Source: an uncultured Clostridia bacterium (GTDB taxonomy: Bacteria > Bacillota > Clostridia > Christensenellales > UBA3700). From it: 38,566 bases of DNA. Location of the stretch: the NCBI GenBank assembly GCA_946623205.1, contig CAMOQV010000002.1, forward strand, positions 1 to 38,566. Direction: 5' to 3'. Below are positions 1-38,566 of the stretch, piece by piece (the stretch's first letter is position 1; each line of letters starts with the position of its first letter). The notes under the pieces were generated by a model. The model saw only the letters and a list, made by a program, of their open reading frames with translations, had not been told where the DNA came from and searched no databases. A program made the translations under genes and the position numbers.

Positions 1-29
1 TTTTCTTTTTTAAAGAAATTGATATCCAT
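1..29 (-). CDS. 5' end of an unidentified CDS running off the left edge (MDINFFKKE...)
   Basis: ATG at 29-27 (minus) with GGAGG (41-37) 7 nt upstream, directly after the XRE stop at 44-46. Only 9 codons are visible. Confidence 0.3.
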
Positions 30-43
30 TTATATGCCTCCGA

Positions 44-259
44 TTAATAACGATTGTCCTCAAGATTGATGCCAAGTAAAACATCTGCTGAAACTTGTAG
101 TGTATTGCAAATGTCATATAAGCTTTGCAAAGATGGTTCAGCACTACCATTTTCGTAGTGAGAAATTGTTCTTTGTGATAAGCCTAAAAAACTAGCAAGC
201 TCTGCTTGCGACATACGTTTTTCTTTACGATACTTTCTTAGATTAGTTGCGAAATCCAT
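44..259 (-). CDS. XRE-family helix-turn-helix transcriptional regulator (71 aa)
   Basis: Sequence LRKYRKEKRMSQAELASFLGLSQRTISHYENG is the classic Cro/C1-type HTH signature, and the size is typical. Confidence 0.9.
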   Translation of the reverse strand: MDFATNLRKYRKEKRMSQAELASFLGLSQRTISHYENGSAEPSLQSLYDICNTLQVSADVLLGINLEDNRY

Positions 260-486
260 AAATACCTCAAATTATTTTCCGATCTTTATCTTTAATCAAA
301 ATATTATCAAAAAGGTTTAGCTAAGTCAATACAAAATAGCCACTAATTGTCCAAGATTTTTGCTATTTTTAAGTTTAGCGCGGGCGAGAATTTAAAGTAT
401 TAATTATATTAATGCGCGTTATATTGTATTTTAAAGTTTTGTTTGGTATTATTATACTTGTATAAATTGCTACAAGAGGAATAGTT

Positions 487-3400
487 ATGAAAAAATCTTT
501 TAGAATTATTTTAATCGTTGTTATGTTACTTGCTGTTGTATTTACTTTATGGGCATGTAATGATGACGATGATGTAATAAAATCTCTTTCTGCTCCAGAA
601 AATGTTTCTACAATTGGATCAACAATAAGCTGGAATGCGGTAAATGGTGCATCAAAGTATGAACTAATTTTGCCAGGCGCAACAGAAAGCGTTTCTACAA
701 ATAACACATATTACAATTTAGATATTTCTCAAACTGGTACTTATCTAGTTAAGATTAGAGCTGTTGGGGAAAATACATTAGGTGAAACTATATATAGTGC
801 ATACACTGAATATACTTTTACTAAATATGAAAAGTTAACAACTCCACAAGTTGGTGTATCAGGAAAAACTGTTTCTTGGGGAACGGTTTCAAATGCAGAT
901 TCATATCTAATTAAAGTGTTAAATTCTGAAGGAACTGTTATTCATGAAGTTTCTCAAAGTGAATTATCTATTGAATTAACAGATGAAAAATTTTCAGCAA
1001 TAGGCAAATATACAATTCAAGTAAAAGCTATTCCATCAAAGCCAGAATACGCAAACTCAGATGCTGGAATTAGTTATTATGTAGTTTCTACTACATTAGC
1101 GACTCCAGCAATTAGCAATGTCTCAACAACATCTATTAGATGGACATCAATTTCTGGTATATCTAGTTATAAGGTTTATTTGTATAAAGTTGGACAAGAT
1201 TCAGAACTTGCTACTTATACAACAACTTCAAACTCATATGCATTCTCAAATATGAAAGTTGATGAAGATAAAGATGGTGAAGTTGATTACTGTATTACAG
1301 AAAAAGAAGGAACATATTATTGTTTACTTCAAGCTATAGGCGATGGTGAAGTTTATAAGAACAGCACAATTTCTACAAGAGATACAACAAGAGATTTAAA
1401 AGTTATTTCATCTTTGACTGGCGATATAACATTAGAAAAAGAATCTGGTTCATGGGTGTTGAAATTTACATCTAAAAATCCAGATCAACTTGCTTCATTT
1501 ACTGTTTCTCTAAAGACAACAAAGGCTGACGATTCAGCTTCAATGCCAGCAGTAGAGAGTTCTGTATTTATTACAGATACAGATTTAACATACATTGTTG
1601 CTACTGGTGATTTCGACGCACAAAAGATTTATTATGACGAAAAGCCAGCTGGATATGTTAAGAATCTAGCAGAAAAGAAAGCAGGTACAACATATTATAA
1701 ATTTGAATTAGATACTGCTACAGATACATATAAGTATGTAGAATATAGTGGCACATTATCTTCTTTTGAAGATTATTATATCAAGCACGATGCAACTTAC
1801 TATGAACAAGCAAAAGGCGTAGCAACTTACGTGCAAGTTGGAGAGAATGAAGCATTCTCAACAAGATATAACTATTACATTAAAGATGGAGACGACTATA
1901 AGTTAGTTGAATCTAAGTATCTTGCTGGTACAATTGATGAACTAAGTGAAGATACAACAATTATCTATATGAAAGATAATGGAGATAACACATTTGCAAA
2001 GATCGGAAATATAGAAGCTTTAAGAACTCTTTATCCAACAGATCATACAACTAAATATTGGGCATATAAGCCATTTACTGAATTTGAACAAGGCGTAACA
2101 TATTACAAAGCAACATATGCAGATTTAACAGCTACAGAATATGCAGCAGGAACATATTATGTTGCTCAAAAAAAGCAATTCACACAAAATGTTGATGATT
2201 TGTTCTTCACTATAAATGGAGAAGAATATACATATAAAAAATCAGATATAGCATATTATGGCAAAACTTATACAATTACAGTAACTCCAAAGGGAGCTAA
2301 AGATACAGTTCTTCCTGGAAGCGCTGTTGTTTGTGACGACCAATATGTTTCATATAGAAAACCAACAAAGATTACAGATACAGCATCTCCATTTGTTGGA
2401 TACTATAAAGTAGAATCACTAGGTGATTTGCAATATATTGCATATGAGCCAAATGCTAAATATGTTCAAATGAAAGATTTGGATGCAGAAGGTTATGTAT
2501 GGACTCCAATCCCATTATTTAGTGGTACATATGATGGCAATAATCATATGATTTCAAATATCGTATACGGGAAAAATGAAAATTCTGGACTATTTGCTGC
2601 ATGTGCATCAGCTACAACAATACAAAACGTATACATTGTAAATGCATCAAATGTCGCTAATCCAACAGGAACTGTTGGTGGTATCGTAGGCGTAGCTACT
2701 CAAGATTTGTCTATAGCTAATTGCTATGTTAAAGGTGCATTTAGTGATGCAAAAGTCGTTGGCGGTATTGTTGGCGTTTATGCAACTCCAACTGGTTATA
2801 GCGCTCTAATTCGTAATTGCCAAGCAGATGTAACAATTAAAAATGTTGCTGCAGCTGGTGGAATAATATATGATGCTGCACCTCAAGATGTAGATGGTAT
2901 TACAATCGATGGCTGTATCGCAATAGGCAGCATTACATCAAATGATCCATATTTTAAATTGGGTGATTTTGAAGCGTTAGATAATAGCGGTGTTAAATAT
3001 GGCATTAAGGATGATGACAACATCTATAAATATGAAAACAGCACATATGTTTTATTAGGCACATATAGTAATAGAAATACAGATGCATTTAAAGATGCAA
3101 ATGGAAAATATTATTCTGCATACTATTTTAGAATGATGAGTCAATTAAACGAGCCAAATAGATATGGTGGAATTGCAGGCAAGTTGATTAACGCTCACGT
3201 CATGAATACTATTGCTGCAGTTCAAATTGACGTCAAAGCTACAGATTTAGACATTAAAGCTGGCGGTTTTGCTGGCGAAACATTAAATTGTGCTATCGCA
3301 AATTCATATACTGGTGCAAAATATACAAGAGATTCTAAAGACTTAATAACAATCACATCAAGCGGAAGCGAATTGTCTTGCACAGGCGGTTTTATTGGAG

Positions 3401-3978
3401 CAGTTGATGCAACATCTATTATGGATTGTTATACTACAGCAAAGGCGTTTGGTAGAGATAATGTTGGTGGCTTTGTTGGATATGTAGATGGAACAAACAC
3501 TGTTATTACAAGATGTTATTCTGCAGGTGGTACAGTTTTGTTTGACGGTAAGTCTATAAATGTAACAGAAGGTACAACTTATACAAACAATTTTGTATAT
3601 CTAGCAATAGATAAAGATAAGCTTCCAAGTATCCCTCATGCTGGCTGCTTTAATTCTTTCGATGAATTATATGATGCATTAAAGAGCGCAGCAGCAGGTG
3701 TTGCTAAAATTGCAGATTATAAAGAACCTTGTCTATTAGACAATATCTATACATCTGCTTATTCAGATAAGATCAAAGCTTCAGGCGTATTATCTGTAAA
3801 AACATATATTGCAACAGATAATGCTGGCGAAATCGAAATTATCGATATGTTTGAAAATAAAGACAAGGCTGAAAGTATCATAATTGGAGATAAGACAGCT
3901 AAAGGTACAATTCTTTGGGTATTACAAGAAAAGGGTGTTGCCGGCAGAAGAGTTGTAATCTACGTTACTGTATCTTAA
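487..3978 (+). CDS. Large surface lipoprotein: three FN3-like repeats, a Tyr/Thr-rich middle region and a C-terminal GLUG-motif/beta-helix-like region
   Basis: Signal peptide plus lipobox (LAVVFTLWAC). Three repeats share an xxVSWxxVxxAxxYxI pattern. The C-terminal half carries repeated GG[IF][IVA]G motifs (GGIVGV, GGFAGE, GGFIGA, GGFVGY) after an FSGTYDGNNHMISN entry motif. Confidence 0.75.
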   Translation: MKKSFRIILIVVMLLAVVFTLWACNDDDDVIKSLSAPENVSTIGSTISWNAVNGASKYELILPGATESVSTNNTYYNLDISQTGTYLVKIRAVGENTLGETIYSAYTEYTFTKYEKLTTPQVGVSGKTVSWGTVSNADSYLIKVLNSEGTVIHEVSQSELSIELTDEKFSAIGKYTIQVKAIPSKPEYANSDAGISYYVVSTTLATPAISNVSTTSIRWTSISGISSYKVYLYKVGQDSELATYTTTSNSYAFSNMKVDEDKDGEVDYCITEKEGTYYCLLQAIGDGEVYKNSTISTRDTTRDLKVISSLTGDITLEKESGSWVLKFTSKNPDQLASFTVSLKTTKADDSASMPAVESSVFITDTDLTYIVATGDFDAQKIYYDEKPAGYVKNLAEKKAGTTYYKFELDTATDTYKYVEYSGTLSSFEDYYIKHDATYYEQAKGVATYVQVGENEAFSTRYNYYIKDGDDYKLVESKYLAGTIDELSEDTTIIYMKDNGDNTFAKIGNIEALRTLYPTDHTTKYWAYKPFTEFEQGVTYYKATYADLTATEYAAGTYYVAQKKQFTQNVDDLFFTINGEEYTYKKSDIAYYGKTYTITVTPKGAKDTVLPGSAVVCDDQYVSYRKPTKITDTASPFVGYYKVESLGDLQYIAYEPNAKYVQMKDLDAEGYVWTPIPLFSGTYDGNNHMISNIVYGKNENSGLFAACASATTIQNVYIVNASNVANPTGTVGGIVGVATQDLSIANCYVKGAFSDAKVVGGIVGVYATPTGYSALIRNCQADVTIKNVAAAGGIIYDAAPQDVDGITIDGCIAIGSITSNDPYFKLGDFEALDNSGVKYGIKDDDNIYKYENSTYVLLGTYSNRNTDAFKDANGKYYSAYYFRMMSQLNEPNRYGGIAGKLINAHVMNTIAAVQIDVKATDLDIKAGGFAGETLNCAIANSYTGAKYTRDSKDLITITSSGSELSCTGGFIGAVDATSIMDCYTTAKAFGRDNVGGFVGYVDGTNTVITRCYSAGGTVLFDGKSINVTEGTTYTNNFVYLAIDKDKLPSIPHAGCFNSFDELYDALKSAAAGVAKIADYKEPCLLDNIYTSAYSDKIKASGVLSVKTYIATDNAGEIEIIDMFENKDKAESIIIGDKTAKGTILWVLQEKGVAGRRVVIYVTVS

Positions 3979-4469
3979 TGAATATAGAACTTGTTGAATA
4001 TAACAAAAATTATGCAAAAGCAGCGCTTGCTATATGGAATGAAATCGTAGAAGCAGGCGATGCTTTTCCTCAAGATAAGGTAATGGAACTTGATGAGTCC
4101 ATTACTTTTTTTAATTCTCAAACTGCAACAATATTAGCAATAGATAAAGAGACCAATATAGTTTTGGGCCTATATATTTTGCATCCAAACAACGTAGGGC
4201 GTTGTTCTCACATATGTAATGCTTCATATGCAGTTACTAAGCGCGCGCGTGGCCTTAAAATTGGGCGTATGCTTGTTAAAGATTGTCTAAATAGGGCAAA
4301 GGCTTATGGCTTTAAAATATTGCAATTTAATGCCGTTGTGGCAAGCAATCAAGTTGCACTAAATTTATATAAAGATTTAGGTTTTATACAACTTGGTGTT
4401 ATCCCAAATGGGTTTAGAAATAAAAATGGGGATTATGAAGCCATAATCCCACATTATATCGAATTATAA
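3978..4469 (+). CDS. GNAT-family N-acetyltransferase
   Basis: RARGLKIGRMLV...AYGFKILQFNAVVASNQVALNLYKDLGF matches the acetyl-CoA binding motif A region. I take the start at the ATG overlapping the upstream stop (TAATG at 3976-3980) rather than the 3915 extension. Confidence 0.85.
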   Translation: MNIELVEYNKNYAKAALAIWNEIVEAGDAFPQDKVMELDESITFFNSQTATILAIDKETNIVLGLYILHPNNVGRCSHICNASYAVTKRARGLKIGRMLVKDCLNRAKAYGFKILQFNAVVASNQVALNLYKDLGFIQLGVIPNGFRNKNGDYEAIIPHYIEL

Positions 4470-4475
4470 TAAATT

Positions 4476-6050
4476 CTATTTTATAACTACTTCGCCGTTT
4501 TCAACTTCAACAGCTTTAGCGTTAGTTACTTTGTCAAACAAAGCTAAAACTTCATCTGATGGAGCCTCTGTTAATAAAGATACTCCAATTGCAGTAGCAA
4601 TACCTACAATGAATCCTGGAATGATTTCATATAAGCCAGTATTGAAAATAGCACTTGTTCCACTATAGTATTCGTAATTGAACAAGAACATCCATAATAC
4701 GTCAACTACAAAACCAGCAATGATTGCAGAAACAGCACCTTTATAGTTTAATCTTCTCCAGAATAAAGACAAGATGATAACTGGTCCAAATGCGGCACCA
4801 AATGCTGCCCATGCAGCAGATACTAAAGTCATAATAGTTGCGAATGCTTTAACGATTGGTTGATCGCCGTATCCAAGCATTGCGATACCGAATGCTACCA
4901 AAGATATAACAACGACAATAATTCTACCAGCCCATAAAACTTGCTTATCTGTAGCGTGCTTGTTTATAGATGTTTTATAAACGTCTGAAGCAAAGGCAGA
5001 AGATGATGCAAGTAATTGAGAATCAGCTGTAGACATTGATGCTGCTAAAATTGCTGTAATAATAACACCACCAATAAATACAGGGAATACAGTTGAAGCC
5101 ATCTTAACGAATACTGTTGAAGATGCAGATGTTAATTCGTCGCCTAAGAATTTTCTTCCAACAATACCAACAACTGATGCCATGATTAGAATTAGAGCAG
5201 TCCATGAAATACCAATGATTCTTGATTTCTTCATTTCCTTTTCTGATTTAATAGCAATATATCTTACGATAATATGAGGCATACCAAAATATCCAAGGCC
5301 CCATCCAAGTCCAGTTAAGATGTTTGAAATACTTGCCCAATCGAACTTTCCAGAAGAAAGAAGATTGTAATAATTATCTGGAATTGTACCAGGGAATTGT
5401 GCTCCATCTACTTTTAGCATAATTGCTGCGACAATAGGTGTAATCATCAAAGCTGCTAGCATCAACATACCTTGTAAAAAGTCTGTCCAACAAACAGCAT
5501 TAAATCCGCCCAAAAATACATATGCAATAATGATAATAGTAGCAATTGTCATACCTATTCTTTCATCTAAATTAAATAGAGTTTTAAACAATGTTCCACA
5601 AGCAGAAATACTTGAAGCTCCATATACGCAATATACAATGATAAAGATTGACGCGCAAATTACTTGAAGAGATTTGCTTGAAGATAAGAATCTATTTGTT
5701 AAATATTGTGGGATAGTAATTGAATCTTTTGCAAGAATTGAATATCTACGAAGTCTTGGAGCTACCAAGAACCAAGCTAATATCGTTCCAATTAAAAGAC
5801 CAATTGAAATCCATACTTGACCAATACCATATAAATATATTGATCCAGGAAGACCCATTAATACCCAAGCACTCATATCTGATGCGCCTGCAGATAGGGC
5901 AGCAACCATACCGCCCATTTGTCTTCCACCTAAGAAGAAACTCTTTTCTCCGCTATTTCTTCTGTCGTGTAGGTAGAAGAATATTCCAATACCGATAACC
6001 AACATGAAATATAGGACAAAAGCAACAATGTTTCCAGCTTTAACTTCCAT
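4476..6050 (-). CDS. putP: Sodium/proline symporter (SSF family, PutP-like)
   Basis: FFLGGRQMGGMVAALSAGASDMSAWVLMGLPG closely matches the PutP N-terminal signature. The protein has about 13 hydrophobic segments. Confidence 0.8.
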   Translation of the reverse strand: MEVKAGNIVAFVLYFMLVIGIGIFFYLHDRRNSGEKSFFLGGRQMGGMVAALSAGASDMSAWVLMGLPGSIYLYGIGQVWISIGLLIGTILAWFLVAPRLRRYSILAKDSITIPQYLTNRFLSSSKSLQVICASIFIIVYCVYGASSISACGTLFKTLFNLDERIGMTIATIIIIAYVFLGGFNAVCWTDFLQGMLMLAALMITPIVAAIMLKVDGAQFPGTIPDNYYNLLSSGKFDWASISNILTGLGWGLGYFGMPHIIVRYIAIKSEKEMKKSRIIGISWTALILIMASVVGIVGRKFLGDELTSASSTVFVKMASTVFPVFIGGVIITAILAASMSTADSQLLASSSAFASDVYKTSINKHATDKQVLWAGRIIVVVISLVAFGIAMLGYGDQPIVKAFATIMTLVSAAWAAFGAAFGPVIILSLFWRRLNYKGAVSAIIAGFVVDVLWMFLFNYEYYSGTSAIFNTGLYEIIPGFIVGIATAIGVSLLTEAPSDEVLALFDKVTNAKAVEVENGEVVIK

Positions 6051-6123
6051 TTTTAGTCACGTTCCTTTAAATAATAATATAAAAATAATACTATTAATTA
6101 TGCCAAGTGCGCAATATATTTAA

Positions 6124-6157
6124 TAAAAAAAGGCCTCAGGCTGTACGCCTAAGGCCA
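6124..6157 (-). terminator. Rho-independent terminator of the 6176-7834 transporter gene
   Basis: GGCCTTAGGCG-loop-GCCTGAGGCC hairpin on the minus strand, followed by a T-run (A-run 6125-6131 on plus). Confidence 0.8.
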
Positions 6158-6175
6158 AATATAAACGAATAAATA

Positions 6176-7834
6176 TTAAACGTATGGTAGTGGTTCTTCT
6201 ACCTTTTCACCGATAGCATCTGTAGCGCTAGCGATAACTTTTCCTGTATAGCATGTGAATATTTCGTTAACTTTTGCTGGATTTAAAATACCTTTCTTAA
6301 CCTCAAGTCTATATGTGCAAATAGATACGATTGGAACAATGATAATTGTAACTATCATAGCAATAGCACCAGCTACAACTGCATTTGCAAGATTTAGAAC
6401 TTCTCCAGATGAGAATGTTACATTTAAGAAATTCCATCCAGACAATTTGTAGATTAAAGAGAAGATCATAATTGCTAAGCCAACAACAAAGCTTGACCAA
6501 ACTGCAGACTTTGTAACCTTCTTCCAATATAGACCGAACATAAATGGAGCTAAGAACGCGCCAGCTAAAGCACCCCAAGAAATACCCATTAATGATGCGA
6601 TTTCACTGAAGTTGAATACCTTTTGGACGATAGCGATTGTAGCAGAAATAATAATGAATACAGCAATAAATATTCTCATTATAAATACTTGCTTTTTATC
6701 ATCCATTTTGTCTTCTTTAACTATGTTTCCTTTGATTAAATCAAGAGTTAAAGTTGATGAAGAAGTCAATACAAGTGAAGATAATGTAGACATTGAAGCA
6801 GATAATACAAGGATAACAACAAGTGCCATCAAGAAGTCTGATGAGATAGCTTTTTCTAGCATTGATGGAACGATTGAGTCAAAATCTTTTGTTCCTGGTT
6901 CTGCAAATAATCTACCGAATCCACCTAAGAAGTAACAACCGCCGGCAACGATAATAGCAAAGATTGTTGAAATGATTGTACCTTTTTTGATATCTTGCTC
7001 GTTTTTGATTGCATAGAATTTACCAACCATTTGAGGAAGCCCCCATGTACCTAATGATGTTAGGATAACAACTGCGATTAAGAAGATTGGCATTGGGCCT
7101 GCAAATGAAGCATATTGCCATCCAGCATTTTCGCTTTCAGCAAGGGCAGCCATTGCTCCAGAGAATCCGCCTTGTGTATTTAGAACTGCTGCAATAACAG
7201 CTAGGATACCAATAATCATAATGATACCTTGAACGAAGTCGTTAACAGCAGTAGCCATATATCCACCAACTGTTACATAGATGGCTGTTAATAATGCCAT
7301 TATGCAAACAATAATAATATATGCTGTATTTTCATTTTGGAATCCAAATGCTACTGTGAATAATCTTGAAAGACCATTGAATAGAGAAGCAGTATATGGA
7401 ATTAAGAAAATAAATACGATAATTGCGGCTGCAAGTTTTAAAGCTTTTGAATCATAACGTTTGCCAAAATAATCTGGCATTGTTTTTGAATCTAACTTTT
7501 GAGTCATAATTCTTGTTCTTCTACCTAAGATAGACCAAGCAAGTAGTGAACCGATAAATGCATTACCAAGTCCAATCCAAGTTGAAGCTACACCAAATAG
7601 ATAACCGAACTGACCAGCATAACCAATAAAGATAACTGCGCTGAAATAAGAAGTACCATAAGCAAATGCAGTTAACCATGGACCAACACTTCTCCCGCCA
7701 AGAACGAATCCATTTACATTTGCGGCCTTCTTTCTAAAATAAAGACCAATGGCAACCATAATGCCAAAGAATACTACCATCATAATGATGTTCGTAACGA
7801 TACGAGATGTAGTAGCTGCTGCAAGTATGTACAT
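6176..7834 (-). CDS. Sodium:solute symporter family transporter, substrate unknown (possibly tyrosine, see T-box)
   Basis: VLGGRSVGPWLTAFAYGTSYFSAVIFIGYAG is an SSF signature, with many TM segments. Start set at ATG 7834 (MYILAAA), which follows AGGAGG; the listed TTG at 7852 lies inside the RBS. Confidence 0.8.
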   Translation of the reverse strand: MYILAAATTSRIVTNIIMMVVFFGIMVAIGLYFRKKAANVNGFVLGGRSVGPWLTAFAYGTSYFSAVIFIGYAGQFGYLFGVASTWIGLGNAFIGSLLAWSILGRRTRIMTQKLDSKTMPDYFGKRYDSKALKLAAAIIVFIFLIPYTASLFNGLSRLFTVAFGFQNENTAYIIIVCIMALLTAIYVTVGGYMATAVNDFVQGIIMIIGILAVIAAVLNTQGGFSGAMAALAESENAGWQYASFAGPMPIFLIAVVILTSLGTWGLPQMVGKFYAIKNEQDIKKGTIISTIFAIIVAGGCYFLGGFGRLFAEPGTKDFDSIVPSMLEKAISSDFLMALVVILVLSASMSTLSSLVLTSSSTLTLDLIKGNIVKEDKMDDKKQVFIMRIFIAVFIIISATIAIVQKVFNFSEIASLMGISWGALAGAFLAPFMFGLYWKKVTKSAVWSSFVVGLAIMIFSLIYKLSGWNFLNVTFSSGEVLNLANAVVAGAIAMIVTIIIVPIVSICTYRLEVKKGILNPAKVNEIFTCYTGKVIASATDAIGEKVEEPLPYV

Positions 7835-7856
7835 AATAACCCTCCTAAGCAAGAGA

Positions 7857-8100
7857 CAATAAAAAAGCCTCTATGCTATATACTTACATAGAGGACGAAT
7901 AAATCCGTGGTACCACCTCAATTCACGCTAAAGCGCCTCAAACATTTATACAGATGACTCTGTCGTAGCCTACACATCTTTCGACTTCGGTACGCTGCTC
8001 CAAGAATGTATTCATTATATTAAAACTGATGTTTTACACCAACCAACATCTCTCTTGAAGTTATTAATATAACTACTTGTTTCTCTTCGTTGCTTTATCA
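7857..8100 (-). promoter_or_regulatory. T-box riboswitch leader with intrinsic terminator; candidate specifier UAC (Tyr)
   Basis: Minus strand carries AATTGAGGTGGTACCACGG (7923-7905), the conserved T-box sequence. A CCTCTATG...CATAGAGG + T-run terminator follows (7894-7857). Stem I elements: AGTA...GAA-TAC-A specifier-loop pattern (codon at 8010-8008), an AGAGA bulge and a GGTGTAAA distal loop. Confidence 0.85.
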
Positions 8101-8102
8101 AA

Positions 8103-8131
8103 ATTTTATATAAAAACTATATTTATGTCAA
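8103..8131 (-). promoter_or_regulatory. Sigma-A type promoter for the T-box leader
   Basis: Minus strand reads TTGACA (8131-8126), a 17-nt spacer, then TAAAAT (8108-8103), just upstream of the leader. Confidence 0.6.
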
Positions 8132-8142
8132 GGTGAAATATA

Positions 8143-8151
8143 TGATAGAAT
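8143..8151 (+). promoter_or_regulatory. Extended -10 (TGaTAGAAT) only 6 nt upstream of the HAD gene ATG; possible leaderless transcript
   Basis: TGATAGAAT at 8143-8151, ATG at 8158, and no Shine-Dalgarno sequence between them. Confidence 0.35.
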
Positions 8152-8157
8152 AATCTT

Positions 8158-8856
8158 ATGAAAAGATTAACATTGTTTATTGATGCAGACGATACGCTTT
8201 TGGATTTTAATAAGGCAGAGACAAGAGCTATTAAGCAAACTTTTGAAGATTATGATTTATTAAATTACGATGGAATTATTGATAGCTATAAAAGAAATAA
8301 TCTAAAAGCATGGAAAGCGTTTGAGAAAAACGAAATGTCTCGTGATGATATTTCAACAGAAAGATTTAAATGGGTGTTTTCAGAATATAATATCGAGGGA
8401 ATAGATCTTAATAAAATCAACACATTATATTGGTCATATCTTGCGAAAGGTGCCGATGTAATGGATGGTGCAAGAGAATTTATTGAGAAGGTTTATAAGG
8501 ATAATGATTTGTATGTTGTTACAAACGGGACCGCCTTTATACAAGACTCAAGATTTGCGCTTTCGGATATGTCAAAATACTTTAAAAAGCGATACATCTC
8601 GGAAAATTTGAATACAAGAAAGCCAGCGAAAGAGTTCTTTGACTATATCGAAAAAGATGTAGGTTTTATCGATAGAAATACCTCTTATATTATTGGAGAT
8701 TCGCTATCTAGTGATATCCAATTAGGTATTAATGCGAATATAAAAACTATTTGGTTTAATAAAGAAGAAAAAACAAACGAAAAGGGAATCATCCCAAATT
8801 ATGAAGTTAAGAGCTTCAAAGAATTAGAAAAGTTAATTGATGAGTTGAGGAAGTAA
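8158..8856 (+). CDS. HAD-superfamily hydrolase (YjjG-like nucleotidase type)
   Basis: Motif I FIDADDTLLDF, VVTNG and a C-terminal IGDSLSSDI motif are typical of HAD-IA. Confidence 0.8.
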   Translation: MKRLTLFIDADDTLLDFNKAETRAIKQTFEDYDLLNYDGIIDSYKRNNLKAWKAFEKNEMSRDDISTERFKWVFSEYNIEGIDLNKINTLYWSYLAKGADVMDGAREFIEKVYKDNDLYVVTNGTAFIQDSRFALSDMSKYFKKRYISENLNTRKPAKEFFDYIEKDVGFIDRNTSYIIGDSLSSDIQLGINANIKTIWFNKEEKTNEKGIIPNYEVKSFKELEKLIDELRK

Positions 8857-8857
8857 T

Positions 8858-10042
8858 ATGGAAAATTTTGTATTTTGTGCACCAACAAAGGTAATATTTG
8901 GTAAAGGGGCCATTGAGGCTTTAGGTAAAGAAGCATCTAGTCTTGAAGACCAAAAAGCAGTAATTGTTTATGGATCAGATAGAGTAGAGAAAAATGGCAT
9001 TTTAAAAAAGGTTGAAGACGAGTTAGACACATGGGGAATTGAGCATATAAGATTTAAAGGCGTAAAGGCAAATCCAACTGTTGCTCATGCTAAAGAGGGT
9101 ATTAAAGTTGCTAAAGATTTTAGTGCTGATCTAATTATTGCTATAGGAGGAGGCTCTGCAATAGATACAGCAAAGGCTATGGCGATAGGTGCTGTTAATG
9201 CTGGAGATATTTGGGATATATGGCAAGGTAAAAATAAAGTTTCCGAATGCTTAGACGTTGCTTGCGTTTTAACTATACCTGCAGCTGGTAGTGAAATGAG
9301 TAATAGTGCAGTTCTTACTAATGAGGAAACAGGACAAAAGGTTGGTTTAACTACAAATATTTATAGATGCAAATTTGCAATTATGGATCCAACATATGCG
9401 CAAACTCTTCCTAAAAAGCAAATTGCTTGTGGTGTTGTAGATATAATGATGCATACGCTAGATAGATACTTTTCGCCAAAAGAAATGCAACATAACCATA
9501 TGACAGACGCTATAGCGCATGGGCTATTAAAAACTGTTATTAAATGGGGTAAGATTGCTTATGACGATGAAAGCAACTACGAAGCAATGAGCGAGATTAT
9601 GTGGGCAAGTTCTTTGTCTCATAATGATATAACTGGACTTGGTGGTGGAAGAGATTTTTCAATACACCAATTCGGGCATGAAATTAGTGCCAAATTTGAT
9701 ATTACTCATGGCGAATCTTTGAGCGCCATTTGGGGTACATGGTGTAGATATGTTATGGATAAAGATATAGACAGATTTGCGCTATATGCAAAAGAAGTGT
9801 GGGGAAGTGATAAAGAAGGAAAGGAAGCTGCGCTTGAGGGAATAGAGAAAACAGAAGAGTTCTTTGCTTCTTTAGATATGCCAATAAAGATACCTCAATT
9901 GTCTTGTGGAATACTAGATAAAGACACATTAGATGAGCTTGCTCAAAGATGCACAAGAAATGGTCAAAGAAAGATTGGTACATTTGTTCCAATGGATACA
10001 GAAGAAGTTAAAAAAGTGTATTATTTAGCAAATATTGTGTAG
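8858..10042 (+). CDS. Iron-containing (group III) alcohol dehydrogenase
   Basis: GGGSAIDTAKA NAD(P)-binding motif, and His-rich metal site (HxxxH) in HQFGHEISAKFDITHGE. A GAGGAAG RBS precedes the ATG. Confidence 0.85.
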   Translation: MENFVFCAPTKVIFGKGAIEALGKEASSLEDQKAVIVYGSDRVEKNGILKKVEDELDTWGIEHIRFKGVKANPTVAHAKEGIKVAKDFSADLIIAIGGGSAIDTAKAMAIGAVNAGDIWDIWQGKNKVSECLDVACVLTIPAAGSEMSNSAVLTNEETGQKVGLTTNIYRCKFAIMDPTYAQTLPKKQIACGVVDIMMHTLDRYFSPKEMQHNHMTDAIAHGLLKTVIKWGKIAYDDESNYEAMSEIMWASSLSHNDITGLGGGRDFSIHQFGHEISAKFDITHGESLSAIWGTWCRYVMDKDIDRFALYAKEVWGSDKEGKEAALEGIEKTEEFFASLDMPIKIPQLSCGILDKDTLDELAQRCTRNGQRKIGTFVPMDTEEVKKVYYLANIV

Positions 10043-10062
10043 CCAAATAAGTTCTAAAACAA

Positions 10063-10095
10063 TTTGGCCTGGCCTAAGAGTCAGGCCAAATTTTT
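10063..10095 (+). terminator. Rho-independent terminator after the alcohol dehydrogenase gene
   Basis: TTTGGCCTG-loop-CAGGCCAAA hairpin followed by TTTTT. Confidence 0.8.
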
Positions 10096-10139
10096 AACAC
10101 TATTTTGGCTAAAATTATCGAATATATTTAAATTATTTA

Positions 10140-10169
10140 TTGCGCTAATATTTTTTATAGTGTTATAAT
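10140..10169 (+). promoter_or_regulatory. Promoter with extended -10 for the GtrA/YegP fusion gene
   Basis: TTGCGC, an 18-nt spacer (containing TGt), then TATAAT (10164-10169). Confidence 0.45.
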
Positions 10170-10212
10170 GTTTTTACTATTAAAATAAAATTAAAGTACT
10201 TTGGAGGGTATT

Positions 10213-12009
10213 ATGGCAGAAAAGAAGGAAAATAAGCAAAAGAGTACTTTCGTACAATTCCTTTTGTTTATTGTTATGAGTTTAGCCGCATTCGCTGTTC
10301 AATTTGCGATTGTACAATTCGGACCAGCTGGTCTTAAGCTTTGTGGAGTAGATGATACTTTAAAAATGGATTTCTGGATTTTTAAAGGATACACACTAGC
10401 TGCATTTATATCATTCTTAGTTGCAAATACTTTGGCAAAAATTATCTCTTACATTTTAAATAGAAAGAAGACATTTAATGCCGTTAATAATTTGGTATTT
10501 TCAATGACAGTATATGTAATTATGTGCGTAACTTTAATTATTGTTGAAACTCTAATTGGAGAACCATTAGCTAATGCATATGCAAATTTATTTGAATCAA
10601 ATCCAGCAATTGCAGAATGGGCACCAACAATGTCAATGATTACATATTCAATTGCTGACTTCCTAATTGTATTCTTGATGGAGAAGTTTGTAATTATGAA
10701 CGATAATCTATTCAAGAAAAAGAATAAGGCTAATGCTGAAGATGAAGCTGAAGCAGAAGAAGTTGCTGACGAAGCTGAAGCAGAAAAGGCTGAAGAAGTA
10801 AAAGAAGAAGCTATCGTAGACGAAGTTAAAGACGAAGAGCCAGTTGCTGCTCCAGTAGAAGAAGTAAAAGAAGAAGAAAAGGTTGAAGAACCTGCTGAGG
10901 AAAAAGTCGAAGAAGAAAAGGTTGAAGAACCTGTTCAAGAAGAAGCTAAAGCTGAAGAACCTGTTCAAGAAGAAGCTAAAGCTGAAGAACCTGCTCAAGA
11001 AGAAGTTGTAGTTGAAGAAGCTAAAGCTGAAGAACCAGCTGCTATTCCTGTAGTAGAAGAAAAAGTTGAAGAACCTGTTAAAGAAGAGGCTCCAGCAAAG
11101 AAGGCTCCTGCTAAGAAGAGCGCTAAGAAAGCTAAAGAAGAAACAAAAGCAGAAGAACCAGCAAAAGAAGAAGTAAAGGCAGAAGAACCAGCTAAGGAAG
11201 AAGCAAAAGCAGAAGAGCCAAAGAAAGCTCCTGCTAAGAAAACAACAAAGAAAGCTAATGCTGGTAAGGTAGAATTTGACTTAAGAGTTGATGGTTACCA
11301 TTTCGAAGTTTCTGCTATGAACGGACAATTAATGTTCGAAAGCCAAGGCTTTGCATCATTAGAGACAGCTAAGACAGGATTTGAAACATTCAAGGCTGCA
11401 CTTGAAGACGAATCAACTCCAGCAACTGTTTATGAAGATAAGAGAGGCTTATGGAGATTCGTTATCAACAAGAGATATGTTGGTGAAGGATATAAGACTC
11501 GTGCTCAAGCTGAAGCTGCTATCGATTCAGTAAAGAGAGACGCTTTATTTGGTAAGGTTGAAGACTTCGTAGAAGATCCAGAAGAAAAGAAAGCATTCAA
11601 CGATGCTAAGAAGAAGTTAAACAAAGGTGCTGGTGTAGATTGGGATACAGCTTTAAAGGCTCCAGCTAAGACATTCGGTAAATTTGAAATTAACGGACAC
11701 GAAGGTAGAGGATATTTCTTCACACTTTACGCAAACAATGGTCAAATCTTATATTGCAGCCGTTACTATGCATCACAAGATTCTTGTGAAGATGCAATCA
11801 CAACATTCAAGAAAGCTTGCTATTTAGATAACTTCTTTATCGATAAAGACAAATTCGGTAACTGGAGATTCGTGCTAAAGGGAACAGGTGCAGGTATTGT
11901 TTATGTTGGCGAAAGCTATAGCACAAAAGATGCTGCAATTTCAAGTTCTGAATCAGTTAAGAAGTTCGCAATGACAGCTAAGATTGTTGTTGTTGAAGAC
12001 GAAGACTAA
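10213..12009 (+). CDS. Fusion protein: GtrA-like membrane domain, acidic E/K/A/P repeat linker, two tandem pairs of YegP (DUF1508)-like repeats
   Basis: N-terminal 4-TM region with GtrA-like layout. About 190 aa of EEPAKEEAKAEEP-type repeats follow. The C-terminus has four YegP-like units (YHFEVSAMNGQLMFESQGF.., WRFVINKRYVGEGY.., YFFTLYANNGQILYCSRYY.., WRFVLKGTGAGIVYVGESY..). Start set at ATG 10213 after GGAGGG; the listed TTG 10201 overlaps the RBS. Confidence 0.7.
   Translation: MAEKKENKQKSTFVQFLLFIVMSLAAFAVQFAIVQFGPAGLKLCGVDDTLKMDFWIFKGYTLAAFISFLVANTLAKIISYILNRKKTFNAVNNLVFSMTVYVIMCVTLIIVETLIGEPLANAYANLFESNPAIAEWAPTMSMITYSIADFLIVFLMEKFVIMNDNLFKKKNKANAEDEAEAEEVADEAEAEKAEEVKEEAIVDEVKDEEPVAAPVEEVKEEEKVEEPAEEKVEEEKVEEPVQEEAKAEEPVQEEAKAEEPAQEEVVVEEAKAEEPAAIPVVEEKVEEPVKEEAPAKKAPAKKSAKKAKEETKAEEPAKEEVKAEEPAKEEAKAEEPKKAPAKKTTKKANAGKVEFDLRVDGYHFEVSAMNGQLMFESQGFASLETAKTGFETFKAALEDESTPATVYEDKRGLWRFVINKRYVGEGYKTRAQAEAAIDSVKRDALFGKVEDFVEDPEEKKAFNDAKKKLNKGAGVDWDTALKAPAKTFGKFEINGHEGRGYFFTLYANNGQILYCSRYYASQDSCEDAITTFKKACYLDNFFIDKDKFGNWRFVLKGTGAGIVYVGESYSTKDAAISSSESVKKFAMTAKIVVVEDED
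10924..10983 (+). repeat. Perfect 30-nt in-frame tandem duplication inside the acidic linker (a third degenerate copy follows)
   Basis: gaagaacctgttcaagaagaagctaaagct occurs twice back to back, then gaagaacctgctcaagaagaag. Confidence 0.9.
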
Positions 12010-12032
12010 TTCAAAGTAATAAAACATAATTG

Positions 12033-12074
12033 GAGATGTTCAGAATTATATATCTTTGAGCATCTCTTTTTTTT
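12033..12074 (+). terminator. Rho-independent terminator after the GtrA/YegP gene
   Basis: GAGATGTTC...GAGCATCTC hairpin followed by T8. Confidence 0.75.
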
Positions 12075-12197
12075 ATGGAAAATATTTTAATTAAAATAAA
12101 ACCTTAATTTTTCTATATGCAAATTATATTTGCGATAATATTTATTAAGTGTTAATATAAAACACGAAATTATATTAATAATACACGCGAGGTTAAC

Positions 12198-13916
12198 ATG
12201 TTACTAAGTAAATTATGCTGTGAAAGAACAAAAGAAGCTCCAGGAGATGCAAAGATTAAATCTCACATCTTATTAGCAAGAGCAGGATTCATTAAGCAAG
12301 TTGCTAATGGTATTTATTCTATGACAATGCCATGCCAAAGAATGAGTCAAAGAATCCAAAAGATCATTAGAGAAGAAATGGATGCTTGTGATGGACAAGA
12401 AGTTTTATTCCCAGTAGTAATGCCCCGCGAGTTATGGGAAACATCAGGAAGATATCAAAGCATTGGATCTGAAATGGTTAGATTCAAGGATAGATCAAAC
12501 CATGATATGCTACTTGGTATGACTCATGAAGAAGCTGCCGTTCATATGGCTAATCATATTGTTTCAAGTTATACTCAACTTCCAATGATGATTTACCAAA
12601 TTCAAACAAAGTTTAGAGATGAAGCAAGAGCTAGAGGTGGATTAATTCGTGTTAGAGAATTCACAATGAAGGATGCTTATTCTTTCCATACAACAAAGGA
12701 AGATCTAGAGCAATACTATATGCAAATCCATAAGGCTTACCAAAATATCTTCAGAAGAATCGGTTTAAAGAGATTTATTGATGTTAAATCAGATTCTGGT
12801 ATGATGGGCGGAAGTGTAGCACATGAATTTATGCTATTAACAGAAGTTGGTGAAGATTCTATCGTATTATGTAACCATTGCGATTATAGAGCAAATATGG
12901 AAGTTGCTTCAGGTATTATTGAAAAGCCAATTTATGCTGACGCAGAATTAGCATTAGTTGATACTGGAACTGACAAGACAATTGAAGAAGTAGCTAAAAG
13001 ATTAAATGTTCCAGCAACACAAACTGCAAAGGCTGTTGTGTTTGCAGTTAAGGGAGATCAAGATCAAGTTGTTATTGCTTTTGTAAGAGGCGATTTAGAA
13101 GTTAACGAAGCAAAGCTTAAGAAAGTTCTTAAGAAAGATGTTGTGGCTTATGATGGTGGTACATCTGCATCTGTCGTTTGCGGAAACATCGGACCAAAAG
13201 ATTTAGACAAATCTATCATTGTTGTATACGATAAGTCTTTGGAAGGAACAAAAGGAATGGTAGTTGGTGCAAATAAAGAAGGATACCACTATACAGGATT
13301 CAACTTTGAAAGAGATATAAAGGATGCTAAATTTGATGACATCGCAAAGACAAGAGCAGGGGATAAGTGCCCAATCTGCGGTGGCGATTTGAGAATAGAA
13401 AATGGTATTGAAATTGGAAATATTTTCCAATTAGGTACAAAATATACTCAATCTATGGGAATGCAAGTTACTGGACCAGATGGCCAATTATTTAATCCTA
13501 TTATGGGATGCTATGGAATTGGAGTTGGTAGAGCTATTGCTTCTATCGCACAAGAGTCAAATGATGATAATGGATTAATTCTTCCAATTACTGTTGCTCC
13601 ATGGCAAGTTCATATTTGCGTATTAAGACAAGATGATGAAGTTGTAGCTTCAAAAGCTAATGCATTATATAAGGATTTAGAATCAAATGGAATTGATGTT
13701 CTATTTGATGATAGAAACTGTGGTGCAGGTATTAAATTTAATGATGCAGATTTAATGGGTATGCCAATTAGAGTTGTAATATCTCCAAAGAGTTTGCAAA
13801 ATGATGAAGTTGAAATCACTATTAGAAAGACAAAAGAAAGCTTCAAAGTTAAATATGAAGATGCTATTAATGAAATCAAGAACTTAATTACAAAGCTTGA
13901 AGAAGAATATAAATAA
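12198..13916 (+). CDS. proS: Prolyl-tRNA synthetase (bacterial type with editing insertion)
   Basis: N-terminus TKEAPGDAKIKSHILLARAGFIKQVANGIYSM, class II motifs (FRDEARARGGLIRVREFTMKDAYSF) and C-terminus GCYGIGVGR match ProRS throughout. Confidence 0.95.
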   Translation: MLLSKLCCERTKEAPGDAKIKSHILLARAGFIKQVANGIYSMTMPCQRMSQRIQKIIREEMDACDGQEVLFPVVMPRELWETSGRYQSIGSEMVRFKDRSNHDMLLGMTHEEAAVHMANHIVSSYTQLPMMIYQIQTKFRDEARARGGLIRVREFTMKDAYSFHTTKEDLEQYYMQIHKAYQNIFRRIGLKRFIDVKSDSGMMGGSVAHEFMLLTEVGEDSIVLCNHCDYRANMEVASGIIEKPIYADAELALVDTGTDKTIEEVAKRLNVPATQTAKAVVFAVKGDQDQVVIAFVRGDLEVNEAKLKKVLKKDVVAYDGGTSASVVCGNIGPKDLDKSIIVVYDKSLEGTKGMVVGANKEGYHYTGFNFERDIKDAKFDDIAKTRAGDKCPICGGDLRIENGIEIGNIFQLGTKYTQSMGMQVTGPDGQLFNPIMGCYGIGVGRAIASIAQESNDDNGLILPITVAPWQVHICVLRQDDEVVASKANALYKDLESNGIDVLFDDRNCGAGIKFNDADLMGMPIRVVISPKSLQNDEVEITIRKTKESFKVKYEDAINEIKNLITKLEEEYK

Positions 13917-13934
13917 TATTTAATATTAAGCATT

Positions 13935-13980
13935 AAAAAACCTCCAAAGTTTTTACTTTTTCAAGTGTCCACTTTGGAGG
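13935..13980 (-). terminator. Terminator hairpin between convergent proS and luxS (T-run only on the minus strand)
   Basis: CCTCCAAAGT (13941-13950) pairs with ACTTTGGAGG (13971-13980). The A6 at 13935-13940 gives a T-run downstream of luxS. Confidence 0.7.
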
Positions 13981-14006
13981 TATCATATCATTCATCCTCG
14001 TTTTTT

Positions 14007-14432
14007 TTATTTCTTTAAAACTTCCAAATATGCTTTAATTTCTCGCTTAGCTCCTTCTAAATCATGCTCTTTATAATTTCCGCATTGTTTTCTTTCAGTT
14101 CCAGGAACATAATCTAACTCTAAACATTTTTCAAAGCATTCAATTGTTACTTGTTTAGCTTCCTCTTCTTTGATGCCATATAGAAGAAGGTAACATCCAG
14201 TTCTACATCCCATTGGTCCAAAATATACAACATTATCTTTAATTCTGCTGTTTCTTATTACTACAGCGAACAAATGCTCAATAGAGTGTATAGCTGCATA
14301 TGAAATGTAATCCCCACCATTTGGGTGTTTAAATCTCAAATCGTATGTATATACGTTATGTGCTTCGCCCAAGCAATAAAAGCCTGGTGTTAATTTATCA
14401 TGATCTAATTCAAAAGACTTAATGTTATCCAT
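14007..14432 (-). CDS. luxS: S-ribosylhomocysteine lyase
   Basis: HSIEHLFA metal-binding motif, GPMGCRTG motif and the N-terminal SFELDHDK pattern are typical of LuxS. Start set at ATG 14432 (MDNIKSF), which follows GAGGT; the 31-aa upstream extension is unlikely. Confidence 0.9.
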   Translation of the reverse strand: MDNIKSFELDHDKLTPGFYCLGEAHNVYTYDLRFKHPNGGDYISYAAIHSIEHLFAVVIRNSRIKDNVVYFGPMGCRTGCYLLLYGIKEEEAKQVTIECFEKCLELDYVPGTERKQCGNYKEHDLEGAKREIKAYLEVLKK

Positions 14433-14560
14433 ATTTACCTCGCGAAATAATGATAGCATATTTCCCTTTAAATAATATACACAAAATGATAATAATTTTG
14501 CACAATTTGTGTTAATATTTTTCATAACTAATTAAATATAAAACATTTAAAGTAGCACGA

Positions 14561-14589
14561 TTTGGCAAAATATATGGATTTTTTGGCAA
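14561..14589 (+). promoter_or_regulatory. Direct repeat TTTGGCAA x2 with 21-nt start-to-start spacing; candidate LytTR-regulator binding site
   Basis: TTTGGCAA at 14561-14568 and 14582-14589, ending 6 nt upstream of the -35 hexamer. Confidence 0.4.
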
Positions 14590-14595
14590 GAATCA

Positions 14596-14624
14596 TTGAC
14601 ATTTTATATTGTTAAAAATATAAT
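14596..14624 (+). promoter_or_regulatory. Consensus sigma-A promoter for the two-component/helicase operon
   Basis: TTGACA (14596-14601), a 17-nt spacer, then TATAAT (14619-14624). Confidence 0.7.
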
Positions 14625-14648
14625 AAATCGTGTTAAGAGGTGCAAAAT

Positions 14649-15359
14649 ATGTTTAAGATTGCAATATGCGATGATGAAAAAGAAGAATTAAATAAATCTT
14701 TGCAATGTGTTACAACACATTTTGAGTCAGCTACAGATAAGGCTACAGTTGATGTATTTACAGACCCAAAACAATTAATCGACAAAGTTAAAGAAAACGT
14801 TATTTATGATTTATACATTTTGGACGTTTTGATGGGAGATGTTAATGGTATTGATGTTGCCAAGATAATTAAGTCTTTTTCAAAGAATGCTAAAATTATA
14901 TTTACAACTACATCAAGAGAATTTGCTGTTGATGCGTTTGCTGTTCAAGCAGACAATTATCTAGTTAAGCCATACAAGCAAGATGATATGGATAATGCTT
15001 TAAATAGAGTTATTAAAACAATTCCACAAAATTTATTTATTATTAAAAATACTAGTGATGGAATTAAGAAGATATATTTGAACACAATTTGTTATTCAGA
15101 ATCAAGTGGGCATTATCAATATGTTCATTTGGATAACAAGGAAGTCTTAAAGATTCGTCTTAAGACAAATGAGCTTTGGGATGAATTAAGCAAATATAAG
15201 CAATTCATTAGACCTCATAGCGGATATATCGTAAATATGGACCAAGTTAAAACTATGACATCTTTTGGTATGAATGTTTGTGATGTTGATGTCCCAATTT
15301 CTAAAAATACGTACAACAAAGTAAAGCGTATTTTTATGGAGTACACATTTAATAAATAA
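14649..15359 (+). CDS. LytR/AlgR-family response regulator (receiver + LytTR DNA-binding domain)
   Basis: Receiver signature IAICDDE...LDVLMGDVNGIDV. C-terminal LytTR signature FIRPHSGYIVNMDQV. ATG 14649 lies 8 nt after AAGAGG. Confidence 0.9.
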   Translation: MFKIAICDDEKEELNKSLQCVTTHFESATDKATVDVFTDPKQLIDKVKENVIYDLYILDVLMGDVNGIDVAKIIKSFSKNAKIIFTTTSREFAVDAFAVQADNYLVKPYKQDDMDNALNRVIKTIPQNLFIIKNTSDGIKKIYLNTICYSESSGHYQYVHLDNKEVLKIRLKTNELWDELSKYKQFIRPHSGYIVNMDQVKTMTSFGMNVCDVDVPISKNTYNKVKRIFMEYTFNK

Positions 15360-16666
15360 TGCTAACAGTTTCAAGAATTATATTGTATATAGTTACAATC
15401 GCGGGAGCAGGCGGACTAATTTGGTGCGTTACTGAGGCGCGTCGTTCTATAACATACGTAGTTCCAATAGGTCTTGCAGTATTTGGTATTAGCTTTGTTG
15501 CAGCACTTTTCGCTGCTATGTATATTCACGATGAAAATATATATTATTCAGCAATTGCTACAATTTCACTAGTTACACTAGTGCCAGTTATGCTTTATAT
15601 TTCAAAAGACCCATGGTATAAGTTGCTTTTCGAATTGGCGACACAGGCAAATGCATTTTTGATTACGATGTATGTCGGAAAGAGCTTTGGCGTACTGTTT
15701 GGAAATAATGAGTGGGCTGACGTTGGCTTTAGAGCACTTTCCTTTATAATTATTATATTGATGTATAAAACATTCTTAAAAGATAGATTTAGATCATTTG
15801 CTAACCAATATAATTCGGTATATGGTTGGTTGTTCTTGTTTATAGTAACTATATCATTTACGGTATTGTTCTTATCGATTCAATATTTCCCAGTTACATT
15901 AGCACAAAGAACAGATGTTAAATTATTTACGACAGTTATGAATTTTGCAATTGTTGCTTATACGATTACATACATTGCTCTAGTTGCATTGTTTAATAGA
16001 ATATTACTTAGTCAAAAAGCTAAAGCAGAGGTTCAAGCTGCAGAATTAAAGATGGATTATTGGAAAGCACAAATCGCAACACAAGAAGTTCTTATTAACA
16101 ATACAAGAAAAATAAAGCATGACATGCGTCATCATGATGCATTGCTTGTTGATTGTATAACAAATAAAGAATACGATAAAGCTTTAAAATATCTTCAAGA
16201 GCATGGCGCAATAATTGATCAAATTACAATAAAACAATATTGTGAGAATTATACAGTTAACTGTCTATTGTCTACATATATTAGAAAGGCAGAAAATGCA
16301 GGTATTCAAGTAGAATGTCAAACTCAAGTCCCAAAAGAGTTGCAAATTGACGATTTGAGATTGGCTTCAATATTTGCGAACTTAGTAGAAAATGCTATTG
16401 AAGCATGCGATAGAATTAAAGACGAATCTGTTCATAAATTTATAAATATTAGTTCTAAATATGATAATGGTGCATTAAAGATATTGGTAGAAAATTCATC
16501 AAATGATGACGTTAAATTTGATGGCCCATTCCCAATATCTCAAAAAGCTAATCCAAGTGGCATTGGCACAAAGACAATCTATGAATTTGCAAATAGATAT
16601 AATGGTCTTTGTGAATACACTTTAGAAAATGGCGTATTTAGTGCTAGATTGCTTTTGGTGGTTTAA
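15359..16666 (+). CDS. AgrC-like (HPK10-type) membrane sensor histidine kinase with GHKL ATPase domain
   Basis: About 6 N-terminal TM helices, H-box KIKHDMRHH, N-box FANLVENAIEA and G-box GIGTKTIYEF. The start overlaps the regulator stop (TAATG). Confidence 0.85.
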   Translation: MLTVSRIILYIVTIAGAGGLIWCVTEARRSITYVVPIGLAVFGISFVAALFAAMYIHDENIYYSAIATISLVTLVPVMLYISKDPWYKLLFELATQANAFLITMYVGKSFGVLFGNNEWADVGFRALSFIIIILMYKTFLKDRFRSFANQYNSVYGWLFLFIVTISFTVLFLSIQYFPVTLAQRTDVKLFTTVMNFAIVAYTITYIALVALFNRILLSQKAKAEVQAAELKMDYWKAQIATQEVLINNTRKIKHDMRHHDALLVDCITNKEYDKALKYLQEHGAIIDQITIKQYCENYTVNCLLSTYIRKAENAGIQVECQTQVPKELQIDDLRLASIFANLVENAIEACDRIKDESVHKFINISSKYDNGALKILVENSSNDDVKFDGPFPISQKANPSGIGTKTIYEFANRYNGLCEYTLENGVFSARLLLVV

Positions 16667-16668
16667 TA

Positions 16669-17556
16669 GTGAATTCAACAAATACATTGAGAATATGTAA
16701 AAGCTATAAAGACAGGCTTGAAAAGTTATCTTCTTTATTAGAATATCCAGAATTTAATATTGATTATAATTTTTCAAAAAGGTTTTTAAAAGAGATATCA
16801 AAACTTAAGCCGATAGTTGAATTATATGATTTATATCTAATTTCGGATCAAGAAATAGAAAAGCAAGATATATTATCTAGCATCAACAAACTTATAATTA
16901 AAGATAAGGTTGATGAATACGATGGAATTAAGATTGAGATTTCATCTAAAGATTTAGAGGCAAAAGCTTTTTTGCAAAAATCCTATCAAACCTATTTTTC
17001 ATCATGCCAATATAAAGTAATTGAAGATGATGGCTTGATAATTCTAGGAACATCAATATATTCAATCTATAAGAATGAAACGGGAATTCATATATATAAA
17101 GATGGTTATGAATCTGAAGTGAAGGTTTTGGTATTGCCATATATTGAAAGTAAGGAAACCGAAATTCCGTTAAGCGATTTAAGAATCGATTATTACCACT
17201 CATCTGGCGCCGGCGGACAAAATGTGAATAAAGTTGAGACGGCAATTAGAATTACGCATATTGACACCAATATCGTCGTTACATGCCAAGATGAAAGATC
17301 TCAACTAAAGAATAAGCAAAGAGCGTTAGAGTTAATAAATAAAAAGGTTAATCAATATTATCTAGATAAAGTTCAAAAAGAGATTGATTCTATAAGAAAG
17401 GAAGCGAAGAATAACAAAACTATCATAAGAACTATAGATGTAACAAAAAATGAACTATTTGATACGCGCACGCAAAAGAAATATAATATTAGTGATGTGT
17501 TCAAGAGCGAGTTGGGCGATATCGATAGCGAGATTTTAGTTAATGAAGTTAAATAG
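16669..17556 (+). CDS. Peptide chain release factor 1-like paralog: GGQ domain intact, PxT codon-recognition loop absent
   Basis: SSGAGGQNVNKVETAIRITHIDTNIVVTCQDERSQLKNKQ matches the RF GGQ domain (GGQ at 17212-17220). The N-terminus resembles the RF1 helical domain. Where RF1 has RVQRVPxTExxGRIHTS, this protein has only IYKDGYESEVKV. GTG start 2 nt after the kinase stop; 295 aa against about 355 for RF1. Confidence 0.75.
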   Translation: MNSTNTLRICKSYKDRLEKLSSLLEYPEFNIDYNFSKRFLKEISKLKPIVELYDLYLISDQEIEKQDILSSINKLIIKDKVDEYDGIKIEISSKDLEAKAFLQKSYQTYFSSCQYKVIEDDGLIILGTSIYSIYKNETGIHIYKDGYESEVKVLVLPYIESKETEIPLSDLRIDYYHSSGAGGQNVNKVETAIRITHIDTNIVVTCQDERSQLKNKQRALELINKKVNQYYLDKVQKEIDSIRKEAKNNKTIIRTIDVTKNELFDTRTQKKYNISDVFKSELGDIDSEILVNEVK

Positions 17557-19945
17557 TGTAGTAAATATTAAGATAGATCCATCAATTACTGTTCTTTCAG
17601 ATTCTACGCGAATTTTTAAAAGCGAACTATTTATAAAACAAACAAAAAATCTAAAAGAAATTGACAGATTCTTAACTAAGATATCTGATGGTATATTAAT
17701 TGCGCTTAAGGATAATGTCATTGATTTAATGGATGCATACATTATCTCTTTAATGGATGGGCAAAATTCGCTTTTATTCAAGTTCGGAAAGAACGTCAAA
17801 AATGATGCACTAAATCAAGCGGATATTGTCTTTTATAAATTCATAACAAAAGATGAAATTAAATATGAAGATAAAAGATTGGTGCGTGCAATTCAAAAAG
17901 ATGAAATAAGCATCGATATTAAAAAGATCCAAGATTTAACAAACCAAGATATTCAAAAGTTATATATTCTATCTAATGAAGATAAGGTGAATTTGCCTCT
18001 TTTAAATAAGGAGCAAGAAAAGCTAGTTACACTTGAAAACGACAATATTATTATTCAAGGTGTTGCAGGTTCAGGAAAGACAAATATTTGTATAGATAGA
18101 ATCGTGTATTCTGCATCTAGAAGATATAGAGGCAAGATTTTATATAGTACATATTCACATGCACTTTTGCAAGATACGAAAAACAAGGTGTCATTATTTA
18201 ATAGCAATATAAAAGATTTTGCAAAGAAGATGCAAGATAAAAAAGTCGTCTTTATAGGGAAGAATAAAAAAGCCGCAATTGAAAATAGATTAGGAATTTG
18301 GTTAGATGTTCAAGATGAAGATAGAATAATTGCTGCATTATTTGAGATGTCTAATTATCTAGAAACTAAAGTAGACTATATGCTTATCGAAGATTTATAT
18401 AATGCTAAAAGGGGAGCAAATATAATCTTTGAGGACGAAAAGAGCTTTATAAATTCATATATAAATAACATTAAAAACTACAATCTAAAAAGCAGCATAG
18501 ATAAAATAAAGTATTTGTCGTTTGAAGTAATCTATAAAGAAATATATGGACTTATTTTAGGCTATGCAAATATGCCAACTCAAGAAGAATATGTAGAATT
18601 GAGGAAAGACAGCTTTTCATCGCAAGAAGCTTCTACTATTTATTTAATAGCTAAAGATTATTTAAAATATTTAGAATCTTCAAATAAGATAGACAATAAT
18701 ATCGCATCAAGATATATACTTTCAAGATTAAATAGTATAGATAAATATTCGCTTTGTGTATTAGATGAGGTTCAGGACTTTACTCAAATAAATCTAAACA
18801 TGTTTAGAGAAATTTCATATAAGATGTTCTGCGTAGGTGATGCACTTCAGATGATTAACCCTGCATATTTTAGCTTCGCTTATTTGAAAAGATTAATGTT
18901 TGATGAGAATTATGCTAATGTTGTAGAACTAAGAAATAACTACAGAAATTCAAAAAAGATAGAAAAGATAATAGATAATTTAAGCGAATTAAATATAGAG
19001 CAATTTGGTACGCACAGCTTTGTCCTTAGAGGAAAGAGTGTAGATGATGAGTTGCTTGCAAAAACGGTTTATATAAATAGTTCTAACTTTATACAATACC
19101 TAAAGAATAAGGCTTATTCAGATGTAACACTTGTTGTCGATACAAAGGAAAGGAAGCAAGCTTTAAGGGCTATGTTTCCAAGACAAGAAATATTGACTAT
19201 ATCTGAAATAAAAGGGTTAGAGAGAAACTTTGTTATCTTGTTGGATGTTTTATCTGACAATTCTCAAAAATGGGATTATTTACAACGTACAATAATTAAA
19301 AAGAAAAAGGCAGAAGAAAATTCTGTATATAGATACTATTTTAATTTGTTCTATGTTGGATTAACTCGTGCAAAGCAAAATTTGTTTGTAGTAGAAGGAA
19401 AAAATATAAATCTATTTAAGAATTTCTTCGATAATAATTTTGATGCACTTTCAGATAAGGCGGCATTTGATTTATTGGAGAGCGTTGCAAGTAAAGTAGA
19501 TTTAGACAGACAAGAAATAATTGAAAGAATAGAAGAATTTATTAGACATGAGCAATATGACAACGCAAGAGTGCTTTTGGAGAGATTAGATAAAGATGAT
19601 GCTCATCTTCAAAGCGTAAAGATAGATATTTATGAAAAGTATATAAGACGAAATCAAAATAGAGAAGCAGGAATTGAGTTCTGGAAGATGGGTCTTTTAG
19701 ACGATGCAAAAGAACAATTTAGAATTTCACACGATGATAAATTAATAACACTTTTAGAGGCGTGCGAGTCAAATGGATCAAATTTAGAATATGACATTGT
19801 TGAATTTTACAATGAAGTAAAAGATAACGATATCGCCAAGAATTTAATTTTGGATACTCTAAAGGATGATTTAAATAAAATAAAGTCAACTCAACAAACT
19901 ATTATAAATAGCATTCACAAAAGGAGAACGAAGTATGGAAAATAA
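17543..19945 (+). CDS. SF1 (UvrD/Rep/HelD-like) helicase with unassigned ~170-aa N-terminal and ~180-aa C-terminal regions
   Basis: Walker A GVAGSGKT (18059-18082), motif II VLDEVQDF (18758-18781), NYRNS, GLERNFVILLDV and motif VI YVGLTRAKQNLFVV. The start overlaps the RF-like stop by 14 nt. Confidence 0.8.
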   Translation: MKLNSVVNIKIDPSITVLSDSTRIFKSELFIKQTKNLKEIDRFLTKISDGILIALKDNVIDLMDAYIISLMDGQNSLLFKFGKNVKNDALNQADIVFYKFITKDEIKYEDKRLVRAIQKDEISIDIKKIQDLTNQDIQKLYILSNEDKVNLPLLNKEQEKLVTLENDNIIIQGVAGSGKTNICIDRIVYSASRRYRGKILYSTYSHALLQDTKNKVSLFNSNIKDFAKKMQDKKVVFIGKNKKAAIENRLGIWLDVQDEDRIIAALFEMSNYLETKVDYMLIEDLYNAKRGANIIFEDEKSFINSYINNIKNYNLKSSIDKIKYLSFEVIYKEIYGLILGYANMPTQEEYVELRKDSFSSQEASTIYLIAKDYLKYLESSNKIDNNIASRYILSRLNSIDKYSLCVLDEVQDFTQINLNMFREISYKMFCVGDALQMINPAYFSFAYLKRLMFDENYANVVELRNNYRNSKKIEKIIDNLSELNIEQFGTHSFVLRGKSVDDELLAKTVYINSSNFIQYLKNKAYSDVTLVVDTKERKQALRAMFPRQEILTISEIKGLERNFVILLDVLSDNSQKWDYLQRTIIKKKKAEENSVYRYYFNLFYVGLTRAKQNLFVVEGKNINLFKNFFDNNFDALSDKAAFDLLESVASKVDLDRQEIIERIEEFIRHEQYDNARVLLERLDKDDAHLQSVKIDIYEKYIRRNQNREAGIEFWKMGLLDDAKEQFRISHDDKLITLLEACESNGSNLEYDIVEFYNEVKDNDIAKNLILDTLKDDLNKIKSTQQTIINSIHKRRTKYGK

Positions 19946-20648
19946 CGAAGTACAATCTTTAATTAGTGCATTTAAAGGTTATAGGGACATATTAACACCT
20001 ATACAAACCTCGTTACATGAGCTAGCAGACACTTATTCTACAATGGAGGAAGATTTGCAAAAGCTATCTTTGGCTTTTAATGGCGATGCGAAAACAAAAC
20101 TTAATCAGATTTATGATAATCTTTCTAATCAATCTAAAAAGTCTGCAGATTTGGCATCAAGTATTGATGCGTTCTTAAAGAATAGTAATAAATACATTTC
20201 TGATGTATCTAAGATTTCATCAAATCTCGAAGCATTTGAAGAAAAGATTTCAACTTTAAATGAGATTGAAAAGAAAGCTCAAGAACAAATGAGAAGGTTA
20301 GATGAACTGATCGAAGAAAAGAAGATAAACTACAATGTTAAAGATCTAGAAAGAGCTTTAGATTCATACAATAATAACGTTCAAAAAGTAAGTGATTTTA
20401 TCAACAAAGATGTTGCACAGTCTTTGAATGAAACTTCGAAAAAGGTTGATGCTATTAAAAAAGATAGTGAAGAGTTGGCACGACAATTAAAAGACGAAAA
20501 CAAAACTGTTGATGAATTAATTATGACATATAAGACAACCAATAAACTTCTTCAAAATACTATAGAGAAAGAAGGCGTAAACGAAGAATATATATTTGCA
20601 ATATTAGATAAATGGGCAAACGAAAGAGGCGTTAAGACTAAAAGATAA
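19935..20648 (+). CDS. Coiled-coil protein of unknown function (237 aa)
   Basis: Heptad-rich, E/K/L/S-rich sequence with no TM segment. AGGAG RBS. The start overlaps the helicase stop by 11 nt. Confidence 0.6.
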   Translation: MENNEVQSLISAFKGYRDILTPIQTSLHELADTYSTMEEDLQKLSLAFNGDAKTKLNQIYDNLSNQSKKSADLASSIDAFLKNSNKYISDVSKISSNLEAFEEKISTLNEIEKKAQEQMRRLDELIEEKKINYNVKDLERALDSYNNNVQKVSDFINKDVAQSLNETSKKVDAIKKDSEELARQLKDENKTVDELIMTYKTTNKLLQNTIEKEGVNEEYIFAILDKWANERGVKTKR

Positions 20649-22510
20649 TGCTACAAGGAATAGATAAGGAAATCTTTAAAGCTATAAAGGCAGATGATAT
20701 AAAAGCATTTAGAGCATGTATGCAAGATGCTCAAGCTTTGACGCTATCTTATGGAAGATTTCCAATTCTTTCGTTGTGTTATTTGTATAATTCTAGACAT
20801 ATTATTAAAGAATTTGAAGATAAGCTTTTGCAAATAAGATCATATACAATATATCCAGAAAATAGCGAGATGTATATACTTTTTAAATCTAAAGCTAAAA
20901 GATGTATACGTTTATATGCTGGGAAAGATTGTATAGTGCATCCGCTTGAAATGCTTTGTATATTAAATAAGAAAACTCGTGTAGAAGCTGTATATCCAAA
21001 AGCGATAAAGACTAATTCAACAATTGAGAATATAAAGATGATTGAATCTATTAAGTATTCAAAAGAGGTTGAAGCTACGGAAACAAAGATTGTCTTACCA
21101 AAGCAACCAATAGATAAGAACTTTATAAAAACATCTTTGGCTGCTATGGCGATATTGCTCGTTGTAGCAATTGTATTTTCCGTTCTTGGTGGATTTGTTT
21201 ATTCGCTTGGAAATGGTAGCGAAGATAGACCATATAAGGTTGTGGGCGAATCTCAACTTATAAAGGCAATAGAGTCTAACTCATATGTCATTTTAGATAG
21301 AGATATTGAAGTTGATAATTTGGATTTTGATAGTTATAGCGGAATTATTGATGGCAATGGTCATACAATAACTATAAACAATCAAACAGGAACTATATTT
21401 AAAGAAATATCTGGAACTATCAAAAATGTTAATTTTAGTATTATTTTAAATTATGAAACAAAAACATCTGCATCAGTGTTAGTAACAAATCTAACTGGCA
21501 CATTAGATGGCGTCAATGTTGATATATTAGGAAATTTGAAATATACAGGCAATGCCGCATCTAGCGTTACTTTAAATCTTTCTGTTTATTCAAATGAAAA
21601 CAATGGAACAATTAAAAATTGTGTATTAAATTCAAATTTAAACATTATAGGTAACGGTGTTAATGATGTAGTTTTTGGCGGGTTTAGCGCGCAAAATAAA
21701 AATGCGATTTTAAATGTTGAAGCTTTGGGTAATATTGAAATGGAAGAAGTAAATGGGGCTGTTGTTTCTTATGTAAATACAGGAACTATAGAAAATGCTC
21801 AAAATAAAACCAATATTAGTCAAACGACAAATGCATTCAATTGCGATTTAATGGTTGCGTCTATGGCAATCAAAAATTTTGGAAATATTAAAAATGCCAT
21901 TAATGAAGGTAAGATTTCTCTAAAAGCAACGAATGAAAAAGGGGCCTATGTATTTATGGGCGGAATTGCTTGCGATAACTATTTAACCATTGAGCATTCA
22001 AAGAATTTGGGTGAAATAATTTGCGATGGAGAATATTTCCATGCAAAGATTGGTGGTATTGCGTCAACTGGTGAATATTATTTTGTAGATAATTATCCAA
22101 CATTTGATTCATGTGCATCCTTAGGAAAGGTTAGCGTTATAACTATAAAGACTATATCAAGGTCTTATGTGGGTGGAATAGTTGGTGGCTTTAGAGAATA
22201 TGATTATATATATAATCGTCTGCCAATTGTCATAAAAGATTGCTATTCAGTATATGAAGTTGATTTGCAAGGCACATATGAGGCCAAATTATTAGGTGGG
22301 CTTGCTGGGCTTTGGCCATTTATGAACAATGCTGGCACATATTTGAGTAATAATGCTTATTTGGTTAAAGAATCAGTCCCTCATGCTTTGTATATTTGCT
22401 ATGAGTCGTCATTCTTTGAGTATGTATACGATGCGTACGATAGTGTCGAGGGTATGTTTAGCGGGTATAATACAGAGGATGAAATAAAAGCTTTGGAGAT
22501 TTATTGGTAA
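20648..22510 (+). CDS. Single-pass membrane protein: ~160-aa cytoplasmic helical-repeat domain, TM helix, extracellular GLUG/beta-helix-like domain
   Basis: TM helix LAAMAILLVVAIVFSVLGGFVYSL (about 21137-21208). The ectodomain opens with PYKVVGESQLIKAI...YSGIIDGNGHTITI and carries GGFSAQ, GGIACD, GGIAST, GGIVGG and GGLAGL motifs, as in the 487-3978 lipoprotein. TAATG overlap with the upstream gene. Confidence 0.65.
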   Translation: MLQGIDKEIFKAIKADDIKAFRACMQDAQALTLSYGRFPILSLCYLYNSRHIIKEFEDKLLQIRSYTIYPENSEMYILFKSKAKRCIRLYAGKDCIVHPLEMLCILNKKTRVEAVYPKAIKTNSTIENIKMIESIKYSKEVEATETKIVLPKQPIDKNFIKTSLAAMAILLVVAIVFSVLGGFVYSLGNGSEDRPYKVVGESQLIKAIESNSYVILDRDIEVDNLDFDSYSGIIDGNGHTITINNQTGTIFKEISGTIKNVNFSIILNYETKTSASVLVTNLTGTLDGVNVDILGNLKYTGNAASSVTLNLSVYSNENNGTIKNCVLNSNLNIIGNGVNDVVFGGFSAQNKNAILNVEALGNIEMEEVNGAVVSYVNTGTIENAQNKTNISQTTNAFNCDLMVASMAIKNFGNIKNAINEGKISLKATNEKGAYVFMGGIACDNYLTIEHSKNLGEIICDGEYFHAKIGGIASTGEYYFVDNYPTFDSCASLGKVSVITIKTISRSYVGGIVGGFREYDYIYNRLPIVIKDCYSVYEVDLQGTYEAKLLGGLAGLWPFMNNAGTYLSNNAYLVKESVPHALYICYESSFFEYVYDAYDSVEGMFSGYNTEDEIKALEIYW

Positions 22511-22734
22511 TGTTTAGAGAAGACAAACATAAAGTAGCTGTATATATGTCTTTATTAATTATGGCAATCGTGGATGCTATAGCATTGCTTGTTGCTTTAG
22601 TGCTTGGAATTATGCTAGGTGTTGGCGCGCTTTTACAATCTCAAGGCATAATAATAGCCGCAATTTTTGTTGCAGCTATAAATGTTTTAGAAATTATATT
22701 TATTCTAATTTGTTTGTTAAAGACTAAAGATTAA
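22510..22734 (+). CDS. Small two-TM membrane protein (74 aa)
   Basis: Two long hydrophobic stretches. ATG 22510 overlaps the upstream TAA (TAATG). The 3' end overlaps the convergent TetR gene by 4 nt. Confidence 0.5.
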   Translation: MFREDKHKVAVYMSLLIMAIVDAIALLVALVLGIMLGVGALLQSQGIIIAAIFVAAINVLEIIFILICLLKTKD

Positions 22735-23333
22735 CTATTTAATATATTTGTTATGCTTGCACAAACTAATTCGGACATTTGCCCATAATCTATATAATCA
22801 TGCTTGTCATATAAGTATTCGTGTGCATAAGATTGAACAATATCCATAATTAAATGAACTTTTTCTGTAAGATTTTTATTTTCAAATCCAAGTTCGATTA
22901 ATTTTTGAGCTCCAAGTTCTGTAATTGTTTTTTCTAATTCCATAAATTCTTCATTGATATCATTATGCGTGTCTGCAAGAGAATGTAAGATATTATGTAA
23001 ATTTGCATTTGTATGATGTAGTTTTGTTGTTAGTGCAACTAAAGACTTAGAAAGCTCATCAACATCTATAGGTGCTGATATAGAATCTAAATATTCGATA
23101 ATAGGAGCTTTTATATCATTAATATATATTTTTAATACATAAAACAATATATCTCTTTTATCTTTGAAATATCCGTAAACAATACCAGTAGAAACGCCTG
23201 CAACCTTTGCGATGTCTGCAGTGTTAGTGTTGTAATAGCCGACATCTGAAAATACTTTGTAGGCAGCCTTTATAATAGCTTCTTTTTTTTGCTTTGATCT
23301 CTCTTGTCGAGGTTCTCTAATTTCATTTCCCAT
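22731..23333 (-). CDS. TetR/AcrR-family transcriptional regulator
   Basis: N-terminal HTH KKEAIIKAAYKVFSDVGYYNTNTADIAKVAGVSTGIVYGYFKDKRDI. Confidence 0.9.
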   Translation of the reverse strand: MGNEIREPRQERSKQKKEAIIKAAYKVFSDVGYYNTNTADIAKVAGVSTGIVYGYFKDKRDILFYVLKIYINDIKAPIIEYLDSISAPIDVDELSKSLVALTTKLHHTNANLHNILHSLADTHNDINEEFMELEKTITELGAQKLIELGFENKNLTEKVHLIMDIVQSYAHEYLYDKHDYIDYGQMSELVCASITNILNS

Positions 23334-23391
23334 ACGACTATTTTATACCGAATCGACACATTATTGCAAGATGTAATATTTATATTAAAAA

Positions 23392-23480
23392 ATATGAAAA
23401 ATGTTTCATATAATGCTTGACAATAGAAAATTTGGATATTAATATAAAATTGTGAAAGTGAAATTGGTTTCATATTTCAC
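23392..23480 (+). promoter_or_regulatory. feo promoter region: TTGACA-17-TAATAT flanked by two inverted repeats
   Basis: ATATGAAA-aatg-TTTCATAT (23392-23411). TTGACA (23417-23422) and TAATAT (23440-23445). GTGAAAT-N9-ATTTCAC (23458-23480). Confidence 0.45.
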
Positions 23481-23497
23481 AAAGAGAGGTTTACATT

Positions 23498-23710
23498 ATG
23501 CCAATAGTATTAGCACCAACTAATAAGATATTGAAAATAGTTAGAATATCTGCAGACGAAAAAACAAAGAAGCATTTAGAGAATTTGGGTATCACAATAA
23601 ATGGAGATATTACAATCCTAAGTTCATCAGGTGGAACAGTCGTTTGTAAGATAAAGGATGGTAGAATCGCGTTAGATCGCAATCTATCAACACATATATT
23701 TGTAGCGTAG
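23498..23710 (+). CDS. feoA: FeoA-family protein
   Basis: 70-aa SH3-like FeoA pattern (KIVRISADEKTKKHLENLGITINGDITIL), upstream of feoB. Confidence 0.85.
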   Translation: MPIVLAPTNKILKIVRISADEKTKKHLENLGITINGDITILSSSGGTVVCKIKDGRIALDRNLSTHIFVA

Positions 23711-23737
23711 GAAAAAATTTAAAGGAGCATATAGATT

Positions 23738-23971
23738 ATGGAAAAAACATTGGACAATTTTTCTATAGGCGAGAAAGGCATTGTAAAGATGGTTCTTGGC
23801 GAAGGAAAAATTAAGAGAAGACTTTTCGATATGGGCATCACCCCAGGCGCAGAAGTTTTTCTAAGAAAGAAGGCTCCTCTTGGTGATCCAATAGAAATCA
23901 CGTTGAGAGGTTATGAATTAACACTAAGAAAGACAGAAGCTGCATGTGTTAAAGTGGAGGTACAATCATGA
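23738..23971 (+). CDS. feoA: FeoA-family protein (second copy)
   Basis: GEKGIVKMVLGEGKIKRRLFDMGITPGAEVFLRKKAPLGDPIEI is canonical FeoA. ATGA overlap with feoB. Confidence 0.9.
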   Translation: MEKTLDNFSIGEKGIVKMVLGEGKIKRRLFDMGITPGAEVFLRKKAPLGDPIEITLRGYELTLRKTEAACVKVEVQS

Positions 23972-26274
23972 AGAGATTTGCATTAGCGGGAAACCCAAAC
24001 TGTGGTAAAACAACATTGTTTAATTCTCTTACTGGATCTACAGCACATGTTGGTAACTGGCCAGGTGTTACAGTAGACAAGAGAGATGGTGTTTACAAAA
24101 AGTGCGCAGAACCTGTTAAGATTATTGACTTACCAGGCATTTATTCTTTGTCACCATATACACCAGAAGAATTAATTGCTAGAAATTATATATTGGATGA
24201 AAAGCCAGATTGCGTTATTAACATCGTAGATGCTACTAACTTAGAAAGAAACTTATACTTGACAACACAAATACTAGAAATGGATGTTCCTGTAGTTGTA
24301 GCGCTTAACATGATGGACGCAGTAAAGAAAAGTGGAGATTCTATCAACGCTAAATTGCTAGAAGAAAGACTTGGTGTTCCTGTTGTAGAAATATCTGCAT
24401 TAAAAGAAACTGGATTAAAAGAATTGATGGATAAAGCTTTCAACGAAAGCAAAAAGATTAGAGAAGGTTCAACAGTTTTGGAAACATCTCCTCTTGGCCA
24501 TTTAATTGGCGATGTAAAGATTGCGCTAAAGGGTCAAAATGTTGCCAATCCATTGTTCCATGCTGTAAAGCTTGTTGAACAAGATGAAATTGAAGCTAAC
24601 ATGCATAAAGAAACGCTTCCAATGGTTGAAGAATTTAAAAAGACATTTAATGATGAAATCTTTGGTGGTGATTTTGAAGCACTGGTTGCTGATGCTAGAT
24701 ATAAATATATCTCTTCAAACTTTGCTTCTGTATTATCTAAAAAATCTAAAGATACAACTAAGATGTCTAAATCAGATAAGGCAGATAAGGTATTAACTCA
24801 TAAATGGTGGGGTATTCCTATTTTCTTAGTAATCTTATTTGGTATTTTCCATTTAACATTCGGTGAAGATTTACTATTCTTAGGAAAGATTTTCTCATTG
24901 CCATCACTAGAAGACTTAGGACTTTTAAATGAAGATGGTGATCCAATTAATTTTGGTGTTAGAATTTTAGCTACATTCTACGATGGTGCTGTTATGTCGC
25001 CAGGCGTTTGGATTAATAATGTTTGGAACGACTTAATTGTCGGCGAATTCTTTGGATGGCTAGGTGGCCTTGTAGAAGAAAGTGGAATGGCACCTTGGGC
25101 AATCGGGTTAATTAACAACGGTATATTTGATGGTATTTCAGCAGTATTATCATTCTTACCACCAATCTTAGTATTGTTCTTATTCTTCTCAATTTTGGAA
25201 GATTCAGGATATATGGCTCGTATAGCATTTATCTTAGATAGAATGTTCAGAAGATTTGGTTTATCTGGTAGAGCATTTATGCCAATGATCATGGGCTTTG
25301 GATGTTCAGTTCCAGCTATGATTAATACAAGAACTTTAGCTGACGATAAAGAAAGAACAGCCACAGTAAGAGTTATCCCATTCTTCTCATGCGGTGCTAA
25401 ATTGCCAATCTTAACAGCAGTTGCAGGTGCTATCGTAGCATTCTTTGGAGTAGGTAATGCAGATGTTATAACATTTAGTATGTATTTGCTTGGTATTGTA
25501 ACAGCTATTGTATGTGTACTTTTGATGAGATCTACAACACTAAAGGGCGAAACACCTCCATTCATTATGGAATTACCAACATATCACGTTCCTCAATTTA
25601 AGAACTTGATGGCTCACCTTTGGGATAAGACAAAGCATTTCGTAAAGAAGGCATTCACAATTATCCTTGCATCTACAATCGTAATTTGGGCATTAACACA
25701 CTTCAGCTTCAACTGGACATTCCTAGAAGATGAACAAGTAAATGAAAGTATCTTAGCTGGTATTGCTCAATTAGTACAACCAATCTTTACACCACTTGGA
25801 TTTGGTTCACAATTAGGATCTTTAGGTTGGGTATTCGTTGTAGCTGCTGTAGCTGGTTTAATCGCTAAAGAAAACGTAATTGCTACATTCGCAACATTAG
25901 CTGCTTGTCTAGCTGCCGTAACAGGTCTAGATCTTGGAGGATTAGCAATTGATGCAGAAGATGGAATCGATGCTGTTCAAGCTATGATTCAAGCAACAGG
26001 AATTACAATCCCAGGATTGATAGCATTCATCGCATTCAATATGACAACAATTCCTTGCTTTGCAGCAGTAGCTACAGCAAAAGCTGAACTTGGTAACAAG
26101 TCAACATACCACTGGACATTAGTATTCTGGCTAGTAGCTTCATATGTAGTATCAGCAATCATATACACAGTTGGTTCTTGGTGGTGGACAATATTCATTT
26201 GGATGGTAGCTTGTGCCGGCTTAGTTGCATGCATCATTATGAGAAATAAAAAAGCAGCAAAGAGGTTGAATTAA
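23968..26274 (+). CDS. feoB: Ferrous iron transporter FeoB
   Basis: N-terminal G-domain (ALAGNPNCGKTTLFN, DLPGIYSL) followed by a polytopic membrane domain, 768 aa. Confidence 0.95.
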   Translation: MKRFALAGNPNCGKTTLFNSLTGSTAHVGNWPGVTVDKRDGVYKKCAEPVKIIDLPGIYSLSPYTPEELIARNYILDEKPDCVINIVDATNLERNLYLTTQILEMDVPVVVALNMMDAVKKSGDSINAKLLEERLGVPVVEISALKETGLKELMDKAFNESKKIREGSTVLETSPLGHLIGDVKIALKGQNVANPLFHAVKLVEQDEIEANMHKETLPMVEEFKKTFNDEIFGGDFEALVADARYKYISSNFASVLSKKSKDTTKMSKSDKADKVLTHKWWGIPIFLVILFGIFHLTFGEDLLFLGKIFSLPSLEDLGLLNEDGDPINFGVRILATFYDGAVMSPGVWINNVWNDLIVGEFFGWLGGLVEESGMAPWAIGLINNGIFDGISAVLSFLPPILVLFLFFSILEDSGYMARIAFILDRMFRRFGLSGRAFMPMIMGFGCSVPAMINTRTLADDKERTATVRVIPFFSCGAKLPILTAVAGAIVAFFGVGNADVITFSMYLLGIVTAIVCVLLMRSTTLKGETPPFIMELPTYHVPQFKNLMAHLWDKTKHFVKKAFTIILASTIVIWALTHFSFNWTFLEDEQVNESILAGIAQLVQPIFTPLGFGSQLGSLGWVFVVAAVAGLIAKENVIATFATLAACLAAVTGLDLGGLAIDAEDGIDAVQAMIQATGITIPGLIAFIAFNMTTIPCFAAVATAKAELGNKSTYHWTLVFWLVASYVVSAIIYTVGSWWWTIFIWMVACAGLVACIIMRNKKAAKRLN

Positions 26275-26435
26275 TGGGACCATTAGAAATATTGTTAATC
26301 GTAGCATGTGCAGCAATCGTAATAGGAGTAGTAGTTGCATCCATAGTAAAAAAGAAGCAAGGTAAAAGTTCTTGCGACTGTGGAGGAGACTGTGCGCATT
26401 GTGCAGCATGCAGATCACAAATAAATAAGAAATAA
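26274..26435 (+). CDS. FeoB-associated Cys-rich small membrane protein (53 aa; not in the ORF track)
   Basis: ATG overlaps the feoB stop (TAATG). My translation is MGPLEILLIVACAAIVIGVVVASIVKKKQGKSSCDCGGDCAHCAACRSQINKK: one TM helix plus a CxCxxxCxxCxxC tail. Confidence 0.75.
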   Translation: MGPLEILLIVACAAIVIGVVVASIVKKKQGKSSCDCGGDCAHCAACRSQINKK

Positions 26436-26462
26436 TGTAAGCCAATCACAAAAACACTTGAA

Positions 26463-26494
26463 AATACGAGCAGGATATCTTGCTCGTATTTTCT
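26463..26494 (+). terminator. Terminator after the feo operon
   Basis: AATACGAGCA-loop-TGCTCGTATT hairpin followed by TTCT. Confidence 0.7.
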
Positions 26495-26550
26495 ATATAG
26501 ATAGGCAATTTATTGAAGTTCACAATATTTAATGATATAATGAATATGAA

Positions 26551-26570
26551 TATGAAATTTATTTCACATA
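26551..26570 (+). promoter_or_regulatory. Inverted repeat TATGAAAT-tt-ATTTCACA upstream of the ZIP gene; candidate operator
   Basis: Seen directly in the sequence. It shares TATGAAA / TTTCA[CT]AT half-sites with the feo promoter repeats. Confidence 0.3.
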
Positions 26571-26589
26571 ATATAGGATAGGAGGTAAT

Positions 26590-27384
26590 ATGCCAGAATT
26601 TGTATATCCGTTAATTGGAATATCGCTAATATTTATATGTACAACTTTAGGCGCGCTTTTAGTGTTCTTTATTCGCAAAAAAGAAATATCTCCTAAATGG
26701 AATATCATATTTATGGGATTTGCAGCTGGCGTAATGTTTTCTGCATCATTCTTCTCGCTAATTAAGCCTGCATTAGAGGCGGAAATTACATATATGCCAA
26801 ATTGGGCTGTTGTTGGGCTTTCAATAATACTTGGTGCAGGATTTTTATGGTTAATAGATAAATTAGTTCCACATTTCCATGCTAACGAAAATAAAGAAGA
26901 AGGTATTAACGCAAAGGGGTTATCTAAGACTTCGAAAATGTTTTTAGCAGTAACAATCCATAATGTTCCAGAAGGATTGTCTGTCGGAATAGCATTTGGT
27001 GTTGCGTTATCTCAAACTAATAATTTATCTTTACTAATGGGAGCTTTATTGTTGGCTGTAGGTATTGGTATTCAAAATATACCAGAAGGAGCTGTTGTCT
27101 CTTTGCCAATAAAAGGGGAAACAGGCTCTTCTGGTAAAGCATTTTTATTTGGTATGTTATCTGGAATTGTAGAACCAATAGCGGCGGTAATTGGCTTATT
27201 CTTAGCAATGCAAATACAGGGTATAATGCCATGGGCTTTAGCATTTGCTGCAGGATGCATGATTTATGTTGTTGCTGAAGAAATGATTCCGGAAATGGCA
27301 AGTGATGGACAAAATCATTATGGAGTTTGGGCTTTCTTTATTGGCTTTGTAGTTATGCTTGCGCTAGATTGCATACAAATATAG
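26590..27384 (+). CDS. ZIP-family divalent metal (zinc) transporter, ZupT-like
   Basis: HNVPEGLSVG and QNIPEGAVVS signature helices, about 8 TM segments, GGAGG RBS. Confidence 0.85.
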   Translation: MPEFVYPLIGISLIFICTTLGALLVFFIRKKEISPKWNIIFMGFAAGVMFSASFFSLIKPALEAEITYMPNWAVVGLSIILGAGFLWLIDKLVPHFHANENKEEGINAKGLSKTSKMFLAVTIHNVPEGLSVGIAFGVALSQTNNLSLLMGALLLAVGIGIQNIPEGAVVSLPIKGETGSSGKAFLFGMLSGIVEPIAAVIGLFLAMQIQGIMPWALAFAAGCMIYVVAEEMIPEMASDGQNHYGVWAFFIGFVVMLALDCIQI

Positions 27385-27427
27385 TGAAAGGAAAACTTCA
27401 TAATTATACTTCTCATATGACCAAAGG

Positions 27428-27470
27428 GAACTCGCAATTGAAATTTAACTATTGTGAGTTCTCTTTATTT
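27428..27470 (+). terminator. Terminator after the ZIP gene
   Basis: GAACTCGCAAT-loop-ATTGTGAGTTC hairpin followed by TCTTTATTTT. Confidence 0.8.
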
Positions 27471-27611
27471 TGAGAAATATAAAAGAAGTCGTATTTGCGA
27501 AAATATGCCAAAATGTGTTAGTTTCTAGCCCCTATATTTATATCCGCGCGATTACTTGCAATAATAAATATGATAATGATATAATAGCCACGTCAAACAT
27601 AGGAGTACATA

Positions 27612-28748
27612 ATGAAAATAGTAGTTGTTATTGATTATTTTGGAAAAACAACCAACGGAACTACGATGACTGCAAGACATCTTGTTTCAAGATTAAGAGC
27701 AAAGGGTCATGATGTTAGAGTGTTAACAGGAATAGGAAATGACTGGGAAGGAGTTTACGCAACTGGTATAGATAAAGGATTTTTACCATTATATTGGGCA
27801 TGTAAAGCTCATGGCTTTATAATGGCCAAAGTTAACTGGAAAATAATTAAAGAGGCATTAGAAGGAGCAGATGTTGTTCATTTCTTAACCCCATTCCATT
27901 TCAGTAGAAGAATTAAGATATATTGTGATAAGCATGGAATTGCGACAACTTCAGCATTCCATGTTCAACCAGAAAATATAACATCAAGTATTTATTTAGG
28001 AAAATGGAAAGCTCTAAACAGTTGGATTTATAAGTTATACAAGGATTATTTCTATAGAAAATTTGATGTTATCCACTGTCCATCTCAAATGATTGCCAAT
28101 CAATTAGCTAGTCATGGTTATAAGGCAGAATTAAAAGTAATATCTAATGGTATTGCTCCTAAATTCCATCCAATAGAAGCTCAAAGACCAGAAGAATATA
28201 AAGATTATTATTTAATTGCTATGGTTGGAAGAATCTCTAGAGAAAAGAGACAAGACCTTCTTATAAAAGCAATTGCACATTCAAAATATGCAGATAAGAT
28301 TAAATTGTTATTGCCAGGTAGCGGTCCATGGTTAATGGATATTAGGAATATGGCAAAGAAATATTTAAAGAACGAAGCATATATTGGTTGGATGCAACAA
28401 GAAGATTTAATTAAAGTTTTGAATTATTTAGATTTATATGTACATGCTTCAGATGTAGAAATAGAAGCTATTTCTTGTATGGAAGCCTTCGCTTGTGGTA
28501 TGGTTCCAGTTATCTCAGATAGTCCAATTAGTGCTACTAGCCAATTTGCCTTAACAGAGAATAATAAATTCAAGGCTGGCGATTATAAGGACTTAAGTGC
28601 TAAAATAGATTATTGGATAGAGCATGACGAAGAGAAGAAGGCGTTATCTAAGCAATATGTTGAGTATGCAAAACAATATGCCGTAGATAAGTGCGTTGAT
28701 CAATTAGAGAATATGCTTATCGAGGAATATAATAAAAAGCATGTGTAA
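27612..28748 (+). CDS. Family 4 (GT-B) glycosyltransferase, glycolipid-synthase-like
   Basis: N-terminus NGTTMTARHLVSRLRAKGHDV and the C-terminal EAISCMEAFACGMVPVISD motif are typical of GT4. Confidence 0.8.
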   Translation: MKIVVVIDYFGKTTNGTTMTARHLVSRLRAKGHDVRVLTGIGNDWEGVYATGIDKGFLPLYWACKAHGFIMAKVNWKIIKEALEGADVVHFLTPFHFSRRIKIYCDKHGIATTSAFHVQPENITSSIYLGKWKALNSWIYKLYKDYFYRKFDVIHCPSQMIANQLASHGYKAELKVISNGIAPKFHPIEAQRPEEYKDYYLIAMVGRISREKRQDLLIKAIAHSKYADKIKLLLPGSGPWLMDIRNMAKKYLKNEAYIGWMQQEDLIKVLNYLDLYVHASDVEIEAISCMEAFACGMVPVISDSPISATSQFALTENNKFKAGDYKDLSAKIDYWIEHDEEKKALSKQYVEYAKQYAVDKCVDQLENMLIEEYNKKHV

Positions 28749-29571
28749 GAAAAACATACCAGTAAAGACAATATATTACAAAGATGAGTTGAATGATGAT
28801 TTTGCTTCAACTCAAGATATGGCAAAGAAACAAATCGACGAGAAGTATAATTACTTCAAAGTCGATAAGTTTTTTTTAAAGGCATTATCTAAAACTTTGT
28901 ATTATATTTTAGCAAAGCCAGTTTTGTGGCTTTTAAATAAAATTATCTTTAATTTAAAATTCGTTAACAAAAAGGTGTTTAGACAACGCGGCAAAAAGGG
29001 TTGCTTTATATATGCTAACCACACTAATTATTTGCCAGATGCAACTGTTGGATCTCTAGTTCATTGGGGCCAAAACCAAGTTGTATGTGGCTCTGAACCA
29101 GTAACAATTCCTGTAATTGGTCCGCTTGTTGCCGGAGTAGGCGCATTGCCTTTAGGAAATACAATATCTGCAAAAAAGAATTTTATGAAATTTATGAAAT
29201 CAAGATTGGACAAAAATGATTCTATATCAATTTATCCAGAAGCTCATATTTGGCCATATTTTACTGGCGTTAGAAATTTCATCCCAGGTTCTATGGCATA
29301 TCCATGTGAATATAATGTTCCATCATTTTCAATAACAATGTGCTATCAAAAGAAGAAGTTCTCAAAATCTCCAAAGATGATAGCTATATGTGATGGGCCA
29401 TTCTATCCAGATTTAGAATTACCTAAAAAAGAACGCATAAATAAATTGCGTGATGAGATTTATAATACGATGTTAGAGAATACTAAAAAGTATTCAACCT
29501 ATGAATATTATAAATACATAAAACAAGATGAAGATAAAATAGAAGAAGAAAAAGTTGAGGCTGTTACATAA
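28741..29571 (+). CDS. Lysophospholipid/1-acyl-glycerol-3-phosphate acyltransferase-family protein
   Basis: ANHTNYLPD (variant HX4-5D box) and IYPEAH block. Overlaps the GT4 gene by 8 nt. Confidence 0.65.
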   Translation: MCKKNIPVKTIYYKDELNDDFASTQDMAKKQIDEKYNYFKVDKFFLKALSKTLYYILAKPVLWLLNKIIFNLKFVNKKVFRQRGKKGCFIYANHTNYLPDATVGSLVHWGQNQVVCGSEPVTIPVIGPLVAGVGALPLGNTISAKKNFMKFMKSRLDKNDSISIYPEAHIWPYFTGVRNFIPGSMAYPCEYNVPSFSITMCYQKKKFSKSPKMIAICDGPFYPDLELPKKERINKLRDEIYNTMLENTKKYSTYEYYKYIKQDEDKIEEEKVEAVT

Positions 29572-29578
29572 CAGCCTC
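29557..29578. terminator. Hairpin between convergent genes (overlaps the acyltransferase stop)
   Basis: GAGGCTGTT-acat-AACAGCCTC, followed by ATATTTTTA on plus. Confidence 0.6.
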
Positions 29579-29584
29579 ATATTT

Positions 29585-30559
29585 TTATTGTTGAGCTTTA
29601 TCTGAATTGAACAGATCTTCTATTATTTTTGCAAATGCAATTGAGTTTTGATGTGTCCATTCTTCGCATTCTAGTTTGCCTTCTTGTATGGCTTTTTTGC
29701 TTGCAATTAATTCATACTCAAATCCGCCATATTTTGGCTTAGTCCATTTACAAGAAGTCAAAATGCCATATTTGTTTTTAGTTGTAATAAGGTTTGGACA
29801 ATTTACCATATCTATGTTCATTTTTCCTTTATCGCCCTCAATTTTAACCGTTAGAGATAGTTTGGATGTGCCATCAACTTTACAGATGCCCTTAGCACCA
29901 TTTTTGTAATTAAATGTTAAATCTTCTTTTATATCTACGCCATCTTTATATACGATATTGTTAACGTCATATGATTCATAATCAAAGCCTAATGTTCTAA
30001 ACACGAAAGATACTGGGTAGATTCCGATGTCCATTAATACACCGCCACCTAGGGCTCTAGATGTAACACGTTCTTTATGCATCAAAGGAACCATAAATTT
30101 TGCAGTCATAGATTTGATGTTTCCAATTTTCTTTTTCGTATATAGCAATTCTTGAATATATTTTCTTGAAGGCATAAAGCTAGTCCACAATGCTTCAGAT
30201 ATAAATACACCAGCTTCCTCGAACTTTTTATAAATACTTTGAGTGTCTTTTAAAGAAGTTGTTAGTGCCTTTTCGCATAAAACTGGCTTTTTGTATTTTA
30301 AACACAATTCCATTTGCTCTAAATGTACAGAGTGTGGAGTAGAGATGTATACCATATCTACATTCTCATCTTTCAACATATCCTCATATGAATAATATGC
30401 TTTTTGAAAACCATATTTTTCTTTGAATGCTTCAGCTTTATCTTTTGATCTTGAAGCAACTGCGTAATTACAAAATCCTGGCAATCTTTTAATTGTCGAA
30501 GCCATCTTGTTAGCAATGTGGCCAGGTCCTATTAATCCAATTCTTAGTTCCTTTTCCAT
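29585..30559 (-). CDS. Gfo/Idh/MocA-family NAD(P)-dependent oxidoreductase
   Basis: LRIGLIGPGHIANKM Rossmann N-terminus and EKALT motif. Start set at ATG 30559 after GAGAGG. Confidence 0.85.
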   Translation of the reverse strand: MEKELRIGLIGPGHIANKMASTIKRLPGFCNYAVASRSKDKAEAFKEKYGFQKAYYSYEDMLKDENVDMVYISTPHSVHLEQMELCLKYKKPVLCEKALTTSLKDTQSIYKKFEEAGVFISEALWTSFMPSRKYIQELLYTKKKIGNIKSMTAKFMVPLMHKERVTSRALGGGVLMDIGIYPVSFVFRTLGFDYESYDVNNIVYKDGVDIKEDLTFNYKNGAKGICKVDGTSKLSLTVKIEGDKGKMNIDMVNCPNLITTKNKYGILTSCKWTKPKYGGFEYELIASKKAIQEGKLECEEWTHQNSIAFAKIIEDLFNSDKAQQ

Positions 30560-30716
30560 ATAACCTCTCAAGTATTTAGATTAGTTATATCATAAATAAA
30601 AAATAATAATTTTACAAGATTAAATTAAATGCACATATATTCTAGTAAAATTAGAGTTATAATATTATTAATACTAGATGCTGCACTTAAAGATTTTTTA
30701 AGTGCGCTTTTTTATA

Positions 30717-32192
30717 ATGATTAAAATGTGTATTAGTAAAAAGAGATTTTGGGTTATTGTTATTGCATATTTACTTTTGGTGGTAGTTATTTTATCTACT
30801 GTCATTTTTGTGCTTAATTCGTCGTATACCTATTCACCAGTTCATGCAGATAGAATGATAAAAGAAGGGGAGATGTGTGAATTAACAATAGAATATAATG
30901 GTGCAAAAGGTAAGCCAGATAAAGAAGTTATCTATGTTGAGGCGTTCTCAACTTATAATTTTCCAGAAATAGAAAGAGATGGATTTAAATTCTTTTGTTG
31001 GTTTTGCAACTTTGTTGCATGTAAAGATTCTGTAGAGATAAGATCTAAAAAAATTAGAGCAATAGCTCAATTTGAAAAAGACTATTCTTTAGTTAATGCA
31101 CCATGCGCAATTTATAATTCAAATACTGCTTTTGATGAATTTGAAGTGGGAGATTATCCTTCTATAAATAAAAAAGTTAAAGATGTTTATTTAGATGGAG
31201 GTTATAAGGCCATTATTTATTCAAAAGAAAATTTTAAAGGAAAACAAACAGAAGTTTATTATCAAGGCGTTTATTCAGGCAAAATCGGTTCTATGAAAGT
31301 AGAAAAATTATCTACAAATAGAGTAAAGATTAATGAATTGAATGACGAAACAAAATATGATCTTTTAAAATCGTATGCGCCAAGATTTTGGTGGGATGAA
31401 GATGAACAGTATTATGCATCTTCTGTTGAATTTGCTTTGCAAAATTTAACTCGTACTTTATCTCCAGATGGATATATGGGTGTGATTTCAGATTTGGATT
31501 CTCCAAACTATAAATCAGATTATTTGTATGGTGATAAGCAAAACATGAAAACATATGGTTTTATTGTAGAAAAAGAATATAAGTATTTAGATCTTTGCTA
31601 TTATCTTTATTTCCCATACAATAAAGCAAAAGAAATGTTCGGTATAGAATTTGGTAACCATATTGGCGATTGGGAACATTTAAATGTTAGATTGCTTTTA
31701 GATAAAGACGGGGAAGATTGGTATATAACGCCGATATTTGCGCAATATAGTATCCATAGTGAAAGAATATATATGCCTTGGGAGAATGTGCCAAAAATTG
31801 ATAATACACATCCTGTTGGCTATATTGCAAATGGAAGCCATGGCATTTGGCCATATGCAGGAAAGAATGTATACAAAGATTTGTTTATAATAAAACTTTC
31901 AGATGTATGTTCTGAAGGCGAGGCTTGGGATACTTGGGAAGGAAACAGTTTAGAAACATATTCATATGACGCTCTAACTTGGTCTGGAAAGGGGATAGGG
32001 AATAGCGAGTGGAATACTTGTTTTGACCATGATTTTTATAACGAAAACTCAAATGCAATAATTAGATGGGGTAATTATGGGTTTGATTATCCAGTCCAAT
32101 TATATCCAAGACTGCAAAATGCGCCAGAAGGGCCAACTTGTAAAAAGAGCGTATTTAATTATTTCACAATGGATACAAAATTCGTTTATTAA
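30717..32192 (+). CDS. Membrane-anchored protein with a beta/gamma-crystallin-like segment and a Vps62/DUF946-like domain
   Basis: N-terminal TM anchor. GYKAIIYSKENFKGKQTEVYYQGVYSGKIGSMKV resembles a crystallin-type Greek key. YAPRFWWDEDEQYYASSVEF and GDWEHLNVRL resemble Vps62-family motifs, recalled from memory. The listed GTG 30702 lies inside a terminator-like hairpin, so ATG 30717 or 30726 is preferred. Confidence 0.45.
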   Translation: MIKMCISKKRFWVIVIAYLLLVVVILSTVIFVLNSSYTYSPVHADRMIKEGEMCELTIEYNGAKGKPDKEVIYVEAFSTYNFPEIERDGFKFFCWFCNFVACKDSVEIRSKKIRAIAQFEKDYSLVNAPCAIYNSNTAFDEFEVGDYPSINKKVKDVYLDGGYKAIIYSKENFKGKQTEVYYQGVYSGKIGSMKVEKLSTNRVKINELNDETKYDLLKSYAPRFWWDEDEQYYASSVEFALQNLTRTLSPDGYMGVISDLDSPNYKSDYLYGDKQNMKTYGFIVEKEYKYLDLCYYLYFPYNKAKEMFGIEFGNHIGDWEHLNVRLLLDKDGEDWYITPIFAQYSIHSERIYMPWENVPKIDNTHPVGYIANGSHGIWPYAGKNVYKDLFIIKLSDVCSEGEAWDTWEGNSLETYSYDALTWSGKGIGNSEWNTCFDHDFYNENSNAIIRWGNYGFDYPVQLYPRLQNAPEGPTCKKSVFNYFTMDTKFVY

Positions 32193-32253
32193 TCTCTTCA
32201 TTGCATACAATGCAATAATAAGTTAGAATTGAAGTGCAATAAAAGGGAAGATT

Positions 32254-33246
32254 ATGAAAAAATTATTTTGCGTTTTTCTATTTATTTGTATTTCTTTAAT
32301 TATGTTTGTTGGATGCAAAGATAAAGAATTGCATTTATCTAAGGGCACAAAATCTGAAGAAGCTCAATGCGTTTATGATTATATAATTTCTTTAACAGGC
32401 ACTAGCGTGCTTTCTGGTCAACAAGAATCTACTTGGATTTCTGAAGATTACGAATTTGATTACATCTATGAACACACGGGCAAATATCCCGCAATCAGAG
32501 GATTTGACTATATCAACGATGACTTTGCTGGCGTTAATCAAAGAGCTATTAAATGGTGGCAAAAGGGCGGTATAGTAACAATCTGTTGGCATACAGGTAA
32601 GAACTTTTCAGGCGGATATAATCAATGCAAGGAAGATGTTGTAGACAATTGGGATGACATGTTCACAGAAGGAACAGATGCATATAAGCAAATGATTGCA
32701 GGATTAGATAAAGGTGCAGCTGCGTTGAAAGAATTGAAAGAGGCGGGTGTTCCTGTTTTGTGGAGACCGTTCCATGAGTTATATGGAGATTGGTTTTGGT
32801 GGTCGAAAGGTGGCCCTGAAAACTTCAAAAAGCTTTGGATCACAATGTATGAAAGATATACAAATTATTGGAAGCTAGATAATTTAATTTGGGTGTTAGG
32901 ATATTCTCATATGAATTACGATTGGGATAAAGACGCAAAAGGAAAAGGCGCGGAAGATTGGTATCCAGGAGATGATTATTGTGACATCGTTGGTGCAGAT
33001 AGTTATGCTGCAGGTAAGCATATTGTTATAAACAAACGCATCAATAAATTAAATAAAGGCAACAAGCCTACGGCTTATCATGAATGTGGAACTAATCCAA
33101 CAATAGAAGAATTAAATAAAACGACATGGACATATTTTATGACATGGCATACAACATGGTTAACGCAAGATAATACAATTGATGCTCTAAATGCATTATA
33201 TAATGATGGGAAAATTATTACATTAGACGAATTGCCAAGGTTTTAG
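32254..33246 (+). CDS. GH26-family glycoside hydrolase (beta-mannanase-like) lipoprotein
   Basis: Lipobox LIMFVGC. WRPFHELYGDWFWW matches the GH26 catalytic acid/base region, and WHTxW near the C-terminus also fits. Confidence 0.75.
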   Translation: MKKLFCVFLFICISLIMFVGCKDKELHLSKGTKSEEAQCVYDYIISLTGTSVLSGQQESTWISEDYEFDYIYEHTGKYPAIRGFDYINDDFAGVNQRAIKWWQKGGIVTICWHTGKNFSGGYNQCKEDVVDNWDDMFTEGTDAYKQMIAGLDKGAAALKELKEAGVPVLWRPFHELYGDWFWWSKGGPENFKKLWITMYERYTNYWKLDNLIWVLGYSHMNYDWDKDAKGKGAEDWYPGDDYCDIVGADSYAAGKHIVINKRINKLNKGNKPTAYHECGTNPTIEELNKTTWTYFMTWHTTWLTQDNTIDALNALYNDGKIITLDELPRF

Positions 33247-33248
33247 TA

Positions 33249-33869
33249 ATGGATATGAAAGATTTTATTAATAAGTTAAAACAATATGATTTAAATTTTA
33301 TATTTACAATCGTGGGATTGCTTGTTTTTGGCGTTATTCATATGGTTGGATGCATTATGTCATTTTCATGGCTATCTATGAACTATATGTTATTTTGCTA
33401 TGTATTTATAGTTATTATGTTTTTGGTTAAATATTTATTTAAGAACATAAAGACATCTACAGAGTATTTGCTTTTGGCAATTTTATATATTGTGTTATTA
33501 ATTCCGTTGATTGTTACTTTAGGGGAGACTATAAAATTCAAAGAACCTCCAAATCTAATATTTGATTGGGTAATTTATGGATATGCATTGTTTGCGTTTT
33601 TAAAGATGGGCTTTGCAATAAAAGATTTAATTAAACATAAAAATACAGAAAAAGAAACCTTTGGGTGGCTTGGAATTGTATATGCGGCATTTACTATGTA
33701 TATGTTAGAAAATGCATTAATAACTACGTTTGATACAGGTAGCGATGATACGATGTATATGGAAATGGCTTCACTTATAGCAATTGCTGTTTTAAATTTA
33801 TATTTAATTAGTAAATATTTTGTTCTTTATGTAAAAGAGAAAAACAATAATAAATCTACTCATATTTAA
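33249..33869 (+). CDS. Polytopic membrane protein of unknown function
   Basis: Five to six hydrophobic helices and no recognisable motif. Confidence 0.5.
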   Translation: MDMKDFINKLKQYDLNFIFTIVGLLVFGVIHMVGCIMSFSWLSMNYMLFCYVFIVIMFLVKYLFKNIKTSTEYLLLAILYIVLLIPLIVTLGETIKFKEPPNLIFDWVIYGYALFAFLKMGFAIKDLIKHKNTEKETFGWLGIVYAAFTMYMLENALITTFDTGSDDTMYMEMASLIAIAVLNLYLISKYFVLYVKEKNNNKSTHI

Positions 33870-33933
33870 GTTGCATGTTTATCATTTGAATGAAAGTAAT
33901 TCGATAAGCTAATTAATGGCATTTCGCGCTAAA

Positions 33934-35565
33934 TTAATCATCATTTATTTTAGTATAATTCTTAAAGACTAGCTTCAATGCAAAATGGTTTTTATATACT
34001 AACCAGTAGTGCGCTTGAGACCTTTGTGGCGGAATGTTAGCAAGGCGAGTAGAACTAATATCAAAAGAAAAAGCTGCCTTTTCATAAGCAGCCTCATCCG
34101 TATATACTTCTACGTCACCATAATCCTTTGGATTATTACTATGTGGTCCTTTATGTGGGCCCAGATAATAGGTTATTACAATCTTATCGTCAAACACAAT
34201 TATCTGCTTTATATGATTATGTATGATTTGGCGCTTAAAATGTATATCATCTTTTATCTCTCCAATTAGTACGGATTTAACATATTCTTCAACAATATCT
34301 GGTGTTAGTCTATTTCTATCAAGGGCTTTGGCTCTAGCGAGCTCAAAATCAATATCTGCAAGTTCTTCTTCATGCTTTGTTATCGCTGCCTTAACAGAGT
34401 CGTTATTTAGGCCATTAGAGACGGCGATTATAAGATTCTCGAGTTGTTTTTCAAGTTCGGCTTTTCTTCTCTCTAATACCACCAATTCTAAGTTCTCCGT
34501 TTCTTCATTGTTTAACAGCTCACATTCTTGTTTAACAATCTCATCTAATAATCCTATTTCAGAGAATAGTTTATATGTAGTTTCAAGGACAAGACTTTCT
34601 AACCACTCTTTATTAACATTCTTGTTTGGGCAAGTAGCATGTTTCTCGGATTTCGATCTACAAGAATAGTACATATATTTTGATCCATTACAGCTTCTAC
34701 CAGAAGCACCATATAATGGGGCACGACAATGCCCACATATTAGTTTTCCAGATAGGATATATCCATAAGCAAGATAGTTATTTCTTCTCATATCTTTATA
34801 TTTATCATGGAGAGCAGAAACTCTAGCCCATAAATCATCGTCTATTATTTGAGGATAGATGTTAGTGTAGATTTTTCCATCATGCTCAACTTTTCCTGTG
34901 TATTTAGGATTAATCAAGATTTTGTAAATCATTTTATCTGTGATTAATCGCCCAGATTTGTTTTTAACCTCTCGTTCTTGTAAAGAATCTGCTATTTCTG
35001 TAGCGTTGTATCCATCAGCAAACTTGTTAAAGATTTCAAGGACAATGCCTCTTTCGTATTCGTTTATAACACATCTTCTGTCTTTTAGGTCATAACCAAG
35101 TGGAAGTGCGCCTCCAGTAAAGTATCCTTTTTCGTAGCTTTCTTTTAGTCCACGTTTAACTTTTTGAGATAATTCAGCAGAGTAGTATTGAGCCATACCT
35201 TCAAGCATAGATTCAAAGATAATCTTTTCTGGAGTATCAGGAATATGTTCTGTGGCTGAAACAACAGTAACACCATTTTCTTTAAGTGTATGCTTATGTA
35301 CAGCAGTATCGTATTTATCTCTTGAGAATCTATCTAGTTTGTAGACAATAACCATTTCCCATTCATGCTTTTTACAATCTTTCATCATAAGTTGGAAAGA
35401 AGGTCTTGAATCATTAGTACCAGATCTAGCTCTATCTATGTATTCATTGACGATATAGATATTATTCTTCTTAGCAAATTCATGACAAACTCTTAACTGA
35501 CCTTCTATAGATTGTTCAGTTTGTGAACTACATGAGAATCTTGCATATATTACTGCTTTCTTCAT
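33934..35565 (-). CDS. Large serine recombinase/integrase
   Basis: Resolvase catalytic N-terminus (AVIYARFSCSSQTEQSIEGQ...DRARSGTNDSRP...VYKLDRFSRD), a recombinase domain, a Cys-rich zinc ribbon (CGHCRAP...YYSCRS..HATCPN) and a coiled coil. Start set at ATG 35565 (MKKAVIY). Confidence 0.9.
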   Translation of the reverse strand: MKKAVIYARFSCSSQTEQSIEGQLRVCHEFAKKNNIYIVNEYIDRARSGTNDSRPSFQLMMKDCKKHEWEMVIVYKLDRFSRDKYDTAVHKHTLKENGVTVVSATEHIPDTPEKIIFESMLEGMAQYYSAELSQKVKRGLKESYEKGYFTGGALPLGYDLKDRRCVINEYERGIVLEIFNKFADGYNATEIADSLQEREVKNKSGRLITDKMIYKILINPKYTGKVEHDGKIYTNIYPQIIDDDLWARVSALHDKYKDMRRNNYLAYGYILSGKLICGHCRAPLYGASGRSCNGSKYMYYSCRSKSEKHATCPNKNVNKEWLESLVLETTYKLFSEIGLLDEIVKQECELLNNEETENLELVVLERRKAELEKQLENLIIAVSNGLNNDSVKAAITKHEEELADIDFELARAKALDRNRLTPDIVEEYVKSVLIGEIKDDIHFKRQIIHNHIKQIIVFDDKIVITYYLGPHKGPHSNNPKDYGDVEVYTDEAAYEKAAFSFDISSTRLANIPPQRSQAHYWLVYKNHFALKLVFKNYTKINDD

Positions 35566-35598
35566 ATCTAAGTTTTTCAACTCCTTATTAAGTTATAT

Positions 35599-35709
35599 TT
35601 GTCTTTCGACACCTTCGAAAAATCAAAAAGGAATGAATTGGTCAAGGGGGAAAAGAAACTGAACCTTTACCAAAAAGGGAATTTTTGATACCCGCTTTCC
35701 GAAAGACAA
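35599..35709. repeat. Nested inverted repeats (three concentric helices) between the recombinase and Rep-like genes
   Basis: TTGTCTTTCG (35599-35608) pairs with CGAAAGACAA (35700-35709). ATCAAAAA (35622-35629) pairs with TTTTTGAT (35682-35689). GGTCAAGG (35640-35647) pairs with CCTTTACC (35664-35671), with one mismatch. Confidence 0.7.
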
Positions 35710-35728
35710 TTTGATGCTAGCATGTGAA

Positions 35729-35879
35729 CGGGTGAGATTGCGTGGTAGTAAATAGGGAGTAGAGGTGAGTAGAATAGTGGTGGATAGCGATAAGTACACT
35801 AAAAGTACACCTAAATCTCACCTTTACCTCACCTTTGTACCCATTTATCTCACTTTTACTCCCCCGAAAGCTCACCTTT
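35729..35879. repeat. Iteron-like array: CTCACCTTT-type repeats with inverted copies upstream, and an AAGTACAC x2 core
   Basis: CTCACCTTT at 35817, 35828 and 35871, and CTCACTTTT at 35848. Inverted AGAGGTGAG (35761-35769) and GGGTGAG (35730-35736). AAGTACAC at 35792 and 35803 (11-nt spacing). Confidence 0.7.
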
Positions 35880-35933
35880 AAAACCTATATATTAAATATG
35901 GCAATTGATGTTGCTAAAAATAATAGGAGGTCA

Positions 35934-36701
35934 ATGATGGGTGGTAACGCTATACAAATAGTTGAAAGGCAAAAGAAAAAAGAAGAAAGACGTAAGAAAT
36001 GGCTTGAATATATTCTTCAAGAATCTATGCATGCTGCAAAAAGTATTGGGGATGTAGATTTAAGAATATTATGTGTAAAGACAATGCTTATTGAAAAAGG
36101 TATGAAAGATATAGATGCAGATGTAGCAGCTAAATGTGCTATATATAAGCAAGAAAAAGAAAGATCTAAAAGACGGTTAACATTTTGTAAACATAGATAT
36201 TTAGAAGAGTTCAATTATTATGCAACATTTACTTATGATGAAAACAAGTTAAGTGAGAAAAGATTTAAAAGAAAGTTATTAAGAAAACTAAAGAGATTTT
36301 CAAAGCGAAAAGGATGGAAATATTTAGGAGTATGGGAAAGAACAAAAGAATCTAAAAGATTGTATTTCTATGGTCTTGTATATATTCCAGATAAAAAGCT
36401 TGTTGGAAAATTCATAAAAGTAAACGATTTTAATTTCAAAGCGCATAAGCCTAAAGAGGTCATACAAAACACATATTTCAATAAAAAGTTTGGACGATGT
36501 ACTTTTGAAGAAATAAACGCTCAATATTTGCCTAAGACTATGGTAAGAATGGTAAAGCATTTAATGAATGTAAAAGATAGCCCTGTATCTTCAAAGAATA
36601 TCCCAAGCTCAACATTAAATGATCTAAGCTATACAACATTTAAATGTTTAAAAGAAGGGGATGAATATATAGGGCAATTAGAAAAGCGTTTTAAATGCTA
36701 A
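35934..36701 (+). CDS. Rolling-circle Rep-like protein with non-canonical motifs
   Basis: ATFTYD (36222-36239) resembles Rep motif I. A basic stretch is followed by KYLGVWERTKESKRLYFYGLVY, where YFY (36363-36371) occupies the HUH position. AGGAGG precedes ATG 35934/35937; the listed TTG 35835 start lies inside the iterons. Confidence 0.5.
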   Translation: MMGGNAIQIVERQKKKEERRKKWLEYILQESMHAAKSIGDVDLRILCVKTMLIEKGMKDIDADVAAKCAIYKQEKERSKRRLTFCKHRYLEEFNYYATFTYDENKLSEKRFKRKLLRKLKRFSKRKGWKYLGVWERTKESKRLYFYGLVYIPDKKLVGKFIKVNDFNFKAHKPKEVIQNTYFNKKFGRCTFEEINAQYLPKTMVRMVKHLMNVKDSPVSSKNIPSSTLNDLSYTTFKCLKEGDEYIGQLEKRFKC

Positions 36702-36721
36702 ATATTTAAATATATATTCTC

Positions 36722-36734
36722 GTATCAAGACAAG
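36722..36734 (+). repeat. Copy 1 of the GTATCAAGACAAG motif (extended similarity to copy 3)
   Basis: gtatcaagacaagcgacacgcccatcaccacttgg, compared with copy 3 gtatcaagacaagcacacgtctcattaccactgg. Confidence 0.8.
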
Positions 36735-36764
36735 CGACACGCCCATCACCACTTGGAGGTAAAA

Positions 36765-37007
36765 ATGAAATTTAAAGAGAAACTTATGAAAGCAAAAAAT
36801 TGGTTAACAGAACAACAAAAAGAATATGATGAAGGATTACTTCGAAGATACAATCGAGGCTATATTGAAAGTAGGAACATGAATTGGTTTGAGTTGCATA
36901 GAGCAAAGAAACTAGCAAGAAGAAAATTCAGACAACAGCTAAAAGACTTATTTAAAGATATGGCAAAAGATATTAAAGACGTGTGGAAACATCGGAAAGG
37001 TAAATAA
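36765..37007 (+). CDS. Small basic helical protein (80 aa), unknown function
   Basis: GGAGG lies 5 nt upstream of ATG 36765. The sequence is K/R-rich (RAKKLARRKFRQQLK). Confidence 0.5.
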   Translation: MKFKEKLMKAKNWLTEQQKEYDEGLLRRYNRGYIESRNMNWFELHRAKKLARRKFRQQLKDLFKDMAKDIKDVWKHRKGK

Positions 37008-37010
37008 CTA

Positions 37011-37026
37011 CTTGTATCAAGACAAG
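37011..37026 (+). repeat. Copy 2 of the CTTGTATCAAGACAAG hairpin motif
   Basis: Exact 16-mer, identical to copy 3. CTTGT/ACAAG arms can pair. Confidence 0.85.
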
Positions 37027-37107
37027 TCCGCGTACTAAATGATTTTGCGAAATCCCGACTAAATATTTAATCGACTCAACCCATACCTAAAACAAAAAAA
37101 ATAGATA

Positions 37108-37240
37108 TAGAGCGCGAAAGTGGAAAAAGGGCTTTTCCACTCGCGTCTCCTACACCCAGGGCGAGCGAGAAATTTAGCGGGACGCGTGCTTGTCGACGAC
37201 GAGCGAAGCGAGGCGCTTGTATCAAGACAAGCACACGTCT
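37108..37240. other. GC-rich, highly structured non-coding island (candidate ncRNA or single-strand origin)
   Basis: My hand count gives about 59% G+C over 37111-37220, in an AT-rich context. Hairpin CGCGA-aa-GTGGAAAA-agggc-TTTTCCAC-TCGCG (37113-37145). A 14-nt inverted repeat GACGCGTGCTTGTC (37181-37194) / GACAAGCACACGTC (37226-37239) has one mismatch. No ORF spans the region. Confidence 0.5.
37216..37231 (+). repeat. Copy 3 of the CTTGTATCAAGACAAG hairpin motif
   Basis: Exact 16-mer, 205 nt after copy 2. Confidence 0.85.
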
Positions 37241-37345
37241 CATTACCACTGGCAATTAAACAGCATTAGCGCTGACACTTCAGTATTGTTCTGAAAGTTG
37301 AGTACATGTTATAATTTTAATCGGCATTAAATATTGAGGTATGCT

Positions 37346-38566
37346 ATGAATAGTGCTTTAATTGATGAATATAAAATCCATATTATAAATGGTAAAAGGT
37401 ATTACGAGTATGATATGACTATACCTATGACTCATTTAGATGAAAATATTCCATATCTATTTAAATATAAAGATATTGAAATAATTGCATCTTCATGGGC
37501 AAAAATGACAATTGAAATATTAAAGGCTATCGATAGTATTAATCCAAAGACCGAAGAAGAATTGTTGGGTATTCGCTATGATTGGACGAAAACTGAAATT
37601 TTTTCGAAAGAGAAGAAAACAAATTATACTCAATATAAAAATTTATATTTAAATACAAATCATACAGCAACTCATTCAATGATGAATATCCAGGGGCTAT
37701 TAAAGGCATTTGGGATTGACTTGGCAAGTTGTTTCTTTTTATTAAGAAAGCACTATGCCGTTGAACCATTGGAAGTAAAGACTGAGGTTAGAGCAGAAGC
37801 AATAGCAAACTTTTCGAAAATGCTCAAGATTAAGGGATATAGTGACAGTAGCATTGAAAAATTGATTAATAATTTTGTTCCGATAAATAGAATATTAGCT
37901 AAAGTGAGTTCGGGGTTTGATGACTTTTTCTTATTTGATGATTATAATGCTTTTTGTAATTACGAAAATCGTGTTAAAGAGTATTTGATTAAAAAGACGT
38001 ATTCAGAAGCAGATGAAACTTTTAGGATTATTAAGCGTTGTTTAAAAAAGCTGGAAGAATTTTATAAATATAGAGAATTTTATGAATACATTATTGATAA
38101 TTCAGTAAACAAAGACTTAATTGTTTTGCTACATAAAGAGTTGGAATATTTATTTTCAACGTTAAATACACATGTTATAGTTGCAAATAAATTGTATGCT
38201 AGAATGAAAATGTTGTATTCGGAAGAAATGAAAGCTTTGGGTAGTATAAACAACACTTCTGGGGTTTTCTTATTGATTAAGACTTATTATGGGACTAAGT
38301 ATTACTGTCATGAGCCATATATCTCTAATGATCCAAATATAAAATTATCAAACGAAGATATAATACTGTCATATATATATTCTCTAGATGAAGTTACAAT
38401 TCCTATGATAAACCAGTTTTCGGATTCTATGCATTTAAAACGACTTAGCAATTATCTAAAACTTTTTGATGATTTATCAAAAGATTATATACAGACCGAA
38501 TGTGCAAAAATGGTAAAAGTAAAAAGTCTAAAAATCAGTCAAGATGTCATAGATCAAATTAAAAAT
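37346..38566 (+). CDS. Large protein of unknown function, open at the window edge (>=407 aa; not in the ORF track)
   Basis: My translation from ATG 37346 (MNSALIDEYKIHIINGKRYYEYDMTIPMTHLDENIPYLFKYKD...) runs without a stop to position 38566. A GAGGT lies upstream at 37336-37340. Confidence 0.7.
   Translation, partial: MNSALIDEYKIHIINGKRYYEYDMTIPMTHLDENIPYLFKYKDIEIIASSWAKMTIEILKAIDSINPKTEEELLGIRYDWTKTEIFSKEKKTNYTQYKNLYLNTNHTATHSMMNIQGLLKAFGIDLASCFFLLRKHYAVEPLEVKTEVRAEAIANFSKMLKIKGYSDSSIEKLINNFVPINRILAKVSSGFDDFFLFDDYNAFCNYENRVKEYLIKKTYSEADETFRIIKRCLKKLEEFYKYREFYEYIIDNSVNKDLIVLLHKELEYLFSTLNTHVIVANKLYARMKMLYSEEMKALGSINNTSGVFLLIKTYYGTKYYCHEPYISNDPNIKLSNEDIILSYIYSLDEVTIPMINQFSDSMHLKRLSNYLKLFDDLSKDYIQTECAKMVKVKSLKISQDVIDQIKN

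Follow-up and report, generated by a model that had tools for sequence, protein, structure and literature searches.

What might a relative of a peptide chain release factor (RF) be doing when it has parted with the means of reading stop codons and is encoded in one operon with a helicase, a coiled-coil protein, two membrane proteins and a two-component system? The question is raised by a locus in a 38,566-nt stretch of DNA from an uncultured Clostridia bacterium (contig CAMOQV010000002.1), which is referred to here as the window. A preliminary description, made from the sequence alone, saw a seven-gene operon that could be a signal-controlled module acting on stalled ribosomes or nucleic acids, possibly in the manner of a conflict or abortive-infection system.

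The operon and its conserved core

Seven genes lie on the + strand from 14640 to 22734, downstream of a perfect sigma-70 promoter (Table 1), and all of their junctions are overlapping or gapped by no more than 2 nt. TAATG joins the regulator gene to the kinase gene (the former ends, and the latter starts, at 15359), the coiled-coil gene to that of the 620-aa membrane protein (from 20648) and the latter to the small ORF (from 22510); the GTG start codon of the RF-like gene at 16669 follows the kinase gene after a 2-nt gap; the RF-like gene overlaps the helicase gene (from 17543) by 14 nt, and the helicase gene overlaps the coiled-coil gene (from 19935) by 11 nt. The likely start of the response regulator is the ATG at 14649, which is preceded by an AAGAGG Shine-Dalgarno sequence, and the 3′ end of the small ORF overlaps a convergent TetR gene by 4 nt. 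ORF and promoter analysis returned the reading frames, promoter and junctions exactly as they had first been given. Equally sound was the claim that no terminator interrupts the operon: the three terminator-like matches on the + strand all lie within coding sequence and have poor T-tracts, and such matches do not rise above the level of shuffled sequences (4 versus 3.5 ± 2.0). Promoter-like matches within the operon are no commoner than in shuffles (65 versus 69), so these matches do not count as evidence for internal units. One 11/12 site, at 17459–17487, is a possible internal promoter. Among the orthologous loci whose upstream sequence was read, a TTGACA −35 and an AT-rich, TATAAT-like −10 stand at the same position upstream of the regulator gene in the window and in L001, L002, L004, L009, L013, L014 and L015. 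Overall, it is confirmed that the seven genes are one real, compact operon.

Table 1. Features of the operon, with window coordinates.
Feature	Position	Strand	Support or remark
Direct repeat TTGGCAA-N14-TTGGCAA, 21-bp period, abutting the −35; putative LytTR regulator binding site	14562–14589	+	
Sigma-70-type promoter, TTGACA-17-TATAAT	14596–14624	+	12/12 consensus match
Response regulator, REC + LytTR DNA-binding domain	14640–15359	+	Pfam Response_reg 4e-16, LytTR 2e-9
Sensor histidine kinase, AgrC/ComD type, six TM + GHKL (HATPase_c_5)	15359–16666	+	Pfam HATPase_c_5 1.9e-15
RF1-derived paralogue (RF-like protein), 295 aa	16669–17556	+	Pfam RF-1 domain 5.5e-29; PCRF weak, 1.8e-3
SF1A UvrD/PcrA-like helicase, 800 aa	17543–19945	+	Pfam UvrD-helicase, UvrD_C_2, AAA_19
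Cytosolic coiled-coil/helical protein, 237 aa	19935–20648	+	Coiled-coil noise only in Pfam, PADLOC and PDB
Single-pass membrane protein (gene 6), 620 aa	20648–22510	+	AlphaFold pLDDT 90.8
Small two-TM hairpin protein (gene 7), 74 aa	22510–22734	+	Hydrophobic segments 16–34, 52–70

The evolutionary unit is the set of five genes that encode the RF-like protein, the helicase, the coiled-coil protein, the beta-helix membrane protein (gene 6) and the small peptide. Related loci were reached independently from searches with the RF-like, coiled-coil, beta-helix and helicase proteins, more than 20 non-redundant loci were examined, and the five-gene order is identical in every one, which is far more than chance would produce; in 16 of them, 74 of 76 junctions are no longer than 20 nt, and 48 overlap or abut. 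The core genes are thus translationally coupled as well as always found together. It had been conceded at the outset that the five downstream genes might not be co-conserved, but their linkage is strict in all related loci examined. The seven-gene unit first proposed is thus one operon here, whereas the conserved unit has five genes: the AgrC/LytTR pair is confined to a single clade, most clades being without any two-component system, and it is an add-on (5 + 2 genes, not 7). Where the pair is found, the junction between the kinase and RF-like genes ranges from −1 to +3 nt across loci, and in one relative (L006/L007) the regulator is present, while the 144 nt of available contig immediately upstream contain no kinase gene. 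The components of the module are small.

It might be asked whether unrelated genes have simply been packed together by compaction of the genome, which is AT-rich and compact and in which short intergenic distances are common. The synteny data contradict this, since the same five-gene order persists in every locus at protein identities down to about 25–45% and at three or more chromosomal sites, and the coiled-coil and beta-helix families are essentially confined to the module; the probability that compaction alone explains the arrangement is close to negligible.

The RF1-derived protein

Canonical RF1 is the closest sequence relative of the RF-like protein, the two having the block QDERSQLKNK in common, and alignments with RF1 bear out the earlier label of a “GGQ-only RF1 paralog”. 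The GGQ domain is intact, with the conserved region SSGAGGQNVNK, and all cluster RFs keep both GGQ and QDERSQ, whereas the decoding loop is deleted, the PxT tripeptide and the GRxHTS strand being absent from the window protein and from every cluster-linked homologue. Domains 1 and 2 are shortened, with about 40 further residues missing relative to canonical RF1, and conservation is uneven: domain 3 is 45–57% identical to RF1, domain 2 just 15–31%. The scaffold of domains 2 and 4 is eroded, domain 4 being wholly lost in one clade, and an N-terminal helical domain with LLEYPE...D...K is kept. As judged from its sequence, the protein is an RF1 descendant that has lost all stop-codon-reading elements and in which the GGQ domain, a predicted peptidyl-tRNA hydrolase, is under strong constraint.

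Family membership was judged by whole-protein score against the curated NCBIfam cut-offs. The protein falls far below those for RF1 (PrfA; 122.2 and 127.5 bits against 423 for TIGR00019 and 400 for NF001859), and it also lies below those for RF2, for PrfH (68.6 bits against 166.65 for TIGR03072) and for ArfB (49.2 bits against 100 for NF006718), from which its 295 residues and its remnants of domains 1, 2 and 4 likewise set it apart.

A lost decoding loop together with a kept GGQ is the signature of the codon-independent rescue factors ArfB and PrfH (PMC6514570), and because the same loss and retention are seen here, the RF-like protein may act on stalled ribosomes. It resembles ArfB (YaeJ), ICT1 and mtRF-R in keeping the GGQ hydrolase without stop-codon recognition and, by analogy, would be expected to hydrolyse peptidyl-tRNA on stalled ribosomes or split large subunits. 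However, ArfB consists of a GGQ domain alone, about 140 aa long and with a basic tail at its C-terminus, whereas the window protein has remnants of an RF1 framework and strict operon linkage to four other genes; Firmicutes, moreover, have been reported to be without ArfB (PMC6514570). A close parallel in operon design is PrfH-RtcB2, which likewise places a GGQ-keeping, decoding-altered class-I RF paralogue beside a nucleic-acid enzyme, and the proposed role of PrfH is peptide release on abnormal ribosomes (PMC6514570). The two differ in that the N-terminal helical domain retained in the window protein is missing from PrfH, in that the partner here is not the RtcB ligase but an SF1 helicase, to which a coiled-coil protein and a pair of membrane proteins are added (RtcB was found neither in the window nor in any related locus), and in that the module is inherited vertically in one Clostridia lineage, whereas PrfH is spread sporadically by HGT.

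Helicase, membrane partners and signalling genes

The helicase is an SF1A enzyme of the UvrD/Rep/PcrA type with a two-RecA fold and all catalytic motifs, from Walker A and Walker B (DExx) to motifs III, IV and VI (GSGKT176, DEVQD408, GDALQ432, YRNS467 and GLTRAK606), which are kept across the family, and unwinding activity is predicted. It has two extra domains, a beta-rich one at the N-terminus (1–145) and a helical-repeat one at the C-terminus (about 620–800), and its AlphaFold model (pLDDT 83.8) gives UvrD, PcrA and Rep as top Foldseek matches (E about 1e-12, TM 0.45–0.49), with the RNAP-associated HelD also among the best. The usual substrate of SF1A helicases is DNA, not mRNA. These matches would suit a role on DNA or at the envelope that involves no action of the RF-like protein on ribosomes, such as a helicase that resolves membrane-tethered DNA or transcription complexes, or a surface adhesin operon built around the beta-helix protein, whose ectodomain resembles the beta-helices of adhesins and IgA proteases; the RF-like protein, its decoding scaffold heavily eroded, would then be a moonlighting adaptor or esterase. 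Against this, the GGQ and those residues around it in domain 3 that touch the peptidyl-transferase centre hardly vary, in a domain still so close to canonical RF1; were the substrate not ribosomal peptidyl-tRNA, this would be difficult to account for, and we consider a function of this kind distinctly improbable.

As for described systems, neither PADLOC, which gave no meaningful match for the seven proteins (only coiled-coil noise and weak partial GajB matches), nor literature searches, which returned no paper describing the gene set, altered the first impression that this is no named pathway or defence system. The GajB profiles match the motif regions of the helicase only, at 34 bits at most; Gabija has a UvrD-like SF1 helicase too, but no GajA match was obtained for any of the seven proteins, and the operon is without the GajA OLD/TOPRIM nuclease or any other PADLOC component. 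CoCoNuT systems of types II and III are likewise similar in combining an SF1 helicase, a derivative of an A-site-binding termination or rescue factor and coiled-coil elements (PMC11090510); their CnuH protein, for example, is an SF1 helicase with an SmpB-like domain, predicted in a defence context (PMC11090510). However, CoCoNuTs are built on an McrB GTPase and an McrC nuclease, neither domain of which occurs in the seven proteins, so that membership in CoCoNuT/McrBC type IV restriction was rejected. Their helicases are UPF1-like (SF1B), and in place of an RF they have an SmpB-like OB fold; these, too, are absent here. The resemblance is one of logic only, as is that to eukaryotic eRF1-UPF1 surveillance.

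The coiled-coil protein is the most constrained member of the module: it measures 237–242 aa in all loci, with invariant blocks that include IEEKKINYN and ILDKWA, and its family yields only 70 matches, about 20 of them at full length, in a set of 1.84 billion representatives. The model of gene 6 comprises a helical (ankyrin-like?) cytosolic N-domain (1–137), a TM helix (157–187) and a right-handed beta-helix ectodomain (196–607), so that, at the level of the model, a single TM helix joins a conserved cytosolic domain to a variable beta-helix outside the cell. Across loci the N-domain is 31–63% identical and the ectodomain 24–48%, as would be expected if the N-domain contacts conserved partners. 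Foldseek matches are weak throughout, to DARPins for the N-domain and to the IgA1-protease GLUG region, the SRRP adhesin and pectate-lyase folds for the ectodomain, the best E-value against the IgA1-protease beta-helix being 5e-3. Pfam has no family for genes 6 and 7, although GLUG (PF07581) is matched in two other members of the gene 6 family (P0152 and the L025 orthologue), which numbers about 60 clusters and beyond which only GLUG proteins are found, the remote homologues carrying Pfam GLUG. Of the 18 loci that contain the large membrane gene, 17 have after it an ORF of 73–92 aa with the topology of gene 7 and a C-terminus that is basic (19 loci were examined, of which L009 ends before the membrane gene). 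In the window, gene 7 has an alternative TTG start at 22504. Pfam, TM prediction and the gene 6 model leave the domain assignments of the preliminary description standing.

The clade-specific pair is of the LytTR two-component type, a REC + LytTR regulator with a membrane kinase that has six hydrophobic segments (predicted TM) and an H-box, KHDMRHH, at about residues 254–259; the kinase's sensor half diverges faster (26–61% identity) than its kinase half (43–72%). LytTR sites usually consist of two direct repeats, each of about 9 bp and separated by about 12 bp, that lie upstream of the −35 element of the promoter they control, and because of this architecture the TTGGCAA repeat is taken as a putative regulator binding site. 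The exact site occurs only once in the window, and the repeat is conserved in four loci, its spacing to the −35 being equal in L001, L002 and, with a single mismatch in the repeat, L013, while the sequence of the spacer varies. Agr/ComDE-type systems (HPK10 kinase with LytTR regulator) have the same kinase and regulator architecture, fast-diverging sensor domain and 21-bp-period repeats beside the −35 of their own promoter, but the window operon is without AgrB/AgrD, ComC or ABC exporter genes, and its cargo is unprecedented. An Agr quorum-sensing locus was rejected, as neither genes nor Pfam matches for AgrB/AgrD were found in 14000–23000 and the AgrA model scores 34.5 bits against a cut-off of 400; the regulator qualifies as neither an AgrA nor a LytR equivalog, with 34–58 bits against cut-offs of 375–400.

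Bacteriocin and immunity loci in Firmicutes are classically under AgrC/ComD-type kinases with LytTR regulators, and typical immunity proteins include small 2-TM proteins. The pair, the small 2-TM protein and the fast evolution of the module fit that pattern, so one could imagine a counterpart of PrfH-RtcB that rescues ribosomes poisoned by a competitor's ribosome-targeting bacteriocin or toxin, with the small TM and beta-helix proteins as immunity or receptor-shield parts. PrfH offers a precedent, being a decoding-altered RF paralogue that is coupled through its operon to a nucleic-acid enzyme and is reported to rescue ribotoxin-damaged ribosomes (PMC6514570; PMC9304027). We nevertheless think such a repair or immunity role improbable, because no RNA ligase, bacteriocin gene, ABC exporter or peptide precursor was found in or near any locus, most clades do without the two-component system, and the RF-like protein scores below the PrfH cut-off.

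What the module may do

The five-gene core is conserved only in uncultured gut and rumen Clostridia, in which three or more clades each have the block at a housekeeping site of their own. The carriers are Christensenellales-like Clostridia, abundant in rumen and gut and still uncultured. The loci rank similarly by identity for every module protein, so the module proteins co-diverge, and the module co-diverges with the host lineage. It diverges much faster than its flanks (RF 50–59% and gene 6 38–52% identical versus 88–95% for the flanking FeoB), a rate typically seen in conflict genes more than in housekeeping quality control. In one congener contig the TetR-feo block has no module adjoining it, so presence may vary.

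This rate, greatest in the ectodomain and kinase sensor, the congener that may lack the module, the weak GajB-like matches of the helicase, the union of a helicase with membrane proteins in a multigene operon and the predicted precedent of CnuH with its rescue-factor mimic (PMC11090510) would all be at home in an anti-phage or abortive-infection system. Adsorption of a phage or injection of its DNA would be the cue sensed by the beta-helix protein and the 2-TM peptide, the coiled-coil protein would relay the signal inward, the helicase would attack or sense phage nucleic acid, and the RF-like protein would shut down translation by hydrolysing peptidyl-tRNA on all ribosomes, with quorum or alarm control added by the two-component system. 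However, PADLOC offers nothing meaningful, no nuclease or other usual effector is present, and the module, found at a fixed housekeeping site per clade and co-diverging with its host, is never beside known defence genes or mobile elements in the loci examined, is absent from phage, plasmid and viral-contig (IMG/VR) collections and has a uniform architecture without the shuffling typical of defence systems. The suggestion of a conflict or abortive-infection role therefore draws little support from the context, although fast divergence speaks for it, and we rate it as unlikely, if deserving of attention. Stable housekeeping sites in at least three clades and the lack of viral or plasmid copies point to a lineage-specific cellular function.

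The five genes probably form one membrane-associated machine. Our proposal, offered tentatively and with somewhat less than even confidence, is that of a membrane-tethered module for helicase-aided peptide release from ribosomes without stop-codon reading, signal-gated in this lineage. The coiled-coil protein would be the link that connects the helicase and the RF-like protein with the 2-TM peptide and the cytosolic domain of gene 6; upon an envelope cue, the helicase would engage the mRNA or nucleic acid of a translation complex, and the RF-like protein would then enter the ribosomal A site or a split large subunit and hydrolyse peptidyl-tRNA with no need of a stop codon, such that stalled, damaged or unwanted translation complexes would be cleared or terminated, most plausibly at the membrane. 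In this lineage only, the AgrC-type kinase would sense an extracellular signal, probably a peptide, and phosphorylate the LytTR regulator, which would bind the repeat next to the −35 and activate a single transcript that covers its own genes together with the five-gene module. The outcome could be protection, whether by rescue or by repair of damage from a ribotoxin or bacteriocin, or else a deliberate shut-off. It is important to stress what counts against a rescue machine: a 430-residue extracellular beta-helix and a dedicated two-component system are not obviously needed for ribosome rescue, the helicase belongs to a class that usually acts on DNA, and the domain 2/4 scaffold of the RF-like protein is eroded.

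To our knowledge, the four recognised bacterial GGQ RF families (RF1, RF2, ArfB and PrfH with RtcB) act essentially alone or with one partner. It is conceivable, though we hold to it only loosely, that the RF-like protein is a fifth family of bacterial class-I RF paralogues, working only in a membrane-tethered SF1-helicase machine whose stop-codon-independent release is triggered by a cue from outside the cell or at the envelope; the beta-helix protein would sense the cue, the AgrC/LytTR pair would gate the response in this lineage, and the helicase would drive disassembly of the translation complex. If so, the module would be a membrane-located bacterial counterpart of eRF1-UPF1-type surveillance, or a new translation-killing immune mechanism that works through premature peptide release. 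More generally, a decoding-less RF1 descendant tied by its operon to a helicase, an adaptor and a pair of membrane proteins would direct peptidyl-tRNA hydrolysis in a new way and would link the cell surface to the ribosome, which bears on how ArfB-lacking Firmicutes handle stalled or damaged ribosomes; should the module turn out to serve defence, premature peptide release would count as a novel principle for an effector. The five-gene core matches no described system, and it may represent a new bacterial way of acting on ribosomes from the membrane.

Architecture of the operon and its proteins

The seven plus-strand reading frames of the operon and the coordinates of their junctions agree exactly with those of the preliminary description, and at its 3′ end the last, small ORF runs 4 nt into the convergent TetR gene. 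Terminator-like and promoter-like matches within the operon are no commoner than in shuffled sequence and therefore give no evidence for internal units; an internal promoter is possible at a single promoter-like site (see table).

The last base of the TTGGCAA direct repeat, the sole exact site of its kind in the window, lies 6 nt ahead of the −35 element. The related loci L001 and L002 keep both the repeat and its position, as does L013 apart from one mismatch, the spacer being variable, and a TTGACA −35 with an AT-rich, TATAAT-like −10 holds the same position in every locus bearing the two-component system for which upstream sequence was read. A direct repeat beside the −35 is the usual architecture of LytTR operators, and because the TTGGCAA repeat has this layout, the putative operator would imply that a single transcript is autoregulated. 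Genes resembling AgrB, AgrD or ComC are absent.

Pfam and NCBIfam uphold the domain calls of the preliminary description. The regulator combines REC and LytTR domains; the kinase is of the GHKL, HATPase_c_5 (AgrC/ComD) type with six hydrophobic segments; the release factor (RF)-like protein matches the RF-1 domain (E = 5.5e-29), with a sub-threshold PCRF match; and the helicase carries UvrD-helicase, UvrD_C_2 and AAA_19 domains. The same searches returned only coiled-coil noise for gene 5 and no family for genes 6 and 7, the latter encoding a two-TM hairpin. In its AlphaFold model (pLDDT 83.8), the helicase has an SF1 core nearest UvrD/PcrA/Rep (Foldseek E about 1e-12, TM 0.45-0.49), flanked by a beta-rich N-terminal domain (1-145) and a helical-repeat C-terminal domain (about 620-800), and all catalytic motifs are kept in 55 homologues. 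An apparent helicase pseudogene in L004 and L005 (a split call, residues about 334-470 absent) was rejected, the gene call being broken in both by a 100-N scaffold gap at equivalent positions. Gene 6, modelled from 41 homologues at a mean pLDDT of 90.8, comprises a helical N-terminal domain (1-137), a long single TM helix (157-187) and a right-handed parallel beta-helix (196-607). Its Foldseek matches are weak and consistent (the IgA1-protease GLUG region, SRRP adhesins and pectate-lyase-like folds), with weak DARPin (ankyrin) matches for the N-terminal domain; Pfam GLUG is present in its remote sequence homologues. Structure searches at the level of sequence gave a single weak "IgA1 protease" match for gene 6, and designed or viral coiled coils only for the coiled-coil protein. 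Invariant residues in the module's proteins include ILDKWA and GRFPILSLCYLY.

Features of the window and of related loci (L numbers, contigs from other genomes); identities are to window proteins, from the syntenic relatives L001, L002 and L004, the helicase figure excluding L004 (scaffold gap)
Locus	Feature	Position	Strand	Identity	Remarks
Window	GLUG-motif protein	487-3978	+		1163 aa; PF07581, 1.9e-10
Window	Second SSF symporter	4476-6050	-
Window	Sodium:solute symporter	6176-7852	-
Window	T-box leader	7888-8099	-		Rfam RF00230, 120 bits
Window	602-aa protein	10201-12009	+
Window	luxS (flank)	14007-14525	-	88-90%	listed as 172 aa
Window	TTGGCAA direct repeat	14562-14589			two copies, 21 bp apart
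Window	Promoter TTGACA-17-TATAAT	14596-14624	+		perfect consensus match
Window	Response regulator (gene 1)	14640-15359	+	49-70%	likely start ATG 14649, AAGAGG Shine-Dalgarno ahead
Window	Histidine kinase (gene 2)	end 16666	+	48-66%	start shared with regulator stop in TAATG
Window	RF-like (gene 3)	16669-17556	+	50-59%	GTG start, 2 nt past kinase end
Window	Promoter-like site	17459-17487			11/12 match, inside operon
Window	Helicase (gene 4)	17543-19945	+	70-77%	14-nt overlap with gene 3
Window	Coiled-coil (gene 5)	19935-20648	+	72-83%	11-nt overlap with gene 4
Window	Beta-helix protein (gene 6)	20648-22510	+	38-52%	620 aa; TAATG junction with gene 5
Window	Small peptide (gene 7)	22510-22734	+	34-58%	TAATG junction with gene 6
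Window	FeoB (flank)			88-95%
Window	496-aa protein	30702-32192	+		Vps62-like, PF06101, 1.2e-6
Window	ORF without Pfam family	33249-33869
Window	Large serine recombinase	33934-35580	-		Resolvase + Recombinase + Zn_ribbon_recom
Window	ORF without Pfam family	35835-36701
L004	100-N gap in helicase gene	about 4457-4556
L006	REC-LytTR regulator	145-858
L007	REC-LytTR regulator	59-772
L019	Longer RF gene	1280-2380
L021	Longer RF gene	4815-5819
L022	Longer RF gene	4881-5864
L024	Longer RF gene	7041-7997
L025	Longer RF gene	7015-8001
L029	TetR, terminator, membrane ORF, tRNA, rsmI	10600-12047

Elsewhere in the window, a T-box leader stands upstream of a sodium:solute symporter gene, which is followed by a second symporter, and it looks like a tRNA-sensing riboswitch governing a transporter rather than a synthetase. 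An unusual 602-aa protein joins an N-terminal multi-TM region, through a low-complexity linker of roughly 250 residues rich in E, K, A, P and V, to repeated DUF1508 (YegP-like) domains. Since the window also encodes a second, much larger GLUG-motif protein, GLUG beta-helix surface proteins seem common in this organism. A Vps62-like protein, of a family that to our knowledge is rare in bacteria, adjoins a GH26 glycoside hydrolase. At the 3′ end of the window and far from the operon, a large serine recombinase flanked by ORFs without a Pfam family may mark the edge of an integrated element (33249-36701).

A release factor paralogue without a decoding loop

Alignment with canonical RF1 gives an uneven picture of the RF-like protein. 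The segment SSGAGGQNVNKVETAIRITH...CQDERSQLKNK is nearly unaltered in the window protein and in every cluster-linked homologue, and domain 3 retains 45-57% identity to RF1, whereas the loop bearing the PxT tripeptide together with the GRxHTS strand is absent from all of them, domain 2 is eroded (15-31% identity) and domain 1 is partly deleted in the window's clade. The window protein also falls below every curated family cut-off: RF1 (127 bits against 400), RF2 (112 against 370), PrfH (68.6 against 166.65) and ArfB (49 against 100). Because the decoding loop is gone, domain 3 is kept and all of these cut-offs are failed, the protein is, as read from the alignment, a descendant of RF1 predicted to be unable to read stop codons and still selected for the chemistry of peptidyl-tRNA hydrolysis.

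The cluster RFs of L019 and L021-L025 (318-366 aa, full PCRF) were considered as canonical prfA products and rejected, as they too lack the PxT/GRxHTS loop. In the longer RFs of L019, L021, L022, L024 and L025, from clades without the two-component system, PCRF is near-complete and the decoding loop alone is missing. Since they have lost only that loop, and the clade of L008, L016, L018 and L020 has also lost the domain-4 strands, a stepwise reduction from full RF1 to the RF-like proteins of the module is suggested.

The only bacterial GGQ families recognized in a 2019 survey of release factor evolution are RF1, RF2, ArfB and PrfH; the survey notes that Firmicutes are without ArfB and makes no mention of a helicase-linked RF family (PMC6514570). 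The module resembles PrfH-RtcB and ArfB in containing a decoding-deficient GGQ factor, and CoCoNuT in joining an SF1 helicase to a rescue-factor mimic (PMC11090510), but membership tests place it outside RF1, PrfH, ArfB, Agr, Gabija and CoCoNuT alike. A PrfH-like role in counter-toxin repair or immunity is one reading of the module, and we regard it as rather improbable.

Distribution, divergence and genomic setting

Co-conservation of the five downstream genes, on which the preliminary description had been staked beforehand, was recovered by four independent routes leading to the same block. The RF-like homologues fall into about 40 clusters that make up a family of their own, separate from canonical RF1; the helicase gene lies directly 3′ of the RF-like gene in all six look-ups, and in five of them the coiled-coil gene, a gene of roughly 600 aa and an ORF of roughly 75 aa then follow in that order, whereas contig L009/L010, the sixth, stops within the helicase gene. 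A coiled-coil profile run against 185,579 species-representative genomes found 10 loci, identical in gene order and all from uncultured Clostridia/Christensenellales MAGs, mostly from rumen; indeed, all carriers of the module are uncultured MAGs. Distant relatives of gene 6 (about 29% identity) and of the helicase (about 45%) lead back to this five-gene block. In a set of 16 loci, 74 of the 76 junctions measure 20 nt or less, and 48 overlap or abut. Since the coiled-coil family, searched for with the window's protein as sole query, has just 70 matches among 1.84 billion representatives, and the gene-6 family about 60 clusters beyond which lie generic GLUG proteins, both families occur essentially only inside the module. 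Chance juxtaposition of the genes is in practice excluded.

The unit had been described as one of seven genes, and here the five-gene core holds but the regulator/kinase pair does not, as it heads the operon in the window's clade only (the window, L001-L006 and L009-L015). That clade always shows the order luxS, module, TetR-feo. In the clade of L008, L016-L018 and L020, which lacks the pair, the module lies between a divergent transglutaminase-like gene and rpsF-ssb-rpsR; in that of L022, L024 and L025, also without it, between gpsA and HAD hydrolases, near relA; L019, L021 and L023 have still other flanks. Each clade holds the module at its own housekeeping site. Every locus with the two-component system whose upstream gene is visible and identified (the window, L001-L004, L011 and L013-L015, the partial ORF of L009/L010 being excluded) has luxS divergently next to the regulator; the true start of the window's luxS ORF is probably a Met inside the listed frame, which would give about 142 aa, the length seen in its orthologues. 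In L006 and L007 the regulator and the RF-like gene adjoin directly, without an intervening kinase gene, and the stretch of 144 nt ahead of the regulator appears non-coding; the regulator may there be an orphan at the head of the module.

An empty-site test, in which metagenomes were searched with the flanking TetR gene, found a congener contig (L029; FeoB 93% and TetR 80% identical to the window's) with TetR-feo but neither luxS nor the module alongside; there a strong intrinsic terminator comes after TetR, and beyond it lie a 120-aa membrane ORF, a tRNA gene and rsmI. Because the site is a rearrangement breakpoint, it says nothing firm about presence or absence; on this one contig, the presence or position of the module may vary within the genus.

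Within proteins, divergence is faster in the sensor half of the kinase than in its catalytic half, and faster in the ectodomain of gene 6 than in its cytosolic domain. For this reason the module, to judge from these comparisons, is vertically inherited yet fast-evolving at its outward-facing parts.

Possible role of the module

Fast evolution, together with the pairing of a helicase with a membrane protein, would fit an abortive-infection or defence role such as the preliminary description had raised, and this is the main rival reading. It is nevertheless unlikely, given that the housekeeping sites are stable, the architecture is uniform and there is no association with defence genes or mobile elements. 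The genes around the module are housekeeping or metabolic. A known defence system was rejected, PADLOC (2023 database) yielding only partial GajB matches of at most 34 bits and coiled-coil noise (JetC, LmuB, ZorA), and PHROGs held generic RF-1 and helicase families only. An origin in phages or plasmids was likewise rejected: tblastn found no phage match and only remote SF1 matches in plasmids, and in IMG/VR the coiled-coil probe had zero matches and the helicase probe two Walker-A fragments only. A role directed at DNA or the envelope, with the RF-like protein moonlighting, seems slightly less probable still than the PrfH-like role.

Public records label the module's proteins simply as "AAA family ATPase", "UvrD-helicase domain-containing" or hypothetical, and the gene set is undescribed in the open-access literature searched. 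The component folds are all known; neither their combination as a system nor the RF paralogue family itself appears to have been described.

The reading we tentatively prefer, while holding it short of probable, is that of one membrane-associated machine with two catalytic outputs, through which an envelope cue might act on translation complexes. One output would be peptidyl-tRNA hydrolysis independent of a stop codon, the other ATP-driven translocation on nucleic acid. The highly constrained coiled-coil protein may connect the helicase and the RF-like protein with the beta-helix protein by way of the latter's conserved cytosolic domain. The envelope cue would control how the helicase and the RF-like protein act on translation complexes, and in the window's lineage only, the AgrC-type system would add transcriptional gating.

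Follow-up and report, generated by a model that had tools for sequence, protein, structure and literature searches.

An RF1-derived protein that keeps the GGQ centre of peptidyl-tRNA hydrolysis and, by alignment and structure prediction, carries none of the elements that read stop codons is encoded at the head of a conserved helicase operon in an uncultured Clostridia bacterium. The gene, here called R, lies at 16669–17556 on the forward strand of the window, meaning the whole 38,566-nt stretch of DNA that was analysed (assembly GCA_946623205.1, contig CAMOQV010000002.1), and opens a conserved module, R-H-C-T-S, found in dozens of uncultured Clostridia. We consider it reasonably probable that R is a descendant of RF1, a GGQ peptidyl-tRNA hydrolase blind to the stop codon, and a subunit or output enzyme of this module; we infer its ribosome binding, its codon independence, its physical association with H, C, T and S, and its physiological role. 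The gene and its operon point to a so far undescribed route of translation termination that needs no stop codon.

The 295-aa R frame opens with GTG, about 8 nt behind a GGTGG Shine-Dalgarno-like motif, and closes with TAG. Profile searches gave a Pfam RF-1 (PF00472) match at aa 162–258 (E = 5.5e-29), and the catalytic GGQ tripeptide (aa 182–184; 17212–17220, forward strand) and the flanking domain 3 were near-identical to canonical RF1 in the alignments, the GGQ block having been noted as present in a sequence-only reading of this DNA. The match to the Pfam PCRF profile (E = 0.0018, 18.6 bits) fell below its 24-bit cut-off. Similarly, the NCBIfam cut-offs were not reached for prfA (NF001859: 127.5 bits, cut-off 400; TIGR00019: 122.2 bits, cut-off 423.25), prfB (112 bits, cut-off 370), prfH (68.6 bits, cut-off 166.65) or ArfB (49.2 bits, cut-off 100).

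HMMER alignments to the RF1 structures 1zbt and 1rq0 showed a 9-residue deletion in R that removes the PxT and the RVHTS segment, matching the earlier estimate of a lost PxT loop about 9 residues shorter. Opposite the RF1 anticodon loop, the HMMER alignment of R reads 'GIHIYK.......DG..YESEVKV', and in both the alignments and the AlphaFold2 model a short beta-hairpin turn, HIYKDGYES (17089–17115, forward strand), takes the place of the PxT tripeptide-anticodon loop; no SPF was found in the loop region of the alignments. Additionally, the multiple alignment showed that the helix-5 tip AGTGGDEA (GTGGxEA) is gone, that the N-terminal domain 1 falls about 28 residues short of its RF1 counterpart, and that the switch-loop/RTYNFPQ block has degenerated to IRTIDVTKNE, the last as first noticed from the sequence. 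In RF1–ribosome structures, the GTGGxEA helix-5 tip and the RxHTS segment contact the stop-codon bases. An intact PxT/SPF loop, sought in R by profile and structure alignment, was not recovered. A PxT loop masked by misalignment was ruled out, since a short hairpin turn emerged alike from pairwise HMMER alignments to three RF1 structures, from two MAFFT alignments and from the AlphaFold2 model. At the level of alignment and model, these results confirm that R has kept its GGQ centre and retains no stop-codon-reading element; stop-codon-independent peptidyl-tRNA hydrolysis, as originally proposed, is the best reading of its predicted activity.

The AlphaFold2 model of R (pLDDT 83.1) is a four-domain release factor with the layout of RF1 (PrfA; TIGR00019/NF001859), namely a helical domain at the N-terminus, a beta-sandwich of domain 2/4 and the GGQ domain 3, and RF1 provides the best sequence and structure matches. 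Within the model, strands 139–144 and 148–158 are linked by a 3-residue turn, and a three-helix domain 1 spans aa 3–80, which bears out the RF1-like N-terminal helices reported earlier. The best Foldseek matches were ribosome-bound, open RF1/RF2 (TMq 0.51–0.60), with the top TM-score for the BrfA–RF2 complex 6szs (TMq 0.60), compared with TMq 0.37–0.39 for closed RF crystal forms and 0.45 for PrfH. Unlike RF1, R is not encoded beside prmC and is instead the first gene of a helicase operon.

R also matches the PrfH PDB entries 9mor and 7sa4. PrfH, together with RtcB2, rescues ribosomes with a damaged decoding centre. It resembles R as an RF-derived GGQ protein whose remodelled domain 2/4 does not read codons in the canonical way, tied genetically to a nucleic-acid enzyme partner and sporadic in distribution (PMC6514570). 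However, PrfH (~200 aa) has no domain 1, whereas R keeps its three-helix domain 1, and where PrfH is paired with the RtcB ligase, R is paired with an SF1A helicase and membrane proteins. Neither the annotated proteins of the whole window nor the gene-called homologous loci included an RtcB, so that R, which was initially noted to lack this partner, is not of the PrfH type. ArfA–RF2 and BrfA–RF2 are alike in concept, as there a full-length release factor is licensed by another protein instead of by a codon, but they pair a normal RF2 with a tiny adaptor peptide, whereas R is a dedicated paralogue whose candidate partner is a large helicase complex.

Absence of PxT/SPF together with presence of GGQ was found in 45/45 distinct R homologues recovered. 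Across these 45 members, the core (aa 176–216) had a mean top-residue frequency of 0.80, compared with 0.28–0.35 in domains 1, 2 and 4, and the segment replacing the loop varied in sequence and length. Relative to the 87%-identical L017 homologue, the dN/dS of R was 0.094 overall and 0.06–0.15 per domain. These comparisons indicate that R is under purifying selection and that loop loss is a family trait, not a one-off. Where named, the sources of the family are metagenome-assembled genomes (MAGs) of uncultured Clostridia; the GC content of its loci ranges from 27 to 62%. As far as seen, the family is confined to uncultured Clostridia of the rumen, gut, termites and digesters, which may explain why it had been missed. 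A scan of GTDB species representatives returned one MAG only, with a narrow search pattern that makes this count no gauge of rarity. We propose a new 'R' family of helicase-linked, putatively codon-blind RF1 derivatives, which have GGQ, lack the PxT/SPF loop and lie directly upstream of H-C-T(-S); all three features are found in the window gene, and likewise in 45/45 R sequences and 37/42 helicase loci.

Directly downstream of R, on the same strand, H (17543–19945) encodes an 800-aa SF1A UvrD/PcrA/Rep-like helicase (Pfam UvrD-helicase, E = 1.5e-8) with a novel N-terminal domain of ~150 aa and a helical C-terminal domain of ~175 aa. The 37 of 42 evaluable metagenome loci with R directly upstream of H came from a search with the helicase only. 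The two reading frames overlap by 14–17 nt in many loci (14 nt in the window), and the order R-H-C-T(-S) was found both in the window and in contexts with other flanks. These arrangements indicate that H is a conserved partner of R across the family, often with apparent translational coupling. The position of R between a kinase and a helicase had been called unusual; the helicase does adjoin R, but this description undersold a conserved partnership in which C, T and S belong to the same unit. No R–H fusion protein was found, and no R-type protein was recovered away from an H gene, the matchable R-like contigs all sharing H matches. Helicase loci without R (L023, L024, L044, L054 and L057, plus L064) show that an H-C-T-S core can exist by itself, so R is an accessory and not an essential part.

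The Walker A, DExQD, GDxxQ and VGxTRA motifs of H were invariant in 77 sequences. Its AlphaFold2 model (pLDDT 84.2), in which the N-terminal domain is beta-rich, had its best Foldseek matches in PcrA/UvrD/Rep (TMq 0.37–0.40), compared with TMq 0.26–0.32 for HelD and 0.26–0.30 for Upf1/Sen1, and the sequence match to HelD (6wvk) covered the Walker A region only. The model thus favours a UvrD/PcrA/Rep-like over a HelD-like or Upf1-like assignment, and H, with all SF1 motifs invariant and a UvrD/PcrA-like predicted fold, is apparently an active helicase. This fold is of the DNA-helicase type, so a direct ribosome link is not obvious, a point that was counted against the best explanation of R. Apparent truncations of H in L005 and L007, and a split kinase in L006, were 100-N scaffold gaps and not biology.

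The remaining genes follow on the forward strand. C (19935–20648) encodes a 237-aa helical/coiled-coil protein with coiled-coil-type matches only; its length is near-constant in gene-called loci (237–240 aa), and it lies directly 3' of H in every locus with that region sequenced, except L050. T (20648–22510) encodes a single-pass membrane protein of ~600 aa, in which alignment and profile matching gave a conserved N-domain (~aa 1–160), a TM helix (~aa 163–186) and a GLUG/IgA1-protease-like beta-helix C-terminal domain, the topology being deduced from charge distribution. Its profile matches 3n6z, a putative IgA1 protease, and the L063 orthologue gave 'Glug (faint)'. Among 316 clusters, the T N-domain was found only at the N-terminus of proteins of 600–1089 aa. 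S (22510–22734), a 74-aa protein with two hydrophobic helices (two-TM), is found behind T in the closer relatives. Profiles of C, of the T N-domain and of the N- and C-terminal domains of H yielded no usable match in the PDB.

Upstream of R, a membrane histidine kinase with a GHKL domain (15359–16666, forward strand; Pfam HATPase_c_5, E = 1.9e-15) ends with its stop codon 2 nt before the R start. The kinase noted in the first reading thus does adjoin R; more exactly, it is the sensor component of a LytTR two-component system that accompanies the module in some sub-clades only. In the window clade, as in L014, L021 and L055, it immediately precedes R. The second component is a LytTR-family response regulator (14640–15359, forward strand; Pfam Response_reg, E = 4.1e-16; LytTR, E = 2e-9), whose true start is probably the ATG at 14649, behind AAGAGGTG. 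The direct repeat TTTGGCAA (14561–14589, forward strand; copies at 14561–14568 and 14582–14589, 21-bp period) is a candidate binding site for this regulator, which we take to be a LytTR site by its likeness to AgrA/ComE-type promoters. A TTGGCAA pair with the same period is kept 5' of the regulator gene in L001/L012, L003, L019 and L056, where the surrounding bases differ. Upstream of the operon, a sigma-70-type promoter, TTGACA-17-TATAAT (14596–14624, forward strand), has 12/12 matches and is the only perfect match in 13900–23500, a region in which the total of promoter-like matches equals chance expectation; it is credible because of its position relative to the repeat and the regulator gene. 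No AgrD-like peptide gene was seen upstream of the regulator. In the window clade, the LytTR two-component system would drive the operon from this putative autoregulation-type promoter.

These features can be assembled into a mechanism for R as a codon-blind hydrolase within the module. In the window clade, the LytTR system would first turn on the operon through its autoregulated promoter. T, S and C may then serve as a scaffold, anchored in the membrane, on which the ATP-driven helicase H is held, and R would be delivered to, or licensed on, ribosomes on the nucleic acid on which H acts. There, R would free nascent chains whatever the A-site codon, so that translation is aborted or the ribosome rescued. 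We lean towards a role of the module in conflict or surveillance rather than routine housekeeping. A much bolder proposal, that R-H-C-T-S gives anaerobic Clostridia a so far unrecognised machine for surveillance or conflict, anchored in the membrane, in which the helicase and the codon-blind release factor force termination on targeted nucleic acid (invading, damaged or membrane-transcribed), is speculative and in our view rather unlikely as it stands. If true, the module would be a convergent bacterial counterpart of helicase-coupled surveillance (Upf1–eRF1) and the first case of premature peptide release as a regulated output. The likeness to Upf1–eRF1/eRF3 and to the RQT helicase Slh1/ASCC3 is by analogy only, each pairing a superfamily-1/2 helicase with a release-factor-type protein against aberrant translation; the release factors are not homologous to each other, H is structurally nearer to UvrD/PcrA than to Upf1/Sen1, and the membrane components have no counterpart.

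Between related genomes, the flanking proteins shared high identity (ProS: 88%; LuxS: 88–90%; FeoB: 90–96%), whereas the module proteins of the same genomes were less conserved (R: 53–60%; T: 40–53%; H: 70–77%), at a position that was syntenic among these genomes. These values show that the module is a fast-evolving island at a fixed site, changing much faster than its flanks, with T the fastest. One possible explanation of the module, which we favour only tentatively, is an inducible anti-phage or anti-mobile-element system including R, in which T and S would sense attack, H would engage incoming nucleic acid and R would abort translation by abortive-infection logic. It would fit a multi-gene operon with a motif-intact helicase and an effector-like enzyme, two-component control that may make it inducible, a module that outpaces its flanks with the surface-exposed T in the lead, the dispensability of R in some lineages, like that of a swappable effector, and an integrase directly upstream of H in L044. 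H also gave partial, weak matches to GajB models (E = 3.6e-9 to 8e-8, helicase motifs only), and like GajB it is an SF1A helicase in a multi-gene operon. However, the module has no GajA-type OLD/TOPRIM nuclease, and no GajA partner of H is present; R, C, T and S have no relation to the Gabija proteins (GajA/GajB), and H has unique N- and C-terminal domains, which gave no PDB profile matches. PADLOC 2.0 gave no match for R or T, coiled-coil noise for C and only partial GajB/mad8 matches for H. Also against the anti-phage explanation are the housekeeping neighbours in place of defence islands, the syntenic position in related genomes, the absence of the module from phage, plasmid and viral collections, and the lack of any other effector seen at the R position. 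The anti-phage explanation is one particular form of the best explanation rather than a rival to the biochemistry proposed for R.

The setting of the loci was assessed separately. A defence-island setting was rejected, as 137 flanking genes from 16 loci, with 176 Pfam families, showed no enrichment; the flanks of these 16 loci were metabolic or housekeeping, and their PADLOC matches looked weak or generic, the one that was traced being an SMC protein cross-match. A phage or plasmid origin was likewise rejected, the R N-terminal region and H having no relatives in IMG/VR. H had no relatives among INPHARED phages and only distant helicases (22–28% identity) among PLSDB plasmids.

R might instead be a stand-alone general ribosome-rescue factor in the niche of ArfB, its place next to the helicase reflecting shared regulation or history and not a shared mechanism, an account that we regard as unlikely. 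ArfB is missing from Firmicutes (PMC6514570), R has all that a GGQ rescue factor needs except an empty-A-site sensor, and the H-C-T-S core occurs without R. ArfB, ICT1 and mtRF-R (C12orf65) are presumed to resemble R in codon-independent peptidyl-tRNA hydrolysis on the ribosome via the same GGQ domain. However, these are proteins of ~140–200 aa, made up of a GGQ domain and a basic C-terminal tail with which they probe the mRNA channel when it is empty, whereas R, at 295 aa, has domains 1, 2 and 4 besides the GGQ domain and thus all four domains of a release factor, ends in an acidic C-terminus (pI 5.67) and has no other known mRNA-channel probe, so that its architecture is not that of ArfB, as the sequence-only reading had stated. 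The segment of R that stands in for the anticodon loop shows no conservation. The adjacency to H recurs in 37/42 independent loci with 27–62% GC, differing flanks and often overlapping frames, and no R-type protein was recovered elsewhere.

It is very unlikely that R is a ribosome-binding regulator or decoy instead of a hydrolase, blocking termination or elongation from the A site or providing the helicase complex with a structural adaptor; domains 1, 2 and 4 are under purifying selection though their RNA-reading residues are gone, which suggests new binding functions, but the strongest constraint falls exactly on the GGQ loop and its neighbours, invariant in 45/45, and inactive relatives, MRPS35 among them, no longer have the glutamine (PMC6514570). 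That R is the housekeeping RF1 in divergent form, or a decaying duplicate, can be practically dismissed: its best database matches are RF1, but it scores ~30% of the prfA cut-offs, has all three codon-reading elements deleted and no prmC neighbour, shows a family-wide trait under purifying selection (the dN/dS of 0.09 and family-wide conservation ruling out a pseudogene), and is unlikely to be the only RF1 of a genome in which TAG stops 6/29 window genes, for which a codon-reading RF1 should exist elsewhere.

Returning to R as a codon-blind hydrolase of the module, to our knowledge bacteria end translation without a stop codon in few ways only, namely tmRNA, ArfA/BrfA with RF2, ArfB, and PrfH with RtcB. 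A full-length RF1 derivative without codon reading, with a near-invariant core and genetically coupled to an SF1 helicase and to membrane proteins, would extend this list by a new class, and it raises the question of how a release factor is licensed in the absence of a codon signal. Should the helicase or membrane complex license R, nucleic-acid unwinding and envelope sensing would be linked to peptide release, a link that we know of nowhere in bacteria. Our literature searches found no helicase-linked or defence-linked GGQ protein and no description of the R module. A 2019 systematic survey of bacterial release-factor homologues listed RF1, RF2, ArfB and PrfH only (PMC6514570).

Two smaller observations concern the homology searches. 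The PHROG matches of R were generic GGQ-domain matches. Exact look-up of the neighbouring TetR gene, meant to reveal whether strains differ in carrying the module, returned only short contigs, which also carry S and so gave no information on this point.

The gene for R, the RF1-derived GGQ protein, is an ORF of 295 aa at 16669..17556 (+) that starts with GTG, stops with TAG and has a GGTGG ribosome-binding motif just 5' of it. Pfam detected the RF-1/GGQ domain at aa 162-258 (E = 5.5e-29) and matched PCRF below threshold (E = 0.0018). We scored R with the curated NCBI models and their cut-offs, obtaining 127.5 and 122.2 bits with the prfA models NF001859 and TIGR00019 (cut-offs 400 and 423), 112 bits with prfB (370), 68.6 bits with prfH (166.65) and 49.2 bits with ArfB (100). 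All scores fell below the cut-offs, so R is RF1-like rather than an RF1 equivalog; it did not qualify as RF1, RF2, PrfH or ArfB, and no alignment recovered a PxT or SPF loop. HMMER alignments to solved RF1 structures placed 'GIHIYK-------DG--YESEVKV' of R opposite the RF1 loop segment, with a 9-residue deletion that takes out PxT and the RVHTS segment. The turn HIYKDGYES (17089-17115) stands in place of the PxT loop, and GGQ lies at nt 17212-17220. A multiple alignment with canonical RF1s further revealed deletion of the helix 5 tip AGTGGDEA and of a 13-residue hairpin in domain 2, a domain 1 shorter by ~28 residues, and IRTIDVTKNE at the position of RTYNFPQ. These alignments confirm all sequence statements of the sequence-only reading, which had described a kept GGQ, a lost PxT loop about 9 residues shorter and a degenerate C-terminal RTYNFPQ-type block.

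A protein search with R returned ~40 clusters (262-308 aa, 39-99% identical, RF-1 domain only), and canonical RF1s started at ~35% identity. GGQ was kept in 45/45 distinct R homologues from all gathered loci, PxT or SPF occurred in 0/45, and the segment replacing the loop varied in both sequence and length. The mean top-residue frequency was 0.80 in the catalytic core (aa 176-216 of R) and 0.28-0.35 in domains 1, 2 and 4. Against the relative at locus L017 (R 87% identical), dN/dS was 0.094 overall and 0.06-0.15 per domain, indicating purifying selection on all four domains and therefore a functional R gene. The AlphaFold2 model (pLDDT 83.1, 67-sequence alignment) adopted the whole four-domain release-factor fold, with a 3-residue turn linking strands 139-144 and 148-158 at the anticodon loop position. 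Foldseek ranked ribosome-bound, open RF1/RF2 highest (TMq 0.51-0.60, the maximum being the BrfA-RF2 complex 6szs); closed crystal forms reached TMq 0.37-0.39 and PrfH 0.45. These results show that R keeps its catalytic GGQ domain at the canonical level of conservation within a full release-factor scaffold that lacks the codon-reading elements. At four loci (L040, L050, L053 and L058) the R proteins, taken as stop-to-stop ORFs, span only ~175-250 aa: GGQ is still present, but domain 2, domain 4 or both are largely lost, so certain lineages of the family trend towards a minimal GGQ protein.

Downstream lie the 800-aa UvrD-like helicase H (17543-19945, overlapping R by 14 nt), the 237-aa coiled-coil protein C (19935-20648), the 620-aa protein T (20648-22510), in which a conserved N-terminal domain is followed by one TM helix and a GLUG-type beta-helix region similar to a putative IgA1 protease, and the 74-aa protein S with two TM helices (22510-22734). 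The order R-H-C-T-S was found again at loci with differing flanks: LuxS ... TetR-FeoAB; a glycosyltransferase; rpsF-ssb-rpsR; metallophosphoesterase and GreA/AspS; and, on a 299-kb MAG contig, RelA/GpsA ... HAD/rubrerythrin/RecD2. To avoid the bias of starting from R, metagenome contigs were searched with the helicase alone, and the resulting 46 loci, 42 of them with enough upstream sequence, were scored with HMMs of each component. The R gene lay directly 5' of H in 37/42 evaluable loci, and R-H reading frames overlapped at many module loci. At L062 a pntAB pair separates R and H. No R gene was found at L023, L024, L044, L054 or L057, nor at L064; at L044 a tyrosine integrase takes R's place immediately 5' of H. 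C followed H directly at every locus extending past H except L050, and T came after C wherever the sequence reached that far. R is thus tightly and repeatedly linked to a seemingly active SF1A helicase and to three more proteins, of which two are membrane proteins. L023, L024 and L064 form a helicase-module sub-clade without R in which T is much longer (958-1006 aa), and L057 has, judged by sequence alone, a putative PadR-type regulator upstream of H. Scaffold gaps of 100 N within the helicase gene (L005 4458-4557, L007 2574-2673) and the kinase gene (L006 6493-6592) explain seemingly truncated or split gene calls there.

All SF1 motifs of H (GxGSGKT, DExQD, GDxxQ and VGxTRA) were invariant in 77 sequences. 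Its model (pLDDT 84.2) was nearest to PcrA/UvrD/Rep (TMq 0.37-0.40), with lower values for HelD, Upf1, Sen1 and IGHMBP2 (TMq 0.26-0.32). Solved-structure relatives were not detectable for the N-terminal (~150 aa, beta-rich) and C-terminal (~175 aa, helical) domains of H, for C or for the T N-domain. The helicase family comprised at least 865 clusters at E<=1e-20, and the organism names on them were only 'Clostridia bacterium' or 'Clostridiales bacterium' MAGs. The T N-domain occurred in 316 representative clusters, N-terminal in all, in proteins of 600-1089 aa. Locus GC ranged from 27 to 62%, and the source samples appear, from their names, to be rumen, gut, termite and digester metagenomes. 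A 1163-aa GLUG-motif protein at 487-3978 (+) has a beta-helix surface domain of the kind found in the T ectodomain, so the organism has several such surface proteins.

In the window clade and the L014/L021/L055 clades, genes for a LytTR response regulator and then a GHKL membrane kinase stand directly ahead of R, and the kinase stop codon lies 2 nt before the R start; L008 has only the regulator, and both are missing from the other lineages. A perfect sigma-70 promoter (TTGACA-17-TATAAT, 14596-14624, +) lies upstream of the regulator gene and follows the direct repeat TTTGGCAA-N13-TTTGGCAA, the whole element spanning 14561-14624 (+). The 21-bp period and TTGGCAA core of the repeat are kept in L001, L003, L019 and L056, and the adjoining bases differ. 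A repeat and promoter arranged in this way are the layout of autoregulated promoters under LytTR control, so the operon looks inducible, and the element looks like a candidate LytTR autoregulation site. Neither an AgrD-like peptide gene nor AgrB was seen next to the two-component system.

Protein identities between 12198-26274 and the related contigs L001, L002 and L005 were 88% for ProS, 88-90% for LuxS and 90-96% for FeoB in the flanks, compared with 72-83% for C, 70-77% for H, 49-70% for the response regulator, 48-66% for the kinase, 53-60% for R, 40-53% for T and 37-58% for S. This contrast within the same genomes (88-96% vs 37-83%) marks the cassette as a hypervariable, fast-evolving island whose chromosomal site is fixed, and of which surface-exposed T appears to be the fastest part. 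The module's neighbours are housekeeping genes; flank analysis (137 genes, 16 loci, 176 Pfam families) revealed no enrichment, and the strongest flank PADLOC matches (mad3, LmuB, GajA, AriA) all traced to one SMC protein. The module was absent from viral, phage and plasmid collections.

Taken together, R belongs to an undescribed family of probably codon-blind RF1 derivatives within a conserved helicase/membrane module of uncultured Clostridia, which supports the earlier interpretation of R as an RF1 paralog that could act without reading a stop codon and allows it to be extended to a family and a module. R would enter the ribosomal A site and cleave peptidyl-tRNA without codon reading. Its decoding-centre-facing tip is not conserved and it lacks an ArfB-like basic tail (pI 5.67), so its specificity most likely comes from partner proteins, namely a helicase complex that C, T and S would anchor at the membrane. 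We regard this general mechanism, codon-independent hydrolysis with a helicase/membrane complex, as reasonably probable. Its purpose could be to abort translation during attack, a defence-like version that we consider tentative. A fast island at a fixed site fits genes of conflict or specificity, whereas the housekeeping neighbours and the absence from viral, phage and plasmid collections point the other way; R and T matched no PADLOC model, and H gave only partial GajB-type matches, with no GajA alongside. Alternatively, R may rescue ribosomes displaced by the helicase. In function, the systems conceptually nearest to R are PrfH-RtcB, with a remodelled decoding domain and a nucleic-acid enzyme partner, and ArfA/BrfA-RF2, whose full-length factor needs licensing by a partner; Upf1-eRF1 recalls the helicase pairing by analogy only. 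In a 2019 systematic survey (PMC6514570), the bacterial families of GGQ release factors listed are RF1, RF2, ArfB and PrfH, and no clade linked to a helicase is mentioned. A full-text literature search found no later description of a helicase-linked GGQ factor. Codon-independent GGQ factors are already known; the whole module may be a new system.

Indirect evidence argues against R being the housekeeping RF1, since it lacks all three codon-reading elements, scores at ~30% of the prfA cut-offs and has no prmC nearby, and TAG, which is read by RF1 only, ends 6 of the 29 window genes including R itself (TAA 22, TGA 1).

One chimeric protein, P0031 (308 aa, from a 993-nt ENA contig), joins R-type N-terminal two-thirds to a canonical RF1 C-terminus with RTYNFPQ. 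It most likely arose by collapse of the assembly over the highly conserved stretch that encodes GGQ, in which case the same sample would hold a canonical prfA almost identical to the R gene over that stretch. In the window, a large serine recombinase (Resolvase, Recombinase, Zn_ribbon_recom; 33934-35580, -) lies ~11 kb downstream of the module and possibly delimits an integrated element; no Pfam match was obtained for the ORFs past it (35835-36701). Between an Fe-alcohol dehydrogenase gene and proS, a 602-aa protein (10201-12009, +) matched DUF1508 (E = 1.9e-22, best stretch aa 504-538). A T-box leader (Rfam RF00230, 7888-8099, -; 120 bits vs gathering score 93), an element typical of Firmicutes, precedes a sodium:solute symporter gene (6176-7852, -), which adjoins a second SSF transporter (4476-6050, -).
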